Part shown: one piece after another, positions 1-64,000 of the stretch
How positions within the stretch are numbered: position 1 is the first letter of the stretch
Layout of the letters: each line of letters starts with the position of its first letter
Source: Klebsormidium nitens
Taxonomy: Eukaryota > Plantae > Klebsormidiophyceae
Direction: 5' to 3'
NCBI GenBank assembly: GCA_000708835.1
Contig: DF236954.1
Span: 174,052 to 238,051 of the forward strand
DNA length: 64,000 bases
The notes under the pieces: generated by a model
The model's input: the letters and a program-made list of their open reading frames with translations, nothing else
What the model was told of the DNA's origin: nothing
Databases searched by the model: none
Position numbers and translations under genes: made by a program

Positions 1-3000
1 ACTTCACTAACGTCACCTGCCTTCCGTTTCGCACCTTCGGCCTCGCCGTTCTCTCTTCCTTCTCCTCTCGCACGCTCTCCCTCTGCCTCCTCCTCTCCTC
101 CACCTCTCTAAGCCTCTCTTCCTCCACTCTTGCCAATGCTCTCCTCGACTCTTCGGTCGACGATGGTTTCCCTCTATGCCTCGACTGCCCATTCAACGTA
201 GCTCCCGTCAACGGAAGCCTCGGAGCCCCTTTCTCAATGTCCACAACCATCGTCGCATCCACCATCACTCCCCTTCGACCCAATTCCTCTACCTCTTCCC
301 GTGTTAAATTCGAACCCGCCGCAACTCCGAACACTTTGCCCAAATCCGGGGACTTCTCCGAGTCGGCGCACGATCCGTTCAGCATGGTGCAAGCCCCTCC
401 CGCGCACATTTTCAACCTCGACACAAACACCAGTCCCGTGTCGATCGACCTTCCCGCATCCTTCGTGTAGAATTTTCTAAGACCATGCCTGCAACCAGAG
501 TTATGCATACTCCTTTCTTCAGACAGACGGAAACAACTGTCTTCTGCAATTCACCACGATATTTAGAAATATTTGGAAAAATATTTGACAACAATTGTTC
601 TTTGCTGTTCACAACAGTTTCTTCATTATGCTTCATTACGTATCTATGTCGATAACGTTTTCTCTCATCTCAAGTCCTGACGTTACGCGGCCAATCCAAT
701 ACTTCCATGACTTGTTCACCAGTTTGCATTGGATCAGCCTCTTGCAATCCAACAATTGGTTGTTGTATCTCACGTCTCCTACTAGCCTAACGTTTTCTAC
801 GGCCTTTTCGAAAATCAGCTTTTTGCACGACCAACTAAGGTCTCTGAATCCCACTTGATACTGCCAGGTCGAGCATATGCTATCAAACAACTTGTTAACT
901 TTTCTCAACTTGTTCACTCTCTTGCCCCAATACCCCCTCTTTGCCTCGCATACAACCATCCTAAGGATCTTTTCGGTAACATCTTCCGGGAGTGGCCATC
1001 CACTGCACACACCACAAATGAAAATGCGCTGTCAGATAACTCACTTGATGAACACCAATGGTCCAGACGTGGGCGTCAACCTTTCCTTCGAAAAGTCCTT
1101 CACCCCGCACGGCTCTCTTGCCGTGACTGCTCCGACACATGCAGCTCCATCGTCCACATCCAGTCTCGCAACCACCCAATCACTCAGCGCATACCTTTCC
1201 TCTCCAACCAGTTTCAGCTCCTCCTCTCCTTTTTTTTGCCCCACCCCTTCATCCACTTCCGCTTCCTTTTCAATCTCTCCTTCTCTTTGCATCCAAGGCC
1301 CCGCTCCACCCCCTCTTCTGTCCAACTCCTGCTCCTCTTGTCTTCTCGCACTACCCTTCTTCTTCGCTTCGTCCCACAACCTCCTTTGCTCTTCCACCTC
1401 GTCCACCGTCACCAGGAAACAACTCTCGTCCTCCGGTGTTTCATTCAGATCAACTTTCCCTCCCGACCTATACTCCCATCCCCTTGGCCACTTTTCCACT
1501 CTTCTCTGATCATGCCGATGTGTGCTGCTCTCTGTAAGCTCCCCTCCTTCAACTCCACCTTTCCGAATCGATGTCGACGGTCCTCCATACCCCACTCCCA
1601 GACTCTGCCTTCGCCGCCTTTTTCTTTCCCTCTCTCCTTCCTCCTCTTCCACTTCAAGACCCTCACCGCCTCCTCTCGCTCTCTCGAAACTTCTCTTCCG
1701 AGACTCCGAACGCATTTCCAGCTCCCCCAGGCTCGGGCCTCCGCCCACCACACCCGCCCTTTCAAACTCCATCCTCTGCGCAATCTGGATCAGCGCTTGC
1801 TTCGCCTGATTCTTCACCACCTGACCCGTGCTCAAATAGCCTCCTCCTTTCCCACCCTCTCTCGTCCAGAACGCCGCGTTGTCGACTTCGGCGAGGTTCG
1901 CCGTCGGGTTAATGAACCCGGCCAGCCTCATCTCGTCCTCCATCGCCTCTCTATTCGCGGGAAGGCCCCAGAGACCGATTTGGTGTGCCCTGATTCATTT
2001 GAAAAACTATATGTCATGTGTTCAAAATTCTGCATCTACAGTTTGGGTCCACACGATATCCTAGATGAAAGTGTTGTTGTACCTGTGACAACTACAGACA
2101 ATTAGTAAGTCCCGTTGAACGGGACTATCTCTATACGCACGAACAGTCTCACATTTTCTAATGAGCTTCAAGATCGTCTATGACAATACATTACAGTATT
2201 CAATCCAGTCGATTGTTGAAATGCAAAATCAGTGTGCCACTTCGTTTCTAATTAGTCCCGTCAGACGGGACGAAATCATATTCAAATTTCGGTCCGATAT
2301 TCCATATACAAAACTTACGTCCTTACCTGTGAAACCAGAAATCAGACCAATTCTTTGCTTCTCTCCACAGTTGGCCGTCTCCGAGTTTCGCGTCGTACCA
2401 GTTCTGTGAAAGTATAAAACCTCATTCAAGAGGCCGTTCATAGCTGAAATATGTTCTACATCGTGAACCGCTGGCTCGAACTCTTAACGAGCATATGGTT
2501 CAACAAAGCAAACAAACGCACAGACATGCAAATTGTGCGTCAAGCAACACAATATATAACTCACCCTCAAAGCCTCCTTTGCCACCTCTTGCTCTTNNNN
2601 NNNNNNNNNNNNNNNNNNNNNNNNNNNNNNNNNNNNNNNNNNNNNNNNNNNNNNNNNNNNNNNNNNNNNNNNNNNNNNNNNNNNNNNNNNNNNNNNNNNN
2701 NNNNNNNNNNNNNNNNNNNNNNNNNNNNNNNNNNNNNNNNNNNNNNNNNNNNNNNNNNNNNNNNNNNNNNNNNNNNNNNNNNNNNNNNNNNNNNNNNNNN
2801 NNNNNNNNNNNNNNNNNNNNNNNNNNNNNNNNNNNNNNNNNNNNNNNNNNNNNNNNNNNNNNNNNNNNNNNNNNNNNNNNNNNNNNNNNNNNNNNNNNNN
2901 NNNNNNNNNNNAAACGGCTCGATCTTCTCTAGCTTCCCTTCCCCATTGTACCCTTTTGCACATGTCACCTTGAGGTGGTGGCAGAACTCTTTCGTGCACT

Positions 3001-5446
3001 CCGTGCTCTCCGAAGGAAGCAACGCAGAACACACTGTTAGCATCCTCTTTTCCACCGGTGAGTAGGTCGACAATCGCATAAGGTACTCCGTTGGAGAATC
3101 CGACACTTTTTGACTGTCGACGTACGCCACCTCCCCGTACAAGTCCTTTCCAGGAACGGACATCCTCATGGCTGTACCAAGCCCTGATCCCATCCCCTCA
3201 ACGCTCATCATGAATGTGCATGGTACTTGGCCGCTTCCTTTCGGAACCTGCTCCGGCAGCTGCAAACAAACACAGTATTCTGAATCATGAAGACAGACAA
3301 CATAGTAACTTTGTACCCTGCACAATATTTCTTTCTCAGAATTCATTCCCTCAACGTACAATGATGGACCCTCTCAAAAAAAGAGTGCTTACTATCGAAA
3401 GTCGTACACTGTATCACGCGCTTACCAACACGTGCTGTATAAGCTTGAGCGGCGAGCGAGCCATGAAGTCCAACTCTCCATACTTCTGGGAGAAGTCGCT
3501 CCCGGAATTTCTCCGAGCGGCTCGACCAAGCTCGAGCAACTGCCTCGCCTTTCCCATGTCCGTCAACGGCCGAATCTTCTCAATTAGCCTGCACATTGTA
3601 CACCGAAAAAGGTTCAGATTCTATGATCAAGGCTTCTAATCCAACAAGTTTGCTTCTGCAATTTCAGTATAGATATTGATTTTAGGTAAAGTCCCGTTCA
3701 ACGGGACTTCACAGCATCGATGGTTGTACAAAAAACTTACTCCGCCAAGTCTTCACCCTTCTCTACCGCAGCTTTCAACGCTTTCTCCACCTCGCCGTCC
3801 CTGAACCGTACTGCAGACTGCAAACACGGAAACAAATATTAGCATATTGAGGTCTTAGTACCTTTGATAAACAACTATTAACCTTATTTAAAAGGCAATC
3901 ATCATCTATGAAACAGAGAATTAGACAATCTTACCTTATTCGACTCTCCTCCTTCTTTCAATGCACCGACCACGAGTTTCTCAACGTCTTCACCCCTTAA
4001 CGCCTCCTCGAGCTCGTGATTGTGTTCTCCACAATGCACCACCATCATCTCCTCCTTTCCACGGACTACGATTTTCCTTGCCTTACATTCTATACCTGTA
4101 CTAACCGCGAGTTGAGGACAAAAAGCGCAGACTCTCTTCCCAAACTCGTCAACTTTCTTGAATACCCTCGTGTTTCTACGGCCTTTATCCCTAGCATACC
4201 AGCAGGAGTCATTCTGGCAAACGTAACCTCCATAACAGCCAAACGACCTAACACTTTCTATGTTCTCAGCATCAATGCTGAGTGCGTAACTAGTCTTCCA
4301 GTGACTGCCTTTGTCCTCGGCTCTGTCTATCAGAGATGCAGATAAGTCTTTCACAAAAATGCAATCTCCTTGTAAGGGATAGGGAACGTGAGCAACTACT
4401 GGAATAGAAATGTCGTCCTTCTCGTATTTCGAAATAACGTCCTTCAATGCAGACGCTCTCTTTAGACCGCGCTTCAACAAGGCCGCTCCAACAATACTAT
4501 CTCTCACCTTAATTTCATCTCCTACTCTGTACGACTGCCTTCTCTCTGCTTCCTGTCCTGTGTGACAAATTCCCGCCTCCTTATCTTTAGGGACCTTAAA
4601 CACGGATTCCACTTCTTCTTCTCTAGCCCTCGCGCTGGTTCTCGCCCGGCCGCTGCTTGCACGAGAGTCCAGCTGTAAGGTTGTCCTGCTTTTCGCACCA
4701 GTGAGGAGCGAGCCCCCGCTTTGCCTACGAGCTAGAGTGTCCAAAAGGCCCCCTTTCGACTTGACACTGACGCTTGCCGCCTGCGAGCATCTCGTTCGCC
4801 CCTGGATACCTGACGTGCCAACACTCAACCGCCTGCGCGTCGAATCTTCTAGAGAGCCGGACGAACGGTTTACAGCTCGGGCGCTGCGGATGCCCTCCGC
4901 TAAGTAGCATCCTGGGCTCAGGCAATACACGAAGCGCCCGTCGAGCCACTCCGTTGATTCGTCCGCTCTACCATTCTCCCGACGCAATGTGACACTGCCC
5001 ACAAAGTCCGCACCGAACAGTTTCACCGACAGCACATCCTCCGTGACAATCGCCGACCCCCCAGGCGGTGCAAGAACAGCGTACTCTTTGCCGTTATCAC
5101 CACGAATAACGACATCGAGCTGGCTTTCGTCGTCGCTACCCTGCTCGATGTTTGAGGTCGACAACGATGGGCGGCTCCCTTTTGTCGGGGTGATTGGGAC
5201 CGAGTCAGGAAGGTGGCTGGACGCCCGGGAACGGGGGGGGCTCGGTTTGCGACCGGGGGCTAAAGGCGTCAGGTACATCTGAGCGCCTTCGGAAGCACTC
5301 TTCCGAGCCCCTTGGACGGAAACTTCGTCCGTGGTCACGTTCCGAACGGCCAAAGAAGGCGCGCTCCTTGCAGGATTGGAACCCTTTCCCGGACTTGGGT
5401 CGCGGTTCAAGAGAGCGTTCAGATAGGAGGACGATGACGACGCCAT
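1..5446 (-). CDS. MULE-like DDE transposase, spliced, 3' end beyond the window
   Basis: Phase-consistent exons 5446-3935, 3817-3741, 3588-3426, 3259-(N gap)-2565, 2403-2327, 1989-1045, optional 1002-640, and 488-<1 (open to the window edge). WRKY/GCM-like Zn finger CYGGYVCQNDSC...CAFC...CKARK...HCGEHNH. First Asp in EVAYVDSQK, followed by RLSTYSP...ESTE...F. Second Asp expected in the N gap after IEPF. WSDFWFHR, then the catalytic-Glu motif PTANLAEVDNA. Confidence 0.8.
2597..2911. other. Assembly gap (N run) inside a transposase exon
   Basis: Run of N. Confidence 1.
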
Positions 5447-6608
5447 CTTCTGAAAGAGAGAGAGAATTCTTTGTTAGAACTCCCGTTGAACGGGAGAAAA
5501 GAAAAGTGCACCTATCGAGTTTTTCAAATACTCTTTCTACCAAGTAATGCTATCGAGATTTGATATCGGAGCTTGGAGAAAAACGAGACAGTAACATTTC
5601 AAAGATTTGCAATGGAAGGAAAGGTCCCGTTGGACGGGACTTTTTGCAACAGCACAGATAAAAAACATTCAGCGAAGCACGCTGATAACGGATCGTTTGA
5701 GACTTTGACAATAGTCCCGTTAAACGGGACTACATGCCAGTGCAGAGCACATTCAGGATTTTGTGAACAGTTATAAAAGTCCCGTTAACAAGGACCCAAA
5801 ACATATATACTAACCATTTTAGATACCCTCAAGACAAGATTTTCAATGCATAATTCCAGTTGAACGGGAGTACAAATACGTCCAGAAATGAAAATTATAT
5901 GAAAAAGGGGCGTATCAGAAGCTGACGTCAGCGTGACGTACCGGGCTGCGCGAGGACTGCCAATGTCGACAATGCAACAATGAAAATGACGAATTATGTG
6001 GATCAAGCCGTTCTATCAAGTGGCTGAAATGCGTACCTAATCAAAGTGTGTACATGGCTGCAGCCCTAAAAAAAGCAGTCATCCATCGTCCATTCCAGAG
6101 CCACGTGGCTTGCTACGCAACCAATTAGAGGGCCAGAAAGGGGATCTTATCTTGTCCGGACCAATCAGAAGGCAGAGTATCTCATGGTTGAACTACAGTC
6201 TGAAAAATCTAACATTGTAAAGTACACATTGCAGTGTAACAATATACATAATGTGTCCCAGGAGACTCTACGGCCAGCCACCTCCCGTCCGACAGGGGTC
6301 TTCCTAGGAACTCCTAGGAACTTCCTCATTTCCACGGTCGTTGGGTAGAGAGGGTCCCTTTTTGGTGCACGCGCGTTTCGAGCAGCTTGGCTGCGGTAAC
6401 GGTTGCGTTACCGCTCCCAATAATTGAATTCTGAAATTTACTGTTCTGGAGAGTCCCGTTGCACTGCGCGAGCGTGTAAAACCCTTAGCGCGGCCGCGAA
6501 GCGTTCTGAACGGTAGGTAGCTAGCTGCTGGCTTTGAAGATCATTTCACGCAACCGCCTTGGCCATTTAGTCCCGTTCAACGGGAGTTTTCTCTAAAATG
6601 GAGTTGCA
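5447..6608. promoter_or_regulatory. Divergent (bidirectional) promoter region between the transposase and cargo gene 1
   Basis: Separates head-to-head ATGs at 5446(-) and 6609(+). Contains six palindrome copies, CCAAT boxes (6121, 6161), TGACGTCA (5923) and GCACTGCGCGAGC (6461), which recurs at 17760. Confidence 0.55.
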
Positions 6609-9600
6609 ATGTCATTGAAAAGATGCCGCGATGGAACTACAGCCGGCATACTAGAGTGGTTTGCAGATTTCATATACCCAGATTTTCAACCTGGCCTTGA
6701 TGAGGCTGTTCTGTGGCTGCGCTCAAATCCAAGAGCAGAGGGTTCATTTTACGGTCTTCACCTGCTGAGGTGTGGAAAACGGTGGTTCTTCAAGCGAGAG
6801 ATCCTCCTGCAACAGCAGCTTGCTGAACTTAGTGAATCTAGTGAAAGCGAGAGTGAGACCGACAGTGAGTCTGACTCTGGATACAGCGATTGTGTTATTG
6901 TCGAACCAAACATGGAGCCCCAGGAGGAAGGGAACCCGTCCCAGCTTAGAGAAGGCACTCAGGTAAGAAACAACCTCTCCAGTTTTCCTCCCGTTCAACG
7001 GGACTTTTTGAAAGGAGGAAGTTACCTACTAGAAATTAGAGTGAGCTTACAAGTCATAGTTCTGCGCAGATGTCGGGTTACATTGTGAGGTTTCTTGTCA
7101 GGTTCTGCACAGTTTTCTCAGTCCACGAGGTAAAGTGTGTTGACAATGTCTACCGAACATGTTGACTGGTATGCAGAACTACATTAATACTGTCAATAAG
7201 ATAGACACCTGAAGACTGTAACTGGAGTATATCTGTTCCCAGAATATCTGTCAATCAGGTAACCCTGATTATGCACAGAGCTGTATGCATGGTGTGTGTG
7301 GCTGATGTTTCTGCTCGTTATGTTAGGTCCCGCTGAACGGGACTTTTCTGCAGCTGTATTTGGGAAAAGTTTGTTTGATCAGATTATGAATCGGTCTGTT
7401 GTGTGGATTTTCTCTATCTGATATCTATCGTAGTTTGTACAGTCTGTATATCTTGAAGGTATCCAGTTTTTTCTGGATAAGAGTAGAGTGCAAGCTGCGT
7501 TTCTGCATGACATTCTTCAATTGAACCAGGTGTGCCCGATTAAGTTAGTCCCGTTGAGCGGGACTAAAGCAAAACCAAATGCATCTCTATGGTGTGAACA
7601 ATAATATGTTTTGTCTAGATCAAATGACTCAAGGTAATCAGAAGGTTCCCTGGTTCAATGCATGGAGTTTTGGATTTGAAGGCCTGTCTGGTCGGACGCT
7701 TGAAGAAACTTGTTTTGAAACACAGTTTCAACACATTATTCCATTCAATTTCAGTCAACTGCTCTGCCAGGCTGCCGCAAACGAAGGAGCCACCAGTGCC
7801 CCATCAATGACTGCATCGGACAGTCAGGTAAGTTATTAAATCAACTAGACTAGACTTCCTGGACTTCCAGTCTTGTTGAATTGAAATCTCTCACAGAGTT
7901 TGAACTGGCTGAAGGTGCCACGAGTGCTTGTATGATCTGCTGATCTACTTCGTGATGAGTCGTGTCAAATGGAAAAAAGGGGTACTCTGAGAATATATGC
8001 TTCTCTTTTCATCATGATGGGGTTCAGATCTGAACAATCATGACAATTTTATCTGAACTGGGCAAGGTGTAGGTCTTCGAAACTGGAAATTCTATTCGAC
8101 AGTATGTATAGATTGAAAGCACCAATCTCAATCCATGTCTTGAACATTGCACAGGTTCCAGCTACCGCCGCTGCAAACCCTGATTTCATGGCAGCTGAGC
8201 TGGACGATGAGCCAATGAATCAAGCTGCACTGAATGACCAGGTAAGTACCTGAATGGGTTCCTCAGTGAAGTTTAGAACTGCCTCTGCCTGCTTTGAGCA
8301 TTTGCTCTTTTGAACAATCGGTTATGTCAATATAGATAGTGGTGACGTTTGGTCTGATGACATCTTTGCCTGTCCAGATTGACGACACCCTGAGAGACCT
8401 TGAACAGCTCAACGACGCTGACTTCGGAGAGCGATCAAATTGGCAGGTAAGAATCATTAACGCTGACCTTGCAACTACTGGTGTCAAGCGAATATTGAGC
8501 AAGCTCTAGCTTCTGTGTCTGTAATTGATGTCCGATTGCTATCGTTCATTCAGATTTTATGTTTTCTAATCATCCTTCATTTTCTGCAGCCCGACTCTGT
8601 TGACGAGCCGAATCCAAAACGCATCAGATTCGGTGCGCCCGGGAAGGCCCTGGGTTCAGCAACCGGCCTGGGCACAGCGGCACCTCTGAAGGTGCGTAGC
8701 TCTTTGCACGGGAAAGATCGTGAAGACCACTGTCTAACTCGGTGTGCTCGATCGCGCTCGATCGTGTTTGTTAACATCCATCAGACTAACCTGTAATCAC
8801 GAGCTGAGAGTATTGAAAGGTTAAATTTCTGGTAAGAAAAGCATGATTGTAAGCCGTGTGCATTGTAAAGATTGATGACATGATTGTTCGCTATGAACTC
8901 TTCTGCAGTGCCTTGTGAAAATTGTTGGTCCCTTATCCTGGTTCCTCACCACGCAATCATTAAAGGCTTCTCCTGTTCGTTTCGATGCAGAACGCGATGA
9001 TGAGCGTCCCCATGGACCCCTCGCTTCGGCCGACAGAACCGGAAAAAAGTGACAGTGATGAGGAGACTGAAGACGACGAGGACGAGAAGGACGACCCGAC
9101 GTTTGGTGCAGTTGTAAGCATTTATCTCAACTTACTGTTACTAATGTTTGTACGCAAANNNNNNNNNNNNNNNNNNNNNNNNNNNNNNNNNNNNNNNNNN
9201 NNNNNNNNNNNNNNNNNNNNNNNNNNNNNNNNNNNNNNNNNNNNNNNNNNNNNNNNNNNNNNNNNNNNNNNNNNNNNNNNNNNNNNNNNNNNNNNNNNNN
9301 NNNNNNNNNNNNNNNNNNNNNNNNNNNNNNNNNNNNNNNNNNNNNNNNNNNNNNNNNNNNNNNNNNNNNNNNNNNNNNNNNNNNNNNNNNNNNNNNNNNN
9401 NNNNNNNNNNNNNNNNNNNNNNNNNNNNNNNNNNNNNNNNNNNNNNNNNNNNNNNNNNNNNNNNNNNNNNNNNNNNNNNNNNNNNNNNNNNNNNNNNNNN
9501 NNNNNNNNNNNNNNNNNNNNNNNNNNNNNNNNNNNNNNNNNNNNNNNNNNNNNNNNNNNNNNNNNNNNNNNNNNNNNNNNNNNNNNNNNNNNNNNNNNNN

Positions 9601-12600
9601 NNNNNNNNNNNNNNNNNNNNNNNNNNNNNNNNNNNNNNNNNNNNNNNNNNNNNNNNNNNNNNNNNNNNNNNNNNNNNNNNNNNNNNNNNNNNNNNNNGGA
9701 CCTTAGAACATGTCAGGAACTTCTTTATAGATTGAAATGTCAAAATCTGTTTGGTACTGAACTGCTGTTGCCAACAGCTTGATTGATCTAAAATAGTATC
9801 TTGTTGTTCTTATCTTGCAGCCTGACGCCGCTGGGCTCGATCAGGTGATGGCGAAGTACTCGGGGGAGAAGAAGGGTCGAAAGAGCAAGGGGATGTCGGC
9901 TGTCGACGTTGAAAATGCGCGAGCGGCAGAGAAGGCAAGGAAGGTGACGGTGAAGGTGAACAAGATCAGCATTCTCCCCAAGCGGTTCCACAAACACCCC
10001 GACGTACACGACGGCTGCATAGAGGTCCCCCTAGCGATGTGCAAACCCGCCTCTGAGCTGCCAGTCTTGAGGCCCCCGTCTGAGCCGCTGGCTGAGAGGG
10101 TGCGCATTTCGGAGCGGGTCCCCACAAAAGCGGCTATCCGGCTGCAAACCGACGTCTTCAACAACCACGGGTACGACCCGAACAAGGGGTACTTCGTGGG
10201 GACGGCGACCGCGTTTGGAGACTGGATCAAGCCGATAACGGACGTGGACAGGGAAGCCATGTGCGAGCCTCTCCGCAAGGACCTGGAGGAATGGGAAGCC
10301 TTAGTGGTGAAGCGGGGGGTGGTGGATAACGACCCTTTCTACCAGTGGATCGGGGCGCACATCCTGTACCATTTCCTTTTCCTGGCAGACGGCAACACCA
10401 GGTGACCAGTCATGGTATAGATAACTTCAATTTCTTACTTTGAATGCAACACTTTGGTGTCTTCAGTTGGTGAAGGTCCCGTTCAATGGAACCTGGCGTG
10501 TCCAGACAGTCGTCCATGTTCTACAGAGATCGAAACTCAAACACAGAATCGAAACTGTTGGCGCCAAAGAGTTTGCAGAAGGTCCCGTTCAACGGGACCT
10601 TTGATTTCATACATGCAACTTTTCTGGCAAGGTAAATTTTTCATCAAATCCCTTCTAGACTGGTGTACAGTACTCAGGGCCACACCCTAAAACAACTCGG
10701 CCAGGCTCAAATCCCTTTGCTTGGCATCGATGCACATCGTTGCCCTTCTTGCAGCATGAAAAGGTCCCGCTAAACGGGAGTCCTTCGGCAGCAATAGACT
10801 CCCATTTGTTTGCTGTTTGCTGAAGGTTGGTTGTAGTGGACCTGTCAGGTTTAGGATGTCACGAAAACTCATGACTAAAGTGGTTCGGCAAGGTCCCGTT
10901 GAACGGGACCTTGTCTAAACAAAACGTCATCCATGTTCTGCAATAAATAAGTACTCGAACTTTGTAGTGAAACCGATGGCGCCAAAGCTTCTGCAAAAGG
11001 TTCCGTTCAACGGGACCTGTGATTTCATACATGCAACTTCTGGCAAGGCATTGTGGTCGAAAACTCCCTTCAAGACTGGTGTACAGAACTCAAGGCCACA
11101 CCCTAAAAGAACTCAGCCAGGCTCAATGCCATGTGCTTGGCATCAATGCACATCGGTGCCCTTCGTGCGGCATGAAAAGGTCCCGTTGAACGGGAGTCCT
11201 TCGGCAACTGTAGATTAACTAACAAATGAAAGGCGCCTCTGGTTCAGGTTTTGATATACATTGCAATTCATTTCAGAACTGATTTGTGGTTACAACTTCA
11301 AACAAGTTAAGGTCCCGTTGAACGGGACCTTTGCAGATGGAGCTGGAGCTTTTTTTGCTCCAGGCATAAATGGTTTGCAATGTGGTAAAACAAGGTTTCA
11401 TTCTCAATCCTCAAACGGAGTGATAGAGGTGATGAAGTATCAGTCTTACAGGGGCTGGATCGAGCCTGGATCCTTTTTGAGTGGACTTTTAAAGATTGGA
11501 AGTTCAATTAAGAAGCGGTTTAATGGTCTGACGGTCTGCCAGTTAGATAGTCCCGTTGAAAGGGACCTTTTTTCTTGGCACATCCAAGGTAATTGTCTAT
11601 CAATTGAACATTTGAATCTTCACATACAGCAACTTTATCAGTCACAACGGCTTTCAATAAACAATACCGGTTTTGTGAGTTCTTGATCCGAGGTTATCGT
11701 ATTTTGCAGAGAGGAAGGCTGGGTGGCTGCGATCGAGAAGCTTGTGGGCATCATCAAGACAGTTCCACGACCCCGGATGGTGGTGTTCGAGATAATCGAG
11801 AAGAACTGTCGCCAGATCGCTCTCCTCTCAGAAGAGATCAACAAGTCGGAGCTGGACGCAAAGGTCGTTACGACCCCGCTGCAGAAGCTGGCGTTGCTGC
11901 ACGACAAGAACAGGATGGAGACGGAGGAGGTGAAGAAGTGGATTCCAGCATCGGTACGTTATCAAAGTTAAACAAAATTCGACAGGATTGAGCCAAGATT
12001 TTGTTCCTTGATTCTTGCAGTGCGTTTGATAGAGTCGCACTGTGATGCATTTCGATCTTGGTAGCAACCTTTCTCATTATCTCGCTAGATTGAACTCGTA
12101 GACTCCTGCATCAGTGTCACTTTGAAATAGAATTTCATTCGCGAAGGTGATTCTCGCACAGATCAGAGCATATGCTAGCTGTGAAAAAGAAATCATTCTG
12201 TGCATATATCATTCTTCAAACATGATCTGCTGGAATTTGTGAACTCCAAAAGTTGTAACCCTCTTACTATCCTATTTCGCAGTCGATGGCGCTCCTGAAG
12301 GAGAAGCTGAACATCAACCTGCTGAGGAAGAAGAAGGCCGACGCCTGCCGGCACAATGTCCTCGTGTTCGTCTTCATGGAGCAGCCTCTCCTCCTGAAGA
12401 AGCTGCTCGACTTCCAGTTTGGCACGGACCTGAAAACCGGGGAGGACCTGGGCCGGTTCTGGACGGAGAAGGAGAAGAAGACGGTGATCGAGATCGAGCA
12501 GAGGAAGATGCGGAAGCAGGTCTCCGCTGCCGGATTTGAGAAGAGGGATGGAGTGGGGTTCAACTACTGGGAGGCAGACATCCGGAAGATGGTGGAGCTG

Positions 12601-13101
12601 CCGGAGCTCAGCCGAGATCTGACAAACCTGGAGATTCTCACTACCCTGAAGGAGCTGAACCTGGCAGCCTTCCTGGACGTGACAGTGCTGGGGCACCTGA
12701 AGCTGCGAAGGGCCGATCTGCAGAAGAAAGGCCTGGAGCTCACAAAGGACTCGCTCGATCCATTCTTCACGTCTGTGAAGGCTCTCCAGGTGGCGGGGGA
12801 ACTGGCAGTCGACTGGCTGGAGGAGCAGAAGCTGGTAGAGAAGAGGCCGGGGGATCGGCTGCCTGGACAGATGGGGAAGTGGAAAGGGAAGACGCTGGCA
12901 GGGCTGATGGCAAACAAGATGCCCCTCTGGGACTGGATCAAGACGCTCATCGAGGGGGATTACTCCTCCGTCTTTGAGCACCCGTTCGCGTGGATGGGGC
13001 AGAAGGGTCTGTCCTTCAAGTCCATGCTGAACAAGGAGATGAAGGATGGTGGAAAGGCCAAGTGCCTGGAGGGCATGTGGCGGCGTCTCCTGGTGCTGTG
13101 A
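6609..13101 (+). CDS. Transposon cargo gene 1, hypothetical protein (>=800 aa); acidic low-complexity N-half, NLS-like PNPKRIRF, possible degenerate Fic-like motif
   Basis: Phase-consistent GT-AG exons 6609-6962, 7771-7827, 8155-8241, 8378-8446, 8590-8691, 8991-9113, (N gap), 9821-10401, 11710-11953 and 12283-13101. The phase-2 junction ACC AG|A GAG gives ...DGNTR-EEGW. The later exons are strongly GC3-biased. Confidence 0.7.
9159..9697. other. Assembly gap (N run) in cargo gene 1
   Basis: Run of N. Confidence 1.
10561..11205 (+). repeat. ~230-bp direct repeat (10561-10790 and 10979-11205), each unit bracketed by two palindromes
   Basis: Both units read gcgccaaag..GTCCCGTTCAACGGGAC..gatttcatacatgcaact..agactggtgtacag..ggccacaccctaaaa..gcatgaaaaGGTCCCG..AACGGGAGtccttcggca. 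Confidence 0.93.
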
Positions 13102-14230
13102 GTGCAGCAAGAAAGTTTTGCCCTAATCAATTTGCCAAAAAAGTATCGGATGTTTCTGTTCTGAGTTTCCTTCTGTTTGCTGTCGCGACTTCGTAGGTAG
13201 CTTTGCAAGGCAGAAATTCCGGATCTTTTTCTCAGAGAATCGTCACACTGATAGTTGTAAACGAAACTTAGACAGTTGTGGAAAGCCCCGTCCACTTTGT
13301 AAAATTTTTGCTGAGTCAGATTCGAAAAGCGATTTTAGACTGATCTAACCTGCTGTTGAATGGTCCCGTTGAACGGGACTTTCGTACCTCACATTTTTCA
13401 GAACATAAGAGATATTTGTGCTGTATTGGACTGTGCTCGATTGCAGCTGATCTCAGTAAGTCCCGTTGAGCGGGACCTTTTCTGTTTGAACTGTACAAAA
13501 GTACATCGTTTTTGGACACAAGAAATAGTAACCTTTTACAGATTGCAAGGTTACATGTCAAAACCCGATGTGATTGTGGCTCTTCACATTTTAATGAAGG
13601 CTGGAAGTTTGAATCATTTGAGAAACGCTGCTCTGAATAGATTTAATGTCCTGCAAATTTGGAAAGGGTGCTGTAAACAGATCATTAAACTGTGTTTTGT
13701 GCTGAACTGTGTGAAGTGACATTGCGAAAGGGTCTTGCGTTATTTACACCAGGCTTGATTCGAATTATCATTGCTTTTATTTTTAATGATGTTCCTGCCA
13801 CAAACCACTTAGGATCTGTAGAAAAAGACAATGCAGAATGGTTAGTTTGAGTCCCGTTGAACGGGACCTTCTTTATCTGGATAGGATGCCTCAGAAGTAA
13901 AGCCTGGAGAGTAGCAGGTGGAAAAAACAAGACTCAATCAATGACCACTAGAGATTTGCTAGTAACGAGATTGCTAGTCAGGACCGGCACAGGCAAAAGT
14001 CGCTTTTATGCAGCCTGTTTTCAAAAGGTCCCGTTGAACGGGACCTTTCAAAAGCGCCAACTTTTGTTTGAATATCTTTTAGCGACGGTCGGGGTTCAGA
14101 AATGCACCGGGAGGCTTTGGTTATCAGTAAAGAGCCAGGTTGATTGGTGTCTAGTTCTACGTTAGTATCAAAACCATATTGAATCGCCACACGAAACCAA
14201 GTTTTAACCTTTGTTTTTTTTCAATAACAG

Positions 14231-16565
14231 GTACTTCCGAAGCTGCTTCCCCCTGCAGCTGTCTGACCTGCCCACAGACATCGAGGACAAGTCTTCCCTC
14301 AAGACGATGGCGGAGTGGGGTTACTCCGGCCTCCCCCGAGTGGTGAAAAAACACGCCATGGACTGGGCGGGTCTGGAACCGGCAGCAGGCGCAGAGCTGA
14401 AGTGGTCCGCTGACAAGCAGACCTACTTCGCGGAGTGGGAGATCAAGGCGTTGTTCGAGGGCGAGCGGCCGGGGAAGAAAAACTGGAAGGACAAAGAGGT
14501 GACGGACGGGCTGGGGAACGGGCCTCTTTCGTTGCAGGCGACGGTGGTCCTGGGGGTGGGCTGGGAAAACGATTCCGGGGGTGTTCTGCCGAAGTGCATT
14601 CCGGCAGAGAGGACGGACCCGGAGATAGAGCCGGGATTCGTGCAGTTCGTGTCACTGAGGAACCTGGCGCAGAGGGTGGGGAAGCCGGGGCCAGAGGTGA
14701 TAGGGGAGGAGAAGGAGCCTGCACCGAACGAGTCAGGTGATGAAGAAGAAGAGGTGGAGAAAGAAGAAGGGGAGGAAGAGGAAGCTGTCGAGAACGAGGT
14801 GAAAGAGTTGGAGGGAGGAAGCGGCGTTGGGTTCCTGAAATTCTTCGGGCCAAAGGGCGTGACAGTGGTGCCCAAGGTGAAAGAGATCCTGGAGGCGTTG
14901 GGTTACGCAAAGGAGCTCGGAGAGAAGAAGGAGATGGCTTTCGACGTGGAGAAAACTGGGGTGGACATGACGGTCTTTTTCGTGCGGCCAAGGTCGAAGA
15001 AGGTGGCGGAGATCGACGGCTCTGAGAAAGAGATCCGCTGGCTGCCTGCGGAGGAGTTTGTGAGCGCTGTGTCGGAGAGAATGGAGAAGGTGATGGCGAA
15101 GGGGTCAGTGGCTGTGGTGGTAGCCCCGCCGGCGCTACCGGAGGCGTGGATGGTGGGGCTAAAGAAGATGCACGCGTCGACCTGGGGCTTCAGGCTGGTG
15201 GACAAGGTGACGTTGTTGACACTGCTTATTTTATATTCTTTTTGGAGTTGGGTTTAGTAATTTTAGTGCCAACATGAATTTGAAATACATCTTTGAATAG
15301 ATGGTGAATTGGAAAGGGGAATTTGACGTGTAAGAGGTAGTGATGCGGGGATTTTCAATAAGAACTTGCAAAGCTGAAGATTTGAAATTCGTTGCACTGT
15401 AAATACATGGATCTGATGGTTTAAAAGGGACCTTGCAGGACGGCGACCCTCTGTGGCTGCACGGCCACGACGGTACGTACATGGAGGTGTCGTACTGGAC
15501 GCCGGCTGAGGCACATGGAGAGGTGAAGAAGACGGGAGGGGTTCTGCGCACACCGGAGGAGATGTGCAGCTGGCCGTTGTTCCAGAGGGGAGGAAAACTG
15601 GAGGTAAGTATAGTGGAGATATGAGTTCGTTCGATAACAGGGCTGGTTAAGGATTCGAAGCTGAGAAATAGGAGTGCGTTTGTCTGGAAAGAGGGTAATC
15701 TTATTCCGGTAGCTTTGCGGAAACTGTATGCGATGTGTCTCGTTTGAAAATTCACATCTGTTATCACGACTGTCTGTTGTGGTAGGTAGAGTTGATGTAG
15801 ATGAGCTTCATGGATGTCGAATTTTGTGGCTCAGATGCAGGCACAACAAGTTTGTGATTTGATAAGGAGATAAGAGATGTGATGTTCAAAATTCGAATGT
15901 ATATACAACGTTCTGATACGTTTCGCATAGTCACTGTTTCCATGCTGTTGCATTTCTGTCTGGTGGTTTCTGGTGCGCCGCTCCAAGATTGGAAAGGGGA
16001 AGCGAAACAACTAGCAAGGTCCCGTTGAACGGGAGTAACAGCCAGTATATCGAACCATACATGAGAAGTTGTTAACCTTCTTTTGCAGACTTACACCCTC
16101 TTGTCGGAGCACGCCTACGACCTGCCGCGCGAGTTCTGGAACGACGCGCTGGACAAGACCATAGACGCGGCGGCGTCATCGCCGTCGGCGATTGTGTTCC
16201 AGGAGGAGTACGGTGGCGCGTCGGAATACTTGTCGAGGCTGGGAGTGGATCTGCTGTCGGTGTTCTTTGCGGGGGGGAAGAAGGGAGACTTTCTGGAGAG
16301 GGAGTCAAACAAAATCACGTGGGATGAGGAGGTGGAGGTGGAAGAAGGAGGGGTGAAGGTCAAGATGACGATGGGTTACAGAGACCAAGAGGATGAAAGC
16401 GAAAATGAATCAGGAGAGGACAAGATGGAGATGGATGGAGAGGCAAAGGGCTTGGGGAAAGAAGCAAAAGTTGGAGACGAGAAGAGAGTGGCGACGGAGC
16501 TGGAAGAAGCGCCTGTGAAGCTTTCCCCGATGATGACAAGGTCAAGGAAGAAGGTATCGAAGTAG
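14231..16565 (+). CDS. Transposon cargo gene 2, hypothetical protein; possible degenerate amino-DNA-methyltransferase-like fold; 5' exon(s) unresolved
   Basis: Exons ~14231-15206, 15439-15603 and 16089-16565 join in phase 0 via AAG|GTGACG, TGCAG|GAC, GAG|GTAAGT and TGCAG|ACT. Strong GC3 bias and acidic tracts. The start codon was not determined. Confidence 0.65.
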
Positions 16566-18334
16566 ATGGGGTTGGTGTGGTGATTTGAAAGAAGGGGATT
16601 TAGAGGAAGTTGGTTGCAGGAGTTGTGAGGGAAGTTGGAAGTGGAGTTTGCGACCTTGAGAACCAGATGCACAATTGTGTAGGTGTAGATTCGAGAATGC
16701 ATTTTAGACAAAGACCTTTGAAAGGCAAATGCACGAATGTATAGGGGTAGACTCGAGTATGCATTCATGATGAAGGACTTACGAAAGTAGAGGCAACGCT
16801 GTATAGGTATAGGTTCGAGAAGCCTGAGAGATGAGGAAGTGTGTTGAAGATGAAAAATGTCTGATGAGGTGAAATGCAATTGACACTGGCATGGAATTGG
16901 ACAATCTAGAATGCATCGGCAATGGTAACATCTGTTGAAAATGCATTGTCCAATGAATGTTGTCATAGGCCTGGGTATGTGAGTGGCTTTAAAGACAAAT
17001 TGACGCATGAAAGAATGTGTTGACAATAGGTTGGACAAAGGATATATGATGTAAGACGTGTATGAATCGCGATCCTGCAGAATGTACGACTCCTTCATAA
17101 ATACCTTGTGATGCAATGCTGATGAATCATAGACCAGCACACATGAAGGTCCCGTTGAGCTGGACGTTTTGCAAGCTGTGCCTCATGCGTTCGAGACGTT
17201 TTGTGGCCCTTTCAGAGGCGAGTCGTGCAAATGTCGAAGCACAAATTGAGTCGTAAAGATCATAGGGTGTCTCATCTCGGTGGTGCAATAAATACATTGA
17301 CTCAAAAAGGAATGTCAGCGGTCTTCGTGGGTTCTTGAAGTCCCGTTCAACGGGACCATTTTTTACTCAGAGAGCTCTGCTTTTTTGGTCCCAGAGTGGA
17401 AAAAGCGTCTAAGCAGAGGATAAAATGACAATCTTCTGGTCCCGTTGGACGGGACCTTCCCCCGATACCTAGGTTTGCCCCTTCAGTAAGTAGAAAGCTG
17501 GTAGAAATGAGAATTTGAGATGCTCACTGACGTCAGCATGACGTCAGCAACTGCTTCTCTTTTATTTTATTTTTGGAGAAATTGTTTTTCGAATTTGAGG
17601 GTAAAAATAAAGAAAAAAAAAAAAACCGGCGAATTTTGCAAAAAAAAACTTTTAAAAAGATTGTAAAACTACAATATAAAACTACATACATATAGGATCT
17701 CCCTCATCTCGCCCCGCGAAGCGTACACGTCATAGGTGCTGCAAGAGAAGCTTACGTACGCACTGCGCGAGCATGAGCGTCGTCTGACTGAAAAGTCTTG
17801 ATACGGTCATTTTTCTTTGTTGACCGTACTCAAGCTGTCACTGTCAGTGACTGAGCACTGTTACTTTCAAGGAGCGTGCTGGTAGTGTGAAAGAGGGAGT
17901 AGAGGAATTCTAGTCGGCTACAGTACTTGCAACATCAGTTGAGTAGCTTGGCAAGAGTCATGGTCTTACCGTCAAGACTGTTGTCAAGACTGACAAGACT
18001 ACTACTGTAGCCCGCTGGGACGAAATCAAAAGTAAAAAAAGGGGTGCAAATCAACGCCCACTGAGTCCTTTCCAGATGGTTGTAAGTTTCAGGGGATCCA
18101 AAAAAGATATGTGATCCAAGTTGTGCAATATAGCCGGATCTACTGCCAAGTCGAAGACCAGATATAACTTCTCTTCGCCAAAACAATTGTGGTGACAAGA
18201 GGGAACTTGCTACACCTAGTACAGCTCGGTAAACAGATCCCACTTCTCTTCTAGAGAAAGATTCTGAGAAGGGCGCACGTTTGCGGCAATTCTGGACCCT
18301 CGAAGTTGCTGACCTACATCAGCAGTCGTGCAGG

Positions 18335-21300
18335 ATGGCACTGATAAGCTGTCAGCAATTTCAGGGCGTCGGTTCTTCATTGGGTCCCATGGTAAACCCT
18401 GCAGCAGATCGCTCTTCAAAGCAGACGCTTGTCAGCGACTTTTCAGGTCTTGCAGTCATCCGGAGTGGCTCCCCAACCAGAACCAGCAGCAGATGGCCTG
18501 GCGGCTCGAAAAGAAGATGTGGGCAGTCCTGGCAGGTGAGGTCCTCTTAACCCCGGATTGCATCTTACCTTGGTTTCAGTCGTCTGGCTATGCAGCGAGG
18601 AACTTGAACGGATCCTGATTCCTTGTTCCGAGTAGGGCAAAGCTTGTCGACTCTTCCAAATTATTTCGAGTGCAGTCCCCCTGTTCTCCTACCGGCTTGA
18701 CTGACACGTTTTCTACGACGAAGCAAGCTCGGTTCAAAAATTTGATCAGAAAGTCAGGTTGTTCCTGTGGTGCCCATGTTTATTATCCGCAAGAACGTTG
18801 ATACAGATGTAGTTCTGGTCCTCTTTAGCTTCCAAAATCGAGCATATGCTGCTTAGCAGGCCTGCAAACACTGATTATGTAGCGCCCATGTGAGAACTTG
18901 CAGTTGCAAAGAGCTGCTTCACTATTTCGGTAAATGATTCCGCTTGATCTAAATCATTGCGCAGGACATCACCCGGGTCCATCAAAAAACTGGCATCCGA
19001 GAAAAGGCGGTGAGAGCTCACTCAAAAGGTTAAGCTCTGTGTTGAGGTCACCCTTCATGATGTAACATGCTGCTGGTTTCCCGGGGATGAGTCCCTTGCA
19101 CTCGAAATGATTCATCAAGGACCCATGCGTGGTTTGAATCCATTGCTGGCTTGCAAAAGTCCTTCTATTTTCGTCTGCAGTCCCAGAATGTGCAGATTGA
19201 GGGGCTCGGGTCTTACGTCCCTAAGAAGACAGTGAGCGTCAGCGACAGCGTTCAGATGGCAGTCGACAGAAGGTGAGAAATTAACCGACATGTTCTTCTG
19301 TTGACAGCTTCCTTTCCAAAACGGAGCACAGTCTTTCGTTCGAGTATTTTAAGGCCCACAACTGGAAGACTTTAATCTCTTTAGGTTCTCGGAACATCAC
19401 CTGTCAAACCATCATGTTTAGCCTCCGATCTGCTTGCTTGGTTTGACAACATTTCCAGGTGCTTTCCACACATATCGAGCATCAAGGTTAGCTTTCTCGA
19501 GCTTCAAACTAGACCGCAGACCCCAGTGTCAGTGCGGCAGTGAATGCGGCGCAGAACAACCTGTGTGGCACCTGGCAAGCGACCGCAAAGTCGCGTTGCG
19601 TACTGACCAGGTCGCCAAAAGTGGAGCGCTTCTCCGACATTCTTTTGATCAGCAAGAAAGTGACGCCAAAGTTTCCCCATGCTTCGTAATCTGCGAACCA
19701 GTCGATACTCCCTTCCGCTTTTGCAGAGGCCCGGAGATAGACGAAGCGCGTCTCGCCCGTCTGCTGAGGAAGTTGTACAAGAACCTGGGCTCCGTCTCTC
19801 GGCAGTGGTCCGAAGATCCAGTTACAGATCGCCCAGTCAACTGGCTGATAGAGGTCGGTATCAGTGGATTCTTCCTCTCTTCCAGCTATGAAACTGCAGG
19901 CCAGCCAGATGGCTTAGGGAAAGTTAGCAGGAATAAACCAGCGGTCTGGGCACTTCTCAAGCGTCAGGGTAGACCTTCAGTAACAGCAGCACTCGGCTAC
20001 TGAAAGGAAAGCGCCGTCCCCCGAACAAGCAGCCCTTTGCCGTCGGGTGTTCCGCAAAATGTCAGACTGTAGTGAAAATTGAGCATACCCTATGTTTTGT
20101 TCTCATGTAAATGGTAATTCAAGTTTGATATTGAGTGTGCCCTTTAATCGTTCTGACCTTCAGCTTCCGCTGTGCAGGCGTTCTCGCAGGCGCTGGACTC
20201 TGCCAGCTGGCAGCGTACCGATGTTGACGTCATCATACACACGGGCATCGTCAGAGGCGTCATCGAACCTTCGGCCGCGGCCGTCTACTCCAACCTCCTT
20301 GGAACCTTCCGAGCCCAGTCATTTGATGTCGCCGACGCCTGCAATTCTTGAATCCTGTGAGACGCTCTTCTGCTCTCTTTTCTGGATGATCCCCCTAGCT
20401 CTTTCAACGTCGTGACATGTTTAGGGCAGTATTCACATCCCTTCCCCTCTTTTCCGCCTCCATTGGCAAGTTCGCCTGAAAGTTGCACGCCCCACCTCTT
20501 CTACTCACCATAGCTCAGACTGATGGAGAATCCTACCGTACAAATAATGTACTAAGACATTGCTGACCAGTCGCTTGCTAAAGGGAAATGTTCGGGTTCG
20601 ATCTGAGATCAATCATCCTTCTGCACAGGGGAGCGCAACTTGCGGATGCCTTGATTAAGACAGGGTCCGCCAAGAAGGTCGCGCTCATCTCCACTATTTC
20701 ATCCAACTGTCCATACCTGACGGAAAGCTACAAGGTGAGCCAAGCTTTGATGCCGGTCTTGAACATCCTTACAGAACTTTTCGTTCAATCAAAGGCCTCT
20801 TCAGATGTCAACTACGAAGACGGATCAACGTGGCATGTAGAAGTTTTCTCGACCATGTTCCACGAGTGTGCAAAATACCAGGCTCTCAGAGCGGCTGCCC
20901 AATAAACTTCTTACTGCGAAACAACCACTGCGGTGACAAAGCTGATCTTCTCCGCGCGTACTTCAGCAGCTTTCACTCCGTTCCGCAGATCACCTCGTGG
21001 GACCAGATCGGTTACAAGGTCGCCGGAATGACCGTCGGCTCAGCAGCTTCCGTCACTTTGATCGGCGGGGGCCACGAACAAGACTGGGGGCTGAAGGTCA
21101 CGCGAATCCACGACTCCTCACAAGTCGCACTCTGCATGATCAACGAGCCGAGCACTACGCGCCACCTGGGGCTGGATTCCGTCGTTCCGCAGGAGATCAA
21201 GGTGAGCGGAATTGCCAGTGCCGGAACTTGCGCGGACCGGGGCTTGGTCGCGATGCTTGAACCCACGGGACTTCTCCAGCGTCTACCAGGAGTGCTGCGG

Positions 21301-23419
21301 GTTTGACTTCTGCTCTTGAGAGGGCCGGAGTTGAATGATTAGCCAGCACATTAGGACCAAGAAAAGGATGCAATTGCGCACCCGTCAACCCCAAGACCTT
21401 CTAGAATAGGTCAATACGTGCTGCCAGAATAGGTCATTATGTGCTGTGTCCAATTCAAAGGACTGGCCTGAGGACTTCGGATTCTTTTGCGTGTTTTGAC
21501 CTGATTTCCGATCATGGAAATTCAACATTCTCAGGGCGTAAGCAGCCATCTTTTCGTTTGCACTGCAGCGGAAACCAGTTATGCGGCGCATAAACTCTGC
21601 TGATATGAAAGAATTGAGTTTGGTAGATAGGACAAGAATTTCGACACGCTTTCAGACGTACTACCAAATGTAGCCTTAAACCCTCAAGCGCTTTCCGACG
21701 TGTGTCCTCAAAGTTTGCTGGTGTTCGCCAAATTAAATAGCTTCCCCGGATCGAAACGCAACCTCGTCGCTTCGATTCGAAAGAAATCAGAACCACCTCT
21801 TCAACGAAAGATTGGTACTTTAAGTATTTGTTAGTTAGTCAGTTCTTTTCTTTGCCAGGACGACTACCTTTCCGATGGTAGTACAGACGCACAATTCTAC
21901 AGCCTTGGATCGGAGCTTTTTGCCTTACAGCTGGGATGGTTCGGAGACGTTGTGAGACAGGTACGCGCACGAATAAGCCCCAGAGGCACAAATAAAAATC
22001 AAAATCCTTCGAAGTTGCCCGTTCCCTGATGTAGCAGATCTGGAGTTTCTGATTCACTCTGGACGGTGTATTGGGTTGCTGGTTTCACCCCGCTGGAATT
22101 GATAAGAGCTTGTTTGAATTCCGGAAGGAGTAACTCGTAAAAAAGCCTGGCTAGACAAGTCTTACCTGAAGTCACTGCAAAGATCAAATATCAACGCATC
22201 ACCTCAAGAAGCCAGGAGAAAAACGAGAAGCTTCAATGATTTACTGGTTGAAAAGGTAGTGGGACGCAATAAATCAGCACACGAATTGTTTGACAGTCAC
22301 TAGCAGCTTCGGCCCAATTCTGTGTTCTGACAGCAGAGCAAAGGATCCAATCCGATCACCGTCACGCTAAATGATGCAATCTTCTTGGTGCTCAGGCCTT
22401 GGCTGGAGAAACGGAAGCTGACGTGGGCGAAGTCGTCATGACCCACTCTGCCATGGAGCGCCAGTACGCGGACATCTTGAAGGACATCGGAATTGAGGAC
22501 CGGCATTTTAACATCCACGCAAAGAATGGGAATCTGGCGGACAACACGGCGCCCGTTGCTCTCAAACAAGCAATCGAGGTAAGCGGGAAGATGCTTTTGA
22601 GTTTCTTTTCGATTCATGCGGTCTTGGGCCGAGGTTGCCCATTTGGATGATGGGGCTGCGCCGCCCTCCAAAACAGCGCCTCTTGGAATAATTCGCAATG
22701 CAGCCCAACAAGTCAGGCACGGTCAAAATAAGCGCAATCTGGACCTGGAGTGGCTCTGTAGATGAGTCTATCAGTAGGCGATGATCCGGCGAAATCCTGA
22801 CCGTTTCCGCCGCATCTTTTTGTGGGTAGAAACAAATAACGGTTGCAATATAATCTACTTTACCTGGTTTCCTTGGTCTTCCGCGCTTCCGCATCCTTCG
22901 TCAAGCAAGTCTCGAACGTGCAACTAGAGCTCTCAAAATCATGCGATTTGGCGCTGCGAACGGAAACCCATGTGTAGCCCCTTGTGCACACAATCTGGCG
23001 GAAGAAGCAGGCCGACGGGCTTGCAAAGGAGTGGTCTTCGCCAATGAACCTTGTAAACCTGATCCTCACGAGGTTTAGCAAACCTGCCTTCTGACCGCGG
23101 CCTTGCTCTTCCGATAACAGCTCTCCGAAGCGGCTGTCTCCCTTCGTCTGCGCTTCGGAGTGTTATTTAGTGGACGCGCGCGACCGCGTGCGATCGACTG
23201 TCACCTGGTTATGTCGAACATTGAAAGGTCCAGGCCCTCCTCAATCGATCACTCATGTTATTTCTGTTTCAGGAGGGAAGAGTCAAGGGCGGCATGCGAG
23301 TCTCTTACCTGGGCCAAGCGTCGGGCGCGAGTACTGCCCTTGCAAGCTTCACTGCTTCCGATAAGCTGGTGGCAAAACTTGGCTCGGCCCAGAACCGGCC
23401 TGAGCTAGCCACGTCATGA
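18335..23419 (+). CDS. Plastid-targeted FabH/KAS III-like (OleA-like) thiolase-fold condensing enzyme with an in-frame TGA at 20349-20351 (possible pseudogene or sequence error)
   Basis: Ten phase-consistent exons 18335-18535, 18965-19009, 19181-19272, 19727-19853, 20178-20356, 20629-20734, 20989-21201, 21859-21960, 22396-22578 and 23273-23419 (1395 nt). Motifs in FabH order: IEGLGSYVPKKTV, VIEPSAAAV, SFDVADAC (catalytic Cys), TVGSAASVTLI, VMTHS (His), KNGNLA (Asn), EGRVKGGMRVSYLGQASG. The N-terminus is Ser/Arg-rich and transit-peptide-like. Confidence 0.82.
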
Positions 23420-24646
23420 TAAGAGTTGCGAGCCAAAGAAGAAGTGATTATGAAGACTAGCTGACGCAAACCCCAAAAGACGTGCTCGATGAGTATGCCG
23501 CTACGCTTATTTACATGCGAGATCATTAGACAGTTGCCGGACCGATTACGATGTTCATACGCTTCGTAAAGTTGCTTAGGTGGATATTAACACGTCGCCT
23601 TACGAGAAGCAAGTTCGACGAGAACCTGTCGAAGGTCACTGAAAAGTTCTCAGTTTCACCTGGAGCTTTCGACTGCTATTAATGATTACGTGTAGATCAT
23701 CGTAAACCACAGAAGCCTGCCTTTTCCGGGTGCCCAGTTGCACTTTATATGCTCCACTAAGTAAAACATGAGGCCTCCTCCAGATTATGTCCATTGGGTG
23801 ACGAGATCAGGATGAGAGCCCGACGGCGATGACGTCGCAATGCATGCAGCGCTGCTGCGCTCTCACAGGACTGTGACGGACGAAAGCGACACCTTAATTT
23901 GGACATTAGAGGCTAATGTATGGATGCGAGTGTGCATTCAATGTTGACGTGACGGGCCATCCAGGGCGACGTTTGTAATTCCCTAGAATTTCAGCGGCAT
24001 CAACGCGTGCTAAGAAGTGCTCAATGAAACCGTCGACAACTTCATTGTAGGCAGTGCACTGGCAATTCAAAGCATCGAGTCGTCTGATCTATCCACTTGT
24101 GTCTTTGCAACTCCAAACACAATAGAAGCGTGTGATAAAGTCTATGGTAAGTCTACGATCGAACGACGGTTACCATGTGTTGTGCACCCTGTAACTAATC
24201 ATGACCGACGTCGGATCCAACATTCTAATCAAGATCGGACCCCTCTTACACCAGCCCGCCCACCACGTTGTCCAACATTCCAGAATTTGGTAGTACTAAA
24301 CAATGATCAAAGTGCATGAAGCAGGCCCGGCGGCCGTAGATGAATGTTCCTTCCGACAGCTGTGAACTTTAACTAGTAACATTCATACATGTTGAAGAAG
24401 TCGGTCATGCATGCACAGTGACACCACGACATCGACTAATCATTGAAGGAGGTAGGGGATAGGCGGCCGACTTGGGAATGTTACAAGCGAAGTTCAGATT
24501 CTCAAGATGGTTTACTACGTTTATTGAATGGTACGTCAAGAAACCACCGAAAACCGACAGCTTGTATAAATAAAAGTTTGATACATATATATGGCCCTCA
24601 AAGCAGAGCTGCTCTTTATGACGTCTGCGTATGCATGGTAAAGATG

Positions 24647-25721
24647 CTAAGCTCCAGACTGATGTACTGTTCGTTCAGTTTCGTTAGCCTTTATCAAAGC
24701 CAGTCCGGAACCTCGTGCTCGACTATGTGCAAAAAGTCTTCTGAGTTCTGGTACGTTGCATTCGTCGGTAACACACACCGCTATAGCACAACCACAAGCA
24801 TATTGGGAAGATGTTTGGCTCAAGTTGCTTCCACCTTCGGCACCAAAACTGCTACTCTCTTTGGGCCAATTCCATGTTGCTGACATGCGAGCCAGGGATC
24901 TCGAGATCTGCTTGGGTTTTATGAGATCCCCCGTAGTTCTGAACTGGTAGAAGCGAGAATTTTCGGTACTAAACGTTTCAACAAATAGACCAATCCTTGT
25001 CCAATTACCCGCAGCCTCCCAATTCAGCAGAACCTTCATTTTCCCATCTTGCTTGCGCATGAGCTTCCAAGAGAAAATCATGCCGTCTCGCTTGAGCTTT
25101 CTGTCCAGGGCACGGCAAGCCCGGGCCTGCTCCCGCAAAACTGAATTACAGGCCTTGCTGTATAGGTTCATCTCCACTCGTCTCAGGGAGTTACGATCCC
25201 AGTGTTCTTCTCCCTCCGGTTCGCACTCCGCTCGCACAACTGCCCGACATACACCCGTGTACTCATCGAATTCCTCGTCATCCTGGAAGCCTTGGACTGA
25301 AGGGTCCAGCTCCTTGCCGTCAGCTGAACAAAATACCACGCCCTTGCCTTCCACGTGAATGTCCATCAGCATGAGAAAGTCTGAGAGGTCCAGAATCTTC
25401 TCAGTTTCCGCTCCTTTTGGCGCAAACGGTGAGGTCTGTCCTGTTTAATGAATGGCTTGTTTTTGCTGCTAGCTTGAGCCACAGCTCCTTGTAGCTGCCA
25501 GTACGCCCCTTCTCTGCGCGTGTGCCATAGTGCGCGCTCACGAGCTCCTTTGCTGGGGAGGTCGTCAGAGAAGGACAGTTGCGCTCACACCAGATCTTCC
25601 AGACACTGCTTTGTTCCACTAACGCTCTCAGAGTCCTTGAGAGGACGGCCAGACTGCAGGCTTCAGCTTCTGTAACTTTACTTAGCACCTGGTCAGAGAC
25701 ATACGCATCCAGCATCTCCAT
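24647..25721 (-). pseudogene. F-box protein pseudogene (paralog A)
   Basis: N-terminal F-box MEMLDAYVSDQVLSKVTEAEACSLAVLSRTLRALVEQSSVWKIWC. Frameshift at ~25400 between ORFs 25401-25730 and 24647-25372. A second frameshift and stop near 24815-24780 relative to paralog C, whose terminal ...DWL* is recovered in another frame. Confidence 0.8.
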
Positions 25722-25859
25722 GATCCGCACGATTCTCCACAGCGCTTATGTACAGCTGAGCAGTGAGAATGCACAGAAATTGAAGAGCGCGCCCCGAAGG
25801 CTAAGCGTCCAAGCTACTGTAGACTACCGCTTTGTCGGTCGAATTCACCCGGGCCCGGT

Positions 25860-25995
25860 CGGCGGCCGCGCGCCGCGGCAGTGCTCGACCGCGGGGGTTT
25901 GACGTCTAAACCCCCGGTCGGAAGGGCCGGGGTTTGATCGAGATTTAAGCGGTACATAGTAACCTCACGCGCACTGCGGCCGCGAGGTCGAAACG
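25860..25995. promoter_or_regulatory. Symmetric bidirectional promoter core between F-box A and B
   Basis: Inverted GCACTGC motifs (gcggcagtgc ... gcactgcggccgcgaggtcgaa) flank a central hairpin gggggttt-gacgtct-aaaccccc (25895-25917). The same layout recurs at 29480-29600. Confidence 0.5.
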
Positions 25996-26297
25996 GCTCC
26001 GGTTGGGGCAGACTCCAGAGCTGCTTTCTGACGCGCAGCGCACTACTCCAGAAGTTTGACCAGCAGCTGAAGTTCTTATGCCGGAGGACGTGTGCAAAGT
26101 GGCTGGGCAAATGAAGTAGCTGCGGGATATTGATTTCTGCAAACTTCAGGGACCTGAACCTTTTAGGCTGCAAGCAGAGGCACAGATTGGCGGAGGAAGG
26201 AGCAGTCTTGCAACCCTTTGCTAGTAACACTGCTCTCAGAATTCTGTTTGCACCCAGGATCTAAAAGACGGGGGATGCAGTGGCAACTGTGGGGAAG

Positions 26298-27350
26298 ATG
26301 GAGCACCTTGATGCCCCCACGTTTGACCACCTGCTGAGCTTCTTGACGCCAAAGGACGCCTGCAAGCTGGCCGTGCAGTCAAAAGGGCTGTACGAAGCGG
26401 TGGGTGACAGCCTGCACTGGAAGACGTGGTGTGAAGAAGATAGTCCCTCTCTCAAGACTTCCCCTGCAAGGGAGCTCGCGGCCGCGCACTACGGGGCCGC
26501 GGCCTGCGCGCGCGCCACTTACAAGCAGCCCTTTTTAAAGCTATCGAAGAGGCGCTCAGGGCTAAAGAACACCAAGGCGCGAAGCTGCAGCTGCAATGAT
26601 GAGACGCCCTTGGAGCTCTCGGCTTACGTCATGCTGATGGACGTGTATGTGGGGGGTAGAGGCCTCCTGTTTTGTTCAACAGAGTGCACGGTTTCTGACT
26701 TTGGTCGCCAGCGTGAAGGCTGGATGTCGCCTTGGCAACTCACCGTGAGGAATGTCTGCAAGGAAGATAAGAACGGAACGCTTGCAACGGAAGCGGAACG
26801 CGAGCTGAGCTCTGCCTTACAGCAGATTCCAAGTGGCAATCCTGACGGGGTGCCCGAGGGGCCGCACTGGCTCCCGTCTCAGAACTTGCCGCTGTACGAG
26901 CAAGGAAACGTTCTGTTCTCCTGGAAGCTCATGCGCAAGACGGATGGAAAGATTCAGATCCTGCTAGACCGGAAGCCCGTCCGATCCCGGAAAGACTTTG
27001 GCTTTCGCCGGACTAATGCTCATGAGCCCATGGCGTGCGAGAGCAGCTTCGAAACCGCCAACGTTCTGCGTGACGGAAGCGGAACGGAATGGACGACCTT
27101 TCAGGCGCTGATGCGTTTGTGCTGCCGTCAGACCGTGACGGACGAAAGGGCACTGGAGCTGCGGCCCGGGAGGAACTTGAGAGTTGCTGACGATCCCCAT
27201 GCTCTGACAGGATTTTACGTGGTTTTGGGGATAGCACGTAGCAACTATCTCAACGCAGAGTTACGGACGAACTTGAAGAACGAGTTTCAAGTTGCAAACG
27301 AACTGGATGTTAAGATGCTACTCAAGAATGTGCTGCGCCAGTGGATGTGA
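26298..27350 (+). CDS. F-box protein (paralog B), single coding exon
   Basis: MEHLDAPTFDHLLSFLTPKDACKLAVQSKGLYEAVGDSLHWKTWC is an F-box. The C-terminal motifs YVMLMDVYVGG.GLLFCS and LFSWKLMRK.DGK are shared by all four paralogs and resemble the plant At2g27310-like F-box family (from memory). Confidence 0.85.
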   Translation: MEHLDAPTFDHLLSFLTPKDACKLAVQSKGLYEAVGDSLHWKTWCEEDSPSLKTSPARELAAAHYGAAACARATYKQPFLKLSKRRSGLKNTKARSCSCNDETPLELSAYVMLMDVYVGGRGLLFCSTECTVSDFGRQREGWMSPWQLTVRNVCKEDKNGTLATEAERELSSALQQIPSGNPDGVPEGPHWLPSQNLPLYEQGNVLFSWKLMRKTDGKIQILLDRKPVRSRKDFGFRRTNAHEPMACESSFETANVLRDGSGTEWTTFQALMRLCCRQTVTDERALELRPGRNLRVADDPHALTGFYVVLGIARSNYLNAELRTNLKNEFQVANELDVKMLLKNVLRQWM

Positions 27351-28368
27351 CGGAGTATTGCAGAGGCATTGAAGGTATGATCAGATTGACAACTAGCTAG
27401 CTATAGGCGGTTGTTCTTCCAGAAGGGCTTCGTAATCGTTCGTACGGGCACCTAAGACAATAAAAGGTCAAAGACACGGTATCATTCAGCAACCGACAAT
27501 AGCAGATTTATTCGAGCTTTGGAGTGTGTCGAATCTCGAAGCGCCAAGCTTCTGGTGCATGATACGACTGATGTTATTTACTACAGGTATACCCGGATCC
27601 TAAGGTGGCTTGTTTATATTGTTCTGGATGCTTCAGCCGTCCGAGTTGTAACAGCGTGAAGCCGTTTGACTATTCGTCACATCGCCTCATTATTAGCACT
27701 TACAGTACGCTTATCGACTGACAAAATTCGTTACTTCGTTCCTGCGCTTGGACGCATGCTTCAAATGTCCATTGATTTGCCCTTCAGCGCCCCAGGTAGT
27801 CCATCCAAGCATTGAATGTTCCTGAGAGTTTTGTGATGAACGGAAGTGGCGACAGTCCTATGCATCACCGTGACTTCCATGATGCGGATCTCTAGACAAG
27901 CCGAGGAGTGTTCCGTGGACATTACCAGTACATTTTCAACTAACCTCACGTGACATTCATCAGCTAGGATTTGTGGTATATCGCGGCATCAGGGCACGCT
28001 GAGAAGCGGTTTAGTCAAAGTGACAACGGTCAGGATGCAAGGCAAAAGCACCAAGAACCGAACCGCCCTCTTGCCAAAAGACTGTTTCCAAACTTCCAGT
28101 CGCAACAGACTCAAAGACCCTGCGATGGGCGTTACTGTGCACCGGAAGCGGACTTGAAAACTCCGATAAGCAGATTCAAAGCAGGTCTCAAAGGTGGTCA
28201 GGCTTTGCTAGTCGCCATCTGAAACAGGTAGGGATGATACGATCTGGCATGGCGACAGTCATATCGATCGAGTTCGTTCAAAAGCCTGGCCCTTGCATCA
28301 CTGCGTATGCCAGCAAACAACATCTCCAGATTGTAGCAACGATGGTCAAAGCTACTAGCTAGCCTTCG

Positions 28369-29378
28369 TCAAAGCCAGTCGAGTGAAGTCTGATACTCGA
28401 CTACGTTCGAAAATTCATCTGGGTATTTGACGTCCGTTCCGCATTCAGCACGAATGCCCACCATTCCGTCAACGATTGCAGCAACACGGGACACTTTCAT
28501 GTTCGGAATGTTGCTTCCGCGCCGCGGATAATAACGTTCGCTTGGCCAACACCAGTTTGCGAACATGGAAGCCTGGAATTTTGACACCGCCTCGAGCTTG
28601 TTGAGGTCTCCTCTGGAGGAAAAGAAGAACGAAGTTGAACGGCTCGACCCGCCCGGAAGCACATGCAGTTTCCCCCACGCAGGTGCCTGATCGAGCAGAA
28701 TCTTGATCTTTCCATCTTTCTTGCGCATGAGCTTCCAGGAGAAAGTCATGCCGTTCCACTTGAGCTCTCTTTCAGCGATGGAGAGATCCCCCATTGACGT
28801 ACTGGGCGGCTGACATTGTACAGTATCGAAAAACCGTCTCATGGAAGTGAAGTCCCAGTATTGGTGTCCTTCGGGCTCGCACTCCGCACTTTCGCCCGGG
28901 ACATCTGCTTGCACATGTCAAGGTCTACTTCTTTTTGAAGGCCCTGGACCGATGGGGCCAGATCCCCGCCTTCAGCTGAACAAAACACGACGCCTTTGTC
29001 TTCTAAACAAACGTCCATCAGCATGATAAAGTCAGAGGATTCAATATACTCTTTTGCTGCCAATCCTGTATGATTGCACGTCCTGGATTCTGTCTCTTCC
29101 AAGGAACTGCTTCGACCCTTAGTTGCTAGCTTGAGAAACAGCTTCCTGTAACCACTGCGCCCAAAATCTGCGGCGCGCGCGCCGTAGTGCGCGCTCACGA
29201 GCTCCTTTGCCGGCGAGGTCTTCAGAGAAGGACAGTCGCGCTCACACCAAATCTTCCAGCATGTGCTCTCTTCCACTGACGCTCTTAGAGTCTTTGAGAG
29301 GACGGCCAGACTGCAGGCTTCAGCTGCTGTAAGGTGCTTCAACACCTGGTCAAAGACATGCCCATCCAAAGTCTCCAT
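28369..29378 (-). pseudogene. F-box protein pseudogene (paralog C)
   Basis: F-box N-terminus METLDGHVFDQVLKHLTAAEACSLAVLSK. A 4-nt deletion near 28890 relative to paralog A (gtgcg-agcg-gagtgc vs gtgcg-gagtgc) splits it into ORFs 28839-29378 and 28369-28914. Confidence 0.8.
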
Positions 29379-29479
29379 GATTGGCAGGCGTTGCTTTGGT
29401 GAAGGCGGCCGAAACTAGCTAAAGAAGAATGAACGTGTCAAGCACAGAGCGAGGGCTTCCGACCGCGCTGTCCATGACG

Positions 29480-29600
29480 GTTGCGCGCCGCGGGCGCACT
29501 GCTCGACGTCGCCTTAAGGTTCGGACCGAAACCTCTGAGCAGCCCGGCCGCGGGCCTATACTTGACGGCCGCGCACTGCGGCCGCGAGGTCGAAGCTCAG
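29480..29600. promoter_or_regulatory. Symmetric bidirectional promoter core between F-box C and D
   Basis: Shares cgcgcactgcggccgcgaggtcgaa (29571-29595) exactly with 25968-25992. Central hairpin aggtt-cggaccg-a-aacct (29517-29534). Confidence 0.5.
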
Positions 29601-29624
29601 CTGCGGGCCGCCAACGCTAGAAAC

Positions 29625-31056
29625 ATGAGGCTTCTAGAACAAGCTGGCAAAAGCTGTGAGAATACTCCAGACGTATCCTGAAAAGTGCTCTCGTCCTAGT
29701 AGGACCTAGGCTGACGTACCATCTGATATATATATATGCAGACACCTGCATGAGTACTTGAGCTGCATGTTGATTTCCATTCGTCTGGTGATCAGCGTGA
29801 TTATGCGGGTCAAGGGCATAGCAAGAAAATCTGCTCTGGGAGGGAGCTTACTTGTCTTCTTCTGCTGAAAGCGCAGACCAATTGCAGCAGGAAGAGCCAG
29901 ATTTGAGTCCGGAGTAGTACATGAGGCTGATTTGCTCAGCAGCGTCAGCTTTTGTTTATTAGCCGAAAGGGGAGACAGGTGACGCATAGGCACAGGAAAG
30001 TTGGAAGCCCTGGACGCGCCACTTTTGGACCATCTGCTGAGCTTCCTTACACCGAACGAAGCGTGCAAGCTGGCAGTCTGTTCCAAAACGCTCAAGGGGC
30101 TGATCGACACAAGCCTGCTTTGGAAGACCTGGTGCGAGCGTGAGTGCCCCTCGCTTACGACTTCCCCAGCTCGGGAGCTTGTGCGCGCGCACTATGGCGC
30201 AGAAGGTGACGTCAGACACAAACAGCTTTACGCAAAGCTGGGGAAGCAGCGGTGCGACAAGATTGTTTCCAACGCAAGCGAATGCATCTCCAAAAGTAAG
30301 AAAAAGGAGGTGGAGCTGTCGGATTACGTCATGCTGATGGACGTGCACGTCGGAGGGGAGGGCCTCCTGTTCTGCTCAGCGGAGGGCAGCGAAATGGATC
30401 CGAATTTCCAAGGCCGCCAGGAAGACTGGGAGTTTGAGAATCACGGAGATCGCAACTGCATGGCGGTTGTAACCGGGATGCTGGAACCGGGAGCTCAGGA
30501 GCGCATCGTTTCCGCTTTCCAGGAGGTCGGTAGGAACCACCATGATAAGGGGTATCGTTCAGAGGCCCCGGCGCGGCTGAGCCTGCTCGAACAGGACGTA
30601 ATCCTGTTTTCATGGAGGCTCATGCGCAAGGCAGACGGGGCGATGCAGGTTCTGCTTGACCAAGAGCCGGTGACTGTGAAGGATCAGGGCGCACAACCTT
30701 ACCATATGTGCATGGAGGAGGTTCATAAGCCCGGGGTCCCCTATCATCTGCGTTTGGAAGCCAAAAGGGCCGTGTCGGATGGAGAGGGGGTAGAGTGGGA
30801 CCACTTTCAGACTTTGATGCGCATGAGATGTTACTTCAAGAACCCCCACGGGGATGGAAGCGTAGGTTTCACGACAAGAATGGCTGCCCTGAGGGCTTGG
30901 GATCCGCCTGCTGCGGAGTCGCGGGGGTTCTCGGTGGAAGTGGGGATTGTCACATACTGCGGCGGACATCCTGACGATGAGTACCTTATTTGGCAGTACG
31001 TGGAGGACTTTGACTTCAGGTTTCTGCTCAAGAATGTCCTTCGAAGGTGGTTCTGA
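29625..31056 (+). CDS. F-box protein (paralog D)
   Basis: Intact ORF 30001-31056 (LEALDAPLLDHLLSFLTPNEACKLAVCSK...). The paralogous ATG is TTG here. A plausible upstream exon 29625-29655 (ATG...AGC T|GTGAGA) splices in frame to 29990. Confidence 0.8.
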
Positions 31057-32033
31057 AAAGCTAGAACAAAAACGGGTGTACTTTTGTGCTACGAAAAGAA
31101 GCGTCAGGGTGCATGGATGTACCAAAGTGGGCCGTAGCTTAAAAACCGCAAACAGTGCTGTCCATACTTTCAGCGAGTTCGGTTCGATTCAATTGCTCTA
31201 TAGGGAGGGTCCAAAGTTGCAAAGGAAAAACCGAGTGCTTCAACAGATTTGAGTCCTAGGTCTTGAGTCTCAAAATGTACTCATCGGTTCTCGGACTAGC
31301 ACTGCAATCGAAGATGAGATTGATCAGGTATCATTCTGCAGATACAGAACTCTTCGACTTGGTGGCGGTCACTAGCTCGTTGAACACTCTACGACTGATG
31401 TTGTTTGCTGCAACGCACGTACGGTGACCTGATAGCTTGCCAGTTGCAAGCTGCATATATCATATAGGTACACCGTCATGTGTATTTGCAATGATCATCA
31501 TGCATTCGATGCAAACGGGTTGGTCCCGCGGGTCCACATGTCCTCGCAATTGTCTGAGCGGATTCAACCAGGCAAGTGGTATTCAATTATGGCCGGAGCC
31601 AGAGTGGCACATGCGATAAGTCATCCGGTGATTCCGGCCCTATGAAGGCACTCATTGGCATCAGCGAGGTAGACTCAAATGCACGTTTGATTTAAGCGAA
31701 AGCGATCGGAAAACAACTTCCTTTCATAGTTCTGAATCTGACAAGGCTCTCACTGTTTTGTAGGCTTCAACGCTTACAGATAAAAGTCGGTGGAGGCGTC
31801 CATGTTCTCTACTGAAAATATACGTTTGACAATCTAATCGGCTTATAAACATGTGTTCTCGGGCGGAGCCGGCTGTCTCAAGGTGTACAATTTGCGTTTC
31901 AGCTTTCGTGTGGGGGCGGCAATGTGCCACGTCTCCCTTATCATTCACTCAGCAACCGGTCAACTGACTCCACATGTACCTTGATCTTCGCAGCGCATAT
32001 CTATGCACACCATGTATACCTCTTTGATCTCTC

Positions 32034-35000
32034 TCACGCCGCATTCGAAACCTTCCTTTCGGCTTCCATCCCATGACCAAACAACTCCTTCTTTGCTACG
32101 CACGGGTGGGAAATCCACCGGCAGTAAACGACCGCTGCGCCCACCACCGAGGCCATTGACAGCGCCGCAAGCGCGCCGAAGTTGCGCGGGTCCTCCGCGG
32201 CCATCGCGACCCCGAGCATGACCAGCTCGGCGAGGCTGCACAGCGAGAGCTCCGTGGTGCTGACTACGCTGCTGTGGGACTCGGGAATCGCGGTCTGGAA
32301 AACCTGCGTGTCGACCACGTCGTATGTCCACATGCCCAGGCGGGACAGCACCTGCAGGACGGGGGGTCACAGAAACGGGTTGGTTCGGGCTGAAAACGGA
32401 ATACAGAGCTACTCCTTAGGTGTTCAATGACCAAGCTAATATGAAGGCCGCTGATGGACACACGTTACCGATGGCCCAGACTTCCCTTGTCAACTTTGCT
32501 AACCTAATGGAGAGTGGTATCAAAATGCATCCGCGTGCTACATACATCTTTTGTGGAAGGGCAGCCCTTCATCGAAGCCAAAAGACATCATGTACTTTGG
32601 CGAAGCTAAGGCCTGAAGGCGACAAGAGACGCTTCGGAGACAACCACGCAGACAATTCAAGGATGAGACGGACCGACTGAAACAACCTAGGAATGAGAAG
32701 TTCGCTTGGTGCCGCAGGCCAATCCGAGGTGTCCAATGCGTTCTCGAAAGGGTGCTTCGTCACACTGGCCGACGAGCCGAAAAGAGAAAGGGCAAGAAAC
32801 AAGGGAAGGAGGGACTCACAATCAGCGCCAGGAACCCGACCATGAAAGCACCGCTCGCGGCGCCAGCCGGGCGGGCAATGTACACTGCCACGGAAAGGGC
32901 GAGGCAGGCCGCCTGGAAGCTGAGTGCGAATGCGCCCGCGTTCAGCAGGCCGACGCGCTCGATGATCCACGCGGAGCTGAACGTGGCGGCAAATCCGAAG
33001 AGCGCGCACGCGCCACGGAAGCCGCCGATCACTTGTGGGCTGATGCCTGCACGATTCGTACGGAACGAGTCAGGGGCTGAGAAAACAGGACTTCGACCAC
33101 CTTTATGACGGGCTTTGGGTGTATCTATCAGAGGGTAAAAAAAGAGAACGGTGCTCGAATTGAGAGCACAGACAATGAAGTGGTACGACCCAGTATCAAC
33201 CCCCAAGAGAAGAAAGACCGACTCAGATCACTTCATCTCTGGCTCCGCCAATCCCTCACAAGTAAAGCTTTGTTGTGCTCCGCCGTGGATTCGGAGGCTC
33301 CGCCGAGGATGAAAGCGGTTATTCTGTTCATTCAATCTGTTTCGAAAAAGAAGCAGTGCGCTGGACAAGAAAGCTTTCGCATCGTGCTGAGACTTTTCGA
33401 GGAGCCTGAACGCCAAGGCGTCTCCACTTGAACAATCTTTTGTAACTCACTCATTACAATTCCGTTTGATTATTAAGAATGGGCCACCTTCCACGACGCA
33501 GGCCAGAATGGTGTTGGGCAGCATGTTCTGCGCACTTCCAAAGAGATATCAGATTGCTGCCCCAAACCTTACCACGCCAACTCCACATCTATTCAATCCC
33601 CCCGCGCGAATTTAAAGTCTCGTCAGAATTCATAGAAGAACAAAATGACAGATGCTCTAGGACGCAGACTAGAGACTTCCGCAGCTGCGCACCTTGCGTC
33701 GTGAGGAATGACGTGATGAGCCCCCCCGGCGACAGCACCGCGTTGAAGAACAGCATCACGTACGCGATACTCGCGGGGAGCACCGGTTGCTGCAGGTATA
33801 ACCGCCAGCCGTTCTTGAGCGCTTCCAGAAAGCTCTTCCGTTTCGGGGGGGTCCCTTCCCTCGCGCGCTGCTCGAGCGAGTACCGGCGGAGAGCCCCCCG
33901 GGAGATTTTGTCGGTCAGGTGGATGAAGAACAGTTGGAGGGGGAGGAAGGCGGCAACGGCAGTGGCGGCGATCCCGAGGGACACGGCCGGGGTGAAGCGG
34001 GAGAGAACTAGACCGAGGGAGAACGGGCCGAAGATCTCGGAGCCGAGGTCGAGCCGCCGAAGGAGCGCGTTGGCCTCTGCGGAGAGACGAAGGTTACAGG
34101 GCTTTAGGAGCGGTGAAGACATATCGGCACGGATTAGAAAACTTTGGACCAGCTTGAGACGATTTTTACCCCGGTTCGTGACACCTTTCGAAGTGGGTTC
34201 GAAACCGGCCCAAAGAGTTCCTGCAGCTCATGGTTAAACGTCACAGATTCTTGTCGTCATCCTCCGACTCTCCGCCAAAAAGCTAGGCATCCAATTTTTA
34301 CAGGATCGCACTACCTACTAAAGACAGGTGTACTCTTGTCCAAGTGCAGTGTTGTGGCATATCCATGACGTAGATTTGATGAAGTCGGAGCAGAAGTAAT
34401 CTGTTCGAAAACGAGCTGTAAATAATTTCGAAAGTACCTCGATCCCATTTCGAATCAACAAACAATCTTACCTGCAAGAGCGATATGTCGATTTGGCCCA
34501 GCCAATTGCACCACCCAATCCCGCTCGTATGCAACGCCCGAGCCAATCCCGGCTAACCGTTCAACAACCCCCGCTAACGTGAGGAAGATGAACCAAGGCC
34601 GCCGGATGAGTTGACCAGCGGTTGCACAGGCAGAGGCGCCAGACTGAAAGGCGTAGAGGGTAACACACGCAGAGGCGACCATGGAGGTGACCTAACAAAA
34701 AAAGGCAAAACAGTGTCAAAAAGAGCAAACGTCTAGAAAGGAGCTGGGAAACTGACACAGGTGCCTATGACTCTTTTTGACAAAGAAGAGGTGAGGCGTC
34801 AGTGTTGCCATCAACGACCTTTGATTCCACTTCTGTGATATGATAATCAGGCACCCAAGACAGCTGGCCTGGTAAGAGGCATGGGCTGTACCTGAAATCT
34901 CAGCACTGCGTAAGAGGGGCGACCAAAACTTAAGGGGGAGAGCACATGCACAAACACCAATTTGCAGTTCATGACACAAAAAATTATGGGAAGTAGACAG

Positions 35001-37251
35001 GGCAGCAAACACATGAAGAAGGTTCCTCACTTGCATAGTGGCGAGTATTCTGAGAGCAGGTAACCGGGGGGTCTCATCCAGCAGGTCTCCAATGATTGGG
35101 CCCAGCGCAAACACGCCCACCTGTAAGGAACATGAACGTCGGATAAAGAGAGGCTGGACAAAGAAAGTAACCGCAAATGGACCTGAAAACCAATAGAGAG
35201 TCTCCTCAATCGACCTTGCACCGGCGATCGCGGCTGGGTTTTTGAATGCTGACGACAGTGGCTACACGAGCTTTCACCATCATCTTTGTAACTTTCTGTA
35301 AATCCAAAAACGTAGGGCCCCACGTACAAAGCCCAAAAAACATTGTTACGTCTAGCCAATTCAAGGGGCTCTGGTGGCTGCTGGAGGATTGTGAAAGCAG
35401 ACTGGCAAGAGCACTGGTTGACGCACTATTCGCTTCCAGGTTTGTGAGAAACTCGAAAACTAGCACTTGGAACCCGCTAACGTTCAATATCTACAAGCAC
35501 ATCTCGCTTTTCGCACTTTCTCATCAACCTTTGGGTCATAGTCAGAATTAAGTACCTGTCCCGCAAAACTGATGATAGCGATGGGTAACAAGCTGTTGCT
35601 GAGGAGCCCAATCACTGCTGGAACCGCAAACCGAAACGTTCGCTCAGCCGTACAGTTGGCGGTGTAAGCAGCAAACATCCCTGCAGAAAACCAGAGAAGT
35701 CAGAACCTGGTCAGTGGCGGGGATAGCAAAGCAGAGAGGTGAAGAATGCCGGCAAAGCCAAAATAGGTTCAGCGGAAAAAGAAACGTCCACACGATATGA
35801 GGAACTACGGATCACAACAAGGTTTTCTGGTATTGCCAGATGCTGCCAACCTTTTGAAATTTATGGAATCCTTCAAAGCAAGAAGTTTGAAATGACCGGA
35901 CAATCCATGGATGCGCGGCGAACTTGAAACCAAACACTCGAAAGTGTGAAAATGGAACTGAAGAAGTGGTTTGAAGATGCGCTTCCGCTAGTATGAGATG
36001 TTAGGACTGTTGCCAAGATGCAACTACTTGCAGAAAACGAAAAAGAAGGTCTCCGTGCAAACCAACAAAGAACTAATGAGTTTGTTGGATAGTACATTCA
36101 TGGCAGACGGATTAGAAACTGCAACGGGGCAAGTATGTTATCGGGGGTAGACCCCACTCTAACATTGTCTATCTAACTGTACAGGCACCTTTGGCTTCAT
36201 ATCAAGAAACGTTTGCCTCCCAAGCACTTTGCCGAACACATGAGACAACCCTTGAGACATGAACACAGAAACTAAAATCCTTTGTTGTTGCATCTCGAAT
36301 CCCCCAGTGACTGTTGTGCCCCAATGAGTTCCACTGTTTACTCAAGTCATGAAAGAGGGCCTAAGTCTTCCTTGGCGATATACAAGATAACCAGAAAACA
36401 GATCAACATAGATCATGGTCCATAAGGACTCTTGAAAATAAACTGCAACACAATACTCAGCACTCACATCGAAGCGCTTGCGGATGTGCTGGTGTCCGCG
36501 CCAGCTTCTCCTGCTCCTCTTTGGACTGAACCGGCACATTCGCAAGAATGACGTCCTCGTTCAACCCGAAGTCTTGCACCTCCTCTTCCAACCAGACACT
36601 CGAGCCCTCCGCCCCATAGTCTGCTGTTGTGATCACCAGGCCCGTCGAACAGCACACCCGAAGACTCCGTTCTCTTCTCTCCTGAACTTGTGCATCGCGC
36701 CGCAAACATCCGAGTCCGCTGGTTTGCCACACCCATGTGCTCTTCGAAAACCCTGGGCGACTGAGCGTTCTATGGCTCCTAAAGAGCTTATGGCCATCTC
36801 TTGACTGACGCGCAATGCAAGACACCGCTGTCTTGGTCCTCCGCTTGCATCTAACTCTAAATCCTGGTGACCCTCTCAAAAATGCTGCGCGCCCCCCAAC
36901 CTTTGCCGTGTCATGCCTGCTGCATTCAGGCTTTCCAAAATAACCATGTCCATCTGGTTTTCTGCAGATTGGCCTCCCAACCTCGCAGAAAAGATCGACG
37001 CCACGGTCGCCCGCAAAGTTCTGCAAAAGACCCCAGGGTGGCGATCTTGATCTGGGAAGGCTCCTAGGTAACTCCAACGAAGCAAGCCCGCGCTCAGCTC
37101 CTGAAGTGGTACAAGCTAGGCTGCCGGGATAGCAGTGCAGAAGCCTTTTTGCAGCGCCGCCGCAACCTGCTGTTCGGGTCCTTCTGCGGACTTCGGGAGC
37201 CCTCGCCAGCACTGTTGCATTGAGGCTGCTTGTGCAGCGAGCGGTAGCCAT
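32034..37251 (-). CDS. IREG3: Plastid ferroportin / SLC40-family transporter (IREG3/MAR1-like)
   Basis: Seven phase-consistent exons 37251-36468, 35680-35556, 35120-35031, 34691-34472, 34076-33693, 33046-32820 and 32351-32034. Motifs ERTFRFAVP, VERLAGIGSGVAYERDWVVQLAG, ANALLRRLDLGSEIFGP, PASIAYVML.FNAVLSPGGLITSFL, LSRLGMWTYDVVDTQVFQTAIP and TTELSLCSLAEL. Long transit-peptide-like exon 1. Confidence 0.93.
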
Positions 37252-37691
37252 TTTGTCTCATTTCAGAGCGCTTTTAGGGTGATTGAGTCAGCTCGACAAG
37301 AACCAGCAGCTACATCTAGTACAACCTGGAAGGAACCCAAAACTGATGTGCGCTACAAATCTTCAGCTCAACTATCTTCGATGGCTCAGAGAGTCCTCTA
37401 GAAGATTGATCTCTGCCGCCAGCTCATTGAAGCAGCAGAGCTTTCACCACATTCACACCTAAAACGATGAAACCAGACAGCGCCCAATGAAATGTGCAGA
37501 CTCGAACAGGAGGTAGGTAAATAGAGCTCTGGCAACGGTCTATTCACGGGCGCAGAAGAGATCTGCATCCACCACTGCGCAATCAGCTGCTGAAGTCTGA
37601 TGCAGAAACTTGAAGTTGAAAGCAGCTGACGAGCAGTGACGACAAGACAAACAGCGCCACAATCATTCCTGAATGCTGGGACACGGGCTAG

Positions 37692-37715
37692 ACTCTAGAC
37701 TCTAGAGTCTAGAGT
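37692..37715. repeat. Perfect 24-bp palindrome ACTCTAGACTCTAGAGTCTAGAGT in the IREG3/ALG3 divergent promoter
   Basis: The sequence equals its own reverse complement. GACTCTAGAG recurs at ~38106. Confidence 0.85.
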
Positions 37716-38183
37716 GAAGATGTGCTGCTCCTCTTCAGCTTATGATGAGTCTCGAGCCCTATCCGTGCTGATGTAGGCATAAATTTTCACTCGGTAGGCG
37801 TTCCGCGCACAGAATCAGGGTTCAAGAAGTCAGGCAGCGCCCGGGGTGAGATGCACCGGCTTGGAAGTCCACTGGTCGGTGCAATGACCGGCTGAGGACT
37901 TGCGTTCGGGAGCTCAAGTCGACGTGGCCAATCATCGGTCGGAAAAATATTTTCCGTTCCAGAAAGGGACCGGAATCATGTACACGGAACGACCGCGCCA
38001 CCAATTTCAACTTGTACACACAAATTACACTCAAATCCAGTTTTTACGGTGAAGTTGGACTAGCCAACGAGAGTACAGTGTCAAGACATTTACGGCGCGT
38101 GCAAGACTCTAGAGGGAAGACTTCACTGTCTGTCAGCTTCAACATTTGATCGAGCTTGATACCGCGAGCAATGTGAGGAAGAG

Positions 38184-41100
38184 ATGGCGCCTCGAATGGC
38201 GCAAGAAAGGAGCAAGGGGTCGTCTGGTCCTCTGATGCAGCTCTGGCGAGGACTGAACAATCCTCGGGATGGGCGCGTCATGTTGCTGGTGTCCCTGGGG
38301 CTTTTGGCTCTGGAGGCTGTGCTATGCTCAGCCATCGTTTGGAAAGTTCCATGTAAGTCCGATGTGTCTCATTTGGCTTGGTTTTCAGTAAGTGATGTAT
38401 TTGACATATGCTTGAGGGAGGCCTCCCTGCCACCTGTTAAATTGCATTGTGTTGTGACTGCGGTGCTGTGTTCACCACCTTTTGTGCTGTTGCAGCTAAA
38501 CTTCCAAGGGCGCTTTTCAACACAATGCAATGCTGCAACTCCTTCTTGAGCATTCCCACCTCTTTTCTGCAGATACTGAGATTGATTGGGAGGCGTACAT
38601 GTCCCAAGTCACAGGGTTTGTTGGTGGGGAGAGAGATTACAAGGAACTGAAAGGCGGGACAGGGCCAATCGTGTATCCAGCTGGCCACTTGTACATATTT
38701 ACAGCTCTGCAGCAATTCACGGGCGGCAGTGTTCCTCTTGCACAAGTGAGCAAAGAGTGACTGGAGGATTATGATGTTCTCAGTCTTGTTTGAATGCTCA
38801 AGGCCAGTATTGCAGATTCCACAATGATAACCAGCTCGTGGAGTTCGTTTATCATTGCTGGTCCTTGCCTGTGCTCTCTCTCCCTTTGACGGTAATGGTT
38901 ATGGTAATGGCTGTCTGCCAAGCGTGATTGTCGTCTCTCTGACACTCCCTTTCCTGGTCTGCAGTTGTGGTTTATTGGCCTGTACCTTGTGAACCTGGCG
39001 TTCGCTCTCTTAGTGTATGCGCAATCCCAGGCCGTGCCGCCGTGGGCACTCGTACTGCTGTGCCTGTCAAAGCGAGTGCACTCGATCTTCGTGCTGCGCC
39101 TCTTCAATGATTGCTGGGCCATGACGCTGCTGTATGGATCTATGGCACTGCTCCAAAGGCGGAGTTGGTTGTTGGGACTACTGTTGTACAGGTATGCCGC
39201 CTCCCACTTTCATACAGACAAATGCATCTGAATCTGCACAGTTCATTGGCTGCTTTTGGCAGTTATGTCATCTACATCACATAGCAACAGCTGGTTTGTC
39301 GGGAAGAACCTTGAGTTGGTTTCGGGATTTGATCGCAAGTTGTTGCTACTTTGTTTCTGACAATCTGTGCTGATCTGTTTCCTTAGTATTAAAGGGGACT
39401 GCTCATGTAAGATGGCTGCTCACTCCCAGAGTTTCTGTGGAACCATTCACATTTTGAGTTCAATGCTTTGAATTCTTGGACAGGTCTTCCATCCTACTTT
39501 ATGAATGCCCTCTTACATTTCCCTGTCGCAGTGCAGCTGTTTCTGTCAAGATGAACATCCTCCTTATGGCGCCTGCGCTTTTACTGCTTCTTCTCAAGGT
39601 TAGTCCAGCTTGTGATCGGCATGATTGTTGTATTGTTCCTTTCAGGGAGCCCTCAGCTTTTATCTGGACTTGCTCTAAGTGGATCCAACTCATTTCACAA
39701 CCTGTTGTTTCTGTACCGTTGTAACAAACCGATCTGGTTATAAATATCGTTGATTTTCAATGTAGACCACGCTGTTAACGTTCCCCCACTTTTGTGCACT
39801 TGTTTATGCACTTCGACCTTCATGCTGACATTGGTTCGTCCATGTGCAGGACACATCGCTGTTGAAGGTTGCACTGGCGCTGGGGGTTGCTGCAGCTCTT
39901 CAGGTAGGGAGTTGTGGAAGAACAGCAGAGGAATGACGCTGCGTTTTTGTTGCAGGGATCATTCAAAATGTTGGAGTTGAGCGCCACTTACCTCTATGGA
40001 TGTGCAAGGCTTGATAAGGGTCAGAGTTGCTGGAATGTTCTTTATTTTGATGCGATAGGTGGTCGAAGATCATTATTTTCCTTGTAGAACATGCAAATAT
40101 TTTCTCTAGGCAACCATGCAACGCGTGGGTTGCTCGACCAATATCAGGAGCGGGCGTCCCACTGTTCCCCATACTTGTTTTTCTTGGTTCTGGGGCCCCC
40201 TTTTGAAGGCAATGAAACTCATCAGTCTGTCAGGGATTATTGGGGGCTACCTTTTGCTCATATCGTACAGCAACATTGGCTACGATTTCAGCAACATCGA
40301 TCCATTTCAAAGAGCCTTCTTCGGTATCTCAGGTGGTCCTGGGGCTGCCTTTCCTACTGACATATCCCTGGTCCTACATCGCCCGATCATTTGAGCTTAG
40401 CCGCGTCTTCATCCATCACTGGTGAGCAAACCATTGCAAAGTGCTCCAGGAAACAGCTTGTACATCGCAGTTTTGAGTCTTTGAAGGCAGTGATATGCTG
40501 GCAATGGTCCTGGAATTCAGCAGATCTTGCAGCATAGTGGCTGGTCTACACACCTCTGCCCTTTTGCAATCAACGTGTCTGCCCCTCATGCATGGTTACG
40601 TTGCATCTGGTGAAACCACCCCTTTGGTTCCATGCAGCGCTCACTGGCAGTAAGGTCAGCAGACACTGCCTTTTTAAATTGATGCCGCTTGGAACCAAGT
40701 TTAGAGTTGCAATTAAGCAGTGCATCAGTACTTTTGATACTTCCTGGTTGAGCCTCTTCTATGTCCCCCTTGGTTGTCTTGTGGTTATCAAATGCTAATT
40801 TGTTCAGCTCACCACCTTCAGGTCTGTCAATCTGAAGTTCCTGCCTGAGGACATCTTCCTGTCCAAGCCGCTCGCCATTCTGTTGCTGGGCCTACACCTG
40901 AGCCTCCTCTTCCTCTTCGCCAACTACAGATGGTGCAGGTGATTTAATTGATGTTCCTGGTCGAATTTTTACTTGCGGGTGTACTTCGCTTCAGGTTGAA
41001 GAATTTGGTTTTCTTGCATCAACTCTCGCGCACCCAACTTTTGGCTGCAATTGCGGATTTATCTATGTGTCTCAAAGTCATGTCGTTGCAGCTCAGTCTG

Positions 41101-44100
41101 CTGACGCTTCAAGTACTTTGCTTTCAGTGCTTGCTTTCGACCTCCCAGTCGAAGATTTCCCAGGCTGCGACGGGTTCCTCTATCGACCTTCAGTCTGCAT
41201 GCCTTCGTCTGCTTTCTTAGAAGCCTTGCTTTGTATATGCAGTTCCTTTTCTGCTGTCAGTCTGTTCGACGAGGCCTCCCCTTGCGAGTGATGAATTTTC
41301 CAAATCCAACGCTGATTCGCTGATGAAACACACGAAATCGAGCTTTTTAACCCTGACGCACAGTGGAGGCCTCTCCATTTCCCCCCTTCTTTTCTGTGTT
41401 GCTCTTCGCTTTGTGCTTGTTCGGTGCTTCGGAGCATCTTCGGTCATTCAACGGTCGTAGAAAACTAGGACAATCCGGATCCTATGCCTTGATGATTGTT
41501 AGACTCAGCGAGTCGGACAATGACTACCGGATTGCCTGGGTTTTCAAAGTCTTGACTTTTCGTGTGAAGATTTTTTTGGTTGCTCGTCGGTGGTCTCGAT
41601 CACTCCTTCATTTGTTTTTCAAGCAGGATAGCTCGATTCTCAAAGCAGATTATTGCAAAGCCAACTCTCTTGTGGCAGCAGATCTGACCGTTAAGGCACT
41701 CCTGATCTCGGTGATGATTATCGATGACGAGACTGAGCTCAAGCTGGTTCTGCTGGTGGCCTGGCCTGCTGCGGCCGCGTTTTGCGGTCGTGGCAGTTTC
41801 GGGCCGTCAGTCAGGCCAGCCACCTGCCGCAAGGCGGGTGGCGAAGACGTTAATTCGAGGCATTTGTCTGAGAGAACCGGAGAATAGCCTTGGGTCTTGG
41901 GGGTGTCAAACAATGTCTCAGAAGTTGGAGGAAATAAAATACAGAATGATTAGTGGCCTTCAGAACCATAGAAGCTCGCGAGTTCGATGCACCTTGCAAA
42001 GTATGCCGATGCCTTCTTTTGACTTTGTGGGTTTGTCAAGGCCGTTTTCAAGTTGTGAGTCCTCGCAGCTGATGTGCAGGGTTTCTATGCGACTCGCAGG
42101 AAAAGCGGTTTGCCGTGATCTGACCTGTTGTAGTTCTTTGCTCGCTCGGTTGTAACACTCGAGGCCTCTGCAGCTAGTGGATGATGAGACACCCGTATCA
42201 CGACGGTCATCAGAGCCAGGGCCGCGGTCCTCGACAGGGCTGATAACATATGGAACTTCTTCTGACACACAAGCCGCAGGCCGGCTGCAAGGAGTGATCT
42301 AGTGTTGAAAGTTTGATACACCGTACTTTCTGTGTTCCACGATTGTTGATTTGGAATTTGTTTGCTTGTGTTTGTGAGGAGATCGTAAACCTGAACCGTT
42401 CAAGCTTGCCCAATGATGCTAAACATCTTCTTTCGACTGAGCGACCCCTCCACGGAGGGCGAATGCTGTCAACCAAACCGCTGATTAATTATTGACTGAG
42501 GGCAAGCAAATAACCAGAACAGCCGATTGCATTCTCGGACGAACTTTACTGCCTCCTCTTTACTTTGGTTGCGTCTTTGTTTTGTCGGACCTTACAAGGT
42601 TTGATTCAGTGCGCTACTGGTTGCCTTGCTTCTACTCTTCCACGTAGATATGCGAGCCAGGTTTTTGATTCGGTTCCTGTTGCGTTCCATTTGCTGAGGA
42701 GTGCCCTGTGACGATACCCTTATGCTTATTTCTGAGCGCCCCTTCGGGGCGATCTGCTGACAAATATCCGCTTAGTACCTGAGGGCACTGCATCTGTGAG
42801 AATGATTCCGATTCGTCGGCGCTGTCCATGTTTCTCTTCTGGTTCAATGTCATCAGGCAGATGTCGGCCGCATATTGCTGACGACGAGCTTTGCTTTTGA
42901 GGGGTCATCAGGTTGTCTGCGTTCTGAGTACGTGGTCCATCACGTTTTGGTCTGTTTCGACTCCTTAGTCCCTGCAACACCTGCGGTCGCAACCATGCCC
43001 GTCTGAACTGGCGCCGGTCCATTCGCCCGACATGCTGATCACGCCTCTTTTACTGCAGATCAAGTGGCGGGATCGTCCAGACCGTCAAGTCTCAGCAGAC
43101 AGCTGGGCCCGCGAGAAGCCGCGTCACTGCTGCGCGTGAGTCGCCATCCTTCAGCTTTGCTCTCGATGTTTCACGTCTTTGTGGCATATTGTGATCCGGC
43201 AATGGTGAGAATCCTGGTTACAAAGGAGTGCATCTCAGTTGATCGCTAGTCAGCTTGAGCTGGAGTTGTACGGTTTGGCAGTGATTCAAATCTGGAGAGT
43301 GCCTGATCTCGTGCCACGTGTCGTGCTCTATGTGGACAGACGTCACGACGGTGATGTTCGTTGCCAACTTCATCGGCATCGTCTGCGCCCGGACCTTGCA
43401 CTACCAGTTCTACTCCTGGTAAGCCTTGCCGCAAGCGCCTTCGCCCTAGTTTTCTTTCTCAGTTGCGGTAGTCCCTGATTTTGCAGTGTTATCAGGTCGA
43501 AGCAGACGACTTTGGCTCCTTTTGGTTCTCTTCAATTGAGTCAGCTTCCCTTGCTTCTTCATCTTACTCGGAGTACTGTGTCACGCAATTCCACCTTAGC
43601 TTGAGAGAACTAATTCTCTTGAGGTTTCTCGAGTCCTCTTGAATAAGTTGAGCGATCCTTGTCGCTGCTGAACTCCAAATTCGAGAAGAGTGTATGGCCT
43701 TCGTTGACCAACTTAGCGTTCATGAGTTAGCGCATAAATGGCGGCGCCTTCGATTCGACACCGCCATTCTGCTGAATCTCGCTTCGTCCAAACGGGCAGG
43801 ATAGCGAGATCTGGGCACATCTTTAAAGCAACCCAACCTTGCACTCATTGAAGGGATTTGTTGCAGGTACTTCCATATGCTGCCGTACCTACTTTGGCGG
43901 TGCCCGTTTCCAGTTCTTGCTCGGTAAGAAACGTTGCCCTCGTCAGACATGTGGGAACAAGAATAGATAGTCACTGCCATTCGTCGTCTTTTGTCTTAGC
44001 AATTTTCTCCCCTTGTAGATTGCGTCCTGCATCTCTTCTTTGTGGATCAAGACAAGTGCCACGCTGATTGGTTTGGAATGCGCGAGCAGGGTGTCAGAGC

Positions 44101-44362
44101 CCCTCTGTCTGACTTCGATGAGACGTTTTTGTGAGATTCTTATCATATTTGCTTGTATGCGCTATTTCTGACGTCCAACTCGATCTTTCGATTGCGCAGG
44201 TTGATCCTCTGGGCCGGCATTGAGTACTGCTGGAACGTCTTCCCATCGACTCCGGCCTCCTCGGCTCTGCTTCTGGCCTTGCATGTAACGGTGCTTGTTG
44301 GACTTTGGTTTGGGAAAGCGGAGAGTCCATACGTATCAGTTCCAAAGTCAAAAGGCCTGTGA
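38184..44362 (+). CDS. ALG3: Dol-P-Man:Man5GlcNAc2-PP-Dol alpha-1,3-mannosyltransferase
   Basis: Eleven exons 38184-38352, 38573-38745, 38965-39191, 39532-39598, 39850-39903, 40333-40421, 40822-40938, 43059-43135, 43340-43418, 43867-43923 and 44200-44362. Motifs [79 protein letters not shown] and [12 protein letters not shown]. Confidence 0.96.
41283..41360 (+). ncRNA. Box C/D snoRNA with two guides (18S Am619-equivalent, U36/snR47-like; 25S G2917-equivalent, SNORD69-like), in ALG3 intron 7
   Basis: Terminal stem TGCG/CGCA; C GTGATGA 41288; D' CTGA 41312; C' TGATGA 41321; D CTGA 41353. The D guide CGAGCTTTTTAAC (13 nt) complements 18S GUUAAAAAGCUCG. The D' guide AATCCAACG complements 25S CGUUGGAUU. 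rRNA sequences were recalled from conserved eukaryotic rRNA. Confidence 0.9.
41706..41875 (+). ncRNA. U15: Box C/D snoRNA U15-like (guides 25S Am2281 and Gm2288 equivalents, yeast numbering)
   Basis: Stem TCTC/GAGA; C GTGATGA 41711; D' CTGA 41733 preceded by GATGACGAG (complement of CUCGUCAUC); long internal GC stem (ggtggcctggcctg/caggccagccacc); D CTGA 41868 preceded by CGAGGCATTTG (complement of CAAAUGCCUCG). Confidence 0.9.
42177..42268 (+). ncRNA. U35: Box C/D snoRNA U35/snR73-like (guides 25S Cm2959 equivalent)
   Basis: Stem GTG/CAC; C ATGATGA 42181; guide TCACGACGGTC (complement of 25S GACCGUCGUGA) before D' CAGA, with the +5 rule landing on the first C of AGACC; D CTGA 42262. Confidence 0.82.
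42404..42507 (+). ncRNA. Box C/D snoRNA, target not assigned
   Basis: 8-bp terminal stem GCTTGCCC/GGGCAAGC; variant C box ATGATGC 42413; D' CTGA 42437; D CTGA 42496. Possible 9-nt guide TCTTCTTTC against 25S GAAAGAAGA. Confidence 0.7.
42700..42789 (+). ncRNA. Box C/D snoRNA, target not assigned
   Basis: 7-bp terminal stem AGTGCCC/GGGCACT; variant C box GTGACGA 42708; D' CTGA 42732; internal hairpin gcgcccc-ttc-ggggcg; D CTGA 42779. Confidence 0.68.
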
Positions 44363-45372
44363 TCTGGACAAGTTGCTTGTGTAAAATAGACGACCGCCAG
44401 GCTTGCTTTGCCAGCCAACAAGAGTCTCGTGTTTGTCAGTGCAAAAGTTTCTCCTGCCAAGCTGCGCTGTGGCATTGTGTACTTGTTCCGTTGCTTTTGG
44501 CATGATATTGTGTCTCGCACTCGATTCAGCTAGTGAGGCTTGTTCGGTACGATATCGACTATATCACTTTTCTTTGTGTGGCCAATGCATTGACTCCATG
44601 CATGCTTCATTACAATGCTCGTAGCTATCTTGATTCAGGCATGCATGCATGTCTACTTAATTCGAGATACAATGATGCGCATTCAAGTATCGAGCCCATT
44701 TCGAATGCGGTATGTCAATGCAGCATGCGTCTGCTGCACACATGGCCGTGCAGCAGAGGTGGCCGCGAACGGCAATAATAGTTCCCAGGGAAACTACACC
44801 GATCCTAGTCCGACCATGCCATGTAGCATGCATGCTGCATGTAAAGGTGTAATACCGGAAGCAAGGTCTGATTTGCACACTTTAATGCAATTACTGATCT
44901 TTGGCGCGCCAACATTCTGGATAACGTACAAGTTTCTTCCCACGGTTTTTGCTGGATGGTTATTGATTGATAAGTTGGTTGAAAACATTGCAGCCATGGC
45001 CCCGTCATTGCCAGTGACGTGACCAGTCGTATAGCGGCTGTATAAAGTAGAAGAATGTGTACCAATGACAAGCTCGAGAAGTTGTGGGTAGAGCAAGCGG
45101 GTGTCAGCTGCTGTATACAGACAAATGGATACCATCTTGGAGTGTTCAATCGAGTCATTTGTACAAAAACTTGCTGCCGACAGCGCTCAGGCCACGCCAA
45201 ATCACCAGCAATCACCAATCACCGCCTCACAATCGGTTAGGAGCTCGCCATGGCTCCAATATCTACCTTTCGACAGCAAAAGCTATGTACAATCGGCACT
45301 GGATGTATGGTTACTGATAGGACCATAAGCAAAGAATCTGAGGGCCCGCCAGCTCGCCGTAAGCTCCACGTG

Positions 45373-48300
45373 TCAGCAGTCAATTTCCTGTGGGATGTCC
45401 GCCTCATTGAAGTAGATGAATTGCAACTCGCCCTCCCACACCTGCACGGAAAGCGTTGAATGAGTCTTCGCGTCTACTAACCTTGGCAGATGAATCACGT
45501 CCAAAGTCCTTCTGGTGACGATAGTAGCATTCTAGAGAATGAGAAAGGCAACAGTGTCTGCAAAAGATGGAGTCTCGGTGAACTGATAAGGTAAGGCGAG
45601 CGATTGGAGTCCCTTGGCCCTTCCCCACAGTTCCTTCAAGCCGCTTCAATTCAGAAGAGTTCACTCGTCCCTTGCCCTTTTCAATCCCATCGAAGCGAAG
45701 CTTTTCAACCAGTAAACCATGAAACGTTGAAAGTCCTTTAGTAGTTTTAGTAGTAGTAGTGGCAATATTGAGTATTCTGAGTATCAGTCTCCCGGTCACC
45801 TCCACCTATCTCAGTGCACATTCGTGTCTTGTGTACGTGGTTCCACGATCCTTTCTACCCTTGAAACCTAGACCAGGACAACCTTAACTTACCTCCTGCC
45901 AGAAGTCGACGCGCATGTGCGGCACGTTGATCTTCTGGGTGTCGTCCTCAAAGGCCATGGACCAAAACCCTAAATACCTCAACACTCAAAGCCCCAGACT
46001 CACCTCGTGCCGAAACTCGACGCGCATGTGCGGCACGTTGGTCTTGTGGATGTCGTTCCCGTCCGGCCCGCGCAGGTAGTACTTGTCACCCACCCAGTGC
46101 GCCTTGACGTCGTGCTGGAAGCCCGACTGGTACACGCTGTTGCGCGCGATCTCGCACAGGTCGCACGCGCTCAGCTTCCACACCTGACGGAACAAAGCGT
46201 GCAGGCTTTCAAGGCGAGAAGGACAAATGTGCGCTCTATTCCCACAGGTCGCACGCCACTACTGGGAGGGACAAAGTGCACGAGTTTTGACATTGACAGG
46301 TGGCAGGCGAGTGTTACAAAGGCGTGATCTGTCTCTGCGCCAGGTCGCGACAAGCTCTGCTTTGACACCTGGAAGGGAAAAGTGCGCGAGCAGAATCGGT
46401 TGGCGAAGCGGTTGCTGATTCACAAGCATCTTCTGATTGGGTCGTGCTCAAATGCACGCGCCAAGGTGAAGTCACCAGAAAAGACAAACGCCCCAGGATT
46501 TGCTACGGTTTTTGTCTTCATGATTCCAAAGAAAAAGCCACGAAATCACGAGTATTTGCAGCCGCCGATCTAATCCACAGCCATCAAAACGAGCCGGCAA
46601 ATGATACAACCTGACGACACAAGGAAAACCGGGACCTTACCAGGCGAGAAGACATGATCAGCAGACTCCTTCTACGCTGACCCTCCTCATGCTGAAAAGG
46701 AATCCAACGATCTTTGATCTCCAGAGGGGTTACTGCTTCACGGTTAAACGTTTTTAAAGCGGCCTCGTTCCGCTGGAAGGAGGCCGTGTTTTGAGCTTGT
46801 CTTGACGAACAATACGCAATTTTTAAGTTCGGGGCTGCAGCTCACTTGGGCGGCGATGGAGTACTCCTCGACGAGCGGCTCCTTGGTGAGGTGGATCATG
46901 AGGGGGTCGTCTGTCGACAGGCTCACGTTCATGCCGCGCGCAAAGAACATCGGGAACGGGTTGCGGTGGTAGTCCAGGAACAAGCTGTTGTTGCTCAACG
47001 GGGACATCGCCAGCCCAATCTGCAGAACGATCCGGAGTCAGTCTGCTGATATTGTTCAAACATTCGTAAACAGAGGCTAGGAATGGGTTCTGCCGGACGA
47101 CTGTGTCTAGTGTGCTGAGGATATTTGTCGAAAACGGGTTGCGGTGGTTGTCCAGGAACAGACTGTTGTTGCTCAAGGGGGACATCGCCAGCCCGATCTG
47201 TAGAACGATCCGGAGTTAGTCTGCTGATATTGTTCAAACATTCGTCAACAAAGTCTAGGAATGGGATCTGCTCAGGGGCGACATTGCGAGGCCAATCTTC
47301 GGAAGGAAAGGAACGCGGTTGTCAGCACTGGCAGTCGCACTTCGAAAATGTGTACCTTCGTGCAATCAGAATGTTGAACAGAACGTTGACTATGGACTCT
47401 GGTTGTAGTCCAAGAACCAGTTTGTGTGAAGAGCGACATCATCAGCCCGGTGTGTGGAAAAGCGCGAGAAAATAAGCAGTTAAAACAAAAAAATCATCTG
47501 CCCAGAAGAAGACAGTGACGCATCATTGGGGACATCTGGTCTCTCAGAACCACAGAACAAGTTTGATCGCGACCGCATGCACATCCCAGCTGTCGAGCTC
47601 GTTGCCTACGCTGGAACGTTTGCTTCCAGCCAGGCATTCTTTTGCTTAATTCTGAGTTACCCATGCTCCGGGACAGTCTCCAATTGCACCTCCTCAAAAC
47701 CACACCTGCTTCTATGCACCCGAATGGAGACCTTAACAGAGACTTTGTCCTCATCTCTGACCTAAGTTCCGTGCAGGGGCACCGGTTTAAGAGGTGCCTG
47801 AACCCTGCTCAACGCCTACCCCAAACTCTGTCCCAAAACCTGCGTATTACCTGCGCCAGGTAGTAGAGGTACTGCAGGCTGGGCGTCTTGCGTAGGTTGT
47901 TGCCGTGCGCAATGTTGTGACACGTCAGGAACGTCGCCGCCAAATGGTCGATGTCGCCCGCCTGCGCGATAAGCGGAGCCACATGTCAGAATGAGGAATC
48001 TAGCTGATACAAAAGGCAGTGTGCAAATCTCGTCTCAGCAACAGGGCGACAACCTGTGCCGAAACGTGGGTGTAGAATACCTCTTGCTCTCACGAAATCG
48101 ATCGCACTCCGTCAGGTTCGCCCACACGTAGTAAGCCCCGTTACTTTAGGCCGACTTCGAGTAGGTTGTTCCTCCCTTTTCCTGACGACTTGTTATCGGT
48201 TCAGCAGCGTAAAATCTGCCCAAACGGAAGAAACCCGATCCTGTATTGGCAAGGTTAAACAGGGATTCTCCTCTTATCGGTTCAGCAACGTAAAATCTGC

Positions 48301-51300
48301 CCAAACGTAAAAACCCCTATCCTGTGTTGGCGAGGTTAAACGGGGAATCTCTCAAATTCTGACAAACATATGATTAGAAAAAGGAAACACGACATTTGCT
48401 CACCTCGCCAGAGTGCGGCCGGAAGGTGAGCGTGGTATACCCCTTGCTCTCGCGGAAGCGGTTCAGCACCGTGAGGTTCGCCCACACGTAGTAGGCCCAG
48501 TAGGAGTACGCGGGGTTGAACGGGTTGTTCCACTGCTCCGGCGTCTGCATATGCTTTGTCGGACGCCGCTCCGGCTTGCTCTCGTCGTCGACCATGTCGA
48601 AGCCGGCGACCTGTGCAAAACGAAGTTGTTCAATTCATCGAACCCTTTGATCTTCTGCACCTTTCTGGAAGGCAGTATCCAGATTGTTTGCATTCGCTGT
48701 CATTCAGCAACGTTTGTATGTGCTTTGTCGGGCGCCGCTCCCGCTTGCTCTCGTGGTGGACCATGTCGAAGCCGGCGACCTGTGCAGAACGAAACTGTTT
48801 GTAGTTACGAGACTATTTGGATGATCCGCATGATGCGAAGTTCTCTGGAAGGCCATTCATCTGAAGCACTTGCGAAGATTAAACGAAGCTTTGCTGTGTT
48901 TGCTTGAAGTCTGAGGAGCACCGCTCCAGCCTGCTCTTTTGATGGCCTTGTCGAAGCTGGCGACCTGCACAAGGGACCTTACTTATCTTCGTCGCCACGA
49001 AAGTTCACATTCAAATCCTGAATACTCAGTGACAACTGACACTGTGAAAAGAATCGAACATCTGACTACCTACACATGAAAGAGGAACAAACCACGGTTC
49101 AAAGAGCACGCATTAGGTTCTGGAACCGCCACTAATGATGGAAATTCAAAAGTAACACGACAGGAAGGATACCGTACAACAGGAAATGGCGCAGCGGGCA
49201 ACCAGGAGGTGACCAAACCGGAAGAAAGACTCGACGATACTGAAGCATAATAAGGAAGCGAAATGGGGAGCAGCGGAGCACGCAGCAGAACGCCCCCGAA
49301 GTGAAGCAAAGGACAGCGAGATCTGAAGGAGGAGAATGACTCAGTTGGAACTGGCAGGTCGGCGAAGGGAAACGAAGGAACAGGATAGAAGAGTCAGTTT
49401 CGGAGCGTTGCTCACGCAGTAGAGCATGGTCCGAAGGGGAAGGAAAGGCAAGGACGATGCCAAAAAGAGACAGAGAAGAACAGCAAAAGAGACGCCTCCC
49501 TTTTTGTAGCCCACAAAATCATGAAATCAAGTGAGGTGAGGCAGAAGAAAGAAGAAAGTCGGTCTCTGGAGCGGCGACTAACGGAGCGCAGGAAGACTTG
49601 GAGCTGCTCTCTTTAAGCTCAATTGCAGAAAGGAAGACAGGAAAGAAAGAAAAAAGCGTCGCCTTCCATTTCGTGGCCCAACAACGCCTCCAATCAAGGG
49701 GAAGAAGAAGGAAAAAAGGAAGGGAAGTCAGTCATAAAGGCGGCACTTCAGAAAAGACAAGAAAAGAAAGTCATTCATAAGGGCGGCGGCTCACGGAGCG
49801 GAGGAAGACGTGGAGCTGCGGGTGGGAGGCGGGGTCGGCGGTGACCTCGAAGAGCGGGATGAAGATGTTGTCCAGCATCGTCTGGAAGTCCTGGATGATG
49901 CCCATCTCCTTGTACACGTTGTACAGCCGGGGCAACTAGAGGAGGGGGGAGACGATAATAAGGTTTTGAAGTTTTAGCATTTCAAAAAAAAACTGACGTC
50001 ATCAGCGGAAGTTCAGGGCTGCTTGTTATGATGCCCATCTCCTTGTACACGCTGTACAGTCGGGGCAGCTAGAGGAGGAAAATCTTTGGAGTATTACGAT
50101 TTTAGGGTTTTGGAGTTTAGGGTTCCAATACTTAGAAGCCGTCATCATTGACGTCACGGGATCTCTTGTTATGATGTCGATCTCCTGTACACGTGGAACG
50201 GCCGGGGCAGCTGGCTAGAGAGCGACAACAATCAACGTCACAAGGGCTTTTTCGTTCACAATACATCATTCACGATCACCCTCAATAACGATCGTAGTTA
50301 TCTCGTGATGAAGGTCTGGGGTCTGTGAACGAACAAAGGGTGCCCGATGTCACCGTAACGTACATCTGACGGCGTCAGTCACAAAATCAGAAAATGCTGC
50401 TTTACTTTCAAACTTGATTCAACTAGCAAAAGAAAAGACTGCTGGGATGCCCTTATTGCATAGTCTGTATTTTCAAAATCTACGATCGAGAAGAAAAGGT
50501 GATTAAACCCTTGTTCCATCACGGTCAGGGTCTTTCAAAACGGACAGTACAACCCCTAAGCATAACCGTTGGGAACCAAGCAAGGACGGACGCACGAGCG
50601 AAAGACGAGCGAGAATCAAAGATCAGAATACGGCGCCTCTTACTTGGATAAGACACACAACGTTGTCGGAGTAGAGGTCGTTGTTGACGATCCAGGTAAA
50701 GTCGCTGTTTTTCAATAAAAACGAAACAGGAAAAGGGCAGAACGAAGGAACACAAGCAACAGACAAGCAAAATCGACTCAAAGAAGGCACTTCTTACCTG
50801 GATGAGCCAGACGACGTTGTCGGAGTAGAGGTCGTTGTTGACGATCCAGGTAAAGTCGCTGTTTTTAAATAAAACCGAAACAGGAAAAGGGCAGAGCGAG
50901 GAACACAAGCAACAGACAAGCAAAACTGACTCAAAGAAGGCAGTTTTTACCTGGATGAGCCAGACGACGTTGTCGGAGTAGAGGTCGTTGTTGACAATCC
51001 ATGACGCGAGCTGGTCCCACTCGCTCTGCTTGCGGCCGTAGATGGAGATGCGGTACTCCGCCATCTGGTATTTGCTCGCCGCCAAGTCGCTCAGCACCTC
51101 CTTCGTCAGCTCCGCCAAAAACCGGCCTGAAAAAGGTTAGGGAGTCGGGTTTAGCCAAGGTTCAAGGTGTGCGCAGTTGAGGGATTCAGAGTTCTTCAAG
51201 CAATACAGCGCCATCTGGTGCTTGCTCGCCGCCAAATCGCTCAACACCTCCTTCGTCAGCTCCGCCAAAAAGCGGCCTGGAAAATGGGTATCGGATCAGT

Positions 51301-54300
51301 GCCTTGTAGGAGACGCAACAGCTTGCTTGGGTTGTGGATAAGATACGTTGAGGTCTCGCAGTAATGGCTTTCGCAGCCTGATTTGTCACCGTGATCCTGT
51401 CAGTACGACGGATGGAAACCGGATACGATCAAGCAAGAGTCCAAGTCACCAACTGACTGGGGTGCTTCGAGAACGGCCGTTCACTCGGGCGCGCGTTTCC
51501 TCTCAAAAGGGACTAGTGCTACAGGTCATGTTGCCCTTCTCCAATATCTGCGCACTTCTGATGTTATTTCCAGGGGAAATGAAAGATCTCTCTAAGAGAA
51601 ACTTGCATGACGACTACGTCTGACGTCGCCTTAGATCACAGTGTCCTGCATCCCCTCCAAACCCTGATTCATGTATAAATTATCTGTTTGAACAATCGAT
51701 AGACAGCAAGTGAATCTTCGAAAGGTAGCTGTCTCCGACGTCATCTGAAATGCTTCATCGTGGTGCTACAAGTTGTATGTCTCAGCGACATGTTTGCGAA
51801 AAGGTAAAGATTAGGAAGAGAGATTACAAAGGGAACGCCCTCTGACGTCACCTTGGATCATGTTGTCCTGCTTCAGGAAGATCTCGCGCAGCCGGCTCTG
51901 CCCGCACGGGTTGTACTTGAGGTTGAACTTGTCGAAGCGGTGGAACGTGTTCTTGTCCGCGTGCACGTCCAACAAATCCACGTTCAAGTCGTACCTGCGG
52001 ACGTCCGAAACGAGCACATTTGAACAGAGAGAATGCTTTTCTCAGTCCAGATTTAGGTCATTCTTGACGACGACTGACTCGGCTTGTTCCTGTCCGCGTG
52101 CACGTCATCAGACCACGTTGGAGTCGTACCTGCGGACGTCCAAAACGAGTTGGTATAGAAAGAGTGAGTTTTCAGGTATCGTTCATGTTGACAACCAAGT
52201 AGTGGTCCGTTGTTCTTGTCCGCATGCATGCGCAACAAACCCAAGTTCAAGTCGGTCGAGCCACTCAAAGACCTCTTTCCCTCTCAACCCGACCATCCCC
52301 ACTGCCCTATTTATCACTGAACGCGAGTAAAGCAGGGGAAGCACTGGGTAATTGACAAAGAGTGAACTAGAGTTGGCCCTCACCCGGTGAGGTCGAGCGA
52401 CTCGAAGACCTCGCGCAGCGTGAGGTACTTGCCGTCGCGGAAGATGACGACCTCGTCCGGCTCCTTGCGCAGCTTGGACTTGATGAAGCGCAACAGGTGC
52501 TTCTGGTTCATGCACGCGCTGTGGTGCACATGCGTGTCCACCTGAGTATCAAAGTATAGAGTTCAGTTCTTAAGGGTTCAAATTATCGATTCGTTAGGAT
52601 TCAGCGTATTTCAGCTGTGGATTCTGTACAAGATTCTGAATCTTGCATGCGTGTGTCCACCTGGAAAGCTAACCAATCCAGGTCTAACGTCTTCTGCGCT
52701 CTCAAAGCTTGGCGGTGTCAGGACCCTCGCAACCATCGCCTGAAGAGTCTTGTCGAATGGAAAACCGGTAGGAGGCATGTGCGTTTCACTTTGAAATGAC
52801 TTCACTTGGAAATGTACACATTGTCAGGGTCGCAGGTGAGACTTCAGTGAGACTGAAAGATTTAGGCCTGGTAGACTTGAATTTTGTTCCATATGATGTA
52901 CTTTGTAAGGTCTGAGATTGGAACCAACGTCTGTAAGGAGTTGAAATCAGACTGTGGCACCATTGCTTGCCTGTCTCGAAAATTTCAGACGTTGAGATCT
53001 CGAAAGGGGTGTTGCTAGCGCAAGGCCGCTGGTTCTGCCGGAATCTGCCCACTTAGAGGTCGATAGGAATCCAACCGGCCCGTTGAACGAGACCAAAGAC
53101 GAGCTGCGAAGAAATGCTTCGATCATGCTTCGATCATGCTTCGATCTCCAAGACACGCGAAGCGAGGTAGTAGATAATGCGGGACTAGGGATTATGTTGC
53201 AGCGCACCTTTCTGACATTGTAAAAGTCTCTGTGGGGTGCGGACTTCTGAGCCAGGAACTCGCGGTCTGCGTTTAGCATAAGATGGAGGTTGAACTTCTG
53301 CGAAGGACAGGAGAGGAACAGGAATGAGAAAAGAGTACGATGAGCGACCACTTTCGCGAATCTGATCGCAGCAGATTCCAGATTCCAAGATTGACAGGTA
53401 CTTTCAAGAAGAACCAGTGCAAAGAACTGACTGTCCGACTTGGTTCACTAAGACCGGTTCCTTTCGTCTGTAGAGGAGCTTCAACAGAATGAAACTGCTC
53501 GTAGTAAGACCCCACGAGGGCTTTCTGGAACTTCCTGAGCGGCTTACAAGAGTGGTCGAGACGAAGTGCTTGTGACCATGACTTGTTGAAATAAGGTCGA
53601 CGGAAACGATCTGAAGCTGCTGGCTGAGCCCACAGCCAACTACGAGCCTTTGCGGGCACTCCTTCCTAACCAAGATTTAAAACAACTATCTCTATGCGTC
53701 AACACACAGGGTTCACCTGTTCTAGCAGTCATACACGAGCGGCAGAGGACAGCGAAAGCTCAAGCTCAAACCCTGAAGGTTCAGATTTCTTGAACCCCTC
53801 CGAAATCTCGAATACCGATCTTAAACCAAAAACAATAATCTCGAGAAGCGCATTACGCATGCTCACCTGTTCCAGCAGCCGCAGCCGCTGGTGACAGAAG
53901 GTCTTGACGCCCCCGTAGTTGGCTATCCGCAGCACACGGTGCAGGTCCGTGAAGAACTCCACCGAGTCGGGAACCGGGAACAGGTTCTCCTCGGCTGCGA
54001 AAAGGCGGAGGGAAGTTTGAAAGAGCCCGAGCAACCCCGTACTTCAGACTCGGGGGATGCGCCATGCTCCCCGCAACACAGATGGCCCTGTTAAGCTTTC
54101 GGCCTTCCAGCAGTCGTTTAGCCACAAGTACAGAAGCTGATGAAGTGGCTGGATCCCAGTGCGTCTTTGGAACCCTGGAAGTGAGAGCAAAGGAACATCG
54201 GACATCGACTAGGTTCTCCAAGCCCCCCCTTTGTCAAAAGACGAAACAAAATGCAACCAGGGCAGAGAGCGGGACCTGAGGGAAGCTAGGAACTTGAATC

Positions 54301-57300
54301 TGCCTGAGTTCCCCATGGCCCGGCCTCAGTGAATGCAATATGTACGCCATGACTGCTGGCGCAACTCCACGTCCGCATAACGAATGCAACCAGACCTTGC
54401 ATGTTTGGGCCGTTCACACTCCTTGCGGAAGCCCACATTCCATTCTAGGTGTGCCGGTAAACCCAGCTTTTCTTCCCAAGGTTCAAGAAGAAAACATTAA
54501 AACCTAGACTAGCTGCTTCAACTCACAGTTCTTGTCCGCAAACACGTCCATCACGCCGTCGCGCATCCGAAACACGTGCTCCGTCCCCTGCTCGGGGTTG
54601 TACTGAAACGGGCTTTCGACGAGCTTGTGCGTGCCGGGGTCGCGCGCGGGCCACTTCTGGTCGCTGTGCCAGGGGGGAATGTTCGCACGATACACGTACT
54701 TCTTGCGGAGCTCCATGCACTCCTGGAGCATGCTGCACACCTCGACCTCCTCCGGACCGGGGACCACTGCAGGAACGATCAAAAGGTTCAAATCTATTAG
54801 ATGAGTATTTGAAAGGCCATTTGTGATGTGAGGGGGAAAGGCCGGCGCATAACATGGACTTCTTGCGCAGCTCCCCGCACTCCTGGAGCATGCTGCACAC
54901 CTCGACCTCCTCCGGACCAGGAACGACTGCGAAAATGACCAGAAATGTTTGGGTTTTGAAATTGTGTATCAAAGAGGCTGCTCGGGATTGCTGTATTTAG
55001 ATTGGGGACAGGACCTAAATAAGGGCAGAACCCCTTTGCGCAGCTCCATACAGTTCTTGAGCAAACCGGAGCAAACCTGTTCAGTGCCCAACAAGCCTCT
55101 GGACAGATTCTATGACTACGACCTGCAACTCGTTCGACACAGCCCCACAAAACGACTTTCCGCAGATGGATTCAAGGATCCCCCACTACCAACATACTAC
55201 CTCTCCAGATCTCATTCAAAATGCTACTCAACGGCCCAACTGGAACCCCAACCAATCCACCGGAAGCTCTTGAATTGCGAAGACCCGAGGCGTAAAACTT
55301 GCAAAGGTCTGCAGTTTGCAAACACAGACGTCGCCTATTTCCAACCGTAGCCTTACCTTCCGGGGTCACCATCACCCTCGTATACGTTTCCGGCTCCTCC
55401 TTCTTCCGCATCTCGTATGCCGCAATCGGCTCCGGCGCTTTCAGCAGCGCATCCGGCTCGAGATTGCCGTCCGCAGAAGTCGCCCCTTTCTCCGGGTCCG
55501 GCACGTGCCAGTTGAGCCGTTCTTGCTCCTCCTTCTTGGCAATCATTTCTTCCTCTTGTCGTTCGGCTTCTTCCTCCTCGTTGCCTGGGGCCTCGTCCTC
55601 TGCGGAAAGATAAGAACGCTCAGAAAGACTCCTGTCTGGAAACTTGTATACTCCCTCTTTGCGAATCGTTTCTTCTTTTTGTCATTGGACTGCTTCCTCT
55701 TCGTCGCCATGGACCTCAGCCTCTGCGGGAAGAAACGAACGCTCAGAGGGGGCCCTGTCTGGAAGCAAAGTCCAAATCTGCGGCTCATCCTCCTCGTTGC
55801 CTGGGGCCTCATCCTCTGCGGAAAGAACTGAACGGTCAGAACGAGTCGTGTTTGAAAACCAAATGCATGTTCTTTTCTGCAATGGTTCCTTGCTTTCCTG
55901 GCGCAAGGAAAGGAACCTCTTCGTTGCCTTGGGCTTCCACCGAACGTAGAGCTTGCTTTCAAGGTTGTAAGTCCTTCAGGGAAGCGTCGAGAGGGCTACG
56001 ATCTCATGGGTACGGTGGCTGGAAGCATTTGTTGTGCAACCACGTCTCCATTTGCCGCTCAGTTCTCCGCACTCGGGCTCGGTCCAACACTCAACTCAGC
56101 TTCGAAGGTCGTCAGAAAACTGGCGCGACTGACTGCAGAAGCAGTTATCTGAATCAGAAAAAACCTAGATAAGTCATTCGTTTCTGATCACCGCCCTGTC
56201 ATGTCAAGAAACAGTGGGTTGGGAATTAGAGTCCGAGAAGAAAGACCAGGGAAACCGACTGAAAAGCGCCGACAAGACTAAGTCTCTCAGCAAGCACTTT
56301 CTTCCCCTCCTCTGCCTCGTCACAATTCGCAAGAGCACCGGCAGACGGTGCACACCTCCGAAGAACAAGACCAAGCATCCCCGAAGTACGACTTCAGTGT
56401 CTGCACGACATTTTCATCCACAACACGAACAAGGAGGTTACCCGACACACGACTGATTGCTACCAAGAACCTCCCAAAAGCAAGCACTATCCCCAAACAG
56501 ATAACTTACCTCCCTCAGCCTCCAGTCGCAACCGTTCCTCTGCCTCCGCCTGCATTGCCTCGTCATCGTCCTCGTCGGTCATCTCCACGCGCGCGAACTG
56601 GCTCTTGACGGGCGAGGTTGGCGCCGACTTGCGCAGGTCCTGCAGGCTCTGCACACGCCGCGTCCCTGACTTGGACAGACTGTTGCCGGCTGCCAAAGAA
56701 ACCGTAACCATTCTTAGTCCGTGCTCTTCAGATGCTGCCTGGATTGCTTGTTGAAAGTTACCCGGATAGTATTTGGGTTGCGTTTGATCGCTTTCTCAAA
56801 TGACCCTGACCGGACTTCAACCAGTGCCAGGGGATTGACAAATCGGATCAGGGTCAATGAAGGAATGGAGCGGACAGATGCACTTGCTCCTTATACTCGC
56901 ACTGACTTGCTGGGGATGCTGACATGTAAGGAACGACAACGGCAAGAAACACGGAAGAACCTTTGGAGCTTACCAACATTTTTCAGGACTTCTAGGAGAA
57001 CGATTGCAGCACACAAGCCTTCTCTATCACAGATCGGCTCGGCCCCGCTGCGAAAATACGGAACTAGCATCTGTTGGCCCAGACAGATACAGAAGTCAAC
57101 ACCTCTAGTTGTGCTGTGCCTGTCCCTAACCTTGGGCCAAAGTCCAACAATCCTGCACAGGCGCGACCCACCCACCTTCCAGCTTGTGCGTAGCGATCCT
57201 TGGCAAGGGGGGCATCCCGTTAGCGCTCGTGCCCCCCGCCGGCGTCTCCGTACGGCTGTGCTCCGAGATGTTCCTCTCAAGCTTCCCCAAATGGGGGAGG

Positions 57301-58813
57301 CTCGAAACAGTGGGCATTTTGGACGGGTCTGAAAAGTCGGATGAGATGCGGGCAGCCGACGCAGCCTTGCCGTCCGGCAGGGTAGCACCGGGGGCAAGAT
57401 GCGCACCCCCCCGGAAAGGGTCGAACGCTCCCCCGTTCTCATGCGGGGGGTGGCGCCTCCGTCGAGTGGGGCTTTGGCTAGCTTTCCTGCATAGCAGGTA
57501 GAAGGAGGGTTCAACTAGGTCATCAGCTTGCTCTTACAGACTGGTTGTTCATCCTCTGTTTCCCTCGCGACAGCCAGCGTTCAGAGTTTTTGTTACATAA
57601 AATGGTGTGTGCATCAAATTGTGGGTTCGGAATCTAGGGGACAATGAAATACGTGCAAAAAGATCAAGGAACTAACCATCTGGTCAGATCTAAAGAAGGA
57701 AACTGAAATTTCTAACAGTGTTTTACAAACTTCCCTCTCAGGTGGAGTTTCAACCAACATCAGCAGGACATTATTCCATCTTGTGGTAATGCATCATGGT
57801 AAGCATAGTGCAGATTCCGGAGGGCCTCACTTCCGTCGGGGGTGCCTAGCATCCTCTTCCTCCTCTCCGGACAGCGCCCGCTCCCCTTTCCTTCCCTTGC
57901 GAAGGGATCCCCTTTGCAGCCCATCTCTGCAGAGGGTAGCTATCATAAGGACATTGCACAAAGAAAGCAAGCCAGATGCAGGATAGGAAAACGGGAGAGA
58001 GACCGCTGCAACTATCAGGAACATATTGCTTGTGTGCCCAATGACATGACTGGAACGAGGCAATCGGATCCAATTGAAGAAAACTTTGATGTCTTGAGCA
58101 ATATAGCCACAGAAAGACCTGAAATTGGGAGATTATGATGGAGAGATCAAGCTCAGATTGCGCATGGTGCAGTCTGACCCGCAACATCCTTACCAAGCAC
58201 TGCCACAAGGTTCAGAGTTAACTCCTGACACTAGTTGGCACCACATTCCTAGGTTGGAGGCTTTGGCGCTATCACTGTGCGAGCCGCAACACTCTATTTG
58301 AACCGCGAACAAGAAACCCATGTCTCAAGAAAAGGGATCTGAAACTCAGGTTCACTACTTTCATCAATTGGCTGATATCAGAAATCGTTCCAACTTCAGC
58401 CGCCAAGCGGAGTGCTGACTGTCAGCTACAGTATCACCAATCCCATCAATAAATGCAGCACTTAATTCACCGATAGAAATGCAGCTGAACACTCAACCTG
58501 AAGATCAATCAGATTATAAAGACATGTTCGCTTCAATTGCAAAGTGTGTGGTGCATCAAGGGGAACAACCCCTGAGCATGTCACATCTTTTGTTTGAATG
58601 ACCCAAGAGCTTGACTTGCCAATCTGGCTCATATTCCAAGGTCCCACCTAACCAAAAACAAGGAAGCCGAACATACCTCAACAGCTCGAACTCTTTCAAA
58701 TGCTGTCGGTGGAAGTAGTAGGCACCCGCAAGAGCGATCCCCGCTCCAAAGAGAGCCGCCAAAGCTAGAGACGGCAGGGGCGCCGGTAGGGCACTATCCG
58801 CAGAAGGCGCCAT
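45373..58813 (-). CDS. AMPD: AMP deaminase, plant type with N-terminal membrane anchor
   Basis: Seventeen phase-consistent exons 58813-58677, 57926-57831, 57486-57176, 56689-56510, 55599-55357, 54766-54527, 53994-53867, 53297-53208, 52541-52384, 51994-51852, 51126-50951, 49935-49795, 48610-48404, 47961-47851, 47019-46846, 46183-46004 and 45441-45373. Hallmark motifs [48 protein letters not shown] and [16 protein letters not shown]. Confidence 0.97.
45889..55830 (-). repeat. Serial degenerate duplications of AMPD exon/intron boundaries inside introns (~16 copies)
   Basis: Copies near 45893, 47197, 47440, 48050-48150, 48779, 48964, 50068, 50210, 50644, 50798, 51276, 52129, 52245, 52660, 54926, 55723 and 55815. 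Each reproduces the first or last 20-80 nt of the neighbouring exon, usually with its AG or GT. Confidence 0.92.
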
Positions 58814-60179
58814 TGTAGCGCCCACCAACACCAGAAAGGAAGATTTAGCTAGCGAACGCAGCTCGCTCAGAGTCAGCTAGAGAGCTCTGCATATGGCGCT
58901 CGTGAGAGGCTCAGGCTCGCCCGCCGAAGATGGTTTCCGGCGCAAACCTTCGAAACCCTGCGCCGAACGTGAGACCTCCTCCGGCGGCCTGCGGCCGCCC
59001 GCCCTCGCGGCCGCCTCGTTTAAGGCGCGGCCATCCTGGCGGAACTTACCGTCACGCTGAACGTCGCCGGATGCACGCATACCCAACTGAGCTGTCCTAG
59101 GATTGTTATCGTGGAGACAAGTGAAGGTGCAAACGTATCAATGCCTGCCAAGCAAGTTGTGGACATGTGGAGCGCGCAGCTGACTCAGCCAGATTTTTTC
59201 CCGGATTTTTTGTTTTAGCAATCGTGACCCGGAGAAAGGCGTCAAAGAGGCCCAGGGAGCTTGACGAAAGCTGGAGTGATGATATGACGTTCTGACGTAC
59301 TTAGCTTAGCTTGAAAACGGAATTGAGAATGCACCCCTCCACTGCACCCCTCAGGCTCAAAGCTAGAGTAAAGTTGGGAGCTTTTGCCCCCAATCTAGTC
59401 TTCTAGTTCAACTAAATCTGATGCATGTTTCCATTCTGGCCTACATGTTTTTGGTTGTTCGTTGGGCGTGATTGCAATTTTGAAGACTACAACACTTTTC
59501 AAGCAATCGACTGCCAGCAGCACGTGGTAAGCTGATGCCAGTGGGACGGCCCGGTCCGGTGTTGACAACCTGCAGGTGCCGTCGGCTCCCCTCCGGCTTT
59601 ACTTTGACTAGGACCGTACGTAAAGCAGCAATGACTCCAGACCGTTTGAGAGACACCTTGTGATGATTTAAACGATCAAAAGCGGAATGTTTCCTTGATG
59701 TTTCTCTCGAGATGTAAAATCATGCGACGCTCCCGTGCCGCTACTACATGCACGGAACATGATGACTACTTTGGAGTTCGGCCGTGCTAGGCATGCCAGA
59801 ATCAGGAAAGCTGCTGACTTCAAAAGTTCGAGCGATGCTCACAGCTTTACCTCGATGAGATCCTGGTTCATGAGTCGCCTAGAATCATAGTGCGAGAGGG
59901 GGATAAGATTCAAGCGCGGGGTGCATGCCCGCAGACATAATTGACAAGCTTGAGGTCCCATATCTGCAAAGATTGAACTTTGGATATCTGACGAGGTATC
60001 ATGAGACCGGGCGCCAACTTTTAGAAGCCCAGGCATCCTTGTTTTAAGCATACTGCAGATAAGCTTGTACGAGTGTCATTCGTATTGTTCATAGCACGGT
60101 GAATGCCGAGCCGACAAGTGGCGCAGCGTTCGAGACAGTGGAAACAACGTAACGAAGCGCGAAGACCTGTGCTATGAAA

Positions 60180-62241
60180 TCAACCTTTGTGGAATCCAGA
60201 AGTCGGTTGAATGCTTCTAGAGTCTACAGATCCGGAACGTTTGGAACAGGCCAAAGCGTCTTTGTGCACACTAGCCGCTGATACAAGCGAAGCTTCCACG
60301 TCTGTTCGAAGCCGTTGGACTACTATGGGGCCAGTAGTAGTAGGGCACTCTTTGCAATGGTCTGGACCATGTCTATCTAAACGACAGCCGCTGCATTCCA
60401 ACACTCTGCCCAGGCGGGTGACTTCGTCTTCGTAGAGTGCCAACCTGTTTCTTGCTCAACGATTGCCAAGCTTAACAGACGGGTTTTGAAAACGATTTGC
60501 CTGATGTGTCCTTAGCAAAACGCCAACAGGCAAGAACTTGTATTGCCACACGCGTCCGGCTTTGCCAGTTGTGCTTACATCTCCATACGGAACTCGGCCG
60601 AGTCAACTTTGTAGTAGGACACGGTTTCGTTCATTGCCGATGGAGTGCTGGTGATGTCAGAGGTGGACAAAGTGCTTCCCACAGGGAGAGGCTGAAATAG
60701 CAACCAGAGCGGGAACAACATGATAGCGCCGATGAGCAGAGACCTGAATCCTCGGACCAACCGCTCGATCACACGGTACTTGTCTTTTCCAAGGGACTGC
60801 TTCGCTTTTCTGCTGACGCACTCGGTCACATGGCCAAAGCATCCGACGATGAGGTAGCACCACAGGAGGAGGAGCGCGAGTGGAAGGATGATCGTCTCAT
60901 ACATGCCACGTGGGGCGCAGAAGTCAATCTGACGGTGGAACGCGAGTCCGACGGCGGTTGCGTCCAATACGAGCAGCCACGAAACAGTGCGCCTATCCAT
61001 CTGCACAAATAACCAAAATGCGCTCGTTCAGATTGCGTGGCTTTGTCTGCTCAAACCAGCGTACGAATGGATTGAGTGAGTCTTGATTTCGTAAGTTTTT
61101 CCAAGCAGCTTGCGGTACCTTTCAATTCACCTTAAGAACCGCGGAGGGTTGTCTCAAAGACTCGACCAGGTTGACTTGAGCCAAAGACTCTTCCGATTAC
61201 TAGTCTTCACATCTAAACAACTCAATTCTGCAGCTTTTGAGAACTGGACTGCATGAACTCTTTCCGCAGCTGGTAGGCAGTATATAACCCAAAGCAGCCA
61301 TCTTCCCTCTGCCTTATGAGAAGTTTGAGTGACTAGTGGATTGAAAATGGTCCTCTGTAGCAGTCATAGCGAGGCATGCTCTCATTGTAGCAAGACAATT
61401 CGATTGCTATGCCCGTCATCAGCAGATAATTGAACACACAATCGTACAATTTGTTTTTCCTTGATGAAGTCTGTGACTTCATTTGACATTTGCACAAAGT
61501 TGTGACTTTCGGTCCGAGAAACGCAAGCGCGCCCTGGCAGGCGGCACCCAAGTTGCATGATCAGCAAACATTTCACTCTTATCTCTCTTCTGTGTGTTTC
61601 GAAAATCTTTGAAAGCTCTACGGAGGTGCATATCGTATGGAAAATCCTGAATATAGCCGCCAGGCTCAGGGCTTCAAATCGAATTGCAACGCCTTCTGAA
61701 CAAGTTTTTGGGATTCTGAACGAATCTTACCTTCTTACTCTTGCAAGCAAGAAGAAGCCGCAGGGATTCTAAAGGGATTGACAATAATAGAGAAGTAAAG
61801 TCTCAGGAAAATGCTGAAACATACCTGAACACCCCCGGTGAAGTTAGTGCAGACAGGAAGCACGGGCAGGCCCCCAGGCGTCTTCAGATTCTGTGTGTAG
61901 TGAAGAAGAGGCGGTGGAAATTCCAGAATCCTGGGCCCTAGAACGTTCCTCCTGAAGAAGCAGCGCCTGGAGTCCGATCCTTCCCAGTGGAACAGGGGCG
62001 CGTCTTCGCGTAGACCAAAAGTCCTTCTCACTTCCCACAAGCTAATCTCAGGGCGTCCCTCTGGATCTGTGTCGTCGATCATGAATGATTGGACATACAC
62101 AATCCGCGTGAGCTCGCCATCGACAGCACTGTGTAGTTCGACTGTGAGAAGTGGCCCCAGTCTCACTTTGCTTTCGGTCAGCAGGGAGAGTGGCATCTGC
62201 TTCTCTTCTTTCAAGTCTTCAGGCGCATTCTTCATTCCCAT
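60180..62241 (-). CDS. Hypothetical membrane protein
   Basis: Phase-consistent exons 62241-61825 (CAG|GTATGT), 61000-60579 (AT|GTAAGC) and 60444-60180. Hydrophobic segments in exon 2 (IILPLALLLLWCYLIVGCFG; LLIGAIMLFPLWLLF). No family recognised. Confidence 0.5.
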
Positions 62242-64000
62242 CTTGGAACGTGTCTCCTAGTGAATTCTTTGACCAGGTGGTTCTGAAAGTATGAACAAAG
62301 ACTTCAGAAAAGGTCTTCCTTCTGCATCACCGCCTACCAGTAGGCCCTTCCTTTCTTAACGCGGATTGAAAGGTCGACTACTTTTCGAACTACAGCCTGG
62401 CGCCTTTTCCAATCTTCCCACTCAGCAATGCTTTGTGACTGCTCTGATGGAAGAAAACTATAGGTAGATAGTTTGGGGCTACGTTGCGGTAAACCCCCTC
62501 GTGAACACACATGGACCGTCGGATGCCCGATTCAACGGTTGATTTTGCGCGGCCGCGCCCGGCATCGCGTCGATGGACGTGCCTTGAGATGCTCCTCTTT
62601 TCCGAACCTGACTTACGGCGGAGCGCTCAGCCTGCGGCTTGACTGTGATCTGGATTTTATCGTGGCGCTGGCAGGCACAAGTTGAATGGCCAAAAGAAGA
62701 AGAGCTAGCACAGCAACATCATATCACCTCGAAGATTTTGAGAGTTTGAGTCAAGAGCTTTGTCTCGCCTTGAAGATTAAAGCTGAAGGTGATTCTGCTT
62801 GAACGGTCTCTACCAGCTGGTAGGTACTCGCATCTTTATTTCCACCGGCCCAGCCTTCACCATCTCTGACTGATGACCCTTAAACTTGGCGCGTCTTTCC
62901 ATCCACCTTTGAAAGTACCAGTGCCTGACGGTACCAAATCTGTTCAAACTCCTTGACATCGTCACTCTGAAAGTTCCCGAACATACCTGGCATCGTCCAC
63001 TTCCGCTTAATCAGAGTCGATTCGAACTCAGCCAAAACCGGGTTTCCTTGCAGCTCTAGTGCCAAAGGAATCTTTGGCAATTGGATCTTTCCGCTAATCT
63101 TTGGAACCTTCAAGCTTCTCGACATAACCTCAGAACAGGTCCACAGGCTTATCGTTCATCGTAGTCAGACGGTCTCATAATATGCTACTGATGCCTCCCA
63201 AAATTGCGCCTTTGCTATCAATGTCCAATGGAAGCAGACAGATAGGCTGAAGCAAACCCTCAATCTATCCGTAACTTCAGCAGATTCCCTGAGCTCGTGC
63301 CTCTACAACGTGACTTTCAACTTGTAACACGAAGCCTACAGTAGAGTAGCCAGTGCTGTAATTTGCTTACAAATTAAGACTGAGGCGTAACCGTGTTCCA
63401 GCTTTGGTCCAATCAGCCCCTCCCAACCTGATGCGAAACTTTGCCGGTAGTGTGCTTCGGTTCACCTTCACGGCCGCCCTTCTCGAAGCCACTGGACGTC
63501 AGTGACCTCTGCAACTCGGTCAAGTGACGACCAGAGACTGTTCTTGGGTTTGCCAGCAAAGGATGGGGGCGATACCTGATTCGCGCGCGCTTTACATTAC
63601 AGGTGAACATATACTGAAGGGAAGCGGCTATTGCACATCGTGGCGGGGCCAAGGTGCTAGTCCCTTACATTTGAGAACAACGGTGGATCTGGCAGCGTCT
63701 GCGCGCGGGCTCCGCTCTTCGATTCTTCGTGATACGAAAAGCGGCATCGAAGTCAAAATCATCCTTTCAACGGGTTTGGAATTACTTTCTCCAAACGTGG
63801 CGAGCTTTACTGTAACGACTGTGCAGCAGACGGCCTGTGTGCTTCGCGCCCTCATGCTCCCAAAGGTTATGCACGTCATGCGTCCGGGCCTCGAGCAAGC
63901 ACTTGATCTTGCAAGCAGTCTGAGCAATTATACGTATACTGTATAGTTGAGTTCCTGGCCATTGTCAGAGGTAGTATAGCATCCTAGTCGGGTAGGGGAC

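Follow-up and report, generated by a model that had tools for sequence, protein, structure and literature searches.

The window analysed here, a 64-kb stretch of Klebsormidium nitens DNA, begins with an element of roughly 18 kb (at least 17.6 kb) that contains two divergent genes only, a transposase on the minus strand and the accessory gene KFL_000050260 on the plus strand (Table 1). Throughout the element are copies of one 17-bp palindrome, GTCCCGTTSAACGGGAC. An earlier note, made from the letters alone, had described two large orphan cargo genes; in their place we find a single annotated gene of 11 exons, encoding 1219 aa.

Table 1. Features of the element (window coordinates; L122 is the paralogous locus on DF238116.1)
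Feature	Positions	Strand	Remarks
Downstream transposase exons	2..2421	-	About 2326-2421, 1044-1994, 639-1031 and 2-550; collinear with L122 97-2308
Gap 1	2597..2911	.	Inside transposase core exon; hides second Asp and CxWH motif
Transposase core exon	2912..3253	-	First-Asp region of MULE core (YVDSQ...LLPSEST); runs on into gap 1
Transposase-like gene, exon 1	3935..5446	-	514-aa ORF, ATG at 5446; zinc finger at about 3946-4190
Divergent promoter/spacer	5447..6609	.	Five dyads; TGACGTCA box at 5923
Accessory gene KFL_000050260 (P0001)	6610..16565	+	11 exons, annotated length 1219 aa; without a Pfam family
Gap 2	9159..9697	.	Assembly gap in annotated intron 5 of accessory gene
Exons 6 and 7	9824..11953	+	Candidate ParB/Srx-like segment and HTH-like segment
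Tandem duplication, 417-bp	10466..11214	+	Inside intron 6; three dyads per unit; units 72-84% identical
Exon 9	14235..15206	+	Conserved C-terminal domain common to P0002-P0005 (E 1e-25 to 1e-40)
Right end region	17528..17643	.	Paired TGACGTCA boxes (17528, 17539), then A-rich tract
27 dyads GTCCCGTTSAACGGGAC	2109..17455	.	Starts 2109, 2255, 3691, 5480, 5624, 5714, 5854, 6570, 6988, 7327, 7548, 10476, 10582, 10764, 10893, 11000, 11180, 11312, 11550, 13363, 13460, 13851, 14028, 16019, 17149, 17340, 17439

Exon 1 of the transposase gene encodes a CX4C...HXH zinc finger of the WRKY/GCM1 type. It matches GCM/FLYWCH/FAR1/DBD_Tnp_Mut clusters with a language-model feature score of 0.96 and 193 shared features, and it is on such feature similarity only that the protein displays a Mutator hallmark, an N-terminal WRKY/GCM1/FLYWCH-type zinc-finger domain. 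The exon is 52-58% identical to its counterpart in L122, a diverged paralogue from this genome, and the finger is conserved across the family. For the core exon (2912-3253), identity to L122 (2735-3106) is 64%. The first-Asp region is all that the window shows of the DDE core, the remainder falling within gap 1 (2597-2911). In L122 the core reads YVDSQ...SAD...CEWH, with the catalytic-core motifs intact, and it matches MULE/ZSWIM (ZSWIM1-3) RNase H clusters with a feature score of 0.95, the ten best family-assigned matches all belonging to one clan. L122 aligns collinearly with the sequence on either side of gap 1. A shift of one base separates the homologous frames left and right of the gap, which means that its nominal 315 N misstate its length and that the true figure is no multiple of three; comparison with L122 suggests that about 72 codons are missing. 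The last exon (2-550) runs without a stop codon to the window edge and the assembly gap beyond. Our best reading of the gene is a transposase of roughly 1060 aa that combines a WRKY/GCM1-type zinc finger and a MULE DDE core and extends far beyond them at its C-terminus. The MULE-like DDE transposase that the earlier note had recognised is backed by the finger, the first-Asp exon and the L122 core; the rest of the core in the window lies in the gap, and Pfam lends nothing. Pfam searches found no meaningful family in the raw window ORFs or in the exons of L122 and of another related locus, L124, with no match to PF10551 at E 10. A homologous-protein search with the 514-aa exon returned only the query, and an exact-protein look-up of that ORF found nothing on record.

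The left end of the element is unassembled, a third gap of 1405 N (1685-3089 of L121) abutting window position 1. At the right, contig depth halves at about 17590-17643, in the A-rich tract, from 42-45 (44.6) inside the element to 22 outside. Two-variant bubbles accompany the raised depth, one of them at 17559-17643. The depth indicates that the genome has about two copies of the element, almost identical to each other, and that the repeated segment stops near 17.6 kb. Another hallmark of Mutator elements, the presence of several copies or lineages per genome, is seen in the depth, the bubbles, the paralogue on DF238116.1 and the three lineages found in SRR23617210. No terminal inverted repeats were detected between 1-2600 and 16500-20000 of the window, or in a 17.9-kb metagenome contig, and no target-site duplication was found, with the left end of the window element in the assembly gap. 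In the metagenome relative, the only block inverted near both ends comprises ~45 bp around paired TGACGTCA boxes. A short block of the divergent spacer (5905-5958) is conserved with L122.

Within the window, the palindrome is essentially confined to the element. Allowing three or fewer mismatches, we counted 27 matches to GTCCCGTTSAACGGGAC at 2109-17455, compared to 0.14 expected by chance, and a single weak match, at 53077, in the other 46 kb of the window. Ten of the 27 are perfect. None is exonic, judged against the mapped exons of the accessory gene and the homology-defined exons of the transposase, in agreement with the claim of the earlier note that ~28 copies are restricted to the non-coding DNA of the element. 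The same holds in five related loci, where 0/61 dyads lie in homology-supported coding segments, even though such segments make up 37-62% of these loci. The underlying 17-bp frame, GTNCCGYYSRRCGGNAC, occurs at 1.2 to 2.8 per kb across promoter, long introns and 3' region alike; the 1.3-kb intron between exons 6 and 7 of the accessory gene holds eight dyads. We also considered whether compensatory changes, together with co-varying flanks, maintain a perfect dyad. This was rejected for the window element, in which 19 changes affect a single arm and 2 are symmetric, and covariation in the flanks is not significant (flank symmetry p 0.35-0.71).

Several lines of comparison point, weakly, to a ParB-like accessory protein. 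In a search of the PDB, H. pylori Spo0J (ParB, 4UMK) was the best match of one family profile and the only match of the other, at a weak E of 0.08, and language-model feature matches to ParB_N clusters scored 0.90 and 0.88. A (D/N)G(N/A)(T/H)R motif, with the variants DGNTR, NGNHR and DGAHR, is found in six members of the accessory family; in the window it reads DGNTR (10388-10402), within the candidate ParB/Srx-like segment of exons 6 and 7. The best feature match of residues 150-440 is to DUF3723 (0.94), with 165 shared features, below the guideline of 170, and the corresponding Pfam family (PF12520) gave no match to the protein even at E 1. No meaningful family emerged from Pfam searches of P0001-P0009 (E 1), or from PHROGs or NCBIfam, and P0001 retrieved only itself in a homologous-protein search. 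Profile searches of the PDB gave nothing useful for the N-terminal half alone and no match for the C-terminal domain. No fused 2OG oxygenase or N4C/N6A methyltransferase domain was recognised by Pfam or by the PDB profile of the C-terminal domain. A tblastn search of plasmids with the ParB-like segment found nothing, and a regex search of the retrieved bacterial loci yielded no genuine ParB for a comparison profile. Two AlphaFold models built from shallow alignments were unusable (pLDDT 38 for the ParB-like part and 44 for the C-terminal domain). By eye, the sequence APPxxP...EEYGGA(S/T) could be read as a degenerate beta-class methyltransferase motif IV and I pair, a resemblance unsupported by any tool.

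Relatives of the element were identified in five other public datasets, and the gene pair and the dyad frame are common to them. The frame occurs at about 0.5-2.8 per kb in L122, L123, L128, L124 with L126, L125, L127, L129 and L130, compared to 0.04 per kb in the window outside the element, and the divergent gene pair is visible in the three loci that are long enough (L122, L124/L126 and L127); a 947-base locus, L131, has no dyad. The half-sites differ among lineages. Position 3 of the dyad is C in 45/46 arms in the window versus 0/44 arms in the metagenome contig (Fisher p about 9e-25), and TT at positions 7-8 is replaced by CC in L125 and L130. One variant of the dyad is GTGCCGCC. Three lineages with differing half-sites (L127, L129 and L130) coexist in SRR23617210. 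A shared gene pair and dyad frame combined with lineage-specific half-sites argue for a dimeric binding protein encoded by the element, as this is the pattern expected of a sequence-specific protein of that origin. Given that relatives carry their own versions of the palindrome, an element-encoded protein probably recognises the DNA of its own family as "self". The earlier note is supported in so far as it saw here a giant Mutator-type element that carries, besides accessory coding sequence, a motif limited to its own non-coding DNA.

We give even chances to the reading that this region of K. nitens is made up of a giant, autonomous DNA transposon of the Mutator superfamily that encodes its own dyad binder, most likely the accessory protein. 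According to the mechanism we propose, an element-encoded protein would bind the dyad as a dimer; here we infer the binder, its dimeric mode and the effect. The accessory protein would do so via its ParB/Srx-like and helix-turn-helix module. Numerous sites distributed along the entire element would let the protein load on DNA of its own family only; once loaded, it could influence chromatin in cis, serving self-recognition or anti-silencing in a manner analogous to that of VANC or of a ParB-parS pair. A more specific version, which we advance only tentatively, is a ParB/parS-like module in which the accessory protein would dimerise on the dyads and the half-site would co-evolve with the protein, such that each lineage addresses its own copies and these are protected or reactivated against cytosine methylation.

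The dyads could instead be sites of the transposase itself, bound through its WRKY/GCM1-type zinc finger in the manner of the En/Spm or Ac subterminal repeats, serving assembly of the transposition complex or autoregulation of the divergent promoter and leaving the accessory protein some other role. We regard this as unlikely, though worth weighing. The finger is well supported and conserved in the family, and as a binder it is no less plausible than the accessory protein. Sites that contain CCCG are the targets of GCM-type fingers, and the invariant CCG/CGG core of the dyad resembles these. At the right boundary the nearest dyads are only about 150-200 bp away, and five dyads sit in the divergent promoter. 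Against this, sites of transposases normally lie near the ends, whereas the densest dyad clusters here are in internal introns; WRKY/GCM1 fingers are usually monomeric on asymmetric sites; and the candidates for inverted end repeats in the metagenome relative are the paired TGACGTCA boxes rather than dyads. We consider it quite improbable that the palindromes act as hairpins, either as intronic RNA stem-loops in both pre-mRNAs (in splicing or as a source of small RNA) or as DNA cruciforms. Every copy does fold, with a stem of 8 to 11 bp, a 3-nt loop, energies of -12.5 to -17.5 kcal/mol (z-scores -3.4 to -5.5), and palindromes would fold in transcripts of either strand. But the symmetry takes in positions 8 and 10, either side of the centre, which would fall in the loop; being symmetric yet unpairable in a hairpin, these positions favour a dyad read on duplex DNA, as does the predominance of single-arm changes within the element. 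Moreover, G-U wobble is not preferred among single-arm changes (5 wobble versus 8 mismatches), the flanks do not covary (p 0.35-0.71), a number of copies sit in the untranscribed promoter and in the 3' region, and Rfam yielded no family.

Less probable again is a host factor, for example a methylation-targeting or insulator protein, that reads the dyads, so that the motif marks the element for the host. An element that is apparently densely methylated and untranscribed fits such a role, as does the CpG within the CCG of every half-site. Yet a motif harmful to its bearer should disappear, and this one is conserved and amplified across diverged lineages; furthermore, the differing half-sites in a single sample (L127, L129 and L130) fit a specificity encoded by the element better than one host factor. 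Least probable, in our estimate, is that the locus is not mobile, and represents a duplicated host gene pair in which a domesticated transposase and its partner gene share a regulatory motif. The failure to find terminal inverted repeats or a target-site duplication, and the low number of copies (about two), would agree with this. It is opposed by the presence of several diverged lineages together in single samples and genomes, the sharp stop of the repeated segment at about 17.6 kb, the intact catalytic-core motifs of the paralogue L122, and the concentration of assembly gaps in the element, as for a repeat.

No assembled transcripts of the element were found in 22 RNA runs. A bisulfite-like run aligns across the element and not across the flank. 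This suggests, for this one run, that the element is dense in methylation. The C>T differences in the run fall in mixed contexts (10 CG, 1 CHG and 12 CHH), and hence no methylation context can be named. Thus, the window copy is apparently silent and methylated, a state that neither supports nor refutes the anti-silencing idea.

Pairings of ParB-like accessory proteins with inverted-repeat arrays have recently been proposed for transposons of red and brown algae, examples being PAG3 of Plavaka/EnSpm elements in Bostrychia and a ParB-like plus DNA methyltransferase protein of Sola1-1_Ec32 in Ectocarpus (10.1101/2025.02.11.637652, section 8; PMC12477816). Like these, the Klebsormidium element is a giant algal DNA transposon with internal inverted repeats proposed as the protein's own sites, and its large accessory gene runs in the opposite direction to the transposase, an arrangement that Sola1-1_Ec32 shares. 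Its accessory protein gives weak ParB-like signals, which fall short of establishing ParB homology. It differs in belonging to the Mutator superfamily and to a streptophyte alga, in having single 17-bp dyads dispersed in introns, promoter and 3' region rather than tandem arrays beside the gene, and in an accessory protein without a detectable 2OG-oxygenase or methyltransferase domain.

VANDAL21 of Arabidopsis, with its VANC protein, is likewise a Mutator-superfamily element with an accessory gene (PMC10398659). There, too, short motifs pile up in the non-coding DNA of the element, partly by tandem duplication (PMC10398659; VANDAL remark in 10.1101/2025.02.11.637652, section 8), and motif variants differ among related families. 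By contrast, the Klebsormidium motif is a 17-bp dyad, whereas that of VANC is short and asymmetric; Pfam searches at E 1 place the accessory protein in no family that would tie it to VANC; and demethylation is, in Klebsormidium, a conjectured effect. The earlier note had proposed an independent system unrelated to VANC. Such full independence needs tempering, because a ParB-like precedent in algal transposons has been published and the accessory protein itself gives weak ParB-like signals.

The bacterial ParB-parS pair shares with the Klebsormidium element a palindromic site of similar size, many sites on the encoding replicon and, in alignment to H. pylori Spo0J (PDB 4UMK), a candidate ParB/Srx N-domain with a helix-turn-helix behind it. 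Where ParB has the GERRxRA CTP-binding box, the accessory family has (D/N)GN(T/H)R; the element, with its two genes, lacks the ParA partner of ParABS; and the setting is nuclear and eukaryotic, with introns and a protein about four times larger. In En/Spm (TnpA sites) and Ac (AAACGG repeats), too, a short word bound by protein is repeated many times inside a DNA transposon. Those subterminal sites cluster in the outermost few hundred bases, unlike the Klebsormidium sites, which fill internal introns along 15 kb. To our knowledge, VANC is so far the sole tested case in which a protein of a transposon recognises motifs of the element's non-coding DNA. If the more specific, tentative reading is true, the Klebsormidium family would provide a second, independently evolved, sequence-specific anti-silencing system. 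The family lends itself to compact tests in a streptophyte alga that can be cultured, with one defined 17-bp dyad, one candidate binder (the accessory protein, with the transposase as alternative) and naturally occurring lineages that differ in known positions of the half-site, from which specificity residues could be predicted and which permit swap experiments. Long introns of a transposon gene, moreover, can consist largely of candidate binding sites. A further possible connection is to the unexplained DUF3723 accessory genes of Starships, giant fungal transposons (PMC9156397); the feature match of 0.94, without a Pfam match to PF12520, is a lead only.

A metagenome scan for the exact dyad also returned multi-copy matches (L006, L116, L033 and others). 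These were set aside as arrays of similar hairpin repeats without protein similarity to the window. Because L033 carries a gene that by eye we take to be a bacterial MlaE-type permease, arrays of this kind are taken as bacterial, and their resemblance to the dyad as chance or convergence.

Matches to the dyad consensus GTCCCGTTSAACGGGAC (≤3 mismatches), a 17-bp palindrome, number 27 between 2109 and 17455 of the 64-kb window, with one further, weak match at 53077, outside the element. Shuffled sequence would be expected to give 0.14, and a scan with the 13-base core gave the same pattern. Ten copies in the element are perfect. None of the 27 is exonic: three lie in transposase introns, five in the divergent spacer, three 3' of the accessory-gene stop codon, and the remainder in accessory-gene introns 1 (three), 6 (eight), 8 (four) and 10 (one). 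Introns 2–5, 7 and 9 of that gene hold none, although gap 2, inside intron 5, may conceal some. The dyad is real and non-random; the earlier note had counted ∼28 element-restricted copies. Beyond ∼4 bases the surroundings of the dyads are unalike, so these are isolated sites rather than copies of a larger repeat unit. The exception is a 417-bp unit with three dyads, duplicated in tandem in intron 6 (72–84% identity), which shows one route to more sites.

Such a motif could act as a hairpin, which a folding computation predicts to be stable, or as duplex DNA. Its symmetry takes in positions 8 and 10, which adjoin the centre and are unable to pair in a hairpin. Departures from the consensus within the element are mainly confined to one arm (19 single-arm versus 2 symmetric), the single-arm changes show no wobble preference, and no covariation was found in the flanks. 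These features favour reading of the duplex, putatively by a dimeric protein.

We retrieved relatives of the element from K. nitens itself (L122, a diverged paralogue) and from SRR20627847 (L123, L128), a 17.9-kb ENA metagenome contig (L124 + L126), a second ENA assembly (L125), SRR23617210 (L127, L129, L130) and ERR14374064 (L131, 947 bases). The divergent gene pair is common to all loci long enough to reveal it, and the dyad frame GTNCCGYYSRRCGGNAC occurs in every one but L131. Dyad-bearing loci have 1.2–2.8 copies per kb, apart from L129 with a single dyad (0.47 per kb), compared to 0.04 per kb in the remainder of the window. In five loci, 37–62% of the sequence is homology-supported coding DNA, and 0 of their 61 dyads fall there. 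The half-site is GTCCCGTT in the window element and L122, GT(G/T)CCG(T/C)(T/C) in the 17.9-kb contig, and GTGCCGCC in L125 and L130. Position 3 is C in 45/46 arms in the window versus 0/44 in the 17.9-kb contig (p about 9e-25). Family introns are otherwise unalignable at present divergence, so the dyad is subject to selection and evolves in step with the element.

Six short metagenome contigs (L006, L116, L033, L076, L083, L103) carry hairpin-repeat arrays with the core GTCCCG(T/C)T(G/C)A(A/G)CGGGAC; none has protein similarity to the algal element, and they are treated as chance or convergent resemblances. L033 also contains a gene resembling, by eye, a bacterial MlaE-type permease.

The earlier note also proposed a MULE-like transposase, and this assignment is supported, resting on motifs and feature similarity because a Pfam search of window ORFs and L122 exons returned no transposase family. 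Small exons with canonical splice sites come after the 514-aa ORF, and window 170–5209 is collinear with 97–5183 of L122, an 11.9-kb scaffold with an annotated 1060-aa gene (50–65% amino-acid identity, translated comparison). The L122 counterpart of the YVDSQ...LLPSEST exon goes on to SAD...CEWH, a stretch whose features match MULE/ZSWIM RNase H-like clusters (0.95), and the ten best family-assigned matches of the L122 core all fall in one clan. At the end of exon 1, a zinc finger (CX4C...HXH) has language-model features that match (0.96) the GCM, FLYWCH, FAR1 and Mutator DNA-binding clusters. A C-terminal exon has an LPEDV...IL motif and, at E 0.01, a weak F-box-like match that does not reach the Pfam cut-off. 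Window 1–2000 shows strong GC skew (−0.44), its minus strand being purine-rich, low-complexity coding for an E/G/R-rich C-terminal extension.

The flanks of gap 1 match L122 in the same order and strand. Past the gap, EQEVAKEALR then GTGAGT corresponds to ENEREDAKRKLR then a donor site in L122, placing the gap within a single exon; comparison with L122 suggests that ∼72 codons are hidden. Between the homologous frames on either side there is a one-base shift, so the nominal 315 N cannot be exact. By exact-protein look-up the window belongs to scaffold DF236954.1 of K. nitens GCA_000708835.1. Window position 1 (base 3090 of locus L121) immediately follows a 1405-N gap (L121 1685–3089). Because the last in-window exon passes the left edge without a stop, the public annotation fuses the transposase-like gene with a vanadium haloperoxidase gene beyond that gap (L121 1–8535; window up to 5446; 1496 aa, DUF6851 + VCPO_2nd), probably an artefact.

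Coordinates of features in the window and related loci
Feature	Locus	Position	Strand	Remark
C-terminal transposase exon	window	639–1031	−	
Counterpart of that exon	L122	528–1040	−	
Gap 1	window	2597–2911		flagged by program
Transposase exon, YVDSQ...LLPSEST	window	2912–3253	−	runs into gap 1
Transposase ORF, 514 aa	window	starts 5446	−	ORF call
Gap 2	window	9159–9697		flagged by program; annotated intron 5, accessory gene
Tandem 417-bp units	window	10466–11214		
Two-variant bubble	window	14012–14129		X1 depths 20 and 27.6
Two-variant bubble	window	17559–17643		X1 depths 15 and 19.1
Lone dyad copy	window	53077–53093		GGCCCGTTGAACGAGAC, two mismatches, far from element
TGACGTCA boxes	window	5923–5940; 17528–17546		
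TGACGTCA boxes	L124/L126	428–446; 7965–7984; 16912–16931		joined orientation
TGACGTCA boxes	L125	3667–3689		
ORF, 270 aa	L124	12587–13399		3' of accessory gene

Where two large orphan genes had been claimed, we find a single accessory gene, KFL_000050260 (11 exons, 1219 aa). A full HMMER search with its 349-aa exon returned five proteins, including the product annotated in the window (P0001). HMM libraries searched with these proteins gave no family, two structure predictions gave no usable model, and neither a PDB profile search nor a predicted model yielded a recognised fold for the C-terminal domains. Language-model features of residues 150–440 match DUF3723 (0.94) and ParB_N clusters (0.90 and 0.88). 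H. pylori ParB (PDB 4UMK) was the top solved-structure match of one family profile and the sole match of the other (E 0.08), the alignment spanning box II, box III and the helix-turn-helix region. In six family members the preceding exon closes with (D/N)G(N/A)(T/H)R, a form of the DGxHR-type signature that characterises ParB/Srx domains. These ParB-like signals concur, each being non-significant alone. In the metagenome relative, the additional 270-aa ORF resembles, by eye, an OTU-type cysteine protease (no Pfam match at E 10).

The reading as a transposon with an element-specific motif is well supported, and the accessory protein as the putative dyad-binding protein moderately so; the transposase zinc finger is a serious alternative binder. 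An anti-silencing role is a candidate function. Red-algal Plavaka elements encode PAG3 (ParB-like N-terminus plus 2OG oxygenase domain), whose gene is adjoined by tandem inverted-repeat arrays and whose homologues were noted on giant Mutator elements of Chondrus (Petroll et al., 10.1101/2025.02.11.637652). In a 21.5-kb Sola1 element, Dinatale et al. (PMC12477816) described a 1104-aa ParB-like + DNA methyltransferase protein encoded in the opposite direction to the transposase; they suggest that such proteins may constitute a new class, binding the transposon that encodes them and modifying it. VANC is the experimentally tested analogue (PMC10398659). The family described here fits the idea of ParB-like accessory proteins acting on their own transposon. 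It differs from the red and brown algal systems in transposon superfamily and host lineage, its dyads are dispersed in introns rather than arrayed in tandem, and its accessory protein, unlike PAG3 and the Sola1 protein, has no recognisable enzyme domain.

Read contigs were analysed across window 12201–18200. In the DNA run X1, word depth is 41.8–44.6 inside the element, compared to 22 in the contig starting at 17633, and bubbles are two-variant; hence the element is present in about two near-identical copies, with its right boundary at ∼17590–17643. Another public run of this species, X6, resembles a bisulfite library, with many short contigs (90–99% alike) differing mainly by C>T; the changes listed fall in a mixture of sequence contexts. 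Its summed depth is 88–398 across 12201–17600 and zero on the flank (17801–18200). Fully converted reads would drop below the 90% likeness cut-off used, so most cytosines appear unconverted, and this one run suggests dense methylation of the element up to its right boundary. The element's words are essentially absent from 22 RNA runs that carry the K. nitens label.

TGACGTCA boxes occur in pairs, 11–15 bp apart. The window's divergent promoter holds one box with a near-copy alongside, and two more boxes lie within the element, ∼80 bp from its right boundary. The 17.9-kb relative has pairs in its promoter and near both ends, the latter as a ∼45-bp block in inverted orientation. These pairs may be end sequences or promoters.

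Follow-up and report, generated by a model that had tools for sequence, protein, structure and literature searches.

An array of a 17-bp palindrome, GTCCCGTT-N-AACGGGAC, occupies the non-coding DNA of a large Mutator-like DNA transposon (>17.7 kb) from the alga Klebsormidium nitens, and its copies probably serve as binding sites for an element-encoded, sequence-specific protein that would bind as a symmetric dimer. The element was found at the beginning of the window, the 64,000-nucleotide stretch of DNA analysed here (GCA_000708835.1 DF236954.1:174052-238051), and all positions are counted from its first letter. The palindrome is present 28 times within 2109–17455 (15.3 kb), and the remaining 46 kb of the window contain one weak match. 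When up to three mismatches were allowed, 29 matches were found in the window compared to a mean of 0.11 expected from shuffles. The number of 28 is a lower bound, as assembly gaps at 2597–2911 and 9159–9697 may hide additional copies. The density in the element is approximately 2 sites per kb, spread over promoter, introns, and terminal non-coding DNA, and the palindrome together with its A/T-rich symmetric flanks extends over 21 to 25 bp.

The element contains two genes, which are arranged head to head and transcribed divergently. The Mutator-like transposase gene (1–5446, minus strand) is supported by 35 relatives found by phmmer, by tblastn of the K. nitens protein KFL_011670010 (P0004), and by tblastx against the related loci L126, L127, L129, L130, and L131. 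Its exons, all on the minus strand, lie at approximately 5446–3926, 3838–3734, 3593–3417, 3283–2912, 2418–2323, 1991–1044, 947–637, and from 493 to below 1. The gene continues past position 1, which puts the left end of the element beyond the window; the right end is apparently near 17700. The gap at 2597–2911 cuts the exon of the transposase core, but both of its sides are collinear with the L126 gene, with a spacing of 494 nt in the window and 427 nt in L126. A search of the 19.6-kb L130 element for long terminal inverted repeats found none.

The transposase is confidently modelled to have an N-terminal DNA-binding domain, a zinc finger of the WRKY-GCM1 type, ahead of the catalytic core. This finger is encoded at approximately 4450–3905 (minus strand) in exon 5446–3926, corresponding to residues ~330–514 of the exon-1 product, and its AF2 model (pLDDT 88) gave as best PDB match the GCM domain on DNA (1odh_A; E 3.5e-4, probability 1.0) and as second fold match the WRKY33 DNA-binding domain (probability 0.97). 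In the ESM Atlas, it lies closest to clusters of SWIM-type and GCM proteins, and its Cys and His positions are invariant or nearly so in alignment A3. Pfam searches of 28 exon and ORF pieces at relaxed thresholds gave only a weak FLYWCH hint (E 0.12), which falls on the finger. By eye, P0004 and the window have in common the order D (YVDSQK), D (ISADAAGG), CxWH, and SNLAE, which is MULE-typical in appearance. The Pfam MULE core (PF10551) had no match in P0004 or in the exons of the window, L129, and L130 even at E up to 10, and a PDB sequence search had none. A C-terminal SWIM zinc finger had no Pfam match in P0004 or the window exons and was present only in a distant relative, P0028 (E 3.5e-4 to 5e-4). 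A word-index protein search returned nothing for the 514-aa product of exon 1 or for the first exon of the partner gene, and the P0004 core found only itself; an exact-sequence look-up of the window ORF returned no record.

The partner gene (9857–16529, plus strand) encodes a product with no recognisable domain and is conserved in L126 and L130. Its conserved exons are B1 (9857–10411), which is also found in L129 and ends in the conserved motif DGNTR, B2 (11717–11956), B3 (12280–13104), B4 (14283–15179), B6 (15436–15594), and B7 (16083–16529), all on the plus strand. The DGNTR end faintly resembles what we take to be the DGxxR motifs of ParB/Srx-type domains. Searched one by one, the partner exons matched no Pfam family, no PDB sequence in profile searches, and no fold; the best fold score for B1 was Z 2.3, obtained with a weak model (pLDDT 60), and Protein-atlas feature searches with B1 and B3 were uninformative. 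The gap at 9159–9697 lies upstream of B1 in the 5′ region of this gene, and the sequence on its left side has no homologue.

The palindromes are found in the introns of both genes, between the genes, and beyond them. Two (2109–2125 and 2255–2271) lie in a single transposase intron at approximately 1992–2322, whose flanking exons were placed using tblastn of P0004 together with tblastx; the homologous intron of L126 also has two sites, and its remainder is unaligned. One (3691–3707) lies in the short transposase intron 3594–3733 (GTAAGT...TGCAG), the L126 counterpart of which has sites at 8383 and 8482. Nine (5480, 5624, 5714, 5779, 5854, 6570, 6988, 7327, and 7548; 5480–7564) occupy the intergenic stretch, which comprises the divergent promoter and 5′ non-coding sequence and where tblastx comparison with related loci gave no conserved coding block; the equivalent interval of L126 (5455–6364) has six. 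In the partner gene, eight (10476–11566) are in the intron between B1 and B2, four (13363, 13460, 13851, and 14028; 13363–14044) in that between B3 and B4, and one (16019–16035) in that between B6 and B7. Three more (17149, 17340, and 17439; 17149–17455) are in the 3′-terminal non-coding DNA of the element, and L130 too has sites past the 3′ ends of both genes.

Two observations on this distribution support the view that selection maintains the sites. First, the introns of the window element and its sister L126, whose transposases are approximately 52% identical, align at the palindromes only, so that the sites have persisted where the surrounding sequence can no longer be aligned. Second, the sites avoid conserved coding blocks in three elements, none being touched by the 28 sites of the window (P ~2e-7), the 19 of L126 (~4e-4), or the 20 of L130 (~3e-3). 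A 417-bp tandem duplication in the B1–B2 intron (10466–10798 and 10883–11214; repeat families D3, D5, and D6), with three palindromes per unit, points in the same direction. Its units are 83% identical, and the arms of the motif differ at 4 of 48 positions and the centre base at two of three sites; this change of 8% in the arms compared to approximately 17% in the flanks is as expected under selection in its direction, with too few positions for significance.

The same data bear on the possibility that the palindromes are selfish short repeats of the REP or MITE kind, which entered the element in repeated insertions and have been decaying since. Such palindromes can spread as repeats, as seen in the bacterial metagenome contigs L008, L052, L060, and L111, which have REP-like arrays with the same 17-mer core; these contigs, however, have no coding similarity to the element. 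The sites in the window show neither target-site duplications nor common flanks past ~25 bp, are limited to the element and missing from adjacent host DNA, and are kept out of exons. Furthermore, the same introns are occupied in the sister elements despite the divergence of their transposases, and the motif varies by lineage. Collectively, these observations make insertion of selfish repeats extremely unlikely. The proposal of the first-pass annotation that selection, rather than decay, preserves the motif was upheld in this respect.

Preservation of the motif could also result from its structure, if selection kept the pairing because the sites act as DNA cruciforms or, in introns and single-stranded intermediates, as hairpins of RNA or DNA. 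Each site can indeed fold into a stem of 7 to 11 bp closed by a 3-nt loop (-7 to -12 kcal/mol, at a z of about -4 to -5), and there are a few symmetric variants, at 2255 and 5480 in the window and at 4803, 4888, and 9749 in L126. It had been claimed that the palindrome is kept as a perfect dyad by compensatory changes in the arms and co-varying flanks. The sequences cited for this claim are correct: site 2255 reads GTCCCGTC-A-GACGGGAC and site 5480 reads CTCCCGTT-G-AACGGGAG, and the flanks are CAAG..CTTG at 10889–10913, AAAG..CTTT at 14024–14048, TA..TA at 5712, and TTA..TAA at 7545. The claim itself fails: the perfect dyad was overstated, and compensatory changes and co-varying flanks did not pass the test proposed for them. 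Perfect dyads make up 12 of the 28 copies in the window compared to 10.4 expected under random re-pairing of the arms (P=0.23), and the other 16 have at least one unpaired position. In the arm-covariation test no arm pair covaries in the window; pairs 1/17 (P=0.105) and 8/10 (P=0.103) rest on one event each, and the double change at 2255 falls in the loop of the would-be hairpin. No flank pair covaries in the window either. For pairs 0/18 to -7/25 the Watson-Crick counts equal the permutation expectation, and the extension of pairing into the flanks sums to 29 compared to 24.9 expected (P=0.27).

When four related elements were pooled, 19 perfect dyads were counted compared to 17.1 expected (P=0.28), the pooled per-pair test gave P=0.08, and no excess of arm pairing over re-paired arms was found in the window, L129, or L130. 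Pair 7/11 of L130 is freely mixed (CG 7, TG 6, CA 3, TA 2), and pair 3/15 of L129 is complementary in only three of 11 sites. On the sense strand, 11 G-U mismatches stand against 10 A-C mismatches and are accompanied by 17 transversion mismatches. The changes at 5624, 7548, 13460, and 17439, which had been read as G-T wobbles, are all real A>G changes; the wobbles as a class show no strand bias. L126 showed nominal covariation at pair 1/17 (P 0.025), pair 3/15 (P 0.029), and in the flanks (P 0.003). This covariation probably derives, at least partly, from duplicated neighbouring sites (4803/4888 and 9749/9859), and a palindrome-generating copying step may also lie behind it. Within elements, the half-sites assort independently among copies. 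The independent variation of the arms makes the palindrome look like a docking site for a paired DNA-binding protein rather than a hairpin kept by compensation.

Two other properties of the motif are difficult to reconcile with a structure element. Positions 8 and 10 are conserved in 27 and 25 of the 28 copies in the window, even though they lie inside the 3-nt loop and are unable to pair. All sites within one element have one common sequence, which a constraint on structure alone would not require, as any pairing-competent sequence would do. We therefore regard a structural role as very unlikely, and of the two options offered in the first-pass annotation, a hairpin or cruciform and a dimer-binding site, the first is disfavoured and the second fits the data. 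These results also serve as a caution that palindromic symmetry and a few symmetric variants are by themselves no proof of compensatory evolution.

Comparison of seven related loci, several of them short, demonstrates for the sequences at hand that symmetry is maintained per element lineage, the half-site having switched symmetrically across whole lineages. Its sequence is GTCCCGTT in both the window and L126, GTTCCGCT in L130, GTGCCGC in L135, and GTTCCGTT or GTTCCTTT in L131; the arms found in relatives also include TTGTCCCGTT, and both sides are changed alike. For example, position 3/15 is C-G in the window (22 of 23) and L126, T-A in L130 (18 of 18) and L131, and G-C in L135 and L127, while L130 and L135 have mostly C-G at position 7/11, where the window has T-A. 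In L126, all 38 half-sites have T at flank position -1, versus mostly A in the window, where the half-site can be read as A-R-GTCCCGTT, and the L126 sites carry an additional invariant TT flank. In the transposase tree the window element and L126 are sisters, as are L130 and L135, and the motif tracks this tree in part.

These switches are relevant to a further possibility, in which a host protein binds the sites and is exploited by the element or targets it, for example a transcription factor, an insulator protein, or a silencing or methyl-reader factor for CCGTT/AACGG. The motif has two CpGs, and the observed/expected ratio of CpG is lower in the non-coding DNA of the element (0.70) than in host DNA (0.87). 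Both CpGs are retained, as had been pointed out, though not more strongly than other positions of the motif, with 6 changes in 112 CpG-position cells compared to 21 in 336 outside them. The motif, however, is essentially missing from the 46 kb of adjacent host DNA, and a different half-site in each related element is awkward for a single conserved host factor and expected if the reader evolves with the element. A host protein as the basis of the array is thus unlikely, if less so than a structural role.

In the preferred reading, the sites would be bound by a dimer of an element-encoded protein, each subunit of which would read one half-site of 8 to 10 bp and leave the single central base unread. 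The leading candidate for the reader, at somewhat below an even chance, would be the transposase finger, followed by the conserved partner protein and, with clearly lower probability, by a host factor. High-density binding may mark the element as "self" and lead to activation or anti-silencing, to assembly of the transposition complex, or to both, by analogy with VANC21 for VANDAL21 and with the AtMu1c transposase at its inverted repeats. New sites would arise mostly via local duplication, with selection acting on site density. A strictly symmetric site does not predict a strand bias, and the excess of G over C at the centre base on the sense strand (33 versus 15, P=0.013) therefore counts against this reading. 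A broader proposal, toward which we are slightly more doubtful than favourable, is that a streptophyte-algal Mutator-like lineage independently evolved a VANC-like "private address", with dozens of palindromic operators in its own introns and promoter that are read by a dimer of a GCM-type transposase finger or of the partner protein; operator and reader would diversify together, so that each sub-lineage activates or protects only itself.

To our knowledge, Arabidopsis is so far the only host in which experiments have shown sequence-specific self-recognition of transposons by a private motif and its reader, the cases being VANDAL/VANC, Spm TnpA, and AtMu1c. If our reading is correct, an analogous system in Klebsormidium with a palindromic operator and non-homologous proteins would suggest that the strategy either is old in the green lineage or has recurred there. 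Such a system would also provide a compact operator-reader pair (17 to 21 bp, two half-sites, and variants at defined positions) for studying the co-evolution of transposon and target specificity, and a candidate orthogonal DNA-binding module.

The closest known system is VANDAL21/VANC21, which mediates anti-silencing in Arabidopsis (Hosaka et al. 2017, PMC5735166; Sasaki et al. 2023, PMC10398659). In VANDAL21, the short motif bound by VANC21 is concentrated in introns, between genes, and in the non-coding DNA of the ends; it varies from one related element to the next and has multiplied through tandem duplication (PMC5735166). As here, a Mutator-like element with one or more accessory genes carries a dense, element-specific non-coding motif that is rare elsewhere, is not the same in related elements, and grows into arrays by tandem duplication; for the algal elements, the variation among relatives is judged from seven loci. 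There are also several differences. First, the motif of VANDAL21 is directional and 9 bp long, whereas the palindrome spans 17 to 25 bp and consists of two inverted half-sites with a fixed 1-bp centre. Second, the host here is a streptophyte alga. Third, nothing in Pfam, the VANC-type domains among it, shows detectable similarity to the partner protein, which also has no sequence or fold match. The array is best read as working like VANDAL/VANC self-recognition with proteins that are not homologous.

Compared to WRKY-GCM1 MULE transposases, the algal transposase has a similar GCM/WRKY-type finger but no Pfam MULE or SWIM match. MULE transposases bind DNA through WRKY-GCM1 fingers (Babu et al. 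2006, PMC1702500), and the GCM domain reads the 8-bp site ATGCGGGT, about the length of one half-site (PMC2172107); this site and the palindrome have a CGGG core in common. For AtMu1c, a MULE transposase is reported to be sufficient by itself for binding its own copies and activating them (Sasaki et al. 2026 preprint, bioRxiv 10.64898/2026.08.24.746577). AtMu1c, however, binds its own terminal inverted repeats, whereas the algal element has dozens of internal putative sites.

Algal transposons such as Ectocarpus Sola1-1 and others encode ParB-like and DNA-methyltransferase accessory proteins (PMC12477816). Elements of this type are likewise giant algal DNA transposons, whose large accessory gene is encoded on the other strand from the transposase and has been proposed to bind and mark its own element. 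In contrast, no ParB or N4/N6 methyltransferase domain was detected in the partner exons by Pfam (B1, B3, B4, B7, and other ORFs) or PDB-sequence profiles; the partner protein may still be ParB-like.

A scan of metagenome and viral collections with the 17-mer gave mostly single chance matches and few arrays; those on L008, L052, L060, L111, L010, and L083 were rejected as relatives, being bacterial-looking and REP-like with no coding similarity to the element. REP palindromes are also short, G+C-rich, and located in non-coding DNA, but they are prokaryotic and show structure-preserving variation of the stem, which was not found in the algal sites. Like REP palindromes and the present array, the subterminal repeats of En/Spm and Ac that bind transposase or TnpA are multiple short motifs in both orientations within one element. 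In En/Spm and Ac the motifs sit close to the ends, at most a few hundred bp away, whereas the algal sites lie throughout the element, including the introns of both genes.

Allowing up to three mismatches, the 17-bp palindrome GTCCCGTTNAACGGGAC matched 29 times in the 64-kb window, compared to an expectation of 0.11 from dinucleotide-preserving shuffles. Twenty-eight of these matches lay within 2109-17455, and the remaining one, at 53077, was weak. The count of 28 is a minimum, as the gaps at 2597-2911 and 9159-9697 could each conceal further sites. The sites and variants quoted in the first-pass annotation all proved correct when the window sequence was re-inspected; its observation of a palindrome was real but over-read. 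Column counts over the 28 copies extended the consensus symmetrically, with A-A-R on the left and Y-T-T on the right, so that the operative palindrome is about 21-25 bp. The central base was free (G 17, C 7, A 4), and positions 8 and 10 were conserved like the stem (27/28 and 25/28). One visible route of site renewal is tandem duplication: in a 417-bp case (10466-10798 and 10883-11214), each unit has three sites.

A phmmer search with the 514-residue product of transposase exon 1 (3902-5446, minus strand) matched 35 proteins. The contigs encoding these relatives included a K. nitens scaffold (L126; DF238116.1, 11.9 kb), the Logan contigs L127, L129, L130 (19.6 kb), L131 and L135, and two more Logan contigs, L133 and L134, both short. 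The head-to-head gene pair of the window was also found in L126, L130 and L129, which contain palindromes built in the same way (19, about 20 and about 12, respectively). In the exon-1 protein tree, the sister pairs were the window and L126, L130 and L135, and L127 and L129.

Exons were mapped by alignment of the K. nitens protein KFL_011670010 (P0004) and by translated comparison with relatives. None of the 28 window sites touched a conserved coding block, even though 42% of the readable DNA belongs to such blocks (P about 2e-7; with just 20 sites taken as independent, about 2e-5), and the same was true of all 19 sites in L126 and all 20 in L130. Three window sites occupy two transposase introns (2109 and 2255 in one, 3691 in the other), and nine lie in the promoter and 5′ region that the two genes share. 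Three introns of the partner gene hold 8, 4 and 1 sites, and another three sites are in the 3′ terminal DNA of the element. The introns end canonically (GTAAGT...TGCAG). The exon-1 proteins of the window and L126 share about 52% identity, and the introns of the two could be aligned at the palindromes alone. Because the sites avoid coding blocks and persist in introns that are otherwise unalignable, they are maintained or continually renewed instead of being old insertions in decay, and the earlier suggestion of preservation rather than simple decay was supported.

The longest palindrome-free non-coding stretch, 7565-10475 (2.9 kb, including the gap 9159-9697), contains ORFs that show no conservation in L126 or L130. 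The transposase and exon B1 lie about 1.6 kb farther apart in the window than in the relatives, and the stretch may be a nested insertion or contain lineage-specific 5′ exons. The apparent right end of the element is near 17700, and about 150 bp inward of it, at 17528-17549, are two tandem copies of TGACGTCAGCA, a sequence that includes the CRE-type palindrome TGACGTCA; A-rich tracts come next.

The first-pass annotation had proposed that compensatory changes and co-varying flanks keep the palindrome a perfect dyad, as in a hairpin. Permutation tests of arms and flanks gave this interpretation no support. When right-arm letters were permuted among the 28 window copies, no arm pair exceeded its expected Watson-Crick pairing; the pairs 1/17 and 8/10 reached P=0.105 and 0.103, with one event behind each. 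Flank pairs 0/18 to -7/25 were at permutation expectation, with summed pairing past the 17-mer of 29 versus 24.9 (P=0.27), and perfect dyads numbered 12/28 versus 10.4 expected (P=0.23). The individual changes offered as compensation were also unremarkable. Since the outer base is altered in six right arms (C to G) and two left arms (G to C), one double change such as that at 5480 is expected by coincidence. In a hairpin of a 17-mer with a one-base centre, the only possible loop is positions 8-10; thus the change at 2255 (T8C plus A10G) cannot be stem compensation. The supposed G-T wobbles are plain transitions, G-U-type mismatches on the sense strand numbering 11 versus 10 of A-C type, with 17 transversion mismatches (three elements pooled). 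CpG sites are indeed mostly retained, but no more so than the rest of the motif (changes in 6/112 cells versus 21/336 at other positions).

Across elements, sites were picked on eight invariant positions alone, leaving four variable pairs free. A stratified permutation over elements gave 205 paired cells versus 198.1 expected (P=0.08), and perfect dyads in four pooled elements numbered 19 versus 17.1 (P=0.28). The arms are independent where variation is plentiful: pair 7/11 in L130 was CG 7, TG 6, CA 3 and TA 2, and pair 3/15 in L129 was complementary in just 3/11 sites. L126 alone gave nominal signals (1/17, P=0.025; 3/15, P=0.029; flank extension, P=0.003) in a test that treats related copies as independent, and the duplicated neighbouring sites 4803/4888 and 9749/9859 contribute to them. 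By permutation, arm changes were essentially independent and flank pairing was essentially at chance.

The other proposal of the first-pass annotation, a dimer-binding site, fared better, as each element has one symmetric half-site that switches between lineages. At position 3/15 the window (22/23) and L126 have C-G, L130 (all 18 sites) and L131 have T-A, and L135 and L127 have G-C. At 7/11 the window has T-A, and C-G predominates in L130 and L135; flank position -1 is T in 38/38 L126 half-sites and mostly A in the window. The half-site switches on both arms together, and the motif tracks element phylogeny in part. Under a structure-only constraint, every copy could hold its own pair; what was observed is a single sequence within each element, the same on both arms and changed from element to element. 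This pattern is what would be predicted of a homodimeric, sequence-specific reader evolving together with its own element, and the palindromes are predicted dimer-binding sites, well supported by indirect evidence.

Among sites at L131:2023-2220 and 4331-4347, three are GTTCCGTTGAAAGGAAC, with CpG lost from one arm, and one, GTTCCTTTGAAAGGAAC, is symmetric; a change of half-site may be under way in this lineage. On the sense strand, the central base in introns and UTRs of the window, L126 and L130 was G 33, C 15, T 2 and A 1. The excess of G over C (P=0.013) is an asymmetry beyond the prediction of a symmetric homodimer site.

Which protein reads the sites, and for what purpose, is a matter of inference. 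The transposase, which had no Pfam match, carries a conserved Cys/His module at the end of exon 1. AlphaFold2 modelled the module with confidence (pLDDT 88, pTM 0.80). Its top PDB match was a DNA-bound GCM domain (1odh_A, E 3.5e-4, probability 1.0), with a WRKY DNA-binding domain next, and in the ESM Atlas it resembled GCM proteins and, in their N-terminal part, SWIM-type proteins. MULE transposases are known to bind DNA through WRKY-GCM1 fingers (PMC1702500). The GCM domain targets an 8-bp site, ATGCGGGT (PMC2172107). A half-site of the palindrome is equally long, and the two have the CGGG core in common, a likeness that is suggestive only. The gap 2597-2911 interrupts the transposase core exon. 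P0004 aligns on both sides of it (residues 409-531 to 3280-2912, residues 614-640 to 2406-2326), indicating one gene in correct order and strand; spacing across the gap is 494 nt in the window versus 427 nt in L126. The deposited model KFL_011670010 (L126 6456-11818) omits the portion of exon 1 that encodes the GCM-type finger (window 3905-4420) and an exon at window 947-637 that is conserved in L126, L127, L129 and L130 and gave weak F-box-like hints (E about 0.2). The gene family seems to be incompletely annotated.

The partner gene (exons B1-B7) is conserved in L126 and L130, and no domain was detected when its exons were searched singly. Exon B1 terminates in an invariant DGNTR, and its fold search, on a weak model, gave no match. 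Upstream of the first conserved exon lies the gap 9159-9697; the DNA to its left had no homologue.

The nearest functional analogue would be VANDAL21/VANC21, in which the MULE encodes a protein that binds a 9-bp motif. Within the protein's own family this motif is found at high density in introns and in intergenic and terminal non-coding DNA; it varies among related families and expands through tandem repeats (PMC5735166). The K. nitens element would work alike by analogy, with no membership by homology. A recent preprint shows that the MULE transposase AtMu1c can, by itself, bind its own copies and activate them. Self-marking has been proposed for giant algal transposons with ParB-methyltransferase accessory proteins (PMC12477816), but no such domains were found in the K. 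nitens element.

Arrays with the same 17-mer core were also noticed in four metagenome contigs (L008:866-1878, L052:1460-2214, L060:2985-3968 and L111:3135-3802). They have directional flanks (TCCGGA-GTCCCGTTGARCGGGAC-TGKTTT), adjoin bacterial-looking ORFs (an MlaE-like permease at L052 2697-3518 and a HipA-N-like ORF at L008 2543-2878) and show no coding similarity to the algal element. They resemble bacterial REP-type repeats and were rejected as relatives, the core apparently being shared by coincidence. At gathering score, Rfam matched the window only once, with the box C/D snoRNA SNORD36 (41283-41361, 36.6 bits), which sits in host DNA and is unrelated to the element.
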